This document shows, piece after piece, positions 1-64,000 of a stretch of DNA of 64,000 bases. Position numbers and translations under genes: made by a program. The stretch spans positions 125,674,001-125,738,000 of the forward strand of contig OX597818.1 in assembly GCA_951406725.2 (NCBI GenBank). The letters are read 5' to 3'. This DNA is from Octopus vulgaris (lineage: Eukaryota). Numbering within the stretch: the first letter of the stretch is position 1; every line of letters starts with the position of its first letter. A model generated the notes under the pieces. That model was not told the origin of the DNA. It worked only from the letters and a program-made list of their open reading frames with translations, and searched no databases.

Positions 1-222
<222 letters not shown>

Positions 223-223
<1 letters not shown>

Positions 224-1465
224 TCGTGGTGAAATAATGAAGGCAATTCAACCTGGCAATACTTGAGGCAGATGGAATCAAACACCACATCATAAAGGAA
301 AAGGCAAAAGGAGAGTACTTGCGGCAAATTAGAAAAATATTGTCTTCAAAGCTGAATGCTAGAAGCATTTCGGCAATAAACTCACGCACAGTCATAGTAG
401 TTCGCTATGGTGCTGGAATCCCGAAGTGGACAGAGGAGGAGCTAAAGGAGATGGATTGAAAGTCAAGAAAGCTCCTAACGATGCATGGAGCCCATCATCC
501 ACGTGCAGGCACTGATTGCCTATACATGAAAAGAGCAAATGGAGGAAGGGGACCGGTGAGTATGGAAGACTGCGTACGTATCGAACTCGAGAGCTTAATG
601 AGATGCCTAGCCCAAAGTAAGGAAACCTTGTTAGTGACAGATTAGAACGAGGGACTATTGAGAGCAGAGTGAAAAGGGAAAACAAAGGAAGAAGGGCAAA
701 AAGGATATGATGAAGAATTACGCAGGGGACTACACAATCAATTATATGTAGCTACTATAGAAGTTGCTGGAAAAAATAGGTAGGATTCGCTGATGAAAGG
801 AACTCTAAAAAAGAGACCGAGAGTACTATAGCGGTAGGTCAAAACCACGATCTGGTCACGAACTGGAGGGTCAAACCGCTGTGCTGTATCTGCAATAGAG
901 TGGATGAAACCATTGACCATATCACGATCGAATGCTCTAGACTTGCCCAAAACCACTACAAGTGGTGACGACACAATCAGGTAGCGAAAGTGAAAAGTGG
1001 GGGCTAGAGAGAGGCAAGACTTGATATGGACACAAACTGTACAGTGTAGTGGAACTGGAGACTAGCAAAATCTTCTGGAATTTCCCAATTCCAACAGATC
1101 AGGTGCTAGAGCAGAACAGACCGGACCTAGGGGTGGTGGACAAGATGTACCACATATTCTATATAGTTGAAGTTGCATGTCCCTTCGTTCCCCGAATAGT
1201 CCAGAAGGAAGGCGAAACGTTAGATAGATACAACCCTCTTAACCCGGCTGTGGAAAAGGAAGAAGGTGCAGATAATGCCAATTATTGTTGGATCCTTGGG
1301 AACAGTATCAGAAGGCATCAAGAGGAATATAAATGAAATTGGAATAGAGTGCCCAGTAGAACTGTTACAAAAGGTTTGCCTGCTTGGCACGGCCAGAATA
1401 ATCAGGAAAGTATTAGATACCTGGAAAGAACGAATAGCCTGGTCCCGTAGGCTGTAGGTAGCAAG
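223..1465 (+). mobile_element. Decayed, 5'-truncated non-LTR retrotransposon with restriction-like endonuclease (R4/Dong-like)
   Basis: Frameshifted remnants read RKILSSKLN, RYGAG, LTMHGAHHPRA, GGRG, a CCHC knuckle remnant near 880-980, then IFWNFPIPTDQVLEQNRPDLGVVDK..IVEVACPF and IMPIIVGSLG..LQKVCLLGTARIIRKVL. These match the RT C-terminus plus REL domain. The flanking (TAA)n fits the known Dong target. Confidence 0.85.
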
Positions 1466-4193
1466 CATGTATGTATGTATGTATGTATGTATGTATGTAT
1501 GTGCGTGTGTGTATGCGATGCTCCAGCATGACCGCAACTTCATGGCTAAAACAAGTAAAAGAGTACATATACTATATGTGTGTTTGGAAAGATTTTACTT
1601 TCTTTGTCACTTGCGTATTGATTTTTTTCAATGGTACTTAATTAGCTGATAAACATAATTAACTAACAATAAAAGGCTACAAATGCAACAGGAAACTCAA
1701 ATTTACTTACTAAGATACGAAGCAGCTATGAATGACTAAAAGCATAAAGGCCACTGCATGAAATCTGTAGCTTACAATCCAGACAAAATCGATCACAGTG
1801 ATGCAATTTTTTGAGATCTTTATGATTTTAATTAGCCAAACATAGTCAGAGTAATAAGTTGGGTATTAAAATATATTAAATAAAAAATATAACCTGAAGA
1901 GGAATTTACGTTCTCCATGTTTAGACTCTTGAAGAATGTTTCGATGCTTAGGAATAGAAATAGCTGTTTATTGATTAATGCCAGAAATTGCGTACATCTA
2001 ATAACTCACTTGATTTATCACATAGGAAGATGACATATAAGTCAGCTATAATATGTGTTACAATTGGCTGAGAATGCCGACACTTTACGGTTTCAATGCA
2101 TTATCTCTGCGCTGGCATTAAAACACATACTGCTTTTACTGTGTGGTGCATAACAGAAATTCCAGTAAAGTTTAAAGGAGAATAATTCTCAAAAACGAAG
2201 AAAGTACTGATAATTGTATATATGTAGAATTGGAATTACAAAGCGCGCACACACACACACACACTTGATTACACTTGGTTTTGTAATCAGGCAAGTAGGC
2301 TCTCGATCATGAGTTTGAAGTGTGACAGAGCACTCGGTCGGATCAAATTCACTTAACAGAATCAAAAAGTATGACCCCGAATCTTCATTTAACTATTTTG
2401 TGCTCGCTTTCAGTAAAGGTTCCAGGCAACTCAAAATAAATCATAGATTTAGGAATATTATGTACGGTAGAGAGAAGCCCACTGTCTTCCCATCGTCTCT
2501 CTCTCCCTTCCTCTCTCTTTCTCTTTCTCTTTCTCCTTCTCGTCACACGAAGTCGAGTAAGTGTAAGTGAAACAGAGGTATTTTCCTTACAGATCGACCT
2601 ACTACTGCTTGTTTAACTGAATTTTTGAAGGTATTCTGCTGTTAGGGACACTGGGAAGCTCGTTATTTATACGGGTCCTGAACCAAATCATTAGCCCTTT
2701 AAAGATACCTGTAATAATTCACTTATTTACATTATACATATAATTGTATCATATTAGCCTCTCACATTTTGTTACGTCTATGTAAGAGAAATAGCAGTGG
2801 TCATGCCTTTTTTGCTAGGCATTACTGAATGCAGACCGAATGCATGCAACAAAGTGAAAAGCCAACCAAGTGATATTCGTCGGTCGTTGGATTAAGTTTC
2901 CTCCTTAGAAAATACAGTTCATCCGACGGCTTCTACACAGTTTCTGTCTATGGAATTTCGAAAGGTTTGGATGCATCTGAGGCACAGGAGAAGTGTGATT
3001 AGAAAGCAAACTTACTAGACATACATACATATATACAGATATATAAACTTATGTACATATACACATGTGCATGTATGTATGAATGTGCGAATGTATGTTT
3101 ACAAGCCGAGAGATAAAATAAATGTTTAAGCCTTATATACAATGTATATCGTTTACCTAAAATACGAGTTTATAATCGAACATAAATTTATATGGGGCTT
3201 TGCCTGCGTTGTGAACTTAAGTAGAAGGGAGGCAGTAAATGTTTAATTGCCAACAACTGTAACTTAAAGCCATACAGTTTATGATATCAGTGTTGATTTA
3301 ATCTACTGCAATGTTTGACATGTACTTATTTTATCAGGAACAAAATCAAAGTAGATCCCAATCGGATTTGAACTTAAGAGAACTCAGAGACGAAACTTAT
3401 AGATTGCAAGATACTTTGAATACATACACATAGATGTAATAATTTGAAATGCAAGTTAATGAAAGAATCAGAGCTTATCATTGGAAATTAAATAACGAAA
3501 ACAATTTCAGGTATCAAGAGAAATATTTTTTTAAACCATTAGTATGTATGGATCAATACGGATTTTAACGACAGATGAAAAACTAACTAGGTATGTGACA
3601 AAACAAAAAATAAACAAAGATTATGTTCAGTCAAATTGCTCTGTTTATAGACTCATGATTTGTATAAATTTGAACATATTTTAAAAGAAGTCTGTATCAC
3701 GAAGGATAATTATAGAATTAAAACATTTAAAAATACTTTTAAGTGTTCCAGTCATGTGCTTTGCTGAAATTATGTTGGGATCAGTTGTGGAATAAGCCTT
3801 GAGTGTATACAACCAAACGATGAACAAACACGGACAAGGAGACAAGAAGACGAGCTTCAAGCTGTCTCGCCCTCGTCAGCGTCTGCTTAAGTGACTAGCA
3901 CCGAGAACAGGGTTGATGAGTTAAGTAAATGTTATCCATTAGCTAAGTAGAAAATGTTACTTAACCCACAGACTGTTAAGCTAATTTGTGCAGTGGTCCA
4001 GGCTTAGCAACTATAAACAATTCTCGTTAAGTCAGACACTGTATGAAAAGTAATGGATTCAATTTTGACATAAAAATATATTTCGGTATATGGATCATAT
4101 TTTTGAAAAGTGTTCATGCTATGTATGATATAAAGAGAATATGTAACAGAACACCTTATGTAATGCATGCATTTCTACAACCCCTGCTTACAG

Positions 4194-4307
4194 ATTTAAA
4201 CGACAGGTAGCTGATATGCGAGTGGCTGAGTATCGGGCACTGATGGCATTGTCCAGAAAAATTACCTGCACCCAGGTAGCGTGTGGGTTAGTTGATATTG
4301 ATAAGAG
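4194..4307 (+). CDS. Neuropeptide precursor, peptide exon A: (x)FKR-QVADMRVAEYRALMALSRKITCTQVACGLVDIDK(S/R)
   Basis: Acceptor cccctgcttacag, donor AG|gtatag. 114 nt, phase 2/2, open frame. Dibasic KR followed by Gln. Clearly paralogous to exon B (D..AEY.A...LS, C..VACG.VDI). Confidence 0.85.
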
Positions 4308-4554
4308 GTATAGTAAGCTCTAGTTCAACCCCCAAACACTATCCTTTTACCTAGTCAAGACCTAAACCAAAGCCCTTTCTCACTTACCCGCCTCAAATCC
4401 TTAAGTAAATGGTCAATGCATTACATTGTTAATATTTTTTTTCGTGTTTTGTGTTATACCAATAATTAATAACGTAGCAATGATAGATTCAATTTTTACA
4501 GTTCAAATTTTTGTACCATTTCATTCATAAATATTGCACACACACACACACACA

Positions 4555-4591
<37 letters not shown>

Positions 4592-5275
4592 ACACACACA
4601 GACACACAGACACACACACACACACACACAGAAACACACACACGCTTATATATGTATATTATACATAGTACTCTACCTTCATACTGTGTGGGCTGAGGTT
4701 CACACTTCATAAGCCGCTAATATGGCTTGGTTAAACTTCTGATTTAGGTAGCTAAATAATTTATCACTCTTGTGTCGTAGTTAACACGGCTATACACATT
4801 ACAGCAGACTCGGAGTTCAATTTCCATAGATCATTTAATGCATATAAATAGTATATGCATATACACAGATATTAATGTACAAGTATATATATATGGCCAT
4901 TTTACGCACACATACACGCATATGCACGTGTATATAGTAATATTTAAGTAAATATTTCGACCATTTGTTAAAGGAATATCGTGCTACCCTACCAACCACC
5001 TCCATTTCCAGTAAAACTCCATTGCCTCTTCTATAGTTATCTTTATCCAATGATACCCGTTCCTCACATTTCACATAGTTGGTCACATTATAATTGTTAT
5101 GTTATTACAAAAAGCAGTATTGATTTTATTTTGTTGTCATTACCTTTTACGTTGATATGTGCAATTTTCCTTCGCATTCCTTCTCGTATTTATAACGTTT
5201 GTTTCTTATCGACCTGTCAAATTGTTCTGTCATTATTGTTGATGTCCATTTGTGTGTTGTTTTACCTATTTACAG

Positions 5276-5395
5276 ATCGAAGCGCCAGACAGGCGATGTT
5301 AAAATAGCTGAATACCAAGCATGGTTAGGACTTAGTGGCACTGTACCACCGGGTTGTGTCGAGGTTGCCTGTGGGGTAGTCGATATAAACGCCAG
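5276..5395 (+). CDS. Neuropeptide precursor, peptide exon B: (x)SKR-QTGDVKIAEYQAWLGLSGTVPPGCVEVACGVVDINA(S)
   Basis: Acceptor ttttacctatttacag, donor AG|gtacag. 120 nt, phase 2/2. Lies inside ORF 5199-5447. Paralogous to exon A. Confidence 0.87.
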
Positions 5396-5586
5396 GTACA
5401 GTAAAATACAAAAAAACAGTAAAAGCCAAAATCCTGCTAAGCCATGAAAAATCCATTTTCAGGAATAGAAAAGACGCAAAGTTTTATGTTCTATCCTCCA
5501 GTAACATTGCTCTCCCTTCTCAATTTGTTGATTGATAAATGTTGTTTGCGTGTTTGTACATATGTATATAGGCATGTATTTATGTA

Positions 5587-5649
<63 letters not shown>

Positions 5650-5867
5650 TATATATGTATGTAGGTATGTATGAAGGTATGTATTACAATCCACCCAACT
5701 GAAAATGGAGGCCCCTGCTACAAACCAGGGTTCCATTTAAGAGTAATATAGGTCTTCCCGTATAAGCACTGTGGTGGCATCATTCGGGAGCTAACACAAT
5801 GAGAAAGCGCACTGTGATCAACGGTGTACAACAACATTTGATAGTCTGGTCTATCTATACTGTGCTG

Positions 5868-5914
<47 letters not shown>

Positions 5915-5922
<8 letters not shown>

Positions 5923-6146
5923 AATATTAGGGAATAAATCCAAATTTACAGGGAAAAAATCAGATTTAGGATTAAATCCAATTTTATAGTAAAATATTAT
6001 ATAATATTATTAGAGACAAAACCACCATTTTGCAAAACATACAAGGAAAGACTTAATCAATACATAAAATTTTAATGAAAAGTAAAAAAAACCGCCACTA
6101 CAATTGTTTCATTGTTTGTTTTGCAAAATAGTGGTTTTGTCTCTAA

Positions 6147-6147
<1 letters not shown>
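5915..6147. mobile_element. Fold-back fragment (probably Penelope-like terminus) between (TA)n tracts
   Basis: Internal inverted repeat attagagacaaaaccaccattttgcaaaac / gttttgcaaaatagtggttttgtctctaat. The same family occurs in reverse at 59545-60185. Confidence 0.5.
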
Positions 6148-6194
<47 letters not shown>

Positions 6195-6196
<2 letters not shown>

Positions 6197-6395
6197 CCTC
6201 GTGTGTACCGTTGGCGATTTTTTTTTCCTCTGTCTTCCCTTCTCTGGATCTTTCCTTCTCCTATGTTTCCGAGGAAGAGCTCCGCTCGAAACGTTAAACC
6301 CCCCTTCTTCCCTTCATTCCTGAGCGTCCAATAATACCTATATTTGTTCCACATCCTCGCGTTGTTGTGTTTTTTTTGTGTTTTCTTGTTTGGAT

Positions 6396-6400
<5 letters not shown>
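6195..6400 (+). mobile_element. Penelope-like pseudo-LTR fragment carrying a hammerhead motif, inserted in (TA)n
   Basis: (TA)n on both sides; contains the hammerhead motif at 6265-6299. Confidence 0.6.
6265..6299 (+). ncRNA. Minimal type I hammerhead ribozyme-like motif (U4C variant)
   Basis: GUUU-CCGAGGA-A-GAGC(UCC)GCUC-GAAA-CG-UU-AAAC. Stem I GUUU/AAAC, stem II GAGC/GCUC, palindromic ACGU in place of stem III. Confidence 0.6.
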
Positions 6401-6467
<67 letters not shown>

Positions 6468-6869
6468 CGTATGTATGTATGTATGTATATGTATATGTTG
6501 TTGTAATGAGAATTTTATGAACATTCAAGAGAGCGTGGAATAACACTCTTTTTGGAATCTCGGAGTACATATAAAGCTATAGATAATATTCGGTTGAAAA
6601 ACACTTTTGAAAATGATTCTATGTATTAGTCTGTGTATGACACCATGTGTATATGTGTATGTGTCCATAAAAGTTTTTAAATGCTTGCCGGTGTAAAACC
6701 TGGCATTGTGATATGTGTTGCGTCCCTCATTGTCATTCCATAACACGTGGAAAAGTGGTGCTCGGTATAAGGATTACTTGACTAAAAGAGTACTGCGACA
6801 GAGGAACGAAAATATTTGGTGGTTGTGGACACTTGTGGTCTAGTGTAGCCTCGTGTGACCTAGTGTGTG

Positions 6870-6902
<33 letters not shown>

Positions 6903-7027
6903 CATGCACTCACGTACACACACGCATGCACTCACACACACATACACACACACGCATATATATACAAATATACATAGTGCATCTATATATATGAATATAT
7001 ATATATATTTATATAAATATATATATA

Positions 7028-7486
<459 letters not shown>

Positions 7487-8377
7487 TAGATATATATATA
7501 TATATATATGAATATGGATATAGTTTACTGTTCTGTTACAAATCAACAAACAGATATTCCATCCGGTGTGAAATATAAATATCTTTTAATATACATGGTA
7601 TTAAAATAAGAACTATTTATAGTTTCTTGACATGAAGACACGTTGTTAGATAGGTTTTTATAACGTACCTTGTGTCTCCAAACTACCCTTTATGCTCTGA
7701 GTCCGTGGCTTGTTATATTTTTCAAATAGAACAAAACCATGAGCTCAGAGCCTGAAAACTCCTATTAGCTCATATTGTAGTACAGTGTACATCAAATGAT
7801 ATGTGTGTATGTGTTTATATATGTTTGTATGTGTGTGTGTGCGTGTATTTGTATGTATGCTTGAGTGTGTGTATGCATATCTGTACGTAGCTATATGTTG
7901 CTATATCTAAAGTTTGTACTGCCTTCTATTGTTCAGCTGCTATTTATATTTATCATTATCGTTTTTGTTGTAATCAATATATCATTTTCTTTACTCTTAT
8001 TTCAATCACTTATATTTTCAATTTTGCTATTACTTACAATCCGTCTTATCTTTGTTCTTCTTTCTGCTTGTTATTGTTGCTGTTTAAATGTTCTGTTGCT
8101 GTTGGGGGTCCCTCTTTTTTTTTCGTTTCCGTTTCAGTTCTTTTCTCGTTTGTTGTTCTCAATATTGTCGTGTTCTTTGTGTCTTATTTTCATATATTTT
8201 TTCTACTTATATCGACATTCCCTTTCCTATGTCACGTTTCTTCAACGTAACAGAAAACGTCATTGAATAGAAGGGTGGGCAGAGTATCTGTGTGTGTGTG
8301 TGCATTTGAAAATATTATCAGCTCATAATTACCAATCTATCTACCTATACACATATACATATATATACATACATATG

Positions 8378-8491
<114 letters not shown>

Positions 8492-8610
8492 TATAGTTCT
8501 ATAAATATATATATATATATATGTCTATAGTTTTATATATATATATAAAATTTTCGGTATGTGGTTAAGCAACTTGTTGCAAATAACCCTTATTGTTATA
8601 ATTATATATA

Positions 8611-8649
<39 letters not shown>

Positions 8650-8912
8650 TGTCATATGCACATACTTATAGACAGACAGGGGCACGGACACACACATAAA
8701 CACACAAACACACAGTTGTGTAGCTTAGTTTTGCATCTGATTTATCATTAACTGAGTATTATTACTGTAATTATAGATAATGTTGCAGTTACTGTAGGTA
8801 TTAAAAACATATTTACACCCTTATATTTATTTTTATTATATTTCCCTTGTACACGCATGATCTTGTCCTTTGTAATCTACTTAAATAGGGTAGTATATAT
8901 ATATATATATAT

Positions 8913-9790
8913 ATTCATAAATGAGGGTGAAAAATTAGATATTAATTTAATAATACCATCAGTTTAACACCAAGTGGCCTAGCACATAAAAAAACCAGGG
9001 AGACAGTACAAATTTATACGTAAATATAAGAGAGTTAACGTTAAGTGGTTAACTCTAGTGCTAGAAATAGCTCCTTATTCTGGTATAGCCACCGAAATTG
9101 TTTCCACAAAAGAAATAACATTACCTTCAACGTAAGGAAAGCGAAATACAACGAAAAGATAGATTAATGCTGAACAATTGTTTCTTTATCAACATAATAT
9201 GCAATTATACTCACATATTTGTCTATAAGTCATCGGCAGCATTTGTCCTCGATTCAATTTATCAGACCCTCACGGGCGATAAATACCCGTGCGGTCTGAT
9301 CGATTGCATACATAGTTGTGGTTTAGCTTCCCCGCCAAAAAGCATGCTAAGACTTAGTGGAAACTGATACTGCATATAATATTTGCTGCAGCATATTAAA
9401 TTTATAAATTCATAAATGAGGGTGAAAAATTAGAAATTAATTTAATAATACCATCAGTTTAACACCAAGTGGCCTAGCACATACAAAACCAGGGAGACAG
9501 TACAAATTTATACGTAAATATAAGAGAGTTAACGTTAAGTGGTTAACTCTAGTGCTAGAAATAGCTCCTTATTCTGGTATAGCCACCGAAGTTGTTTCCA
9601 CAAAAGAAATAACATTTTATGTGCTAGGCCACTTGGTGTTAAACTGATGGTATTATTAAATTAATTTCTAATTTTTCACCCTCATTTATGAATTTATAAA
9701 TTTAATATGCTGCAGCAAATATTATATGCAGTATCAGTTTCCACTAAGTCTTAGCATGCTTTTTGGCGGGAAAGCTAAACCACAACTATG
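8913..9790. mobile_element. Partial-tandem plus inverted element (Penelope-like architecture)
   Basis: 8913-9122 is repeated directly at about 9408-9616, and 9617-9790 is the reverse complement of about 9310-9487. (TA)n on the left, (CATA)n on the right. Confidence 0.6.
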
Positions 9791-10857
9791 TCTGTCTACA
9801 TACATACGTATGTAGACATACATACATACATACGTATGTAGACATACATACATACATATATACATACATACATGTATGTATTATGTATAATGAAAGTTAA
9901 AACAAAGTTTGTTTATAAAATATTTAATTACATTATCTTATGCGTAGGTGATTTACCATGAAAAATATCAGCCATTAAAAAGTAGACCTTATTAAGTCGT
10001 TTGCTTTGTGCTGTTAAATCTCCTGAAGTTGAGTTAATCTCATTAGAGTCCTTCTGTATTCTCACTCTGCACTTCCGACACTGTTATGGTATGGGCTATC
10101 ACAATCACAACTACAACGATATATTGAATGTGTGTGTGGATGTGTGGATGTGTGTGTGAGTGTGTATGTATATACATATACATATGCTTACCCATTTACA
10201 TGCATGGACTTGAAGTGTATGTTTGGGTCATTTTTGTTTATTTGTCTGTGTGGACAGGGAGCGCTTTACATGCTTATAGTGATGTATATAATACGAACTG
10301 GTTCCTGTTTACTATATTGCTGCTTCTAGCCACTCCGAAATGACATTTCCCAAATGCTTTCTGTTTCTTCTCTTTGTTTAAATCTCATCTAATTAACTCG
10401 TATATTCAATTTCTGTAACCTAATCATATTCCTATCATTGTATTGTTTTCTACATCACACAGCAGAATATAGATGTTGCGTCGAACAAACAAACGAATGA
10501 ACGAACTACTGCAATAAGATCCACACTGAGATACCACTAATATACTGTACTTAAATATGAGCCAGATATTATATTGTTTTATTGCCCTACTTCTCTATAT
10601 TTTCTTCTGTTAGGTGAAAGAAGAATCATTAACATGAAAACCAAATTCGATTATAAAAATTGTGGTAAAATGATGACACCAAAACCATTGTTTTTGAAAA
10701 TATTCATTCTTCTGTATTGTTGTATAATATGCCTGTCAAAATATAATGATTTGATTTATTGCAATTGTTTATAACATGTTAATATCATACTTTCAATTAT
10801 TTCAGCATAAATTTATATGGTATATTGGTTTGTGTGAGGGGATAGTATTTGTGCATA

Positions 10858-10939
<82 letters not shown>

Positions 10940-10946
10940 TGAGTGA

Positions 10947-10977
<31 letters not shown>

Positions 10978-10983
<6 letters not shown>

Positions 10984-11825
10984 TGAGTAAATTGTCGCCA
11001 CTATATAGTTTTAAGTTCGAGCATTCGCATAGTTCGTTTTTAATTTTATCGACTACACAGTATAGTAGGATCAGTTGGGCACCGTCTGTGGGAAAAACAG
11101 CACTATGACGCAATTCACTCTCCCTGAAATTTGGAAACGACATGCTGTACTGTTTGACATTCGTGCCAGAAGCTCCAATAGGAACATTTCAGAGTGTTTG
11201 TGTGTCAATCTGAGGACATGTACTGAGAGCGATAAAAATCAAACATCTAGTCAACATCATGGTGTTTGGAGTGATCGCTAGTGACGGCGAGCTTACGCCT
11301 CCATTCATCATCCCACGGGGCCTCAGACTCAACACGAAAGGCCTACATTAAGTGCCTGGAGGAGCTAGTGCTGCCCTGGGTGAAGCGGGTGACATCTAGG
11401 AGACCATATGTCTGGCAACACGATACTACACCATACCATATAGGTAGGACAATTTCTGCGACCCCATCACCCCAAACATCTGGCCACATAACTTCCGAGA
11501 CTACAACCGTCTTAATTATTACGTGTGGGGTGCATTTGACCGAGAGTCCAACAAAACTCCTTGTAACACCAAAGATGAACTAAAGGGAAGGATCATGGCA
11601 GCATTCACCGACTTAAAAAAGGTGATCGTCCAGGAGAGTTGCAGGAGATTCCGAAGTTGTCTGGGGGCCATGGTTGAAGCTAATGGCGATTTTGTTAAAT
11701 AATCTATTCTTTAGTATGTCAAGAAAGTCTATGTAATTTTGGTCAATATATCTATTAAAATGAGATGTCAGTGTTACTTTCATTTTTTCGTAATTTAGAC
11801 GACAATTTATTCACTGCACACTGTA
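10978..11825 (+). mobile_element. Decayed Tc1/mariner-superfamily transposon (maT/DD37D-like)
   Basis: Remnants YIKCLEELVLPWVKRVTSRRPYVWQHDTTPYH, a degenerate WP..S.D.N.L.YYVW box, and NKTPCNTKDELKGRIMAAF. Terminal inverted similarity taaattgtcg / cgacaattta; TA flanks. Confidence 0.8.
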
Positions 11826-12062
11826 TATATATGTGTGTGTGTTTGTGTGGGTATGTATATATTTATATGCGTGTTCCTGTGTGTGAGCGTGTATGGATGT
11901 AAATGTGTGCATATGTGTGTGTGTGTATACATATATAATATGTAATAATACAAATTACATATGTATTGTTATATAGATTTAATATTAAATATATTGTATA
12001 TATGTATGTATATACACATGCGTGTGTATCTGTGATTGCGTGTATGTGTGTGCGTGTGCGTT

Positions 12063-12131
<69 letters not shown>

Positions 12132-12210
12132 GTGAGTCTGTTTCTACGAGGTTCGTCAGTGTGTATTTCTTTGGAGTCTTTCTTAAATGAAATTTCTGAT
12201 TTTACTTCAG

Positions 12211-12309
12211 CGGTAAACGGACATCCTCCGACCAGAGGATAGCCGAATTAAGAGCTCTTAAGGCCATGAGCAAAGTGGCTGGTCATGGCCAATATGACTT
12301 TGCTGAAAT
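12211..12309 (+). CDS. Neuropeptide precursor, peptide exon C: (x)GKR-TSSDQRIAELRALKAMSKVAGHGQYDFAE(I), iPTH/PXXXamide-like
   Basis: Acceptor ttctgattttacttcag, donor AT|gtaggt. 99 nt, phase 2/2. The SDQRIAEL..L and GHG..D...I-amide motifs resemble the arthropod iPTH consensus as recalled. Confidence 0.85.
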
Positions 12310-12359
12310 GTAGGTATTCGAAATTATCTCTGTCATCAGCGCTACACTCATAGTCGTAC

Positions 12360-13248
12360 TGTCCGTCAAGAAATCACACAGTGTTCGTCTGTTGTCACAC
12401 TGTGCCGTGCTGTGTGTTATACGTCACGGTATGACTGTTTAATTCGTTAGGGTGTGTTGTTTTTTACTATACGTTTGTTACAGTTATATTCTTCGTCAAA
12501 CACCGTGGATCATTACGTCACACCAAGATTGTTCTTTTGTACGTTATGTTCTATCATTTTTCATACGTATTAACGTGCTGTTCCTGATTCTACGTCACCT
12601 CATCTCGTATATTTTACGTCATACTGTATTGTTATTACGTATATTTTTCATCAAACGCTGTTTGCTACATTATGCCGATGGTAATTCTCTGCGTTACGTT
12701 CATTTGTTCTTTCTTCGTCACACTGCCGATCACTGTTCTATTGCAAATCAAATTATTTCTATAACGTCCCGCCGTGCTGTACATTATGTTTCTTCCACGT
12801 TCCGTCATGTTCATCATTGCACCTTCGTCACGATATGATGATCACCTATTTTCCGTTGCATTGATATTGGATCAATTCTTTTCTCTCACGTCACGTTTGA
12901 TGTCCCCGTCTGTATTCTACGTTACAATGTACACTGATCTATGTTGCGTCTTATCCTCACTCTATTACATTGATCTTTTGCACGATTTCACTTATGTTAC
13001 TAAGTTACACTGTCTTATTCATCCTTCGTCATATCATACCTTTCATTTTTCTCTACACTTTAGAATACTATATCCTACTTCATGTTGTCTATGTAGATAT
13101 ATTTCTACGACGTTATGTTAATGTGTTTATTCTAAGTACTGTCTCGCTGTCACAATTTCGTTTCGCCGTGTGCCGTTTCCAAGTATTTCACAGTCCTTTT
13201 CTATGTTACGTCAAAAAATTGTATCATAACATCATGTACACACACACA

Positions 13249-13318
<70 letters not shown>

Positions 13319-14100
13319 CATTTGTATATATGATGCAGCTTCACTGCGTCACACCTAACTGTTCACTATGCCACAACGTGGATCTTCTTTGTGTGATGTA
13401 AACTTGTTTTGTTCGGAGTATGAACTGACTGTTAATTAGTTCCATATATTTTTGATTTTCTGTTATTTTCCGGATTGTATTCAGTGCGTCACTTGTGACT
13501 TTTCTTTAAGTATCTTATTTATTCCACGTCGTCTAGTGATGTTTTTCATTCGTCAAGTCTCATATTTTATTTTTTTATCATGTCAATTTATATTACGTCA
13601 TGTCCAAATGTTCCTTTCATGGTATGTAATTCTCTTTAATTCTTTACTCTATGCATTTTGAAAATTTGATATTTCATTTCTGTTCTAAATAATCTTATTC
13701 ATTCTACGACAAGCCGTACTGTTTCTTTACATGCTCCTCCCCTTTTTTTTTCAATATCTTTTATTGTTTCACTGCGTCAAAGTTTGATTACATCGTGTTT
13801 ACCTCACATTTGTTCACCAAGACAAAGGCATGTTTCTTCACATGTGACACATGGATTTATCCTTTTTTTGTTACTTTTAGAGCACCCTGTAAACGTACAC
13901 CCTATCAGCATAGCATGGCTATGTATTCTATATCATACCGTGATGCTATGTACATCTTGTCAAAACGGATTTAGCTTATCTCTAAATTACGCTATATTCA
14001 CACGTTCTAAAGAGTGCCTTATGTGCTACATTCGCCACTCTTCCAATATTTCACCTTGCAGATGTTTACAATTAACGCACCCAACTCTAACGTCACAGTG
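12360..14100 (+). repeat. Highly decayed CGTCA-containing minisatellite-like tract
   Basis: Recurrent same-strand (T/A)CGTCA(C/T) and ACGTTA words in a pyrimidine-rich context, interrupted by (TA)n near 13250-13315. Confidence 0.55.
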
Positions 14101-14340
14101 CTTCAATCTATGTGTACATACATGAATGCATACATAGATAGATACATACATACATACATATATACGTACATACATATATATGTATAAATTAATACACGCG
14201 TGCATACGTAATTCATACAGACATACTTAGATGCATACATATGTAAAGACATATATATATACATGCATAAATTCATACCTACAAACGCACATGCATATGT
14301 ACAAACATGCGTACGTACTTACAGCTTCAACGTGTATATA

Positions 14341-15460
14341 CAGTTGCGGCCAAAATGTTCAGAACGGCATTGTTTTTGTCAGAAAAGTAGATATAATTTT
14401 TAATAAAACTTGTGTTATTTTCTATAATTTTCACAGACAATAAATACGATATTAATTGTTATTGTCTGAGATTTTGGTGTAATTTGAGAGGATAATACAA
14501 AAGTTATGGATGATTTAGTGATTTACTGCCAAACCCATGGCGGCCAAGATGATCAGAACGGTTGCTTTTACTTCATGTTTTACTATATTTAACCGGTGAA
14601 CTCTAATGCTTTGAATTTGTTTACCCGACGGTTTATTTACTAAACATTAGTAAGAGTATCTGCAGTGTACTTTGTTAATATAATGCCACTTACTCCGTTA
14701 CCAATTCGTCAGCAGATTATTAAGCTTCGAAAGAAGGATAATTTAAGTATTGGGTCTATTGCAAAGATTGTTAACAAGTGAAAAAGTGTTGTTCACGGTA
14801 TTCTTAAGGTCTACGATGATTGTGGTTCGTGTGAAGCAAGAAAGTCTACAGGTAGGCCATGAAAAACGACCAACAGAGAAGATCGTGCTATGGTAAAGTT
14901 GGTTAAAAAGGACAGATTTAAAACTGCTGCTGCTGTTTCTCGGGAAATGTGCATTGTACTGAAGAAAACTTTATTTCGAAAAACTGTGTGTTGTCGTTTA
15001 GTTGAACATGACCTACAAGCAAGAGCACCTGCAGTGAAGTCACTAATCAGCTCCAAGAATAAAAAATGTCGTCTTACCTTTGCAACCGAACATATGTTGT
15101 GGTTTCAAGAAAAATGGCAAACGGTGCATTTCCGGGATGAATCTAAATTTGTTATTTGGGTCAGATGGGAAAAGGTACGTTTGTCAAAAAGTAGGTGAAA
15201 AATTGTCGCCTAAATGCCTTAAGACTAGTGTTAAATTCGGTGGAGGAAGTGTCATGGTTTGGGGGATGATATCTGGAGATGGTGTGGGCCCTTTGGTGCG
15301 ATTACATGGAAAGGTAAATGCAGGAGTTTATAAACAACTTGTAAAAGATCATGTCTTGCCTGTGCTGAGAAATTCAACTAAGCGATCACCCATATTCATG
15401 CAGGACAATGCCCCATGTCACAAGGCTAAGGTGGTCATGAACTTTCTCAAGGCTGAAAAG
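14341..15460 (+). mobile_element. Tc1-like transposon, 3'-truncated, with pseudogenised transposase
   Basis: TA|CAGTTGCGGCCAAAATG terminus, echoed internally near 14540. HTH region from 14683 with in-frame stops, then DESKF, SVKFGGGSVMVWGMISGDGVGPL and FMQDNAPCHKAK. Confidence 0.9.
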
Positions 15461-15723
15461 ATTATTGTTAATATAGCCACTGAAAAGTGGCTATATTTTT
15501 AAATCGAATTAATTTTAAATCGAATTTATTTTAATAGCATCGATTTTATCATTATCGATTTAAAGATATAGTCCCCAAATGCGCGGAGTCAGTTTAATGT
15601 TTCTTTAATTTATTGATTTTTAAAAATATATATTATAGCATATTTAATTTTTTCTATATATGGATAATGTCTTTCACAATTGAATTGCTTTATAGAAGAT
15701 ATTTCTCTTAATAATATATGTGC

Positions 15724-15770
<47 letters not shown>

Positions 15771-15944
15771 CACAAGAATACACAAACATTCGCAAACGTG
15801 TTCTCAAATCTAACAATTCCCATGCAAACATACACTCACAGAAGCACGAATGCATATTACAAAATACGTCAGATGACACACACACACACTACGGAGATGT
15901 AACTGCATTGCAAGTAACTTGATCTGAGATCGTGTGCTGAAGCA

Positions 15945-16170
15945 AAAACAATTGCAACGAGGAAGATGCTTGTCGGCCATTTAAGGCCAAAAAAAAAACG
16001 TCAGTTTCACTTCAACATTTAAATTAAATTTGTGTCAAAATATTTTCATCGCTTTGAAACCGCGACCTGTTCATTGACAACATTTTGTGTATTTAAATGT
16101 TGAAGTGAAACTAACGGGTTTTGTGTGTTCTTAAATGGCTTACAAACATCTCCACGATGCAATTGTTTAT
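15945..16170 (-). mobile_element. Fold-back Penelope-like fragment with a hammerhead-like motif in the loop
   Basis: 15945-16025 and 16090-16168 are imperfect inverted arms. The minus strand of 16033-16079 reads UGUCA-AUGAACAG-GUCGC..GCGAU-GAAA-AUAU-UU-UGACA. Confidence 0.55.
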
Positions 16171-16222
16171 ATAACTGATATATTTATTCTATACACATTA
16201 ACACAAATTCGGTAAACATATA

Positions 16223-16315
<93 letters not shown>

Positions 16316-16338
16316 ATAGATACACACATATGTGCCTG

Positions 16339-16386
<48 letters not shown>

Positions 16387-17179
16387 CAAATTAGTTACCA
16401 CTCTATCTCAAGAAGCTAAAAGTCAAATGAGCTAAGCAGGACATAATAGACCTAGCTGCTAACCCATGGCAACCCACATCAGTTAGAAGCCTCTATTCCT
16501 GCCATTTTCTAACTAGTTCTTTATATTTCAAGCTCTTCCTTTCATGTAACCGGTCCCATGCTTTCGATGAACAGAAAATCTAAGTGGAGTTTTCTTATGG
16601 ATCATTTATACTCGATTTCAATCACTAATATTCAGCTGCTATATAAAGCAGTTATAAATTAGGCTATAGCTTTGGTGGATTGCTTAGCTTATATAATTGT
16701 GCTTTTGACGAGTCGTCTTTAACAGATATATTATGCATAAAACAGTGTGAGTCAGAAACACTGAAATAAATATAAATATTAGAAGACCTGAATTTAAGAG
16801 AAATATTTAGCATGTAGACACATTTTTCTCTACCTGTGATGCGCAGAAAACAAAAGAGAAGTGTCATGCCTGACCGTTTCACGGTTTGTTAAGCGCTCAT
16901 ACATACATACATGCATTCATACATACATATATAAATACATACATACATGCATACATACATACACACATAATTACAAAAATACATACATACAACAGTCTTT
17001 GAATTGAAGTTCGCACTTATATATAACACATACAGAGACATGTGCGCATAAAACACACATACACGTACATGATGACTTTGTGCACTTGGTCGATCTCGTG
17101 ATTAATATTGAATTATTTTCTATATCCTTATCTCTTTCTATACAAAAGCTCTTGGCAGTATCGGTACAATCGCCACAGG

Positions 17180-17180
17180 A

Positions 17181-17231
<51 letters not shown>

Positions 17232-17330
17232 TAGTAGTAGTAGTAGTTGTAGTAGTAGTAGCTGTGGTGGAGGTGCCGTCGGTGGTGGTGGTGGTGGTAG
17301 TGTAGGTGGTGGTATTGGTGGTAGTTGTGG
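17180..17330. repeat. (TAG)n/(GGT)n microsatellite
   Basis: Direct inspection. Confidence 0.95.
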
Positions 17331-19933
17331 CTGAGTAAATTATGTCACTTAATCCGATTGGTTTGTTGGGAAACCCTTTAAAGTTTTCTATCTTAACTAA
17401 ATATACATTGCAAGACAGAGTAACTAATATCCGGATAGTAGAGAAGATGTATGAAATCAGCATTGAGATAAACGGCTTGTCAATTTTCCCGGAAACGATT
17501 GAAATACACGTGATCGAAAACAGTTACTCGAGAGAAGAAAAAACACATTGATCGAAGTACAACAATTAATCGAATTATAAATAAATATTCGAAGTACAGA
17601 AAATTGCTTAAAGGAAAATAGATTTTATTTTTTATTGCTATACAATATATAATCTCAAGTTATGAATGATTGCGAAGATATGAGTGTATGTGTGTGTACC
17701 TGTCGTGTTTATATTTAACAGTCTTGAACACTAGTTTCTAAATTGTTGAACATAAGCATAACAAGCTCAGACACATATAAGAAATTATTTTATATTCTAT
17801 TGTAATTTTTATAGTAAATTAGATATGAGATATTAATATAATTATATATACATATACACACACACAGACACACACACACACATATATATATATATATGCA
17901 TATAATGTTAATATAACATATATAGATTATATACTAATATATCATATTATATATCATATTATTTTATAGTCGTATTTTATATTTTGCGAGTTAGCAGGAC
18001 CCTGTTTCTATAATTGGTATTACAGCCGATCATTTTCTATCAATTGCTTTCTTAGTGAGACAGTCAATGTTAGCTCAATCACCCATAAGAGTGTTATAGT
18101 TCCCTCAGCTATACTCGTGTAGATTTAGTTTAACTCAATATTGAAAGGTAGCCGAAATCTCTTCAATTTAATAGAATTTCTCGCTATTCTCTGTGGTAAC
18201 TCATTGAACAACAATGAATACTTGCCAGCAATTTTCATGAAATGTTGATCATGATTTTCAATATGGCACGAAACAAGAAATATATTGTTTCAATAATGTA
18301 ATTTTTTTCATGCACATCTGACCTGACATATTGCGATTTCAACAAGTTATATATAAAATACAAAATATAATATATGCTACTTAAATCTCCACCATGAGCT
18401 GTAATTTTTGAACGAGCTCTGAAAATAAATTGCGAAGCACTGTCTCAAAAAACCTTACAATAAGGAAATAAAATCAGAAATAGTAGCCAAATCCCCCTTA
18501 AATGAAAGCGTTCTAACATATTAGATAATACTGTCCTAGACATATTGTATCTAGAAAATTTCATATGCTGGAGCACGTCTTATCATCGGATAAGATCTAT
18601 TCGATCAGGGTTGACATTAAGTTCAATAGCTGCAGCAGTTGTCATTCACGTAACCAGTCGTCATTCACGTGCGAGTAAGACTTGGTAACGTAATTCATGC
18701 GTATGCTCGTCGATTTCGGTGCCTAGGTTGTCATGAGCAGTCAGGGAAGTCCTTTAAGGAATCCTCTCATTCTTAACCTGGTGGAATAACCGGGATGTGA
18801 CAGCTGGAGTAAAAGAGAGGATTGCACTAGCACGCAACAGGTACTCGTAATATGTTGTCTGATTCAGGAATTCAAGTCAGAAATTATGATCATAAGTTAA
18901 TACCTCATCCAAAAAATGAAAATGAACTTAAATTATAGCAAATTCTACAGATAGTCGAAAATTGGCAAGTTGCGCTGGCAATGTAGGTTCTATTTCATGT
19001 AATACTTTTACATTTCGTTTAAAACTAAACAGTTATCAAATCGGCCTAATAAAAGCCTTTGAAAAACGGAAATAGAGCATCCGTCGATCGCTGCTACTGC
19101 TTTGATATGTTGATGTAAGCAGACTTACTATGAATGATGCGAAGGACAAGTAAATCTATTAGTGCTCCATTTTTACACAGTACAATGATATTCTATTGCA
19201 TCAGGAGAATTGAGGGAGAATTGGTCTAATGTCGTACCTAGTGTCTTGATATTAAAATACCAATAATATATTGAGAGTAGCCACCATCCTCAATCCACAG
19301 TTGAAGGGAATATATAACACTTGTCCAACAGTTTTGCCTGGCTTTAGAATTCAGCATAAACCTAGATGAGTAGCCTAGATAGATTGCTACCATTTGTCCA
19401 AGATGTTATCTCGAGTCTCCTGGGGAAAGGGGCAACTTAATATCCCTTTTACAGGTTGGCTTCTATAACTTAAGGCAAAGGCCTTTCACAAATAACAAGA
19501 AAGTACAACATTCGTTGGCGATCCAGTGAACTATAACGATTATAAAATTGAACAATATCGAGTGTTTTTTTTTATAGATAATAATCACTTATTAATGTCC
19601 ATAATTCATGATACTGTTTCGATCTCGTTTGTAAGCTATAAACATAATCTTAGTTCCGTAGTTATAAATTGGTAATAAATTTGTAATCTTAGCTTAAACA
19701 ATTAATTATATTTAAGAAAAGAGATGCTGCACTGTTATATTTTTGAGGTAAGTACACACACACACACACTCACACACAAACTCACAAACACACATCTTTC
19801 CAACAGCGTTTGATTTGAAAAGTTAAAATTAATTACTGGCGAGATCTTTCCACTTAATTTGATAAAATTTTAGTAACCAGACATTTTTTCCCTACACTGG
19901 TTTCTTTACACTTAGTTTTACTTACGATTTTAG

Positions 19934-20039
19934 CGGCAAGAAAAAACGTAGTGACATATCAAGTGACGACATCAGACGTTCAACTCTGGCTCAAAGACTG
20001 ATCCGATTTGCAGCAGAGAGACTTGCAAAGACTGAGTAA
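19934..20039 (+). CDS. Neuropeptide precursor, last coding exon: (x)GKKKRSDISSDDIRRSTLAQRLIRFAAERLAKTE*
   Basis: Acceptor ttttacttacgattttag. The first base C completes AG|C (Ser) for exons A/B or AT|C (Ile) for exon C, followed by the Gly-KKKR amidation/convertase signal. Stop TAA at 20037-20039. Donor-like G|gtgagg after 20051. Confidence 0.85.
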
Positions 20040-20186
20040 TCTAAAGAAATGGTGAGGTATTTGATTTCTTTCTTTCTCTGTCTGTCTCTCTCTCTCTTTC
20101 TCTCACTCTCGCTCTCTGAAATTTCTTTATTTATTTCACTGTTTTAAAATGAAAGCTGTCCAGTTTTTATATTTACATATTTACAG

Positions 20187-20420
20187 TCACTTAGATTTAG
20201 AAACATTACAAAACTCATCCATGTTAGAACTTCGAGTTTTAGTCAATACATCGGACTTGGTGCAGCTGATTAACTGAATAGAATAGCTCCTTAGTATGTT
20301 AGATTAGTAGACTATAATTTGTAGATTAGTGAATTTGGATAAAGATAGATAAAAATTTAGGATCGATGGCAAGTTGAAGAATCGAAGCAGGTTGCAATAA
20401 ATCCTATGCAGGTTCTAAAT
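20187..20420 (+). other. Putative 3' UTR exon of the neuropeptide gene (3' end uncertain)
   Basis: Acceptor tttttatatttacatatttacag ends at 20186, after a donor at about 20052. AATAAA at 20396-20401; further AATAAA sites lie downstream, e.g. near 21401. Confidence 0.4.
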
Positions 20421-21834
20421 CATTAAAATACAGCGGTAACGATGATTATGGTAGCGACGACAACGACGACGACGACAATGATTAATATGTTGATTAAGAT
20501 GATGATGATGATGATGATGATGTAAATCACGTGAACTAAGGGAAGGAAACAGTATAAGACTACTGCTTTGGTAATCTAAGAAAAGTTTAAAAGTAAGGTT
20601 AACAACAACGGAAGCAGACTTTCACTGTTTCTCTTACGTTGTGTATTATTGCTGGAATGATGTTAGTATATTACAAAGAGGAAGCATCTAAGTAGTGGTT
20701 TTATCAACTACAGATGTCAACCAAATCTTCTTCGAACCACACTCCATCGTTTTATATAAGTGAGACTACATGAAATAATGTAGTCCTAGATAATCGTAGA
20801 AAAAGAGGGTCATAGTTGAAGTGTCTTTGATCATATGTCTGCTCAACAACAATTGATTTGAAGTTACACAAAATAGTCCATCTTAGAAAAGTGCCTGCAG
20901 CGTTTCTGGAAGTTTACAGAACTTACGATAATGAACAGGATGATAGAAAGAAATACGTCACACATTGCCCTGTGTAAAAACAGTAAGCTATGCAACTAAA
21001 GAGGATAGGAACACAGCGAGTTGGCTTCGATTCTAGGTTGTAGCCATTTCACTACATCTTTATCGATTAGGTCTTTGATAATGAACTCTCCATAAGCTCA
21101 ATGCCTTTCTCTTTAATGAAGAATTGTTTGAATTGACAGTATTCCATTGCTAGTACCTCTTCGACTCCATGAAGATGAAATACAAAGAAGAATCTATGTA
21201 GACTTGGACTTAATGCGTTGAGGAATGAGGAATATGCGAGGGAAGTTTATGACTGACTTCTTTGATTTCCAGTGTACAGGGAGTTCGAGGAAAGTTGACA
21301 GTTCACATACAAAGAAAATAAACATCATCGATAAAAATAATAGTATTTTAAAAAGATAATTTAAAATATGTTTTATTGATTGTAATTAAAAAATAGTAAC
21401 AATAAAAGATGCAACAACTGAAGAACAAATTATACGTATTCTTTTAATGAGCATTGCTTTTGTTCGTTTATTCATTTCTATTTATACTTTTTTGGCGCTC
21501 GTGCATTTAGATATACAACCAGAAGTATGTGCAACTCTTTTTTTAAAAATTAAGTATATTCACAAAAGTAGAATGCAAAACTTCGTATGTCATAGTAGGT
21601 CACAAACAGGTGATATAGCTAACAATTGAACAGCTATATGTATGTAACATTAGGTATACACTTCACATTTGCATATCACTATTTTGTGCTTTTAGCTGAA
21701 TTACTTGACACATGTCCTTAGTGGGTATTGATGAATAAATTCATAGATATTGAAGACCAATGTGCTAATGGATTTACTAAATTTTATTGTTTACTAAGTA
21801 TGTAATCCAATAGATGCAGGTGAAACTTAACGAG

Positions 21835-23445
21835 CAAAAATATTAGAAAATTTCAAAAAATTTTTGCAAAAATTTTCAAAAATTTTGGGGGAAAATTTTC
21901 AAAAACTTTGGGGAAAAATTTTCAAAGATTTTTGGTGAAAATTTACAAAAATTTTTGTAAACTTTCACCAAAAGTTTTGGGGAAAATTTTCAAATAATTT
22001 TGAGGTAAATTGTCTAAAATTTTGGATAAAAATTTTCAAAAAATTTTTCAAAAACAGATTACCGGAGATTCCCGGAAATTGCCGGATATGCCGGAATTTA
22101 CCGGGAATTGCCGTAGATTGCCGGAAATCAACGGAAGTTGCCGGAGATTGGTGGAATAGCATTTTGGGAGATTTCCCAATAATGCAGGGAAAAGTTTTCA
22201 AAAATTTTTGGGGAAACATTTCAAAAATATTTCGGAAAATTTTGAACAAATTATGGGGAAAATTTAAAAAAATTTTTGGGGAATATTTTCAAAAATTTTC
22301 GGGGAAAACTTTGAAAAATTCTTTGGAAAAATTTTGGGGGAAAAAGTTGAAAAGTTTTTGGGAAAAATTTTCAAAACGTTTCGGGGAAAATTTTCAAAAA
22401 TTTTTAGCGGTAGTTGCCGAAGATTACCGGAGATATACTGATCTTGCCAGAGATAGGCGGAGATTGCCGGAGATAGCCGGAGATAACCAAAGATTGGCGG
22501 AATAGCATTTTTGGAGACTTCCCAATAATGAAGGGAAGAATTAAAAAAAATTTTGGGGGAAAATTCTGAAAAATTTTGTAAAATTTTTGGGGAAAATTTT
22601 GAAAAATAAAAAAAAATTTGGGGAAAAATTTTGAAAAATTTTTGCGAAAATTTTGAGGAAATTTTTAACAATTTTTGGAAAAAATTTGAAAAATTTCAGG
22701 GGAAAATTTTCAAAATTTTTCGAGGAATATTTGTTTCAGTTTTAGGGAAAATTTTAAAAAATTTTTGAGGAAAATTTTAGAAAAGTTTTTAGGGAAAATT
22801 TTCAAAAATTTTTGCGGTAATTGCCGAAGATTACCGGAGATATACTGAGCTTGCCAGAGATAGCCGGAGATTGCCGGAGATAGCCGGAGATAACCGGAGA
22901 TTGGCGGTATAGCATTTTTGGAGACTTCCCAATAATGAAGGAAAGAATTTTCAAAAATTTTGGGGGAAAATTCTGAAAAATTTTGTAAAATTTTTGCGGC
23001 AAATTTTGTAAAATTGTTGGGGAAAATTTTGAAAAATTTTTCGGAAAAATTAAAAAAAATATTTGGGAAAAATTTAGAAAAATTTTGGGGGCAAATTTTG
23101 AAAAAATTTTTGCGAAAAATTTTCAAAAATCTTTGAGGAAAATTCTCAAAAATTGTTGCGGAAAATTTTTTGGGAAAGGTATCAAAAATTTTTGAGGAAA
23201 TTTTTAACAATTTTTGGGAAAAATTTGAAAAATTTTGGGGGAAAATTTTCAAAAATTTTTGAGGAAAATTTGTTTCATTTTTAGGGAAAATTTTCAAAAA
23301 TTTTTGAGGAAAATTTACAAAAATTTTTGCGGTAAATTAAAAAAAAAGTTTTGTGGAAAATTACGGGAGATTGCCGGAAATTGCCGGAGATTGCCGGAGA
23401 TTGCCGGAGATTGCAGGAGATAGCTGGAGATTGGCGGAATATCAA
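21835..23445. repeat. Composite satellite: phased AAAATTTT tracts with four blocks of 10-bp (TTGCCGGAGA)n and a recurring ~36-bp module
   Basis: 10-mer blocks at about 22058-22150, 22410-22500, 22818-22905 and 23360-23435. The module atagcattttgggaga(c/t)ttcccaataatg occurs at about 22156, 22502 and 22909. Confidence 0.9.
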
Positions 23446-23985
23446 TGACTGATGATAGAGTATGGACGGATTTTTGAAGTACCCTACACACATATTTGAT
23501 TATGAAGATTTACAAACATATTTTCTCAGTGAAACTCAATATACCCACCATTATAGATAATACCAAATGTACATTTTCGGATTTTTCATAATTTCATGTG
23601 ATATAATTCTTTGGTATAGCAATTGCATGCGGCTGAAGAGAGCTTTAAACTATCTGTTATGTCGATTACACATTGATGTAAGAATAGGTTATTTTATAAA
23701 GCTTGAAACACGTGTTCCGTGACATCCTTTGTGTTTTGTTTTTCATTTCATTTGATGCATATATGTATATACTAACAGTATAACCCGGATTTTCCCGCGA
23801 TTAAGTTAGGATTATTAAGCTAATCAAGTTCTTTATTTCAAACCAAACTAAGTAATATCGATGTCAAATTTTGGCGAAATCTGTTGAAATTGGTTTCTAT
23901 ATATATATATATATGGGCAGCACACACATACACGCACGTACGTAATACACCCATAGCATACATGTTTTTTGTATGCATACATGTT

Positions 23986-24029
<44 letters not shown>

Positions 24030-24378
24030 TGTGTGTGCGTGTGTGTGTTGCCCGTATATCAACAAAACAATTTTTTCTTCGATGGAAAAAAAACAACAAA
24101 AGTCAACAAAAACTTACTCGTCGCTAGAAGGGGACTTAACTCCTGTTTGTAAACAATGGTGATTTCTCCGACTTGAAAATTGTTAAAAGTTTTGGTTGAA
24201 AATTTATTTTTACTACTATTCGCTGGTGCCTCTGGTAAAAAAAATAATAAGTTGACGAAAATACAGCTAGGTTCATGACGAATGTCCTCCTAAAATTGGA
24301 GCGACATGCATCCTAATTTGTGGACGTGCAAAACGTTCACACACACACACACACACATCCTGCCTTTTATATATACAT

Positions 24379-24437
<59 letters not shown>

Positions 24438-24486
24438 AACACACGTGCGCGTGCACACACATAGTAGTTATCTTTTACCATATACT

Positions 24487-24876
24487 TCTTTCCGTCATTA
24501 AACTGTGGCCATGCTGGGGCACCATCCTGAAAGGTTTAGTCGAACAAACGCTTCAAAGACTTACTTATTTTAAAGTCTTGTATTTATTATCGCGGCTCGT
24601 TTTTGCCGAGCTGCTAAGTTATGGAACGTAAAGAAACCAGCACCGGCTGTGAACGAGTGGGCGAAAACGCACACACAAGCACAAAGACAGACAGACACAT
24701 ATATACACACATATGTATACGATGGGCTTCTGCATAGTTTCCGTTCACCCACGAGTCATTGGTCAGTCCGGAGTTATAGTAGAAGACACTTACACAAAGT
24801 GGCACATAGTGTGACTGAACCTGAAACTTTCATGGTTGAAAAGCATGCTTCATTACCACACGAACATGCCTGCGCC
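24487..24876 (-). mobile_element. Diverged tRNA-derived SINE (family 1)
   Basis: Reverse-complement similarity to the intact copy at 37638-38040 (tgtggccatgctggggcacc, agaagacactt, gactgaacc). Confidence 0.75.
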
Positions 24877-25519
24877 TCTACACATGGTTTCAAAATACAT
24901 AAACTATGGGTCAATGAAATTTTCTATATTTATAATACTATCCTAAGATTCTCATTGTTCGTTGTTCTCTTATTAACCAATATTTGTAAAAATAAACAAA
25001 AAGTGTCTATATGGATATACATTCAATTTTCAGTATATTTATGAATACAGATATGCATTACATTAGAAAATATTAGTAATTTATAATCTGAAAGAAATAA
25101 ATACTTCTATATAATTTTGTATGTGTTAAATGATTTTGTATTTATATTGCTGGATTTTTCTGTCTATAAAGGATTACCGATAAATTTGCAATTAAATATT
25201 CTATAGAGTTGACAGCAAAATAGTTGAGCGTATGTTTTACTTATCTCTTGACAGAAAGAAACTATTTCTTGCTTCAGTGTTAGAAATATGGATATTTTAT
25301 ATCACTCTGCTGGATAGATAGATATTTCGTCTGTGTTGTCCTTATGTATGTATACCTACCTACCTACCTACCAACATACATACATACATACATACCTACC
25401 TACGTACCTAACTACCCCCCTACATACCTACATACATACATACATACATACATACATACATACATACATACATACATACTTACCTACCTACCTACCTATC
25501 TAGATATATACATACTTAA

Positions 25520-25745
25520 AACTTTCCAGAAGTTTATCATTTAAGTATATATAAGCATGTCTAGATATGCAACTATAAGCATGGAAATTCATACATAAAA
25601 CAAAATACTCAAATCTGCACCTATATATACATAAAAAATACCCTATTGATGTTGTTGAAATTCCAGTGAAGGAGCTTTGGATTTAGGTTAGAAACCGGCT
25701 CTTTCTCTATTGGTAAGAAATCTTGAAATAAAACTGAATAATAAT
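25520..25745 (+). mobile_element. 3' UTR fragment of an RLE non-LTR element
   Basis: Reverse-complement match to 43922-44150 (ggttagaaaccggctctttctctattgg.aagaaatcttgaaataaaactgaataat). Confidence 0.7.
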
Positions 25746-26245
25746 ATACTTGATGATTGCGTCATGATGTCAAATGATAACCTTCATACATACATTTAAT
25801 AGAATTGTTCTGGTTTGCTTTCATCCTACAATAGGATTTCATAAAATACAAAACTGGTCAAGAAACGAAATGATAGTGAGACGTCTATACGTCGTCGGAT
25901 TTAAGTGATAAAAGCTTGTACAACACTTTTCTTACTCTCTTGGTCGCCATAGTGGACTCAAATGACAAGCATTGCAAGATGACTCATACTATTTTGACTA
26001 CGAGTCTTATGTTAGAGTATACTTCTCCTAGGAGAAGCATAGCTTTTTCAGAAATGACGGGAGCTTCCTATACCCGTGGAAAATCTATCTAACCCATACA
26101 TACGCTGACAGGTACTACTGTTTTGAATTAGAATGAACACGAGAGTAATGATAATATGGAGGTGACTCCACGTTCCCACACGACTCCAGAACTTCCGTAC
26201 TGAAACCTCACTACAGGATGCAGTTTAATGGCATACTCCGTACAG

Positions 26246-26367
26246 CATACATACATACATACATACATACATACATACATACATACATACATACATACAT
26301 GCATACGTTCATTCATTCATTCATCCATTCATACATACATACATACATACATACATACATACATACA

Positions 26368-26401
<34 letters not shown>

Positions 26402-26484
26402 CACACATGCATACATTCATTCATTCATCCATTCATACATACATACATACATACATACATACATACATACATACATACATACAT
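26246..26484. repeat. (CATA)n/(CATT)n microsatellite
   Basis: Direct inspection. Confidence 0.95.
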
Positions 26485-26599
26485 CTAGAGCGAAGATAGG
26501 GATTTTAACTTTAATGATCGTGCGTAAATGCAAGAAAGGAGAGAATACTGAACCGACACCATGCTGGATGTGAAACTCTCAGCATACCAAAAAGTGACT

Positions 26600-27380
26600 A
26601 TATATAGGTATATTTCCTAAAGATTTGAAGAAGACTAATATTGCATGAAGTGCAACCTCTCTTGGACTCGTAACCGTTACATTACATCAAACTTGGAAAG
26701 CTATGCATTTCAATCCAAGAACAGACGATTACTACGAAATACATAATAGGTAGAAGAGATAGTGAAGTGCTTAGAGCTCCAAGATCCAACCGAAAATGTT
26801 GATTGTGTCATAAATCCTACGGAAGGTATCATTCATGTGATTAGTAGCTTTCCAAAAATGTCATCAAGTTAGTACCTCGTTATGTGGCATGGCGTTGTCG
26901 CAAAAACTATATACAATGCTATTTGGAAAACCGACTGTCCTCGAATAAATATAGATAATCTCCCTGTTATCGAATGCATACACAAACGTCAACACAAGGA
27001 ATACTGGTGGAATATTCCCATCGAAACATTTGTCAAGTTCAAACGTAACAGTCTGGATGCCGTTGTTGGGGACAGGCAAGAAAAAGTACGCACTGTCAGA
27101 GCGCTCAGCTGTCCTTTTGATTGTGAATATCTGTTTGAAGATCAAAGAGAAAGAGGATATCTTTGCGCAACTGCTTCGAAGCCTCCAGCTTCTATATCCA
27201 GATTATAAATTCACATTTATACAAATAATAATTGGTGCACTTAGTTTTGTAAGTAAATGCCTAAGCGACAATCTGGATAAGCTAGAGTTTTCTGCAAAAG
27301 GAACCAACAAACTTGTGCATTGCAAATACAATTTCCAGGTGGAACAGTAAAAATATGCAAGACTTTTCTCGTGTTTAAAA
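26600..27380 (+). mobile_element. Decayed RLE non-LTR retrotransposon fragment (R4/Dong-like)
   Basis: HVISSFPKMSS, HGVVAKTIYNAI, KEYWWNIPIET, and LLRSLQLLYPDYKFTFIQIIIGAL. Same family as 43922-45345. Confidence 0.75.
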
Positions 27381-27436
27381 ACCTGCTCCATCTTCAGAGG
27401 AAGAACGTAAATGATTAAAATCAGAAGAGAACATGC

Positions 27437-27469
<33 letters not shown>

Positions 27470-27727
27470 TGTGTGCATGTGTGCATGTGCGCGCATGAGA
27501 AAGTGTATATGTGTGTGAGTGTGTATAATCCTCTTTTTGTTTTTGGAAAAGGATCTCGAAGCACATACATGCTACAAATAATAGCATGTACATATTGTGT
27601 TGGACGACTAATTTTGATAGCCAAGTCGGCGGTTGCCTTTCTTTAAATGCAATTATCTTTAACACTTATGTACATTGGAATCTTAATTCCCAAAAAATTA
27701 TTTTATATTCGCTTGAAAGCTTATGAA

Positions 27728-28022
27728 GTTTGCTTCCCAACCACATGGTTCCAGGTTCAGTCTCACTGTGCGGTACCTTGCGCAATTATGTTCTCTTATA
27801 TCCTCTGGTCAACCAAAGTCTTATCAATGGATTTGGTAAACAGAAACAGGAAGAAGCCCAACGTATATATGTGTTAGTGCGTTTATGTCCCCGTAACTTA
27901 GCAGTTCAGCAAAATAGACAAATAGAATGTGTATTGGGGTCGATTCGTTCGACTGAAATTCAGCAAGACGCTGCCCCAGCATGGCCACAATCTAATGGCT
28001 GATACAAGTAAAATAATAAAAG
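27728..28022 (+). mobile_element. Diverged SINE (family 1)
   Basis: cttcccaaccacatggttccaggttcagtctcactg ... ccccagcatggccaca ... acaagtaaaa. Confidence 0.75.
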
Positions 28023-28153
28023 AATATATACATGTATATATATTATGTGTGTGTGTTTGTGTGTGTGTGTTTGTGGGTGAGTGTGTTTGTGTGTGTGTGT
28101 GTATGTATGTGTGTATGTATGTATGCATGTACGCATGTATGCATGTATGCATG

Positions 28154-28187
<34 letters not shown>

Positions 28188-28829
28188 TGTATGTATGTAT
28201 GTATGTATGTATGTATGTATGTATGTATAGCATTATCTACATTAATGCGAAGATTAAGCAGATCAGACATACATTAAAGGAGTCGATAGAAAAAATATGT
28301 TGCGTGAATATTTTATTTCCTTCTTAAATCTTACAGATGGAGTTTTCTTTTGAGTCCCAAATTTTCAACGGTATATTGTATTGCGCACGCGCGTATATAT
28401 GTATGTGCAAGTGTGTGCCTGTGTGTGTATGTGTATGTGTGAGTGAGTGTGCGAGAACTAAGATCAAGAGTAGCAAGAACATAAGAAAAGAAATGCGAAT
28501 TACTTCGTAGTAGGAACGCGATTTAGTAACAAAAGCAGTAGATTAGTCTCCATTGTAATAATTCCGTTCGATTCATTATTTATAAATGTATGTTTGTTAG
28601 TATGTATGACTGTTTTGATTCATGTGTGTATGTGTGCGTATGTGTGCGTATGTGTGCGTATGTGTGCGTATGTGTGTGCGCGCGCGCGCGCGCGCGTGTG
28701 TGTGTGTGTTCTTTATGTATTTAATTCTTTTGTTTGTTCTTAACGACCACAGCTTAGGCCATGTCAGAGGACATCTCACTGGTTTGTTTACTTGCTTAGA
28801 TGAATATCACCAATATTACACACACACAA

Positions 28830-28894
<65 letters not shown>

Positions 28895-29121
28895 TACACA
28901 CACGCACACACAGATGCATGATGTACCGAAATCATAAAAGGAGAAAGAAAAAATATTAACATTGCAAAATACCAACTGTAAAATACAAATTAATTTCCAT
29001 TATGTGTCTATTAGAATGACTGTCATACAACAAAAAGATTTTAACAACAATACACAACGTGTACAACAAAAGTATAAAGAATATATTAGATATCTGTCTA
29101 TGGATAATGGTCTGATTTTTG

Positions 29122-29171
<50 letters not shown>

Positions 29172-29280
29172 CTTGTTTAATTAATGTGTTTTCGAGTTCT
29201 CACCAGTACAGGAATTACAAACTATCAATATTCCCAAAAAGTGAAAATCTGAACAAATACATTCAGGGAGGTAGACACAC

Positions 29281-29787
29281 ATCATTCATCATCATTGTTC
29301 GACCGTGGTCGAGACAATGGAATTTACCATGCTACGCCAGACTTCACGGTCCATCATGGCATTACGGAGGTCCTGTTGCTGGATGCCTGTATCCCTGGAG
29401 ATTACATCAGGGTAGGAGAGTGTGCGCCCTCTGGTATTGCGAGTAGATGGCTTCCAGAGGAGAAGAGTAGAAATTACTTCTTTTTCAGCTCTACAACAAT
29501 GTCCAGCAAACTGGACTCTCCTACCTTTCACAAGAGATGACACCGGTGGTAGTTTCCCATATATTTGCATTTTGGTTGGATGGCGCTTCCACGAGAGATT
29601 TTGAGCTCTCATAAGGAGGCGAGTGTAGGTTCCATCCAACCGCCTCTCAAGCTTCTTTGATAACGTCCAGGTTTCTGAGCCATATAGTAGGATTGGTTCG
29701 ACTGTGGCTTTGAATATTTCAAGTTTGAAGTCTCTACTTAGATTTGATGACCAGATCTTATGCATGTCATTACAGGCTGACCAGGCC
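29281..29787 (-). mobile_element. RTE-clade (RTE-X-like) LINE 3' end
   Basis: Uninterrupted ~165 aa AWSACNDMHKIWSS..ILLYGSETWTL..LDGTYTRLLMRAQN..RRVQFAGHCCRA..DREVWR, with a (TGA)n tail after the stop. 5'-truncated at a (TG)n tract. Confidence 0.9.
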
Positions 29788-30281
29788 ATACACACACACA
29801 CACACACACATACATACACATACACACAGACACACACACACACAAATATAATGTATACATACGTGTGTGGCTGTGTTTAGGTAGTTTCTGTCTAACTGTG
29901 TACGCTTGCGTTTGTTTCTCTGCTTGTTTTGCAAATAGCACGTGTGAAATTGTGTATTTAATGAAATATTTTTGTATTTTTCGAATGTTCTGTTGCCCAT
30001 TAAATCATACGCTCATACGCACTGATTAAATTTCACTTCTGCCATGCCCAGTTAATTGGATAATCAGCTAACTATTTATCTAATAAATTAATTAAATAAC
30101 ACTTTGATTGGTTCTGTTGAAGTTATTTTGATAGTATCTGTCACTTAACAGCAGACGATCTATATTTCGCACTATCACACGCTTTGCGGTTCTCTGAGTG
30201 TTGCTATGTGAATTACGATTTTAACTGTTTATAATTCCACTTTATCCGTGTTTATATACATGGTGTGTGAGTGGGTATATA

Positions 30282-30323
<42 letters not shown>

Positions 30324-30343
30324 TACACACACACACATATATA

Positions 30344-31640
30344 CACGAGAGGATGCTGAAAATTTCCTGGCTTTGTGTAAAAGTAAATACAGGAGGATCA
30401 GTTAATTATGATTTTAGTATACTCCCCTCTCACATTCAAAAACTTATTACAGAGGGCCTTTAGTTTTTCTATGCCTTGTCAGTTTTTCTAAGCCCTGTTA
30501 CAGAGGCCACCATTCAGGCCCCTGTATCAGCGATCACTTGCGAATCTCAGTGAAATTTCGTTCTCTTCAGTTGTGGAAAGAGGTGATAGTCGGAAAGGGC
30601 CAAGTCAGGAAATTAAGTCGGGTGGTCTACGAATTCGAAGCCAAAATTGCGTATTTTCCGTAGAGTTTATGTGCTGCGGGTGTTGGTGCCTTTTCCTGTA
30701 AGAACAGTCTCAGCTTCCCATGGCGTTTCTGCTTCAAAGTTTCAAGCAGTTCATCCAACAGACACGTGTAGTATTCTGCGTTGATGGTGCGACCCATTGG
30801 CATGTGTTTTATGACAAGTACTCCATCTTTGTCCCAGAACAGTGAAGTCAGAATCCTTCCAGCTGACTTCTGGGTTCGAAATTTCTTGGGATGCGGTGAG
30901 CCGCTGTGACCCATTCCATTGATTGCTGCTTGGTATGGGAATCATACCTACGATGCCAAGTTTCATCCATGGTGGTTAAACGAGCTATAAAATCAACTTC
31001 TCTCTCTTCAAACCAGTCCAAAATTGCATTTGATGTCGTCAATCTGATATGCTTCTGATCTGCGTTCAAGCATTTGGGCTCTCATTTTACGGAAATATTT
31101 CTCATGCCCAGAATATTGTGGCTGATGTGGCCAACTCTTCATGGTTGATGTGACCAACACGTGAAAGAGTTGCTGAAATGCGATGATCTTTAGCCGAAAT
31201 GCGGCGATCCTCGAGATTCATGACGTGCACAACGTCATCTTTGTCTTCTGTGGTCGCGGAAGTTGGCCGTCCTGACTGCAGTTCATCTGTGACCTCGAAA
31301 TGACCAGTCTGAATCCTTGATTTCTATATTTCAAAGTGGAGTAAGATGGGCAGCCATCCTTGAAGACTTCGTCCATTTTGGCATGGATTCTGTCCTCTCT
31401 TTTGCTTCGAAAAAAGAGGAACTTCATGAGCACTCGTGCTTCAATTTTACCAAAATCGTCGTCTGTAGGATTTGGCATCATGAGCTAAATTTGTAAAAAA
31501 AAGGAAGGATGTATTGTATACCATCGTGATTTTTTGTATATTTTCCACTAAATAGCTGTCCTACCCACACCTTGTAAAGGAAACAGTTCTACTCTCTCAC
31601 GATCAACTTAAAGCTAAGAAATTTTCAGCACCACATCGTG
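30344..31640 (-). mobile_element. Full-length decayed mariner transposon
   Basis: ~30 bp TIRs (cacgagaggatgctgaaaatttcctggcttt / aaagctaagaaattttcagcaccacatcgtg), 1.3 kb long. Remnants TMDETW..YD..TKQQSMEW, SPHPKKFRTQKSAG.ILTSLFWDKDGV and TINAEYY. Confidence 0.92.
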
Positions 31641-31705
31641 TGTGCGTGTGTGTGTGTATGTGTGTGCATATGTATATATGTAATATGTATATATATTTAT
31701 AGATA

Positions 31706-31793
31706 CACTTGGGCAAGTGTCTTCTACTATAGCCTCAGGCCAACCAAAGCATTTTAAGTGGATTTGGTAGACGGAAACTGAAAGAAGCCCATC

Positions 31794-31851
<58 letters not shown>

Positions 31852-32038
31852 GTGTCTATGTTTGTCCCACCAACATCGCTTGACAACTGATGCTGGTGTG
31901 TTTAGGTCCCCGTAACTTAGCGGTTCGGCAAAAGTGACCGATAGAATAAGTACCAGGCTTACAAAGATTAGGTCCTGGGGTCGATTTGCTCGACTAAAGG
32001 CGGTGCTCCAGCATGGCCGCAGTCAAATGGTTGAAGCA
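31706..32038 (+). mobile_element. 5'-truncated SINE (family 1)
   Basis: High similarity to 37710-38020, with an expanded internal (TA)n. Confidence 0.85.
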
Positions 32039-32382
32039 ATATATATGTGTATATATGTAGTATGCATATGTGGGTACAGAACGTCAAGAAATGTGTCCAA
32101 CAAAAAAATATGAAGCAGGAGTACATGGAATATGAACTATTCTTTCGAACAACGAAAGACACAAATGGAAAACAAAACAAAAAAAAACAACATAAAGAAC
32201 AAACCTTCATCAGTTGTTGGCTGTTTCTCTAGTCTCGTATTTCGAGCATTTAACAACCATATACGCTTTCGATAAAACAGTCACTCCCGTAAAGCAAATT
32301 AAATAAAATTTGGGATTTTGCGGAGGGTCAAAATTGGTAACAGAAACAGGACAATGAAAGCAAACAAGAAGGGCTCCTAAGC

Positions 32383-32442
<60 letters not shown>

Positions 32443-32640
32443 TCAAAACAGTTTGTTTCAGATTTCTTGGTACTCTAAGTTTCAAGCGCGTGGCTAGTCT
32501 TCGGTTATCAGAGCCCAATGGCCGAAGACTAGCAACACTCTTGAAACCCAGAATACCAAAGAGTCTGAATCAAACTGTTTTGATCTAAACATGCAACTCC
32601 CAATAAATATGTTGAGTGCCCTTTCGCCTGTCGATTCACT

Positions 32641-32641
<1 letters not shown>

Positions 32642-32727
<86 letters not shown>

Positions 32728-32728
32728 T

Positions 32729-32821
<93 letters not shown>

Positions 32822-32900
32822 GTATGTATATATATATATATATATATACTTGCATATATATGTATGTATATATATATATGTATATATACGTATATATATA

Positions 32901-32960
<60 letters not shown>

Positions 32961-32979
32961 TATATATATATATACAGGC

Positions 32980-33022
<43 letters not shown>
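32642..33022. repeat. (TA)n/(GATA)n microsatellite
   Basis: Direct inspection; source of the poly-IY ORFs. Confidence 0.95.
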
Positions 33023-33739
33023 CAGGCATATATTTATACACACACACACAACACAAACGCACATATGCATATATAGGTGCATGCGTGGCTGTATGTATGT
33101 ATGTTTTATGTATGTATAAGCAGTATCCTTCGGCTGAGAATGAAACACCTGTAAATAATTTTTATTTATTTTATTTATTCATTTATTAGTTCAAGAGTTA
33201 TTTGTTGAAGTCTTAATCATAACATAACCGTCAGGCAGCGGTCGTTCGCACGTAAAAGACAAATATTACAGAAAGTGCAATTCTTCTAAATCCAATAAAT
33301 TCAGCTGGATCCATTGTGGATTATATTTGAAAAATTTTTTTTCAAAACAATGTGATCAACTTAAAGCAACATAAAGCTGTACAAATTGCAATAGTTGGAG
33401 TTGTAATCATATCATAAACGTCACACAGAGGTTGTTTACATGAAGAAAACAAATATTCCGGAGGAAATAAATATTCTGAAGGTGAAGGATTCATTAGGAA
33501 TTTCAATTTCAAAATTATTATAAAGCCATTATTTTAAAGATCTTACATCAAGGTACTCGTACGCAAAATACAATATGACGCTGGGATTCTTCGACCGCCA
33601 GTCACAGTTTCTCGTAAATATAGATGAGAGAAACAATAGTATTATTTACGACAACCAAAATTGCTCAGTTCGTGAGTGTTACACATGTTGATTTCGTACA
33701 CACACGTGGACACACATATACACACACATTCATATATAT

Positions 33740-33935
33740 ATAACGGGAAAGTTTACGAAAATAAACAAAAGACGAAGGCAGGTGGAGTACAAACAAACAA
33801 ATGTGTTAGTATAGCGCTCAGGAATAGAAATAGAAAAAGTATTTTACGTTTCGAGCCTACGCTCTTCGACAAAAAGATACAGAGAAAAAAAAAGGAGAAA
33901 AAAAAATGCGTTTAGGAGCTAACGATCTATCATGG
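33740..33935 (-). mobile_element. Penelope-like fragment with a minimal hammerhead-like motif (33842-33876)
   Basis: Minus strand reads UUU-UUGUCGA-A-GAGC(GUAG)GCUC-GAAA-CG-UA-AAA. A related terminus occurs at 34220-34285, also next to (TA)n. Confidence 0.55.
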
Positions 33936-34173
33936 CGGGATGGCATTATTAAAATACTATCACAAATGGTAAGCGAATTCTCAGCCGTACAGGCAAATTA
34001 ATCAAATATATACATACAATATTAGATATGTACATATACACACAAGGGTACCACATGAGTACCTATATCGCCAATGACAGAAGTCAAAAAAATACTTCTG
34101 TACCGCTGAATAGTCACAAATCTATTACAGACAAGATAGGAAAAAATAGCAGTGAACAATAATAATGTCTTAC

Positions 34174-34224
<51 letters not shown>

Positions 34225-34308
34225 GGAAAATTCACAAAAAACAAAAGACGAAGACAGGTGGTGTAGACAACAAACATGTATTATTTACGTATGTACTTTC
34301 TGGGTTGA

Positions 34309-34392
<84 letters not shown>

Positions 34393-34730
34393 TTTTTGGA
34401 TTTAGTTTGCAAGATTCTTTATATGAGTTCGTGTTTTGAAGCATATTCTATTGTGTCTGGGGAGAGTCATTTTCTTTTTGTGCCTTATAATGTAACACAC
34501 TCACCGGTATAATTTTCACTTATTGTTCGAAGAATGTGTCCCCACTATGCGAACCCTATGAAATGAAAAAACATATACAGAACTTCATGCACCGCATTCA
34601 GTTCTCTGGATATGATCAGAAAGATAGGGTTCGAGTACACAGGGGTTCTATAAACAACGGCATAACTATGAAATTCATAAAGACCATTTGTTAATTTTGA
34701 TCCTATTTTTCTCATACAGCTGCATATCGC

Positions 34731-34963
34731 AGGCGCGTGGGTTAGTGGTTAGGTTATTTGGATCCCGATTAAGAGTTCGATTCCCGGAGGCGCGTGGTGT
34801 TCTTGAGCAACACATTCTGTGTCACGTTGAATTTCCCTGATTACTATATTAAGGACACGCGAATCTGTGGAGTACTCAGCCACTTGCATGTTAATTTTAC
34901 GAGCAGGCTGTTCCGTTGATCGGATTAATCGGAACCTTCCTCGTCGTAACCGACGGAATGCCA
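34731..34963 (+). mobile_element. tRNA-derived SINE (family 3)
   Basis: A box ggttagtggttagg and B box gagttcgattccc. The body matches the reverse copy at 61141-61435 and partial copies at 43033-43200. Confidence 0.75.
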
Positions 34964-36982
34964 GTTTTCAGTAATTAATTTTTAGTACTAATCCCTTCCA
35001 TGATTGGAACCGGATTTTACCTGTATACAAGACATAGAGACAAGACTTTCGATGGTACCCTTACAAATGAAATGATAAGAAAAATTCGATATTACGATAT
35101 TCCGGTAGACCAACGTTGGATAACAGATTATTGTTTTAATTATTAATATAGTTTAACTATTCAGCCGTATTTAGTTCCTTACCTTATATATATATATATA
35201 ATACATTTTGGAGGGAGATACGAATTTGCCTGTCTATATAAATGTGGATATGCTAGTGGACTGTTATATCTTTCGATGTCGCCTGGTCGAATATATAATA
35301 GGTGAGTTTTTTCCTAGCATTTCTAGATTTATGGGAAATATTATGTTGATAAGGAAATGAACTTACGATTCTAATCCAGAAACGATCGTCCATAATTAAT
35401 CCAGTAGACTGTGTGATTTTGTTGTCTTCCTTCTTTTTACCATTTATATAGGTTACAAATACTGTTGTTTGTGGAGACTTATTTTTGTAGTAATAGTAAT
35501 AGTATGGGCATTTGACTGCTATTTCTAATATTTTCGGTATGTGGTTTAAGCAACTTGTTGCAAAAAACTCTTTATTATAATCATATATACATATATGTCT
35601 TTATGGCATCTTCTTCCTAAAATTCATTGTTACTTCTTCCCTAATTTTACCGACATCAATATCTCAAAATAAAACCATTTATTAACACCCGTTCTCCTCT
35701 ACATCAACCTGATATATTCTTGCGTCCTCATCATTGCGTGTAAAGACAAAAGTGCTGGAACTGGAGTGGCAAATTAGAGTTAGAGCGACTAACAAAATTC
35801 TTGAAGGGTATTTAGTTACCTCCCTGTACTCTCTGAGCTTAAAATACTGCGTTGTTGTCAACCATAGATGGATTGATTGCAAAAATAGCAGTGAAGTACT
35901 GAGAGGAAGAATGATTTGCTGTTCTTTCCCTAAAAACTATTTTCGCCTTTTACCTGTGTTATAAAAGGATTTTATACTATTAGATGGGCTGATGATGAGT
36001 ATTGAAGCCAGGGATTAAATATGTCCTAGTTTTTAACTAATTTGCATTACATCCTGAATTCAAGTATCACCGGAGTCAACTTTGACTTTTATTTATCCGT
36101 AAATCGATACAGTATATATCTATTAATTTATAAACTAATTAAATGCACATGTAAATCTGGCAAGCCATGACAAACTGAGGAAGCAATATAAATACATCTT
36201 ATACAAAGAGTAAACAAAAACAAAAGCAAAATCTAGAAAGAAGGAAAAGTAGAACGAACAGGCAAGGAACAATTAAAAGATTCTGTTGTTAAATCTTTGT
36301 AGCCGCCATGAATTGGAAAATTATACTTATGGCTAGTGAATCTTTGAAAATATATTATACAAGTAATAAACCCGAAGTTCAAACTATCAAATTTTATTTA
36401 TATTGAAACAGTCCAGTCACTTGTATTTTCATACAGCTCCCCGCTATAGGCAATGATAGCTATTTTCTTTCATCCTTATGCACTGTTGAATTCTAATCTT
36501 TTTTTCTGTATTGATAAAAGCATCTAATAGTCTAGTACAGAGAGATAAATGGCTACTAAAATCTCAACACCATTAAAACAAAGTTAAATAACACCCCACC
36601 ACCATATATTGGGCCGTTTATATCCTATCGTTATATGATATTTACTAACATGTGAAGTAGAATAAGCTCAAGAACCTTTTGTGCAACTCACTTCAACCAC
36701 TAGAACAACTGGTGTGACCCTATACGGTGGCTCAACATTGTAGAAAAAGTGGCTAAATCTTTCTTAAATCGAACGCACATCTTTAAAAAAAAGAAGGAGA
36801 ATAAATAATAATAAGAGCAGGCTGTTGACCACCGCTGTGGTCTTTGCTCACACTTCTGCCAATTCAACGTTTTGGACTGGTGGCATATTATCGACCCGAT
36901 TGGTGGAAAAGTCAATTTTGAAGTCTGTAGGATTTGAACCTCGAGCACATTCAGTAGGAACACATACGGCGCGGTATTTTAC

Positions 36983-37201
36983 TCGTGGTTTTCAACCAGG
37001 GTTCCGCGGAACCTTAGGGTTCCGCCAGAACAGTCCATGGGTTCCGCAAGAAGTTACAAAACTGCTAAAATCGACAGTAATTTTTAATTCTCCTGTGCAG
37101 ATATGTGTGCATAAGTCTATTAAATTATTGCACAGGGGTTCCTCGAGCCAGTGGAATGTTTCCTTGGGGTTCCGCTCCAGCAAAAATATTGAAAAGCACT
37201 G
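36983..37201. mobile_element. hAT-like MITE
   Basis: Ends gtggttttcaa / ttgaaaagcactg (CAGTG-type TIR) with several subterminal GGGTTCC(G) motifs. Confidence 0.65.
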
Positions 37202-37637
37202 CTCTAGAGGGTCTGTATCTGTGCGTGCCTGTGGGTGTGCATGTGGGTGTGTGCAAATGTATATGTACATATATATGCATATGTAAGTGTATATATATAT
37301 GTGTGTGTGTGTGTGAGTATATATATGTATACACACACACTCACACAGATTCGCACACGGATACACGCAGACGTATACAAATACAGGCAAAAAACATTCA
37401 CAGGCATGTATGTGTGCGTGCGTGTGCCGGAGTGTCTGTGCGAGGGCGTATTTGTGTACACAAGTGAACATTGCAACGGGGAAATAGTTTCATATATAAC
37501 AATTTACGTAACTGTATGTATTCAATAAATGGTGAAATTATAGTTTCATAGACTATAATAGCCGAAGAGAGTGTCTTAAGTATTCTAGGATTTAAAAGAG
37601 TGGAACCAATAGAATAACTGAAAGATAAAAGAATATA

Positions 37638-38040
37638 CAGGAGTGGCTGTGTGGTAAGTAGCTTCCTTACCAACCACATGGTTCCGGGTTCAGTCCCACT
37701 GCGCGGCACCTTGGGCAAGTGTCTTCTACTATAGCCTCGGGCCGACCAAAGCCTTGTGAGTGGATTTGGTAGACGGAAACTGAAAGAAGCTCGTCGTATA
37801 TATGTATATATATATGTATGTGTGTGTGTTTGCGTGTCTGTGTTTGACCCCCTAGCATTGCTTGACAACCGATGCTGGTGTGTTTATGTCCCCGTCACTT
37901 AGCGGTTCGGCAAAAGAGACCGATAGAATAAGTACTGGGCTTACAAAGAATAAGTGCCGGGGTCGAGTTGCTCGATTAAAGGCGGTGCTCCAGCATGGCC
38001 GCAGTCAAATGACTGAAACAAGTAAAAGAGTAAAAGAGTA
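37638..38040 (+). mobile_element. Full-length tRNA-derived SINE (family 1, octopus-type)
   Basis: A box tggctgtgtggt, B box gggttcagtccc, central (TA/TG)n, and a 3' tail ggcggtgctccagcatggccgcagtcaaatgactgaaacaag(taaaagag)n. Many copies in the window. Confidence 0.9.
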
Positions 38041-38164
38041 TGAGAAACACTTGTGTTATAACTGTCAAAGGAGACCACTCTTATAAACACTTGCGAATTA
38101 CCTCCCTTGAAATGATTTTTTTTTCCTTACAAAGTAGGTATGTTTATTTATCTTTTCTGTAATT

Positions 38165-38376
38165 AACTTAGCCATTAAAGTACGGCCAAGCTGGAACACC
38201 GCCCCCACCCTTTTTTTTTTTGGCTGAATGATCCGACCCCAGTACTGGTTTCTCCTTTTTTTAAACCTGGTACATATTCTATCGGTTGTTGTTGCTGAAA
38301 CGCTAGGTTACGCGGACGTAAACACTAACACCAGTTGTCAACCGGTAGTGACGAACAAGCATACATATATATATAA

Positions 38377-38434
<58 letters not shown>

Positions 38435-38580
38435 ACGAAGGGCTTATATGAGTTTTCATCTATCATGTTCATACACAATACTATAGCCGGATGCTATAGT
38501 AGAACAGACGAGCCCAAGGTGCCAGGGAGTGAGACTGAACCCAGAATCATGTAGTCGCGAACCAAGCCCACGCAGCCTCG
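38165..38580 (-). mobile_element. Diverged SINE (family 1)
   Basis: Reverse similarity to 37638-38040. Further head fragments on the + strand at about 38735-38880 and 39835-39930. Confidence 0.65.
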
Positions 38581-38874
38581 CCCACGCAGACACGCCCGTG
38601 CAGTCACGCTCGCGCATGAAATAAATTTAAATAACTTTGCCGCGAAATCATATTCATTATACTTCCCTTTTGCTTTAAATACTTATCAATAATACTGCTG
38701 CAGGAAAATACTAATGGTAAAGAAAGCAAGATCGTTCTGCAAACATGTGACTGTCAGGTGCAGTCCCACTGCGCGGTACCTTGCGCGAGTAACTATTACT
38801 ATAACACCGAAATGAAAACCAATACCTTGTGAGTGAATTTGATTGACGAAAACTGTTTCAAAGTCCATCCTGTG

Positions 38875-38922
<48 letters not shown>

Positions 38923-39374
38923 TATATGCAAAATTTAGGTTAGTTAAAATATGCTTGTGACATATTTCAACTGCTAAAAGTCAAATTGACTGCAGTTACT
39001 GTGGAGTAAATATCTCCCTTATGGTAAAAAGGTGTCAAAACACCTGTTTTGTTCAGTGGCACCATCTATCAGGAATCCCAGACCTCGATTGTTCTAGTTC
39101 ATTGACTCTTGTCAATGGGATGTAATTAAGAGAGGTAATGCTGAACAAACTTATAAAGCTTTATGTAAAATTCAGTCAACAACATTTACTGATTTGCGCT
39201 GGTAGATCGCCCGATCTAGGAAAATCACGAAACGTTAGCGCTAAGCAGTGCTTAGGCATATAATTATATGTAATTATAAGATCCAAGGATCTAAGTGCAG
39301 GAAGTTAATAAACTTCGAACAGTCCGTTGTAGGTATAACAAACAACTTCACCCACTTCACCTTATTAACACACA

Positions 39375-39453
<79 letters not shown>

Positions 39454-41299
39454 ATATATATATATATGGTTGTATATTATGGCTGTAAATATACGTGTAT
39501 GTATTTATGTTACGAAAAAGGAGGCAGTCAGATTTTTGGATAATTCTTTATTATCGCTTTCGTTCGTTTAACCAAACAAAAATTGAACCCAAATAATTAA
39601 AACAGAACGTTTAATAGGTTTTATATATGAATAGAAGAGCGGATGTTTTTTTTTATTGTTTTAATTTTTGTTTTGCTTAGAAGAAGAGAAAACGCTTTTT
39701 GTAGAAATTTTCTCCTCTTCTATAGAAAACAAAGAAATATCAGCTCTTCGATTCATATAAAAATCGATGAAACGTTCTGTTTTTATTATTTTGGTTTAAT
39801 TTTGCCTTTTTTCAAACTCTTGGTATATATTTAGTATGGCTTGTGGTAAGAAGTTTGCTTCCCATCCATATGGCTCCGAATTCAGTCCTCCTGCGTGGTA
39901 CGTTGGCCAATGGTCTTCTACTATAGCCTCTGTATGTATGTATATATATATACGAGCAAAACGCCCCCGTCCAATGGACGGTGTTGAGTTGTCAAACATT
40001 TAAACCAAATTTTCTCAAAACAACTTGTCGGACCGTCCCATAGGCCTCGCCTTTGAGAAACACTGATTTAACCTAAATTTGAGACACCAGCAAAAGAAGA
40101 ACTAAAGATGGATTTTTTTTCTATTCCAAAGAAAAACGATTTTATTCACACAAATATGCAACTGAAGTGTTTAAAGTACTCGTAATGATAAGGCTGTTGA
40201 CTGGGAGAATATTCAAAACGGTAAACCAATCACGGTGTCTAATTGTATTTAAATGTGTTTACGAATATGTTTGCTCATATGTTGTCACGCTGTTTCACTT
40301 CTTTACTTGATTCAATAATCGGTAACATGCAACTCAGAGTAAGCATTCAAGAAGCTTGCACTCCTAATATTATACATACAAACTTTAAGCACTGAGTACT
40401 TGGTTCCACTATTGCAAACACAAGCACTTAATAACTCGTACAACTCGTACACGCAAGCGCGTTACGGGTATGTATGTGTTGTGTGGATTGTTTACAGAAA
40501 GCTTTGCTGTCTGAGATATATTTGGAGTCGAGCGTAACCTGAATTTTTCAAGGCAGGCTGCCATCAAATATTCGCTTACTTAGTATCATGCTAACAAAAT
40601 CTCTCTGATTTTACACTTCCAGACATAATCCGCTTTTCGGCAGTGGAAAGCAATGATGAATAATTTTCAGTAGTTCAATTTGTGCTTGTTCCAACTGAAA
40701 ATTTCTACTCAATAAAGCTGTTAATCCATGTGTCGTTTGTGATCTTTTCCTACAAAGTAGTCAAGCGCTAATAGGAGATTGTCAAATTACAATGAAGCTT
40801 ATGTTGGCACGTCATCAATTTAACTTCTCGTGCTTTTGTCAATGTTTTTGAAACACTTGGTGGTCATCAATTACCGTCCAGTTAACATCAATTTAGAATA
40901 CTGTAATACGTCGGTCGGTGTTCTGGCTACGTTCCTGAAAATGCCGGAGTAAATGAAACAACGCCACACGGAAGTCATGATATTATATAAATAGATACAA
41001 GGTTGGAAAGATCTTTTTAAACAGCAATACAAACACAGGTGAAAGGAATAGATATCTTTTAACAACTGAAAATTAAAAACAAAACTGCTGTTTTAGATAA
41101 CCTCACAATGTGATATTGCCTATATTCAAATGTTATGTTGAAATTAGATAACAATTTTAATATCGTTTATATATTTGTTGTGCAAGATTTTTTATGTGAA
41201 GTCGTGTGTTGAAACAGATATTGTTATATTTCGGAATGGTCATTTTTCCAGTTTAGCCAATATCAATAGTGTATTAGTAAATTAGTTTATATATTTTAC

Positions 41300-41513
41300 T
41301 TTACTACCCACAAGAGAGGACAGACAAGGACAGAAAAACGGATTAAGTCGATTACATCGACCCCAGTGCGTATCTGGTACTTAATTTATCGACTCCGAAA
41401 GAATGAAAGGCAAAGCCGACCTCGGCGGAATTTGAACTCAGAACGTAACGGCAGACGAAATACGGCTACGCATTTCGCCCGGCGTGCTAACGTTTCTGCC
41501 AGCTCGCCGCCTT
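41300..41513 (-). mobile_element. tRNA-derived SINE (family 2)
   Basis: Reverse complement reads aaggcggcgagctggcagaaacgttagc...gagttcaaattccgccgaggtcg. Matches 44539-45072. Confidence 0.85.
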
Positions 41514-41961
41514 TTCGTTCGATACGATACCCACTCTACGAAACAGCCAACATTTTCCTTCTATTGTTATTTCTGCTGTTGTTATATTTATTGTTGGTGG
41601 TGCTGGAGAGGTTAAGTGTAGTAATCTAGTTTTGCTGTTATTGTTGACTCTATTCTTCCCACCCACTCTTCAATTTAAGATTACTGCTCTTAGGGATTAA
41701 TTACTGTCGTGTTTATGCTTTTTGTTTTACCGTTTTTTTTTTGTTGTTTAGTTTGATTGCTTCAATTATTTCTAAAATCAAAGAAAACATATCTCCATCA
41801 TGTTAAGTGCAAACGTGATAGTGTGATTGATGGTTATCCAGTTTTTTACTTCTGATGTTTGATTGGAGTGTAACGGTAGGAAGGAGGGCAGCTGGAAAAG
41901 AGAGTGAGGGATATACACAAAACGCACACATATATATACATATATAAATATAAATATAAAT

Positions 41962-41999
<38 letters not shown>

Positions 42000-42556
42000 C
42001 ACAGAGAGAGAGGGAGAAGGTGATAATGACAGAGATTGAGAAAAAGATTCTGATCTACTGTATCTATTGGTTATATACCGTCTAGCAGCCGAGGGTGAGG
42101 TCAGGGGTGGAGTTGTGAGCTGGTTACTCATTGAGCTTGAGATCATTCCTCTCCTTTTTAATTTCTTCTCTTGTCTCACAATAGCTGTATTTCACAAGCC
42201 CATACTTCTTTCATCTCTTTGCTCACATACATACATACATACATACATACATACATACATACATACATACATACACACACACACATACATACATACACAC
42301 ACACGCATATATAAACAAAAATGCACACACACATACACACATATATCTAAAAATTCTGCTAGGTTGTTGGAGCGTTCTAAGAGGTACTACTACAGTTGTC
42401 AAAGCTCAACTGTCAGTTAAACACATTTCAAATCTGATGATTACTCTATGTATGAAAGCGCTAATTTAACTTTATGAGCATTACAAAATATTTTTTTAAT
42501 GTTAAAATACCAAAATACAAAAGCGAAAACCAGACCATGATTTAACTTTACTCAAC

Positions 42557-42593
<37 letters not shown>

Positions 42594-43319
42594 ATTATTG
42601 TTGCCATAAGTATGGGACACAACAACGGACAGTTTGGCATTAACTAAATGTTTTCAATGAAGTGCAATTTCATTTTATATACGTCAGCAAGTATGTATTG
42701 TAGTGTAAATAATTCAAATTAGCAATACTAGTTTTCTACGTAAAAGGAGTAGCAAACGTTATAGAACATGTGTGCGACAGAAGCTGGAGGGTAGAACCCT
42801 CTTAAAAAAGAATCTGTGTTGGACAGAAAACTGCAGAGGAAACCGGCTTATGGAATCCTTGTGATCTCGATATGATTAGTTATACAATAACTAATATCTC
42901 GATTATTTAGGATGAAGGAGCTCTTTAGCAGGATATATTTATCTCTTGCGAAATATGATCGGACTTGGTTGTGGTATATCAGTCGTTAACTTGCGTAATT
43001 TTCATTTTACGAACTTATAAATAACAACGTGAAAGCATGTGGCATAGTAGTTAGGCTGTTGCACTTACGATCCCCAGATTGTAGGTTCGATTCCTAGATG
43101 CAACGGCGCGTTATGTTCTTGAGCAAAATACGTCATTTCAAGTTGCTCCAGTTATTTTCCGTTGTGTAACAACATCTGATAGTTTAGCCGGTCACGTGAT
43201 CATGTGATACATAATAACAGGGCCCTAAAGAACCGGTTTCTACAACATTAAAGGAATAGAAGTCAAAATACCGTCTTCAATAAAGCGATATACCTTCGAA
43301 TGTAGTTTTCTGTGTAGTA

Positions 43320-43358
<39 letters not shown>

Positions 43359-43395
43359 TGTACAAGCCAAACAATCACAATACAAACTCCGGGTA

Positions 43396-43597
<202 letters not shown>

Positions 43598-43921
43598 AAT
43601 ACTGTTACTGCTACTGGTGTTGTTACTGACGCTGCTAATACCTACAATAGCGGCAATAAAAATGTACACGTTTATAGGGAGTATAATTTTCCAAGTGAAG
43701 GAATGCTCACAAAAATGAGATTATGAAGGTTCCTTTTGTGTGTATTCATTGAACACGAATAAAGGGAGCGAATGTGGATTCGTCGGTAGGAGTTGAGGAG
43801 GTAGTGGTATGTACGAACGTCCATTTGTATATATGTATGTATGTCTGTATGTAAGTCTGTATGTAACTACGTAGGTATTTTTGTGTGTATGTATACATGT
43901 ATGCATGTATGTATGTATGTC

Positions 43922-45345
43922 ATTATTCAGTTTTATTTCAAGATTTCTTGCCAATAGAGAAAGAGCCGGTTTCTAACCTAGATCCAAGGCTCTTTCATTA
44001 GAATTTCAACAACATCAACAGAGCATTTTTATATATATGTATGAATGTGTGCAGATTTGTATGTTTTTTTCTTTTATGTATGTGTTCTCATGCATATAGT
44101 TGCATATCTAGACATACTCATATATACTTAAATGATAAACTTCAGGAAAGTTTTACAGATGTTTACAGTTCCAGTGATGGATTGGATCTGTAGTCTTCGA
44201 ATTAGAATTCTTCTTTCTGGTTTTGAGAAGTCTAAGTTTTCATGATTGGTATTTAGGCGGCGTATTACTTATCCCAGGGCCCCAATAATTACAGGTGTAA
44301 ACCTGAACTTGTAATCTGGATTGAGTAGCTGTAAATTTCCCAATAGTTTAGCGTAGTTATTTTCTTTCCCGTTGAGCATCCGCTAGGGAACTGATTTGCA
44401 CAACTGCACAGTTTCTCTTCTGTACCTCAAATCATTATTTCAAGCCTATTGTTTACATTTTACTGAGGTTTACACTGGGACATTCCACCAGTACTCGTTT
44501 TTTACTTTTTTTTATGAGTGGCTATAGCTTCCACAATACGAGCTGGCAGAAACGTTGGCACGCCGAGCGAAATGCGTAGCCGTATTTCGTCTGCCGTTAC
44601 GTTCTGAGTTCAAATTCCGCCGAAGTCGACTTTGCCTTTCATCGTTACGCACTGGAGTCGATGTAATCGACTTAATCCGTTTGTCCCCTCTGTGTTTAGC
44701 CCCTTGTGGGTAGTAAAGAAATAGGTATTTCGGCTGCCGCTACGTTCTAAGCTCAAATTCCGCCAGGTCGACTTTGCCTTTCATCCTTTCGGGGTCGATT
44801 AAATAGGTACCAGTTACGCACTGGGGTCGATATAATCGACTTAATCCGTCTGTCTGTCCTTGTTTGTCGTCTCTGTGTTTAGCCCCCTGTGGGTAGTAAA
44901 GAAATAGGTATTTCGTCTGTCTTTACGTTCTGAGTTCAAATTCCGCAAAGGTCGACTTTTCCTTTCATCATTTCGGGGTCGATAAATTAAGTACCAGTTG
45001 CGTACTGGGGTCGATCTGATGGACTGGCACCTTCCCCAAAAATTTCAGGCCTTATGCCCAGAGTAGAAAAGAATACTGTGGGTCTTATTTCTTTATTCTA
45101 GGGTTTATCCTTCAGAAGGATCTCGTTATGCTGTATTCTAGCTACAGTATCATGTCTCATTGGTAGACAATACCGTGATGAGATTTTTGGACAACTGCTT
45201 ATGATGTTGGTGAAATCTTCGGTGTTAACTCCACAAAGGATGCTTCGAGTGTCATATTTTGTTGCTTTTCCTGCTTCTCTGTCCCTTTTGTGCATCAGGT
45301 ATTTGGTTGATATTTCCAGTTCTTGGATTGCAAGCGCCATACCCT
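43922..45345 (-). mobile_element. RLE non-LTR retrotransposon 3' end, interrupted by a SINE
   Basis: Minus strand: CG..TED..NIISSCPKISSRY.LPMRHDTVA (45100-45250), then KENNYAKLLGNLQLLNPDYKFRFTPVIIGALG (44270-44375), then a 3' UTR ending ctgaataatgac. Confidence 0.8.
44539..45072 (+). mobile_element. SINE (family 2) with internally triplicated body
   Basis: The unit gtatttcg.ctg...tacgttct.ag.tcaaattccg starts at about 44582, 44726 and 44908. Confidence 0.85.
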
Positions 45346-45528
45346 TCAAAATGGGAGGTAGTAATCCGAATACACACACGCGCACGTGATCACTCACACG
45401 CGCACGCGATCACACACATGTGCAGGTAATCACACACATACTTACATAAATGCATCTGTGTATGTATGTATGTATGCATGAACGAAAGTATTCATGTATG
45501 TATGTATCTATCCCTCTATCTTTATCTG

Positions 45529-45593
<65 letters not shown>

Positions 45594-46060
45594 GTATCTG
45601 TGTGTCTATGAACACACACACACACATATCTATATACACGTATACATATATATGCATACATGTGTGTGTATGATTAATTTTGCCTACTGTAATTAACAAT
45701 ACTACATGATGAAGCTTACGAAACAGCTGTACACACCTATACATATAAATTTAAATACACAACGGAAAGAGTTACTCATAGTTTCATACTATTATGAAAC
45801 TTGAAAAGGCATAATTATAAAATATGACATGTATCTTAAAGCAGACCTTCAGGCTCTGCTTATGCATTATATATATTAAAAACAAGAATGCTGGACAGTA
45901 AGATTGCATTAAGATACGTGGCGTATTTTATAAATATGCCTGTTCAAGTATCATAATAATATGAAACTATCAGTAACTCTTTCGGTTGTGTATTTAAATT
46001 GATATTTAATCTCTCACTGGAGTACTTTTTTGTTGATTCTACCTCTGTTGCATCTTTAAG

Positions 46061-46114
<54 letters not shown>

Positions 46115-46116
<2 letters not shown>

Positions 46117-46489
46117 TAGCAGTATAGCCCAGCGTTGCTCGGGTTTGTTTTCTTTTCGACCCTTTAGAGTTGGAATTTTTGAAAAGTAAGCTTATTATTT
46201 TCTTTAAGCGAACATTTTTCTGGTTGAAATACAGCGCAAAATGGCGACACAGCAGTCAAAAACCCGTAAAAAATAGGGATTTTCATAGAAAAAAAAGCAC
46301 CTTTGTGATGTAAGTAATTTTTGGTCTTAACATGGTCTGATTTGAATTTTGTCTTCTACAGAATAAAGAGCAAGCCTTATTCTATCATGCTTTCAATTTT
46401 GGTTAACCTGCGCCTCAGGGTCTCCGAAGAGATAGTGTTAGTTGAAGGCTGCCAAACCTGCCACACACACACACACAGACAACTTCAGC

Positions 46490-46492
<3 letters not shown>
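46115..46492 (+). mobile_element. Non-autonomous Helitron/Helentron-like element in (TA)n
   Basis: Starts ACTAGCAGTATAGCCCAGCGTTGCTCGGG (hairpin-forming) and ends (CA)n-gacaacttcagctt. Near-identical copy at 52336-52700; diverged start at about 23770. Class assignment is by resemblance only. Confidence 0.5.
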
Positions 46493-46552
<60 letters not shown>

Positions 46553-46645
46553 TGAATATCAGTGATTCACTCCACCGTTACTCCGAGTAGCAAATATATA
46601 CATTCAGTGTATATTTAATCGTTAAAAGGGTAAATATTGCGTACA

Positions 46646-47120
46646 GTTTATTCCATGTTTCAGCAACTCTGAGCGTGAAAAAATGTTTCCGAAAGTCATG
46701 GGCGCTGTGTTGTTTTCTGACTTTGTAGGCATGTCCACGTGTGTTAGACACATGGAGATCAAAAAGGTGTTCAGTGTTGTTGGTGAGGTGGTTGATAACT
46801 TTGTGGGTGTTTAACAAGTCCGTCGCCAGACGCCGGAGCTTCAGTGAATCCATGCCCAGGGAAACAAGCCGCTCAGAATATGGTAGGTGTCTGATGGAGG
46901 GTATGCATTTGGTTTCACGTCTCTGGACAGATTCCAAGGGGTCAATGTTCTGAGCAAGATAGGGGTTCCAAACTGATGATGCGAATTCCAAGTGTGGTCG
47001 TACCATAGCTGTATACAGTTTTAAATAGATGGCTGGAGAGCGGCTAACAAAAGTCTTGCTGAGTGATGCCAAGACACCCTCGGCCTTCTTGACAATTTTA
47101 GAGATATGCTTTGTCCAACA
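46646..47120 (-). mobile_element. CR1-like LINE ORF2 C-terminal fragment
   Basis: Open frame [69 protein letters not shown]. Confidence 0.9.
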
Positions 47121-47430
47121 CAATACAAATAAAGAAAAAAACAGTACAAATAAAGATAAAAAAAGTAAAAGACAGGACAAGGAAACCAACAATAAGGGAT
47201 TTTTTAAGCCTAGACAGTGGGAAAATTCATTAGAACGCATTGTATATGTATATATTTATGTATATATACATATGTGTAGATATATGTATGTATATATATA
47301 TATACGTATACACATACGTATATACATACGTATATATATATGTATATATATATATATGTATGTATATATACATTTATATATATATATGTGTATATACATT
47401 TATACATATATATATATATACGTAAATATA

Positions 47431-47499
<69 letters not shown>

Positions 47500-47575
47500 A
47501 AGCTTTATATATAAAGAACGTGAAATACACGAAGTGACGAACACAGAAAACATATATATATACATGTATAAATAT

Positions 47576-47664
<89 letters not shown>

Positions 47665-47944
47665 TGTATGTATGTGTGAGTTTGTATCCATGTTTGTTAT
47701 GTCTGTGGTTATGTTTGTCCCCAACCATCGCTTGACAACCGGTGTTGGTGGATTTACCTCCACTTAACTTAGCGGTTCGGCAAAAAGAAACCGATAGAAT
47801 AAGTACAAGGCTTCAAAATACAAGCCCTGGGGACAATTCAACTAAAACCTTTCTTAGTGGTGCCCCAGTATGACCACAGTAAAATGACTGAAACACGTGA
47901 AGAGTTAAAGAGAAAAAGAAGGAACACAAACACATATATCTATA

Positions 47945-50620
47945 TTTTCGAAAAATTTTGGGGTAAAATTTTCGGCAAAATTTTCGAAAAATTGTTGGTG
48001 AAAATTTTTGCGTAAAATTTTCGGTGAAAATTTTCGAAAAATTTTTGGGATTTTTAGAAAATTTTACCGAAAATATTACCCATAAATTTTTCTAAAACTT
48101 TCACCAAAAATTTTCATGAAAAATTTTTCGAAAATTTTCCTCGAGCTAAAAATAGGTTTATGTTATGGATAAAAATAGATTTGTATGTGGCTGCTTCTGC
48201 TTTCTGTGTATATATAGAGTGAATTCTGGTTTACTACTACACGATACACCAGATTCTGCTTAACACTTAACATCTATGACGATGTCGACGTTTATAGACC
48301 TCAGCATATGGAGCATATTTGTTATATGGTTTTTCGAAAATTTTCACCGAAAATTTCACCCAAAAATTTTTAGGAAATTTTAGCCGTAAATTTTCCCCCA
48401 AAACTTTTCGAAACTTTTCATCGAAAATTTTCTCGAAAAATTTCTGGAAAATTTTTGCCGAAAATTTTCCCCAAAAATTTTACGAAAATTTTCACCGAAA
48501 ATTTTTCGAAATTTTTCCCCAAAACTTTTTCGAAAATTTTCCCCGAAAAATTTACGAAAATTTTACCCAAAAATTTTTCGAAAATTTTCCACGAAAATTT
48601 TACTCAAAAATTTACCGAAAATTTTCATAGAAAATTTTACCCAAAAATTTTACGAAAATTTTCAACTAAAATTTTCCCCAAAGGCTTTTCGAAAATTTTA
48701 CCCAAAAATTTTTCGAAAATTTATGCCGAAAATTTACCCCAAAAATTTTACTAAAAATTTTCACGGAAAATTTTCCCCAAATGTTTTTTGAAAATTTTCC
48801 CAAAAAAGTTTTCCTAAATTTTCACCGAAAATTTTACGCAAAAATTTTTAGAAATTTTTGCCGAAAATTTTCGTTAAAATTTTTTCGAAAATTTTCACTG
48901 AAAATTTAACCAAAAAATTTTTCGAAAATTTTCACAAAAATTTTCTCAAAAAATCTTTCGAAAATTTTCACACAAAACTTTCCCCAAAATTTTTCGAAAA
49001 TTTTCACCAAAATTTCTTCACCGATTTTGGCCCAGCTGGCCTTCCATACTTTGTGATTTGGGCACCGCTGGCCTTCCATACTTTTTGATTTTGGCACCAC
49101 TGGCCTTCCATACTTTTTTGATTTTGGCACCGCTGGCCTTCCATACTTTTTAATTTTGGCACCGCTTGCCTTCCATACTTTATGATTTTGGCACCGCTCG
49201 TCTTCCATATTTTAAGATTTTGGCACCGCTGGCTTTGTAATTATTCGAAAATTTTTCCGAAAAAGTTTTTCCAAAATTTTCCCCAAAAATTTTACGTAAA
49301 TTTTCACCGAAAATTTTCCCCAAAGGTTTTTCGAAAGTTTTCCCGAAAATTTTCACCTCAAATTTTACCGAAATATTTTTCGGGAATTTTCACAAAACTT
49401 TTTCGAAAACTTTGACGGAAATTTTCCCAAAAATTTTCCGAAAATTTTCACCGAAAATTTTACCCAAAAATTTTTTGAAAATTTTCACCAGAAATCTTTT
49501 GAAAATTTTCACCGAAAATTTTCCTCAGAAATTTTTCGAAAATTTTCCCCGAGCTAAAAATAGATTTATGTTATGGCTAACAATAGATCTTTAGGTGGCT
49601 GCTGCTGCTGCTTTCTGTGTATATATGGAGTGAATTTTGGTTTACAGTCAAGATGCCTCATCATCCACGATACACCAAATTCTGCTTTACACTTAACAAC
49701 TATGACGATGTCGACGTTTATAGACCTCAGCATATGGAGCATATTCGTTATATGGTTTTTCGAAAATTTTCACTGGAAACTTTCCCCAAAATTTTTCGAA
49801 AAATTTTGGCCAAAAATTCTTCACCGATTTTGGCACCGCTGCCCTTCCATAATTTATGATTTTGGCACCGCTGGTCTTCCATACTTTAGGATTTTGGCCC
49901 CGCCGGCCTTCCATACTTTGTGATTTCGGCACCGCTGGCTTTCTGATCTTAGAAAAAACTTCCCAAAAATTTTTCCAAAAATTTTACCGGAAATTTTCCC
50001 CAAAATTTTTCGAAAATTTTCCCCAAAAATTTTACGCAAATTTTCCGAAAATTTTACCCCAAAATTTTTCGAAAATTTTACCCAAGAATTTTTCGAAAAT
50101 TTTCCCCAAAACTTTTTCGAAAATTTTCACCAAAAATTTTTCGAAAATTTTTACCGAATATTTCACCCAAAAATTTTTCGAAAATTTTCCACGAAAATTT
50201 TACTCAAAAGTTTTTCGAAAATTTTCACCGAATATTTTACCGGAAAATTTTTCGAAAATTTTCTCCGACCTAAAAATAGATTAATGTTATGGCTAAAAAT
50301 AGATTTTTAGGTGGCGTCTGCTGCTGCTGCTTTCTGTGTATATATAGAGTGAATTCTGGCTTACTACTAGAATCAAGATGCTTCACCATACACGATACAC
50401 CAGATTCTGCTTTACACTTAACAACTATGATGATGTCGACGTTTGTAGATCTCAGCATATGGAGCATATTCGTTATGTGGTTTTTCGAAAGTTTTCACAG
50501 AAAATTTTACCCAAAAATTTTTCGAATATTTTCACCAAAAATCTTTCGAAAATTTTCACCGAAAATTTTACCCAGAAATTTTTCGAAAATTTTCACCAAA
50601 AATTCTTTGAAAATTGGCTG
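47945..50620. repeat. Composite satellite: phased GAAAATTTTC tracts with a ~190-bp module (x3) and 32-bp tandem arrays (x2)
   Basis: Modules at about 48143-48330, 49550-49757 and 50289-50482. ATTTTGGCACCGCTGGCCTTCCATACTTTNTG occurs about 6.5 times at 49024-49232 and about 3.5 times at 49826-49940. Confidence 0.9.
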
Positions 50621-50764
50621 AAAGCTGGCTGAAACTTTAACAACATAGTAGCAGAGCCAGAGACAATGCCTGAAACTTAGATATGTTTCGATCAAAGAAT
50701 GGTCCAAGCCATGTCTAACTTAATACCACCACCTGATATATATATAATGTATTGTATATAAACT

Positions 50765-50825
<61 letters not shown>

Positions 50826-50866
50826 TTGTATATATATATATATACATATATATTTATATATATATA

Positions 50867-50930
<64 letters not shown>

Positions 50931-50961
50931 CAGATATACATATGTACATATATATATATAA

Positions 50962-51051
<90 letters not shown>

Positions 51052-52223
51052 CAGTAAGTACTGCTTATGTATGCATGTATGAAGGCACTGGAATATCTTA
51101 GTAATATCAACTTGGCACCCAATAAATGTGAACGAATTAAGTTAACATGAATAATTTAGGAGATACGAAGGTCGTTTGTTCAGTTTTATTAGAGTTTAAC
51201 AGTTTCAAGACGGTTACATTTTGCACATGCGTGCGTGCACACAGACGCGTGAGCGCACACAAACATACACATACACAAACAGACACAGACTCACACTTGC
51301 ATACATCTACACACATTCACAGATATCAATACGCGTGTATTACCACACAGTCAATCCTGCGCTTATATACGTGATTTCTTAACTGGGACTAGAGCTGTTC
51401 CTGCACATAGTTGCTTACTGAGCCTGAGAGCGAATGACACAATGAGATGACAGAGACGGTGAATATTCTCCTTAAGGTGTGGAAACGACTTTAACGCTTG
51501 TATCTTTTGTTGTTTTTCTTTCTTTATCTTGAGCGGTCTTTTTCCTATGAGTGAAAAAATATATGGTGTTTCCATATTTTCATAAATTTCATTTATTGGA
51601 ATATCCCTATAGTTTTAGTACTTGTTGATTGTGCCATTTCGCCCATTATTCTGGACTTGTCAGTATAATATAACTTGGAAATATGAAATTCTTTAGTCTA
51701 CATTTGGAAGGTTTAAGAATTAAATACGATCGATTTTCCTCAGCAGTTGCGTTTCGTTTTGTTATTGCCCTCTCTTTTAAGGAAAAAGAGATAGAGGCAA
51801 GGAGGCAAGGAGAGGAAACTCTCAAAGTTAAAATTAGTATTAAATTTTAAGATTAAAATTAAAACTATAAATGAGGCTTAAATGCGATCGATTTTTCTAT
51901 TTTCATTATCCTTAAAAGTGGAGAGAAGAAGGAGAGGAAGAGAGATATAGTGATAGGAAGAGGGGAAATCTCTTACACGTCTTAGTTTTCATCTTAGAAG
52001 TTTGGTAACATTTCATATTTTTTCTTCTAGTACGGATTCACCTTGTGTTCGCTTCTTGTAGACACGTTTTACGTTTTCTCCAAAACAACCTACAATTCCT
52101 TGTCTGTTTAGTTAGTTGAAACATGTTTTCAACAAAGTTTGTGTTAGGAACTCTTTCTCCGAATTTATGGGAAACGCATGTAAGCTAACTGGAATAAAAT
52201 GTATAAATATCTATGAAATGTGC

Positions 52224-52254
<31 letters not shown>

Positions 52255-52286
52255 TATGCGTGTGTATATATATGTATATATATACA

Positions 52287-52335
<49 letters not shown>

Positions 52336-52337
<2 letters not shown>

Positions 52338-52697
52338 TAGCAGTATAGCCCAGCGTTGCTCGGGTTTGTTTTCTTTTCGACCCTTTAGAGTTGGAAATTT
52401 GAAAAGTAAGCTTATTATTCTCTTTAAGCGAACATTTTTCTGGTTGAAATACAGCGCAAAATGGCGACACAGCAGTCAAAAAACCGTAAAAGAAAAGGGA
52501 TTTTCATAGAAAAAAAAGCACCTTTGTGATGTAAGTAATTTTTGGTCTTAACATGGTCTGATTAAATAAAGAATAAAGAGCAAGCCTTCTTCTATCATGG
52601 TTTCAATTTTGGTTAACTTGCGCCGCAGGGTCTCCGAAGAGATAGTGTTAGTTGAAGGCTACCAAACCTGCCACACACACACACAGACAACTTCAGC

Positions 52698-52700
<3 letters not shown>
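52336..52700 (+). mobile_element. Second copy of the Helitron/Helentron-like element
   Basis: Near-identical to 46115-46492, including the downstream flank. Confidence 0.5.
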
Positions 52701-52766
<66 letters not shown>

Positions 52767-53092
52767 TGAATATCAGTGATTCACTCCACTGTTACACCGA
52801 GCTGCAAATATATATATTCAGTGTATATTTAATCGTTAAATGGGTAAATATTGCGTACATATGACGAGAATTCTCCGTCGTGCAAATTTTACGTAAGTTG
52901 TCACTTAAGAATAACTCAGCCGGAGATTAGCATGACAATACACAGCCTAAGTTGATACCGACAACTCTTGAAATTATAACTAGGAATATTCATTTTAAAA
53001 TAAACACATGGGATACGGATGGATAGTTTTAAAAGAAATGTGTGAATGAAATATAAATGGGTATACAAACGCAGTCACCAGCAGGTAAAGAG

Positions 53093-53154
<62 letters not shown>

Positions 53155-53556
53155 TTTTTATCTGTTTCAGTCATTTTGACTGCGGCCATGCTGGAGCACC
53201 GCCTTTAATCGAGCAACTCGACCCCAGGACTTATTCTTTGTAAGCCCAGTACTTATTCTATCGGTCTCTTTTGCCGAACCGCTAAGTGACGGGGACATAA
53301 ACACACCAGCATCGGTTGTCAAGCAATGCTAGGGGAACAAACACATACACACAAACATACACGCACATACATATATATATATATACATATATACGACGGG
53401 CTTCTTTCAGTTTCCGTCTACCAAACCCACTCACAAGGCTTTGGTTGGCCCGAGGCTAAAGTAGAAAACACTTGCCCAAGGTGCCACGCAGTGGGACTGA
53501 ACCCGGAACCATGTGGTTGGTAAACAAGCTACTTACTACACAGCCACTCCCGCGCC
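53155..53556 (-). mobile_element. Full-length SINE (family 1)
   Basis: Close reverse complement of 37638-38040. Confidence 0.9.
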
Positions 53557-53971
53557 GGTGTTAGGAAACACCTACCTTGCTAGAAATAAGGGCTAAACCG
53601 CTATAATGCTGTAGTTAACGCACAGGAATTAAAACATATACAGTAACAGGGACCATAATCATCTGAAAAGGGCTGATTGAAAATTCATAATAATGACGCG
53701 TCAGTTTCAGTGATTTCCGTTGCCTCATCAGTCAAGACCGCTCGATTGTTCGGCTCTTTTTAGATACGCCTATTAGTATTTACGATTTCGTCATCCAAAT
53801 CATTGTTTGATGTAGCGATTCACTGTGTATATATACAATTAATATAAACATCAGTATGCAATCGATCGGTACTTTGGTCCATGTTAGTGTATGTTTTTAT
53901 TCATGTGCGTTAACAACAACATTAGAGTGATTTAGCTCTTATTTCTAGCAATGTAGGTATTTCCTAACACC
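53557..53971. mobile_element. Fold-back element with ~100 bp imperfect inverted arms and a degenerate hammerhead core in the loop
   Basis: 53557-53656 pairs with 53875-53971. The minus strand of 53692-53735 has CTGATGAG..GAAAC. Confidence 0.55.
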
Positions 53972-54047
53972 CTAGTCACATTTAGTGATATTTCTAATTC
54001 TCCTTTTTGGTGAAATATTGCAAGCTGCAGTTTATATTAATTATATT

Positions 54048-54106
<59 letters not shown>

Positions 54107-54767
54107 ATAAATAAATAAGTAGATAGACAGATAAAGATGAATGGCGGTGCCCCAGCATGGCCACAGCTCGTGAGCTGAAACTAGTTAAAATAAAAAATAA
54201 AAATAAAAATAACTTAGATATGTTTCGATCAAAGAATGGTCCAAGCCATGTCTAAATTAATACCACCATCTGATATATATATAATGTATTGTATATATAC
54301 AATACAATGAGATGACAGAGAGGGAGAATATTCTCCTTAAGGCGTGGGAACGACTTTAACATTTGTATCTTTTGTTGTTTTTCTTTCCTTATCTTGAGAG
54401 GTCTTTTTCCTATGAGTGAAAAAATATATGGTGTTTCCATATTTTCATAAACTTCATTTATTGGAATATTATTATTTGCAGAGGGCTCCTTCATCGAAAA
54501 CCGGTGTTTACCATGCGTTGACGAGAGGCAATTACCTTGAAACTATAGTCCGTATATATCACTTAGGTTTTCGAGGGAGGACGACCGCCCTTTGCAAATA
54601 ACACAAGAGCACTGAAATTTTGTGTCTAAGGCCAGCTAATGACGTTGATCTCCTGGGGCTAAAAGCATCAGTAACACCCCACCCCCAGTGGCTAGCCACA
54701 TTCAGATGGCTAGTACACTTTACGTTGTCGAGCGGTTACTGTTTATATCTCGTTCAGAGATTTATTA

Positions 54768-54809
<42 letters not shown>

Positions 54810-55050
54810 CCTGCTCGCTTAGCCAGCGGGGTGGCGTCATTCGAAGGCTAAAACAATGCGAACGCATTGTGACCAGCGACGTGTAACAACATCTGATGGT
54901 CTGGTCGGTCACGTGGTTACGTGGATATATATATATATTGTTATATTTCGGAATGGTCATTTTGCCAGTTTAGCCAATAAAAACACACGCACTATATATT
55001 TGGTGTTATTTTGTTATCTATTTTTTACATTAATCTTAATCTTATTTCAG

Positions 55051-55090
55051 CCAGAGTTCTTTCGTCACACTCCTGTGACCGCATCAGTGG
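55051..55090 (-). ncRNA. Minimal type I hammerhead-like motif
   Basis: CCA-CUGAUGC-G-GUCACA(GGAG)UGUGAC-GAAA-GAAC-UC-UGG. Stem I CCA/UGG and a 6-bp stem II. Confidence 0.55.
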
Positions 55091-55937
55091 TCCTTTGTTT
55101 TCTTCTTTCTTATTTGTGTCTCTCCTTACTAACCGTCAGCCATTTTGTATTTCTATTGTATCTCTTCATTTGCGCATGCTTATATCTCTATGTGCGTCTA
55201 TGCGCACATATAAATGTATGTGCGCACATATATATGTATATATACATGCGTAAATGAGTACAAGACACCACAAATAAACGTAGAACACAACGAGAAACGA
55301 AAACATATAAACAAAACAAGGAAACGGACTTTTTTTAACAACGAAAAAACAGAGTACAAGCCAAACAACAGCTGCCCCTGTTTCAACTTATTGCGTGTTT
55401 CGAAGGTAAGGACAGAACACGACTACCCTGAAACAGCCCTTCCCCGCAAATGAATTAAATAAAAAAATTTTGCGGAGGGGTAAAAAAATGTGACAAGAAC
55501 AGGACGTAAAAGCAATACAAATAAAGAAAAACACAGTACAAATAAAGATAAAAACAGTAAAAGAGAGGACAAGGAAACCAACAACAAGGGCTTTTTTAAG
55601 CCTAGACGGTGGGAAAATTCATTAGAACGCATTGTATATGTATATATATGTATATATATATATGTATATATATATATATGTATATATAAATGTATATATA
55701 TATAGATATGTATGTGTGAATATATATGTATATGTATATATATATGTATATGTATATATGCATGTATATATTTGTATATATTTATGTATGTATATACATA
55801 TGTGTAGATATGTGTATATATATATATATATATACGTATATACATACGTATATATATATACGTATATATATGTATGTATATATACATTTATATATATATG
55901 TGTGTATATACATGTATATATATATATATACGTATAC

Positions 55938-55995
<58 letters not shown>

Positions 55996-56012
55996 AAATA
56001 TATACATACATA

Positions 56013-56064
<52 letters not shown>

Positions 56065-56070
<6 letters not shown>

Positions 56071-56167
56071 ATAGAAGCCATCTTATCATGGCTAACCACA
56101 TTGGGGAGGGGGTGTTACTCCCCCTCCCCAATGTGGTTAGCCATGATAAGATGGCTTCTATACTTTA
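56065..56167. repeat. Perfect 48-bp-arm hairpin beside (TA)n
   Basis: 56065-56112 is the exact reverse complement of 56120-56167, with a 7-nt loop. The right arm plus flank resembles 54670-54770. Confidence 0.9.
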
Positions 56168-56215
56168 CATTATCGAGCGATTACCGTTTCAATCTCATTC
56201 TGAGATTTAATTATG

Positions 56216-56261
<46 letters not shown>

Positions 56262-57075
56262 GTGTGTGTTTGTATCTATATTTGTGTATGTCTGTGGCTC
56301 TGTTTGTCCCCCACCATCGCTTGACAACCGGTGTTGGTGGATTTACCTCCCCGTAACTTAGCGGTTCGGCATAAAGAAACCGATAGAATAAGTACTAGGC
56401 TTGAAAAAACAAGCCCTGGGGACAATTCAACAAAAACCTTTCTTAGTGGTGCCCCAGTATGACCACAGTAAAATGACTGAAACACGTGAAGAGATAAAAA
56501 GAAAAAGAAGATACACAAACACACACACATATATATATACGGAGGGAGTGAGAGTGAGAGAGAAAGAGAGACAGACGGACAGACAGACAGCGGGGAGCAG
56601 TGAGGGGGGAGACGCGGAAATGTCTCTAAAAGTGACGACACTCATTAGAAAAGGGAAATATTGTAGTTTCATTTTTTTTTAATGACTTATAATGTATGCC
56701 GGTGCTGCGTTGCGCTTTCTGAATTCGAGCAATTTATGCTTTAATTTGAGAAAAATTTTTCATTGTTTCAAAACAACAATAGAATATATATATATGAAAT
56801 CTAAAAAAATATTTTCGGCTGTGTTGTTTAAAAATTTTTTTTATATGTATAAACAGGTATATATATTTATACATTCATTCATATATGAATGCATATGTAC
56901 ATACATAATTTTATATGGAAATGTATAGATATTTCAGATGTGTGTATGGATGGATGGATGAATGGGTGGCTGGATGAATGTGTCTATCCGTCTATATCTA
57001 TATTTATCTATCTATATATGTGTGTGTGTGTTTATATATGAATGCGCATACGTGTGTATGCATACATCTAGAATG

Positions 57076-57120
<45 letters not shown>

Positions 57121-57147
57121 TTATATATTTATATATATATATTTATA

Positions 57148-57209
<62 letters not shown>

Positions 57210-57305
57210 GAGAGAGAGGGAGAGAGGAGAGTTATATAATTAGATAATTAGAAAAATAGTTATATACATAGATATATGCATACCTACTAATGCATACCTA
57301 TACAC

Positions 57306-57356
<51 letters not shown>

Positions 57357-57790
57357 CACACACGCACACACACACATATACATATACATATATATATACA
57401 TATATGTCAGTTATGTTCACTTGAAAACATATATAGAAAAGCTTTTGTCAAAAGTGTATAGACGTGAAACATGAAATCATACTTAACATATCTTTGGAAA
57501 CTTTTATATACAAAGAATATATTTGAATAGAGTATATGCGAATGGCACAATAACATAGAAATAACGTTACTAATGCTCACGTACGCATCTAATTGAATTA
57601 CTATTGATATAGAACAGTAGAATTTTCATATCGTCACCAGTTATTAAAGCGGAAAAAATATGAAAGCTACATAAAAAATATATAGGAGTTATTAATGCTT
57701 ATTATCAATCTATGAATGTATTTTCGAGACTGTCGTGAGAATATATGTACGTGTGTGAGTGTGTATGTATGTACACACACATATACACAG

Positions 57791-57844
<54 letters not shown>

Positions 57845-57948
57845 TACATGTTCTTGTCTGGACTGCAGCCATATTTTTATATACACATACATAAATACAT
57901 GTGACTATATTTACTTATATGTATAACTGTGTGTGTGTGTGAGTGTCT

Positions 57949-57992
<44 letters not shown>

Positions 57993-58406
57993 GTGTGTGT
58001 CTGCGTGTGACTGTGTGCATATGTGTATATAAATAATATACATAGGCGGCGACGTGGCAGAACCTTTAGCACTACGGGTATAATAGGTTTTTCAGAAAGG
58101 TACATTCCGTTCTGAGGTCAAATTCCGTCGAACTCGATTTTACTTTTCATACAGCGAAAGATAATTTCCAAATCAAATATTGGGTCTGATATCATCCTCA
58201 CACGAACACTTTGTAAGATTACTAGCTTTGTGGAAATTTTTGAAGTCATCATGCAAATATGTATAAATACAAAACAAGGTGGAAACAGTAGTAATCGATT
58301 ACCGAAGGTAGAATAATATGCCTCACAGTTCCACGTTATTGTTCGTCAGACAGTTGTGATCAAGAATGGAATAAAATTACGATAATTTTCTTCCAGTGTC
58401 AATCTC

Positions 58407-58448
58407 AACTGTCCGACGAACGGAAACGTGAAACTCTGATTAACAGTT
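58407..58448 (+). ncRNA. Type I hammerhead-like motif (U4C variant)
   Basis: AACUGU-CCGACGA-ACG(GAAA)CGU-GAAA-CUCUGAU-UA-ACAGUU. Perfect 6-bp stem I and GNRA-capped stem II. Confidence 0.6.
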
Positions 58449-58508
58449 TTTGTGATATCTTTGCAGCTTTAATAAAAAAAAAGTATATATGTGTGTGTGA
58501 GTGTGTGT

Positions 58509-58555
<47 letters not shown>

Positions 58556-58693
58556 TGTGTGTGTGTATTAAGCATTTGACTATATATGTAAATATTCATC
58601 GATATTTACAGACACGTACGTAGATAGGTATATATTAATATCTATAAATATGCTTCACTACCGAAATGCATGTGTATTATATGCCTGCATGCA

Positions 58694-58784
<91 letters not shown>

Positions 58785-59428
58785 TTGCGTGTGTGTGTGT
58801 GTGTGTTTATATGTGTGAATGTATGTATGTATAGGTATACTTAAAAGTGCAACATTGAAGCTGGTTTGAATAACTGTTCTGATATTTTATCCAAAAGCAT
58901 TGTAAGAATGCTATTTTAGTGCATACAACAGTTTGCATCAGTGTGATTATCTATACGCATAACAGAAACGATATGTGTATGTATGCATGCATGTGCAGAA
59001 TGCACGCAGCGCGTGTTTGTGAATATGTGCGATGTGTGAGTGTGTGCGTGCGTGCGTGCGTGCGTGCGTGTGTACGTGCGTGTATGTAAACGTATATATG
59101 AGTACACATGAATCGGTCGGTATTGATTGATTTTATATTTACAACAACATGTTAAATCTTTTAAATATATAATAGAACAAGCTTTATTGATACTGAATGA
59201 ACGAGTATATCGTTTGATGTACTCGGGATAAGCCTTATAATTGCCATATCTGCTTTGAAACAAGAAAAACGCTAACAACAGCAACAAAAGGAGCAACGAA
59301 ATAAAGATATTTAAAGAGCGTCAGCGATGACAAGAAAATTAAAGCATAACATTCAGCCTAATTTCATTGTTCATCCTTAAATTCATTCACAAACGACACA
59401 TATATGTGGATATGTATAATTATGCATG

Positions 59429-59490
<62 letters not shown>

Positions 59491-59544
59491 GTCACGCACA
59501 CATATGTATATGCATACATTCATACGTACATAAGTATATATAAA

Positions 59545-60185
59545 AACACGCACAAATATATATATATATATTAAATTAGAGATAAAACCACTATCAGGCA
59601 AATCAAATAATATACAAAAAATATATAAAATATAAAATTCAAAATTTAAATTATTTAAATTTAAAGTTAAAATTTAAAAAAAATTTTAAATTATTAATTT
59701 ATACTTATAAATTTATATATATATATATAAATTTATAAGTATAAATTAATAATTTAAATTTTTTTTAAAATTTTAACTTTAAATTTAAATAATTTAAATT
59801 TTGAATTTTATATTTTATATATTTTTTGTATATTATTTGATTTGCCTGATAGTGGTTTTATCTCTAATTTAATATATGTATATATATATATATTTGTGCG
59901 TGTTTTTATAAGTATAAATATAAATTTATAAGTATAAAATAATAATTAAAATTTTTTTTAAAATCTTAACTTTAAATTTAAATAATTTAAATTTTGAATT
60001 TTATATTTTATATATTTTTGTATATTATATTTATTAATTTTATTTCTATGTTTTTCACTGTTTGATTTGCCTAATAGTGGTTTTATCTCTAATTTAATAT
60101 ATATATTTATACTGTAAGATTAGTTTTAATCCTAAATCTAATTTTTCCTTGTAAGTTTGGATTTACTCCCTAATATTATATATAT
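59545..60185. repeat. AT-rich inverted plus direct duplication (family of 5915-6147)
   Basis: About 59548-59715 mirrors about 59728-59890 around a (TA)n centre. Further direct copies extend to 60105, and 60115-60180 is reverse-similar to 5918-5975. Confidence 0.75.
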
Positions 60186-60240
60186 TAGAGAGAGAGAGAG
60201 AGACAGAGAGAGAGACAGAGATAGAGAGAGAGACAGAGAC

Positions 60241-60285
<45 letters not shown>

Positions 60286-61140
60286 TTTAAAAGTGCCTCA
60301 TCCAGGTTGGTTTGAATAGCCACCCTGGTATTTTACTCAGAAGCATTGTAGAAATGCCCTTATTTATGCATGCAACATTCAGTATTCTCGTGATTATGTA
60401 TACACATATTAGAATGCGTGTATACATGCACGCATATATGCTACGTATGTATGTGTGTATGTATGTATGTATGTATGTATGTATGTATGTATGTATGTAT
60501 GTATGTATGTATGTATGTATGTATGTGTGTATGCATGCATGCATATATGTATGTATGTATGTGTGTATGTATGTATGTATGTATGTATGTGTGTATGTGT
60601 GTATGTATGCTTGCATGTATGTATGTATGTGTATGTATGTATGAGTGCGTGTGTGTGGGTGTGTGTGAAAGGGAGAGAGAGAGAGAGAAAGAACATGTGT
60701 ATTTATAAACATATACGTGTGTGCGTATGACTATATGACTGGGTCGGTTTGCGAAAGCTGATTTCAAGTACAAGTTGAGCACTGTTGTCGTTGTAATCGT
60801 CTATCCACTACTCATCGAATTTGCTAACCTTGTGCCAAAAATTGAAACTAAATATTTAGTAAAGGAAGTAAACGATGATGACGCAACAACATTAAACCAC
60901 AGAAGAATATTAGATTATCGCAAGTCAAGCTATTTCACCTTTAATCAACCAAAGAGTAAATTATAGTTAAGAGTGAACGATATAATTTGTAAATCAAATT
61001 AAAAATGAAACAGTATTTCTCGAAAATACTACTACTTTAATTACAATTATACGTATGCATGCATGTTTGCGTTCGTGTTTGTATGCTTATATATAACTAT
61101 ACATGCACACACATACACACATATGTATTAATAGAGTACT

Positions 61141-61435
61141 CAGTCGGTTACGACGACGAGGGTCCCAGCGATACGATCAACGGAACAGCTTGCTCGTGAA
61201 ACTAACGTGCAAGTGACTGAGCACTCCACAGACACGTGTACCCTTAACGTAGTTCTCAGGGAGATTTTAGCGTGACACAGAGTGCGACCAGGCTGGCCCT
61301 TTGAAATACAGACACTATTAATTTTTGCCAGCTGAGTGGACTGAAGCAACGTGAAATAAAGTGTCTTGTTAAAAGACACAACGCGTCGCCGGGAATTGAG
61401 CTCACAACTGCCCTAACCACTAAAACACACACCTT
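61141..61435 (-). mobile_element. tRNA-derived SINE (family 3)
   Basis: Reverse match to 34731-34963 (gtcggttacgacgacgagggt..gctcgtgaaa.taacgtgcaagtg.ctgagcactccacag). Confidence 0.8.
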
Positions 61436-61696
61436 CACATATATATGTTTATTGTCATATTATAAATACATTATATATGTATATCAACATATATGATGTG
61501 CTTGCATATATAAAGATACATGCAAATAAAAAACGTACCAGTTGAGCACTGGAGCCGATGTAATCGATTAGCACCCTTCCACAAATTTCGGGTCTTGTGC
61601 CTATCGCAGAAAGGATTATTATTATTACTATGACTGAAAGCTTGGAGAAGAAAAGTGACAGGGGCAGTAACGAAATATCTCCATACAACACAGGCA

Positions 61697-62150
61697 TTTA
61701 AATTGCAAGGGTTTTTCTAAGGGCGTGGGCAGTACTTGTCAGCACAATCTTTTGGATTTCTCTGAGACATAGTTCTCTTGGGATGCTGTCTAGATGTTTC
61801 TGACATCTCTTGTTTATCATACCTAGAGCACCTACAATAACAGGAACAGTTCTTGCTTGAGATGCCACATCTTTTGTATTTCAATTTCCAGGTCCTTATA
61901 TTTACTTAATTTGTCAAAGTGGGAACACTTACATTTATTAGTCTACAAGTATTTTCTTCTTTGTCTTTAATAATTATGTCTGGTCAATTATCCTGGATCG
62001 TTCTATCGGTGTTGAGTGGGAAATCACAGAGAAGAGTGACATTTTGCCCTTCAACGACTGTTCATACCAGTAAGCAGAAGTACCGATTTTATAGTGTTTA
62101 AATATTTTCCAATGTAAATACTGTCTTACCCTATCGTGGTTATTTTTGCA
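61697..62150 (-). mobile_element. RLE non-LTR retrotransposon 3' fragment (R4/Dong-like)
   Basis: Minus strand: DFPLNTDRTIQDN*PDIIIKDKEENTC, KYKDLEIEIQKMWHL, TVPVIVGALGMI, and IQKIVLTSTAHALRK. Abuts (TTG)n/(TAG)n. Confidence 0.8.
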
Positions 62151-62171
62151 TTATTGTTGTTGTTGTTGTTG

Positions 62172-62227
<56 letters not shown>

Positions 62228-64000
62228 GGTGGTGGTAGTAGTAGTAGTAGTCGTCATGCTATTCCCATTAGGAATGTTAAACCTTTGTATAAAACTTGAT
62301 TAAATGAACGAATATAGTTGAAACATTCCAATTAATTGTCCATCAAATGTAATGCATAACTCCCAGATATTGTTATCGAGGACTGTAAAACAACTACAAA
62401 ATAATGTGGAACGAAAGAACAGTATGCATCTGATATAAATGTCAATTTAAAAATAGTGAAAAAGACAACATATGTCAAATTGAAGTTATTTTACAAAAGG
62501 TTTAAGTTCATATCTGATTTGTTTTTGCACCGAGTTACCTTATTTAAAAACTTTTTTGAAATGAAGCATTTTTTAACGGACTTAAAAGTGCTGAGGGAAA
62601 TTTTTCAGATTCACTCGATTATTTATGCATTTAAAGAAATTTTATGTTAAACACTTAACGTTATGTCATCTACACATCACCAGCATCAACATCAGCATGA
62701 ACAACAATGATAATTACATTTACTATCTTAAGTTAGCCTTAGATTAAAATACTAGTATGTATATAACATTCATAATGTGTATACAAGCGTAGAGCGGCAC
62801 TAGTTGTGATATTTTATCTAAGAGTAACTTCTCTTAAGAGATATGTGTGTTAAAAACACAGGTCTCTGCTCTGAAAACTGGCGGATCGCCAGGCTCAGTG
62901 TTTCGATACGATTTGGTTACCTTCGTGACGAATTACCCAGACATTCTGAACTAAGCTACAAATGCTTATTCTGGTCAAGAAATAAGTAAACAAAACATAT
63001 AATGATTCGTGCGAAAGCTACCCAGGCTAGAATTAAATTAATATAAGCGCTTAAAATAGTCTAAGATTAAGATATGTGTTATACACACCGGTATTATAAT
63101 GATTATTGTTTCTTTTATAATATTGGGGTCCTAAGCATATAATACTGGGTCCTAAGCATATAACACAAAATATGTATTAGAAAAGTGTTGAAAACAGGAG
63201 ATGCACAGTTAGATACAATAAGCCTATATATTGGGGTAAGTTAAAAAGCTTGTAAAGCGTAATAATTTGCTTCTCACTCAGAGATCTTTTTTAAGGTAAT
63301 TAATTCCTGGGAAAATACATTGAGAAGAAGATGGAATGACACTGGTTAGAAATGCCTTATAAAACATTTTGAAGAAGTTTGAGTGGCCTGATAAATTTTT
63401 CTCCGTGTTTACATTTTGGAATGAAAGCATGTATCAACGTAATTGTTAAACTCTCTGATCCAACTTTGGTTGAGAATGTTGTTAAGCAAAGTATATGTCA
63501 GCGCTATCTCTGTTCACGTTGTAATTTGCAATTCTTTTCATGATAGGTTTTGATGTTTGCTTACATAAAATCTACATAAAATACCGAAAAAAAGGTTAGA
63601 TATTGAATATAAGACGGTTTGCTGCCCAAACAATGTCGTTCTCATCACTAATACACGAATTCCTATATGATCATAACAGTAATCCTGTTGTTCATTCCCA
63701 GAATGGCAAGCATCATCTTATGGACTCCTTCTCAACAGCGCATTGCAGTTGACAAGCAACTTAAAAGATAATTGTAATGCGCCAGACTGTGCCCGGTGAA
63801 GTTTGCTCTGAACCAAACATTTACGTGTATGGATAAAAATTACAAGTTGTGCATAAATTTGTATAATGTGATCATGGCAAAAACTTTTGATGATGAAAGC
63901 TCCTTCCGAATCAAGAAAGCCAGTAATAGCTTGCGGTCTATTTGGATAATTAAATTCCGAGGTTCAGCTGGCTACGAAACATATGTAGTCTGTATATTAT

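Follow-up and report, generated by a model that had tools for sequence, protein, structure and literature searches.

Does the Cys ring encoded by two neighbouring exons of this octopus locus define a new kind of peptide, and what, if anything, sets the locus apart from its relatives? The original prediction described the two exons as variants of one PTH-like scaffold. In the window (the whole stretch of 64,000 nucleotides analysed here), their coordinates, splice signals and motif were all confirmed, and together with two further exons in the window and one upstream of it they form a single gene. A second locus with exons A, B and C, in inverted orientation and 1.18 Mb away, was also found; we will call it the twin.

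Gene layout and family identity

The features of the window gene are as follows:

C5:125670568-125670656, 3.4 kb before the window: signal-peptide exon, located in the sequence beyond the window
4194..4307, + strand: exon A, KR site and QSamide-type peptide A (from splice signals and frame)
4255..4260, + strand: internal Arg-Lys of peptide A (from the sequence)
4267..4284, + strand: C-x4-C of peptide A, predicted six-residue disulfide ring (from the codons; same in the twin)
5276..5395, + strand: exon B, KR site and QSamide-type peptide B (from splice signals and frame)
5355..5372, + strand: C-x4-C of peptide B (invariant in 29 aligned sequences)
12211..12309, + strand: exon C, Cys-free PXXXamide/iPTH-type peptide (from frame and match to homologues)
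19934..20039, + strand: coding part of exon D, Gly-Lys-Lys-Lys-Arg for amidation and cleavage, then the C-terminal propeptide (from homologue match)

Exons A and B each possess a TTACAG acceptor and a GT donor, with phase-2 introns on either side. As all introns of the gene are of phase 2, any exon can be skipped with the frame kept, and all seven splice forms tested were in frame. Phase-2 acceptors followed by a dibasic site occur 15 times in the window, and four of these (A, B, C and D) fit homologues; exon D matches the C-terminus of models P0002 (O. bimaculoides) and P0003. Peptide A would comprise 35 residues and peptide B 37 when their exons are joined to D or C, and the exon C peptide 30, amidated when joined to D. 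Exons A and B have no amidation signal of their own. The final Ser-Gly-Lys-Lys/Arg arises only at the junction of A or B with D or, in the window copy only, with C, while joining of A to B yields peptide A without amidation. Exon C begins with a Gly codon in the window copy (12212-12214), where the twin and O. bimaculoides have Val; a junction of A or B with C could therefore lead to amidation of the upstream peptide in the window copy alone.

The public model of the window gene, P0001, includes neither the signal exon nor exon D. Its first (3544-3594) and last (13882-13971) exons look spurious, since they provide no signal peptide and no amidation exon and since spliced contigs (see below) use the signal exon and D instead. 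Both public gene models need correction. Genome-wide searches with exons A, B and C revealed no third copy or fourth peptide exon among the best-scoring candidates, and tblastn of 38 homologues on the stretches analysed gave no further copy or peptide exon either.

Both ring-bearing exons encode KR-Q, as anticipated from their Gln start, followed by x2-D-x3-AEY and C-x4-C-G-x-V-D, with Cys codons at 4267 and 4282 in exon A and at 5355 and 5370 in exon B. In six-frame genome searches, exon A and exon B gave four matches each, corresponding to A and B of the two loci. Conservation of the Cys pair in orthologues, on which the original prediction depended, was borne out: the pattern C-x4-C-[GE]-x2-D occurred in 36 of the 38 retrieved homologous proteins, a set biased towards the motif because it was found with motif-bearing queries. 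One of the two remaining homologues had Asn for Asp, and the other possessed Cys-free peptides only. When exon B was aligned with 28 of the 38 (most of the ten left out were multi-peptide models), both Cys and the next Gly were invariant. A chance occurrence of the motif was thus rejected, given the restriction of genome matches to two loci and the invariance of the Cys pair.

With near certainty, the locus can be identified as the iPTH/PXXXamide-QSamide neuropeptide gene of the octopus. Exons A and B encode QSamide (QSGamide) peptides, i.e. the Cys-ring form of this lophotrochozoan family, and exon C encodes its Cys-free form. The QSamide precursor plan was present (signal peptide, KR, mature peptide with Gln start), and the C-terminal Ser-Gly-dibasic sequence that gives a Ser-amide is formed at the A-D and B-D junctions, by prediction in the window copy. 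In exon C, the SDQR-x-AEL N-terminal motif, HG-x2-D and the Gly-basic-basic amidation signal were all found. The HG-x2-D stretch is the alignment partner of the ring region of A and B, whose second Cys aligns with the H of HG. Pro at position -4 is absent from exon C (Phe in the window copy, Val in the twin and O. bimaculoides P0002), which makes its peptide iPTH-type and not literally a PXXXamide; this Pro is only mildly conserved, and a Pro-less O. bimaculoides form was kept in the family (PMC7224569).

The expected new cyclic subfamily turned out to have been published. Platynereis QSGa was named in 2013 (PMC3890597), scallop QSamide has mass spectrometric support (PMC5996578), and the oyster peptides except QSamide2 were detected by mass spectrometry (PMC8398477); all seven QSamide precursors listed in the supplement of the latter paper contain C-x4-C. 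Thiel 2021 (PMC8557429) equates iPTH/PXXXamide with QSGamide, the oyster paper links the two, and the orthology of iPTH and QSGamide is backed by cluster analysis (PMC8557429, PMC7224569); in the accessible portion of PMC6425005, PXXXamide was not recovered. The Xie 2020 S1 table gives three O. bimaculoides transcripts corresponding to signal-A-D, signal-B-D and signal-C-D, alongside two transcripts of Sepia gene 1 and three of Lottia gene 2, although the Octopus entries bear no 'transcript found' mark and may be predictions (PMC7224569). As for the suggestion that the peptides are unannotated, this holds for database labels (hypothetical or uncharacterised) but not for the literature, where the family is named. 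The window model is labelled a hypothetical Octopus vulgaris protein in the genome search database; a Pfam search of P0001-P0003 found no family, and a PDB sequence search with O. bimaculoides P0002 found no match. The Cys-ring motif is real and already known, and as originally worded its finding adds little; the window gene is nevertheless a divergent new member of the family.

The layout of a signal exon, alternative peptide exons and a shared amidation exon has been published for oyster, cuttlefish and limpet (PMC8398477, PMC7224569). In oyster Cragi-QSamide3/PXXXamide, which follows the same alternative splicing plan, the QS exon likewise precedes the Cys-free exons and a shared last exon gives the Gly; octopus exon A starts like oyster QSamide3 and exon C like oyster PALIamide (PMC8398477). 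The oyster gene contains one QS and two PXXX exons, whereas the octopus gene contains two QS exons and one PXXX-type exon that has lost Pro -4. O. bimaculoides iPTH transcripts 1-3 use the same three exons with the same signal and last exons; exon A is the counterpart of transcript 1, and the exon B isoform is common to cuttlefish (Sepia gene 1) and O. bimaculoides (PMC7224569). Two O. sinensis models from NCBI, P0005 and P0009, contain exon A as well. Platynereis QSGa and scallop QSamide share the KR-Gln start, C-x4-C-G-x2-D and the Ser-Gly-dibasic end, but unlike in octopus each of the listed precursors holds a single peptide (PMC3890597, PMC5996578). More distantly, insect iPTH has the same scaffold and precursor plan as the octopus gene, while Daphnia iPTH, the arthropod example, is without a Cys ring (PMC8398477). 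The Tribolium peptide activates class B1 PTH-like receptors, iPTHR1 and iPTHR2 (PMC7224569); activation was shown for the insect peptide only, and pairing in lophotrochozoans was unproven as of 2021 (PMC8557429). Identity to vertebrate PTH is below 12% (PMC7224569), so that 'PTH-like' refers to the receptor.

By this precedent, the signal exon would be spliced to one or more of A, B and C and then to D, convertases would cut at KR, and the C-terminal Gly of exon D would be converted to an amide. The N-terminal Gln of peptides A and B may cyclise to pyroglutamate, and their two Cys would form a disulfide bond closing a six-residue ring near the C-terminus. The peptides would most likely act on a class B1 PTH-like receptor. 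Ligands of this receptor class bind the outer domain with their C-terminal part, and by analogy the ring could tune affinity.

It was also proposed that cleavage at the internal basic pair of peptide A releases a short cyclic peptide. The pair itself is present, as RK in the window copy and O. bimaculoides, but the twin and the two O. sinensis models (P0005 and P0009) have RN at this place, and exon B has no RK-like internal site. RK is moreover a convertase site that is seldom used. Release of such a ring peptide is therefore not favoured and remains weakly supported. Some other QSamide precursors (P0008, P0021 and P0035) carry Arg-Arg a few residues before the ring; an internal basic pair before the ring thus recurs among QSamide precursors, though not consistently.

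Splicing and the inverted twin locus

Four of the 24 listed sequencing runs, whose status as RNA is a guess, were compared with the gene over positions 4100-5560. Three of them (X2, X3 and X4, from three studies) yielded an exon B contig flanked by letters of the signal exon and exon D; in X2 and X4, the first 29-30 bases of exon D come after exon B. These spliced contigs differ from the window at seven positions, exactly as the twin does, and their signal exon is of the twin form. Expression of the ring-bearing exons was thus found for the orthologous exon B, which is spliced into mRNA as signal-B-D in the twin copy. The fourth run, X1, gave unspliced contigs with twin letters at four of four exon A sites and at the five listed exon B sites. 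In the four runs, over the same positions and with tissue not recorded, we detected no window-type transcript and no spliced exon A contig; stretches without coverage prove nothing in this respect. Among the listed runs, none on record as RNA contained the window sequence, which counts neither for nor against its expression. A protein search with the window-type exon C, a weak search, retrieved P0001 alone among four candidates. Two side observations concern run X3, which is labelled as another organism: its exon B contig begins exon D with a silent T in place of C, and one intron contig mixes letters of both copies.

The two loci lie within a large inverted duplication:

1..62621 of the window, no strand assigned: inverted segmental duplication, left arm (in part)

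The left arm extends over about G000:C5 125.636-126.109 Mb and the mirror arm over about 126.344-126.956 Mb, giving a duplication of about 0.5 Mb with a spacer of 235 kb. At sampled points, the mirror match held at 125.9 and 126.1 Mb and was absent at 125.5 Mb. The arms are collinear over a stretch that begins 37 kb ahead of the window and reaches 62.6 kb into it. Noncoding divergence amounts to 3.0% (1,453 of 48,066 sites) in the wider stretch, with 372 differences in 15,768 sites inside the gene, and the arms are further distinguished by many transposon indels. Copies of one repeat family occur at both outer arm ends.

We consider it likely that the two arms represent real paralogues. They could also be two haplotypes kept by the assembler, the window copy being a diverged allele that is possibly balanced or located in an inversion. 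Regions with such divergence and so many transposon indels are the kind that escape haplotig purging. O. sinensis has a second model situated on a 48-kb scaffold, and the arms share a 3.1-kb stretch with 99.9% identity. However, two alleles would not be expected to produce a path of arm, spacer and reversed arm. No assembly gap was found in the spacer or at the four arm ends, and no run of N in 76 loci that include 250 kb across the spacer and inner arm ends; within the arms, reading for gaps was at most by spot check over about 360 kb on the left and about 400 kb on the right. Furthermore, all four runs, coming from four studies, showed twin letters in the exons covered, even though runs had been ranked by window words. 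Taken together, this makes the haplotype explanation rather unlikely, yet the strongest of the competitors.

Two further observations favour a duplication. O. sinensis likewise has two models; that on the 48-kb scaffold carries window-type residues at two positions beyond the peptides, together with a twin-type exon A. In two large runs from a single study, 0.76 and 0.72 of the words of the window are present, where the twin explains only 0.44; these figures reflect word content only, and one of the runs could come from the source animal.

The near-identical stretch comprises window positions 1-1028 and about 2.1 kb upstream, with 2 of 2,563 sites differing between the arms. By eye, it contains a long TAA run and decayed retroelement-like coding sequence, and either recent gene conversion or an assembly effect could account for it.

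At its 5' end, the twin has a modelled exon (C5:126934939-126935022) that possesses a strong donor and is single-copy in the genome, and the corresponding part of the window arm is shorter and rearranged. The single-copy state of this exon, which is known from an automatic gene model only, points to a possible loss of the first exon from the window copy; the signal exon begins directly at an acceptor, so that an upstream exon is needed.

One-sided divergence of the mature peptides

Although the arms are similar overall, the two copies have diverged from their relatives to very different extents. Among 137 residues, the twin differs from O. bimaculoides at three and the window copy at 20. With O. 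bimaculoides P0002 as reference, 17 changes were specific to the window copy and none to the twin, with one site different in all three (p 1.5e-5); with O. sinensis P0005, the counts were 15 and zero. The single gene listed for O. bimaculoides matches the twin rather than the window copy (PMC7224569). Against Argonauta, the asymmetry was gone (9 versus 5), and at five sites the window copy matches Argonauta where the twin differs. These shared residues could mean older sequence and not new change.

The changes concentrate in the peptide exons. Between the copies, exon A showed four nonsynonymous and no synonymous changes and exon B seven and none, i.e. 11 versus 0 for both (Fisher p 0.039). 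Exon C showed 12.4 nonsynonymous and 2.6 synonymous changes, as against one and two in the complete codons of the signal exon and exon D. For A, B and C together, 23.4 nonsynonymous changes compare with 5.75 expected at the noncoding rate, while the test of dN against dS, a comparison covering this gene only, was not significant (p 0.07). In exon C, 15 of 99 bases differ from the twin, a density matched by none of 358 noncoding windows, whereas the raw base counts of A and B are no outliers (reached by 99 of 301 and 29 of 276 noncoding windows, respectively). Exon A alone is compatible with neutral drift (p 0.13). In the window copy, the reading frame is free of stops and frameshifts, and all Cys, KR and splice sites are retained.

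From the sequence comparison, the window copy is best read as a young duplicate on which positive selection has possibly, perhaps probably, acted. The combined explanation that we moderately favour is that of a gene of a known family, present as a real young paralogue whose window copy diverged adaptively. According to this explanation, the window copy would be the younger-looking of two copies generated by a recent inverted duplication. The twin would have retained the ancestral sequence, and it is the copy seen spliced. The window copy would have taken nearly all amino-acid changes in its mature peptides, most likely through positive selection after duplication and directed at altered receptor preference or a new release site. 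Whether the divergence was adaptive and the window copy works is, taken by itself, an evenly balanced matter, and its expression and function are putative.

According to a competing explanation, the window copy is a duplicate that is silent or in decay, deprived of its first exon or promoter, and its changes stem from relaxed constraint and local rate variation. The twin's upstream exon without a second genome copy, the acceptor at which the signal exon starts, the four runs without window-type transcript and the drift-like exon A all suit this idea, the first of these being known from an automatic gene model only. On the other hand, neutral change on one branch should leave about 3.7 nonsynonymous changes in A, B and C, compared with about 21 assigned (the assignment being approximate); A and B have accumulated no synonymous change, exon C exceeds every noncoding window, and nothing disabling has occurred. 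We regard a decaying duplicate as improbable.

Equally improbable, in our view, is that the duplication captured older sequence in the peptide exons of the window copy, C above all, whether from an ancient allele or from a converted tract. Three of the five residues common to Argonauta and the window copy lie in exon C, whose synonymous divergence (2.6 of 23 sites) would agree with greater age. However, the introns beside exon C diverge at an ordinary rate (seven substitutions in 400 bases downstream), a third C-like exon that could have acted as donor did not turn up in the searches, and the changes in common are conservative, involve one base each and fall on variable sites.

The preferred reading of an adaptively diverged paralogue also has a more specific form, in which a selected duplicate that lost its first exon acquired a new expression site and is secreted, in venom or reproductive fluid, with the PTH-like receptor of a different animal as its target. 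We hold this joint reading, including its mode of secretion, to be quite unlikely. The locus does combine a duplicate of an own gene with an accelerated mature peptide, the feature by which doppelganger venom peptides are recognised, with the reservation that A and B are unexceptional in their base counts. Recruitment of the window copy into venom or another secretion to mimic prey iPTH/QSamide is very unlikely: duplication, one-sided mature-peptide change and a conserved signal peptide form the pattern of such toxins (PMC13542836) and crustaceans and molluscs possess the peptide family (PMC8398477), but the four runs yielded no window-type transcript, the accessible text of a cephalopod salivary-gland survey with a QSG model among its queries reports no QSG mimic and only stanniocalcin, luqin, myosuppressin, tachykinin and neurotensin mimics (10.64898/2026.02.02.703354), and PTH, QSG and PXXX are absent from the main text of PMC13311285, PMC13542836 and 10.64898/2026.04.09.716377. 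No mimic of the iPTH/QSamide family was found in the literature searched.

Neither this duplicate nor its rate of change appeared in the literature searched, a scope that most subscription journals lie outside. If the duplicate is real, the octopus possesses a pair of nearly identical genes, and the roughly 20 residues that distinguish their three peptides changed almost exclusively on one branch. This would provide a clear-cut example of how neuropeptides diverge shortly after a gene is duplicated and a natural ligand set for mapping the roles of the ring and C-terminus at the receptor, in a family whose mollusc receptor pairing is still unproven in the literature examined. Should the copies be alleles instead, a balanced neuropeptide polymorphism would be of interest as well.

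Finally, two minor features were noticed in the introns of the window copy. In the intron between C and D, an open reading frame at 15047-15502 has a weak match to the DDE_3 endonuclease below the Pfam cut-off and is probably a decayed Tc1/mariner-type element. The intron between B and C contains, at about 8900-9800, direct and partly inverted repeats of a sequence some 200 bases long, as judged by eye.

Follow-up and report, generated by a model that had tools for sequence, protein, structure and literature searches.

The window, by which we mean the whole stretch of 64,000 nucleotides of Octopus vulgaris DNA under study, carries on its forward strand most of a gene for neuropeptide-like precursors (Table 1). 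The gene consists of a signal-peptide exon (exon 1), which lies upstream of the window, three alternative peptide exons, A, B and C, and a shared terminal exon, D. Exons A and B are of the QSamide type: a profile of that type (31 rows, made of 30 sequences in a printed list and one further member) matched them with E-values of 4e-15 and 3e-17, respectively, and matched nothing else in this copy of the gene. Exon C gave no match to the same profile at E<=1, and is therefore not a QSamide, which would have a Gln start, a cysteine pair and a Ser-amide end. The 29 residues encoded by exon 1 are the same as in the paralogous copy of the gene (see below) and in O. bimaculoides, and are taken for a signal peptide by this identity; exon 1 begins directly after a splice acceptor, so that one more 5' exon has to exist. 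A database protein labelled Octopus vulgaris (P0001) contains exons A-C letter for letter; its first and last exons correspond to window positions 3544-3594 and 13882-13971, the signal exon and exon D are missed, and the model looks mis-annotated. A Pfam scan of four proteins (octopus precursors and the exon) found no family, and UniRef names two family members, P0011 and P0017, 'corticotropin-releasing factor domain-containing'. Elsewhere in the window, positions 240-1430 and 11060-11700 presumably are fragments of a non-LTR retrotransposon and of a Tc1/mariner-like transposon, respectively, and two long satellite-like arrays of A/T blocks, with periods of 10, 23, 32 and 37 nt, occupy positions 21846-23439 and 47944-50570.

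Table 1. Features of the gene copy in the window and of the surrounding duplication (window positions, unless contig C5 is named; nt and aa are differences from the paralogue)
Feature	Position	Strand	Remarks
Exon 1, signal peptide	C5:125670568-125670656		3.4 kb upstream of window; 3 nt, 0 aa (one more nt in split codon)
Exon A, alternative, cysteine-containing QSamide-type peptide	4194..4307	+	4 nt, 4 aa; counterpart of O. bimaculoides transcript 1
Exon B, alternative, second QSamide-type peptide	5276..5395	+	7 nt, 7 aa; counterpart of O. bimaculoides transcript 2
Exon C, alternative (phase 2/2)	12211..12309	+	Gly-Lys-Arg, then iPTH-type peptide up to residue 29 plus two bases of Ile30; 15 nt, 9 aa
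Three short perfect inverted repeats	12248..12304		12248-12261; 12262-12269/12283-12290; 12269-12276/12297-12304; hold 9/15 differences
Lys14 codon	12260..12262	+	Leu in paralogue; three-base difference; otherwise hydrophobic column
Exon D, shared terminal	19934..20051	+	Completes last residue; Gly-KKKR (amidation, cleavage), C-terminal peptide, stop 20037-20039, donor after 20051; 1 nt, 1 aa
Junction of 2.4-kb absence	21359..21369		Paralogue side L011:1-1814 and L010:9414-10000
Inverted segmental duplication, ~470 kb	G000:C5:125.638-126.107 Mb vs 126.345-126.948 Mb		Whole window (1..64000) inside one arm

Exon C is read in frame +2 between a ttcag acceptor and an AT/gtaggt donor. Its translation starts with G-K-R and continues for 29 residues that include SDQR, GHG and D-F-A-E; the Lys-Arg pair is encoded at 12215-12220 and the mature part begins at 12221 with SDQR, which gives the dibasic KR followed by Ser-Asp that is characteristic of iPTH. 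Both SDQR and GHG stand where a preliminary description of this DNA had placed them. That description also gave the exon the ending D-F-A-E-I-amide, of which D-F-A-E is indeed in exon C, while the completion of Ile30 and the amide signal lie outside it and are supplied by exon D. The acceptor of exon D is the only other one in the window that is followed by Gly-basic-basic; it provides the third base of Ile and an in-frame G-KKKR, that is, the C-terminal Gly and basic residues typical of iPTH, so that exons C and D together yield a predicted amidated peptide of 30 residues, the length stated earlier. The C-D join is observed, exactly at AT/C, in RNA-like contigs of the paralogue only, and would apply to the window copy by analogy. 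A donor 4 nt downstream of that of exon C, leading to Met-stop, was rejected, as the RNA-like contigs of the paralogue, in which the donor is the same, use the first one. A phase-2 intron splits the codon of the last residue, a trait looked for in iPTH/molluscan PXXXamide genes (intron phases were compared among molluscan genes): the read-through model P0072 from Pomacea ends in Met and the spliced model P0058 has Ile-GKKKR, which is what an identical intron would give.

Exon C opens with a codon (window position 12213) that specifies Gly, and Val in the paralogue; if A or B were spliced in before C, this Gly would lead to amidation of the A or B peptide. Contigs from two other sequencing runs, X3 and X4, have T at 12213, and the Gly of the window may be a private allele. 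Obligatory co-splicing of A or B with C, suggested by the G-K-R start, was set aside: the paralogue starts with V-K-R, and both the exon 1-C and A-D joins and the T in X3 and X4 contradict it. The RNAs of both copies of exon C are predicted to fold stably (z of -3.6 for window 12201-12320 and -2.8 for L002:1481-1600), in each case with the acceptor region base-paired to the donor region, which may bear on mutually exclusive splicing.

The preliminary description assigned exon C to the iPTH/PXXXamide type from its motifs and proposed alignment and profile comparison as a check, and this assignment is borne out. A profile of 20 distinct non-octopod peptides (lophotrochozoan peptides cut from fetched proteins) matches exon C with E 2e-10 among 46,338 ORF pieces of a 1.456-Mb region, and a profile of three arthropod peptides, one of them from Table S1 of Xie et al. 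and Tribolium not among the proteins used, matches it with E 3e-5. The exon is 21/31 identical (68%) to a cuttlefish PXXXamide-type precursor. Its setting agrees as well: in the accessible part of Table S1 of Xie et al. 2020 (PMC7224569), three O. bimaculoides transcripts begin with exon 1, continue with A, B or C and end with D, which is the exon layout found here. The exon C peptide thus belongs, as judged from its sequence, to the iPTH family. It is not a literal PXXXamide, because the proline site, four residues from the amidated end, is occupied by Phe.

The absence of this proline was correctly noticed in the preliminary description, which treated it as a peculiarity; as a novelty it does not stand. 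Xie et al. 2020 (PMC7224569), in the portion available, term the proline only 'mildly conserved', and by our own reading of the same incompletely available Table S1 it is absent in 9/54 cysteine-free entries, O. bimaculoides included (a count that leaves out cysteine types, an oyster transcript that is a duplicate, gene 2 of Sepia and one entry with no sequence). Neither the published O. bimaculoides orthologue nor the peptides of Argonauta and O. sinensis have it, and it is missing in 3/62 fetched non-octopod peptides. Loss of the proline is uncommon outside octopods, common to all octopods examined, and already in print. The supposed shortness of the peptide is no oddity either, as the cuttlefish peptide is also of 30 residues.

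Searches of the assembly (G000) with exons C, D and B found two loci for each. The second copy of the gene is 1.17 Mb away on the minus strand, and the two copies occupy the arms of an inverted segmental duplication, separated by a 235-kb non-palindromic spacer; the 1.456 Mb spanning both arms contain no N. The possibility of a giant palindrome, interrupted by a gap at its centre, was dismissed on account of that spacer and the lack of N. Near the gene, substitutions separate the arms at 2.8% of 70,141 non-exonic sites; for 200,470 sites of the arms the figure is 3.2%, and the arms also differ by many kb-scale indels. According to the accessible part of 10.1101/2023.05.16.540928, heterozygosity of Octopus vulgaris is 1.22%, and its splits from O. 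sinensis and O. bimaculoides date to 2.5 and 34 million years, respectively. Runs X3 and X4, which bear two organism labels, each contain both types of exon C as separate contigs, the window type appearing there with 2-3 other letters. Two loci are also found in O. sinensis, one of which (P0006) has the Lys at the end of exon 1 and the Thr in exon D of the window copy, but exon A of the paralogue type. We infer that the duplication is real, a few million years old, and has undergone some conversion between the arms. A 3.1-kb tract of intron 1 (window -2070 to 1028; L003 and the window start) is 99.8% identical between the arms, versus about 95% elsewhere, and is likely a recent gene conversion. 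DNA just outside arm 1 (G000:C5:125575412-125629621) recurs in direct orientation within the spacer (126152912-126218546) at 90-97% identity, so the duplication is complex. A scan of the region for long ORFs gave, by eye, mostly transposon-like or repeat frames and no second co-duplicated gene that could serve as a control.

The far copy is the ordinary one and almost the same as that of O. bimaculoides, from which its mature C peptide differs by one residue; the window copy differs by eight, including Lys14. In contigs of runs X2 and X8, which are only guessed to be RNA, the far copy is spliced with exon 1-C, C-D and A-D joins. All six contigs from the presumed RNA runs X1, X2 and X8 are of the paralogue type and none is of the window type, and runs X6 and X7 yielded no contig; contigs drop rare variants, so this count is silent on expression of the window copy. 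No RNA entry was found for positions 12150-12400.

The divergence of exon C from its twin is five times that of the flanking DNA: 15/99 nucleotides differ, against a mean of about 3 per window of this size, and at least 15 differences occur in 227/121,286 sliding 99-nt windows (the exon itself included) and in 5/1,670 tiled ones. The fragment resembling a Tc1/mariner-like transposon is another hot spot of divergence, with 14 differences in 99 nt. Altogether 20 residues differ between the copies in the three peptide exons, for which pN is 0.095 and pS 0.033 (pS inside exon C, 0.115), and pN for exons 1 and D together is 0.007. Non-synonymous differences exceed the background strongly in exon C (p 7.5e-7) and also in exons A and B (binomial p 0.009), the latter two having 11 non-synonymous and 0 synonymous differences; measured against synonymous sites the excess is weak, pN>pS by Fisher test having p 0.044 for A+B and p 0.088, not significant, for A+B+C. 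All five coding exons of the window copy are open, with no stops and with intact splice signals. When random sets of 14 substitutions were placed on the paralogue exon C, only 5/2000 kept the profile score and 593/2000 created a stop; the score was kept in 39/2000 sets for exon B and 109/2000 for exon A, every difference being treated in this simulation as arising in the window copy. The changes in the window copy are not random decay, and the family core is spared. The exception is residue 14, whose column has I, L, M or V in 48/48 non-octopod peptides and where Lys is the sole radical change; the profile scores the window copy at 41.9 bits, down from 51.8. Lys14, rather than proline loss, is the real oddity of this peptide.

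The differences in exon C are also unusually placed. A 14-nt palindrome at 12248-12261 recurred in 87/20,000 shuffles, and three perfect stems of 7-8 bp take up 9/15 differences, an enrichment reached in 0/1500 trials of each of two null models at 7 bp, in 6 and 3 at 6 bp, and in 8 and 2 at 8 bp; the statistic is post hoc, as it was chosen after the palindrome had been noticed. The arm window overlapping exon C ranks 1/162 among those with at least 8 differences, and in the background 70/1456 differences are in stems. Exons A and B have no inverted-repeat enrichment of their differences. The paralogue exon C has its own palindrome, of 16 nt, which holds 3 differences. Two of the three stems share bases, and cannot therefore form one structure. 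In yeast genes, according to the part of PMC8604942 at hand (compare PMC5453318), template switching at inverted-repeat arms of this length produces non-synonymous clusters that are often misread as positive selection. The divergence of exon C likely arose by template switching at short inverted repeats and was filtered by selection.

What the window copy may do can be outlined by reference to the family. Its exon C is the iPTH/PXXXamide-type cassette of one of two octopus iPTH/QSamide gene copies. In the transcripts of this copy, exon 1 is presumably joined to a single one of the three peptide exons and this in turn to D, as the exon 1-C, A-D and C-D joins of the paralogue suggest. Exons 1, C and D together encode a predicted precursor of 97 residues, which, to judge by its relatives, would be cleaved at the KR and KKKR sites, with amidation at Gly. 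In the available portions of the respective reports, Tribolium and Ixodes iPTH activate PTHR1/2 with EC50 of 50-400 nM (Xie et al., PMC7224569; tick preprint 10.64898/2026.06.22.733765), and the precursors of iPTH, PXXXamide and QSGamide count as orthologues of one another, the receptor pairing in lophotrochozoans being assumed rather than proven (PMC8557429); Cluster B is the largest, still orphan, molluscan group of secretin-class receptors (PMC7200681, part available). By analogy with the beetle and tick peptides, the window peptide may act on PTHR-like secretin-class GPCRs of Cluster B, its potency or selectivity having changed. Our main reading, at a probability of about 0.55, is that the window copy is a functional diverged paralogue in which template switching and selection have produced an amidated peptide with altered potency or selectivity towards PTHR-like receptors; the hormone variant is probably young, and its preference among receptors probably altered. 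Rather unlikely is the bolder proposition that this duplicate of a few million years is expressed as a new ligand set, its iPTH exon rewritten by a handful of template-switch events, among the results a lysine in the hydrophobic face turned to the receptor, and kept by selection. If it is true, the two peptides would divide among themselves the Cluster B receptors of molluscs, which are orphan and expanded; or else the new peptide would be a biased agonist or antagonist of its twin.

The two copies could be the two haplotypes of one locus, falsely placed side by side in the assembly. Long neighbouring inverted arms are a known form of false duplication, and the contig depths of the exon C types cannot give copy number; this reading is nevertheless hardly credible, given the gapless sequence between the arms with its non-palindromic spacer, the arm divergence in excess of the species heterozygosity, and the recurrence of both exon C types in two further runs and of two loci in O. 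sinensis. At Lys18, Ala20 and Phe27 the window peptide agrees with Argonauta (P0005 versus window 12272-12301) and not with its own paralogue, and Phe25 of the X3/X4 form is likewise common to Argonauta, the paralogue being equal to or resembling O. bimaculoides at these places. The 3' half of exon C might accordingly be an old allele that predates the duplication and was fixed beside the other allele when the region duplicated, and the 3.1-kb tract does suggest conversion between the arms. We consider such an origin very improbable, since purely synonymous differences are few (a single one in exon C, and in the remaining exons 2 among roughly 100 synonymous sites), exon B of the window copy is the odd one at 6/7 sites relative to Argonauta, and convergence is easy, with Phe or Tyr before Asp in 30/62 family peptides.

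Stepwise positive selection on all three peptides after the duplication could have given a new ligand set, the inverted repeats being a coincidence or a result of selection on a pre-mRNA structure that governs exon choice. Exons A and B, with their purely non-synonymous differences and no enrichment of these in inverted repeats, speak for it, as do the stable folds of both exon C copies and the fact that exon C exceeds the background even when its differences are counted as 10 events (Poisson p 0.0016); yet the stem enrichment is specific to exon C, and the counts are small and come from a comparison of two copies; we find this unlikely. A larger share of doubt, though still a minor one, goes to a silent or decaying window copy, which diverged under constraint or by mutation clusters alone and then lost regulatory parts. 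The window copy is without 2.4 kb that contain the last 3'-UTR exon of the paralogue, joined to exon D in an RNA-like contig of the latter, although AATAAA sites, at 20396 and 21317, follow its stop. About 34 kb upstream of exon 1 of the paralogue (G000:C5:126871354-126905325; L014-L017) have no collinear match at the window copy; much of this segment has no match elsewhere in the region, and it may hold a 5'-UTR exon or a promoter. Both gaps could be losses in the window copy or gains in the paralogue. These absences, the Lys14 in a hydrophobic column, and the ability of template switching to yield non-synonymous clusters with no adaptation (PMC8604942, in its accessible part) would all fit a silent copy. 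Against it are the five open coding exons with intact splice sites, changes that, in each of the three peptide exons, touch the core less than random ones would, the same type of exon C in X3 and X4, and the low pN of exons 1 and D; we therefore prefer the functional diverged paralogue.

The family identity of the peptide and the loss of its proline were known already from the 2020 supplementary table, and what is new here is the fast-diverged second copy of the octopus iPTH/QSamide gene. The literature that we searched, including the available part of PMC6425005, has no mention of such a duplicate; an earlier mention is possible, as subscription literature was mostly outside the search. Two natural 30-mers that differ at 8 residues, with two pairs of QSamide variants, make a panel for deorphanising Cluster B receptors, and the same panel would help to ask which residues matter. 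If the mutational reading holds, the exon would provide a clear example, in an animal, of template switching that altered a hormone, and an ordinary dN/dS test would take such a case for positive selection.

The PXXXamide of Sepia officinalis was reportedly described by Zatylny-Gaudin et al. in 2016. As given in Table S1 of Xie et al., and in the near-identical P0068, it has the same length and the same flanking cleavage sites as the octopus peptide, but still has the proline (N-P-E-E-I) and, at position 14, a hydrophobic residue. The iPTH gene of O. bimaculoides (XP_014776777.1, the same as P0002) is alike in having a signal exon, three alternative peptide exons and a shared terminal exon, and its C peptide likewise has 30 residues and no proline, with an end of its own, D-V-D-A-I; Table S1, as far as it was available, lists one transcript set for this species, whereas O. 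vulgaris has two gene copies. Tribolium and Ixodes iPTH resemble the octopus peptide in the SD(QR) start, the G-x-G ... D end and the amide signal, and differ in being longer. In the Crassostrea gigas QSamide3/PXXXamide gene, as described in the accessible part of PMC8398477, splicing gives QSamide or PXXXamide peptides, singly or paired, so that here too one gene alternates between the two types; the oyster gene, however, has a single QSamide exon beside two for PXXXamide, each of the latter with proline, and its ligand diversity comes from exon duplication, that of the octopus from a segmental duplicate of the whole gene. As for the mutational process, the yeast cases of template switching (PMC8604942, available in part) similarly involve clusters of several bases that change amino acids and sit on perfect arms of 7-8 bp, but the octopus exon C, for which the process is a proposal, has three stems within 57 bp, and it is a hormone exon belonging to a duplicated gene of an animal.
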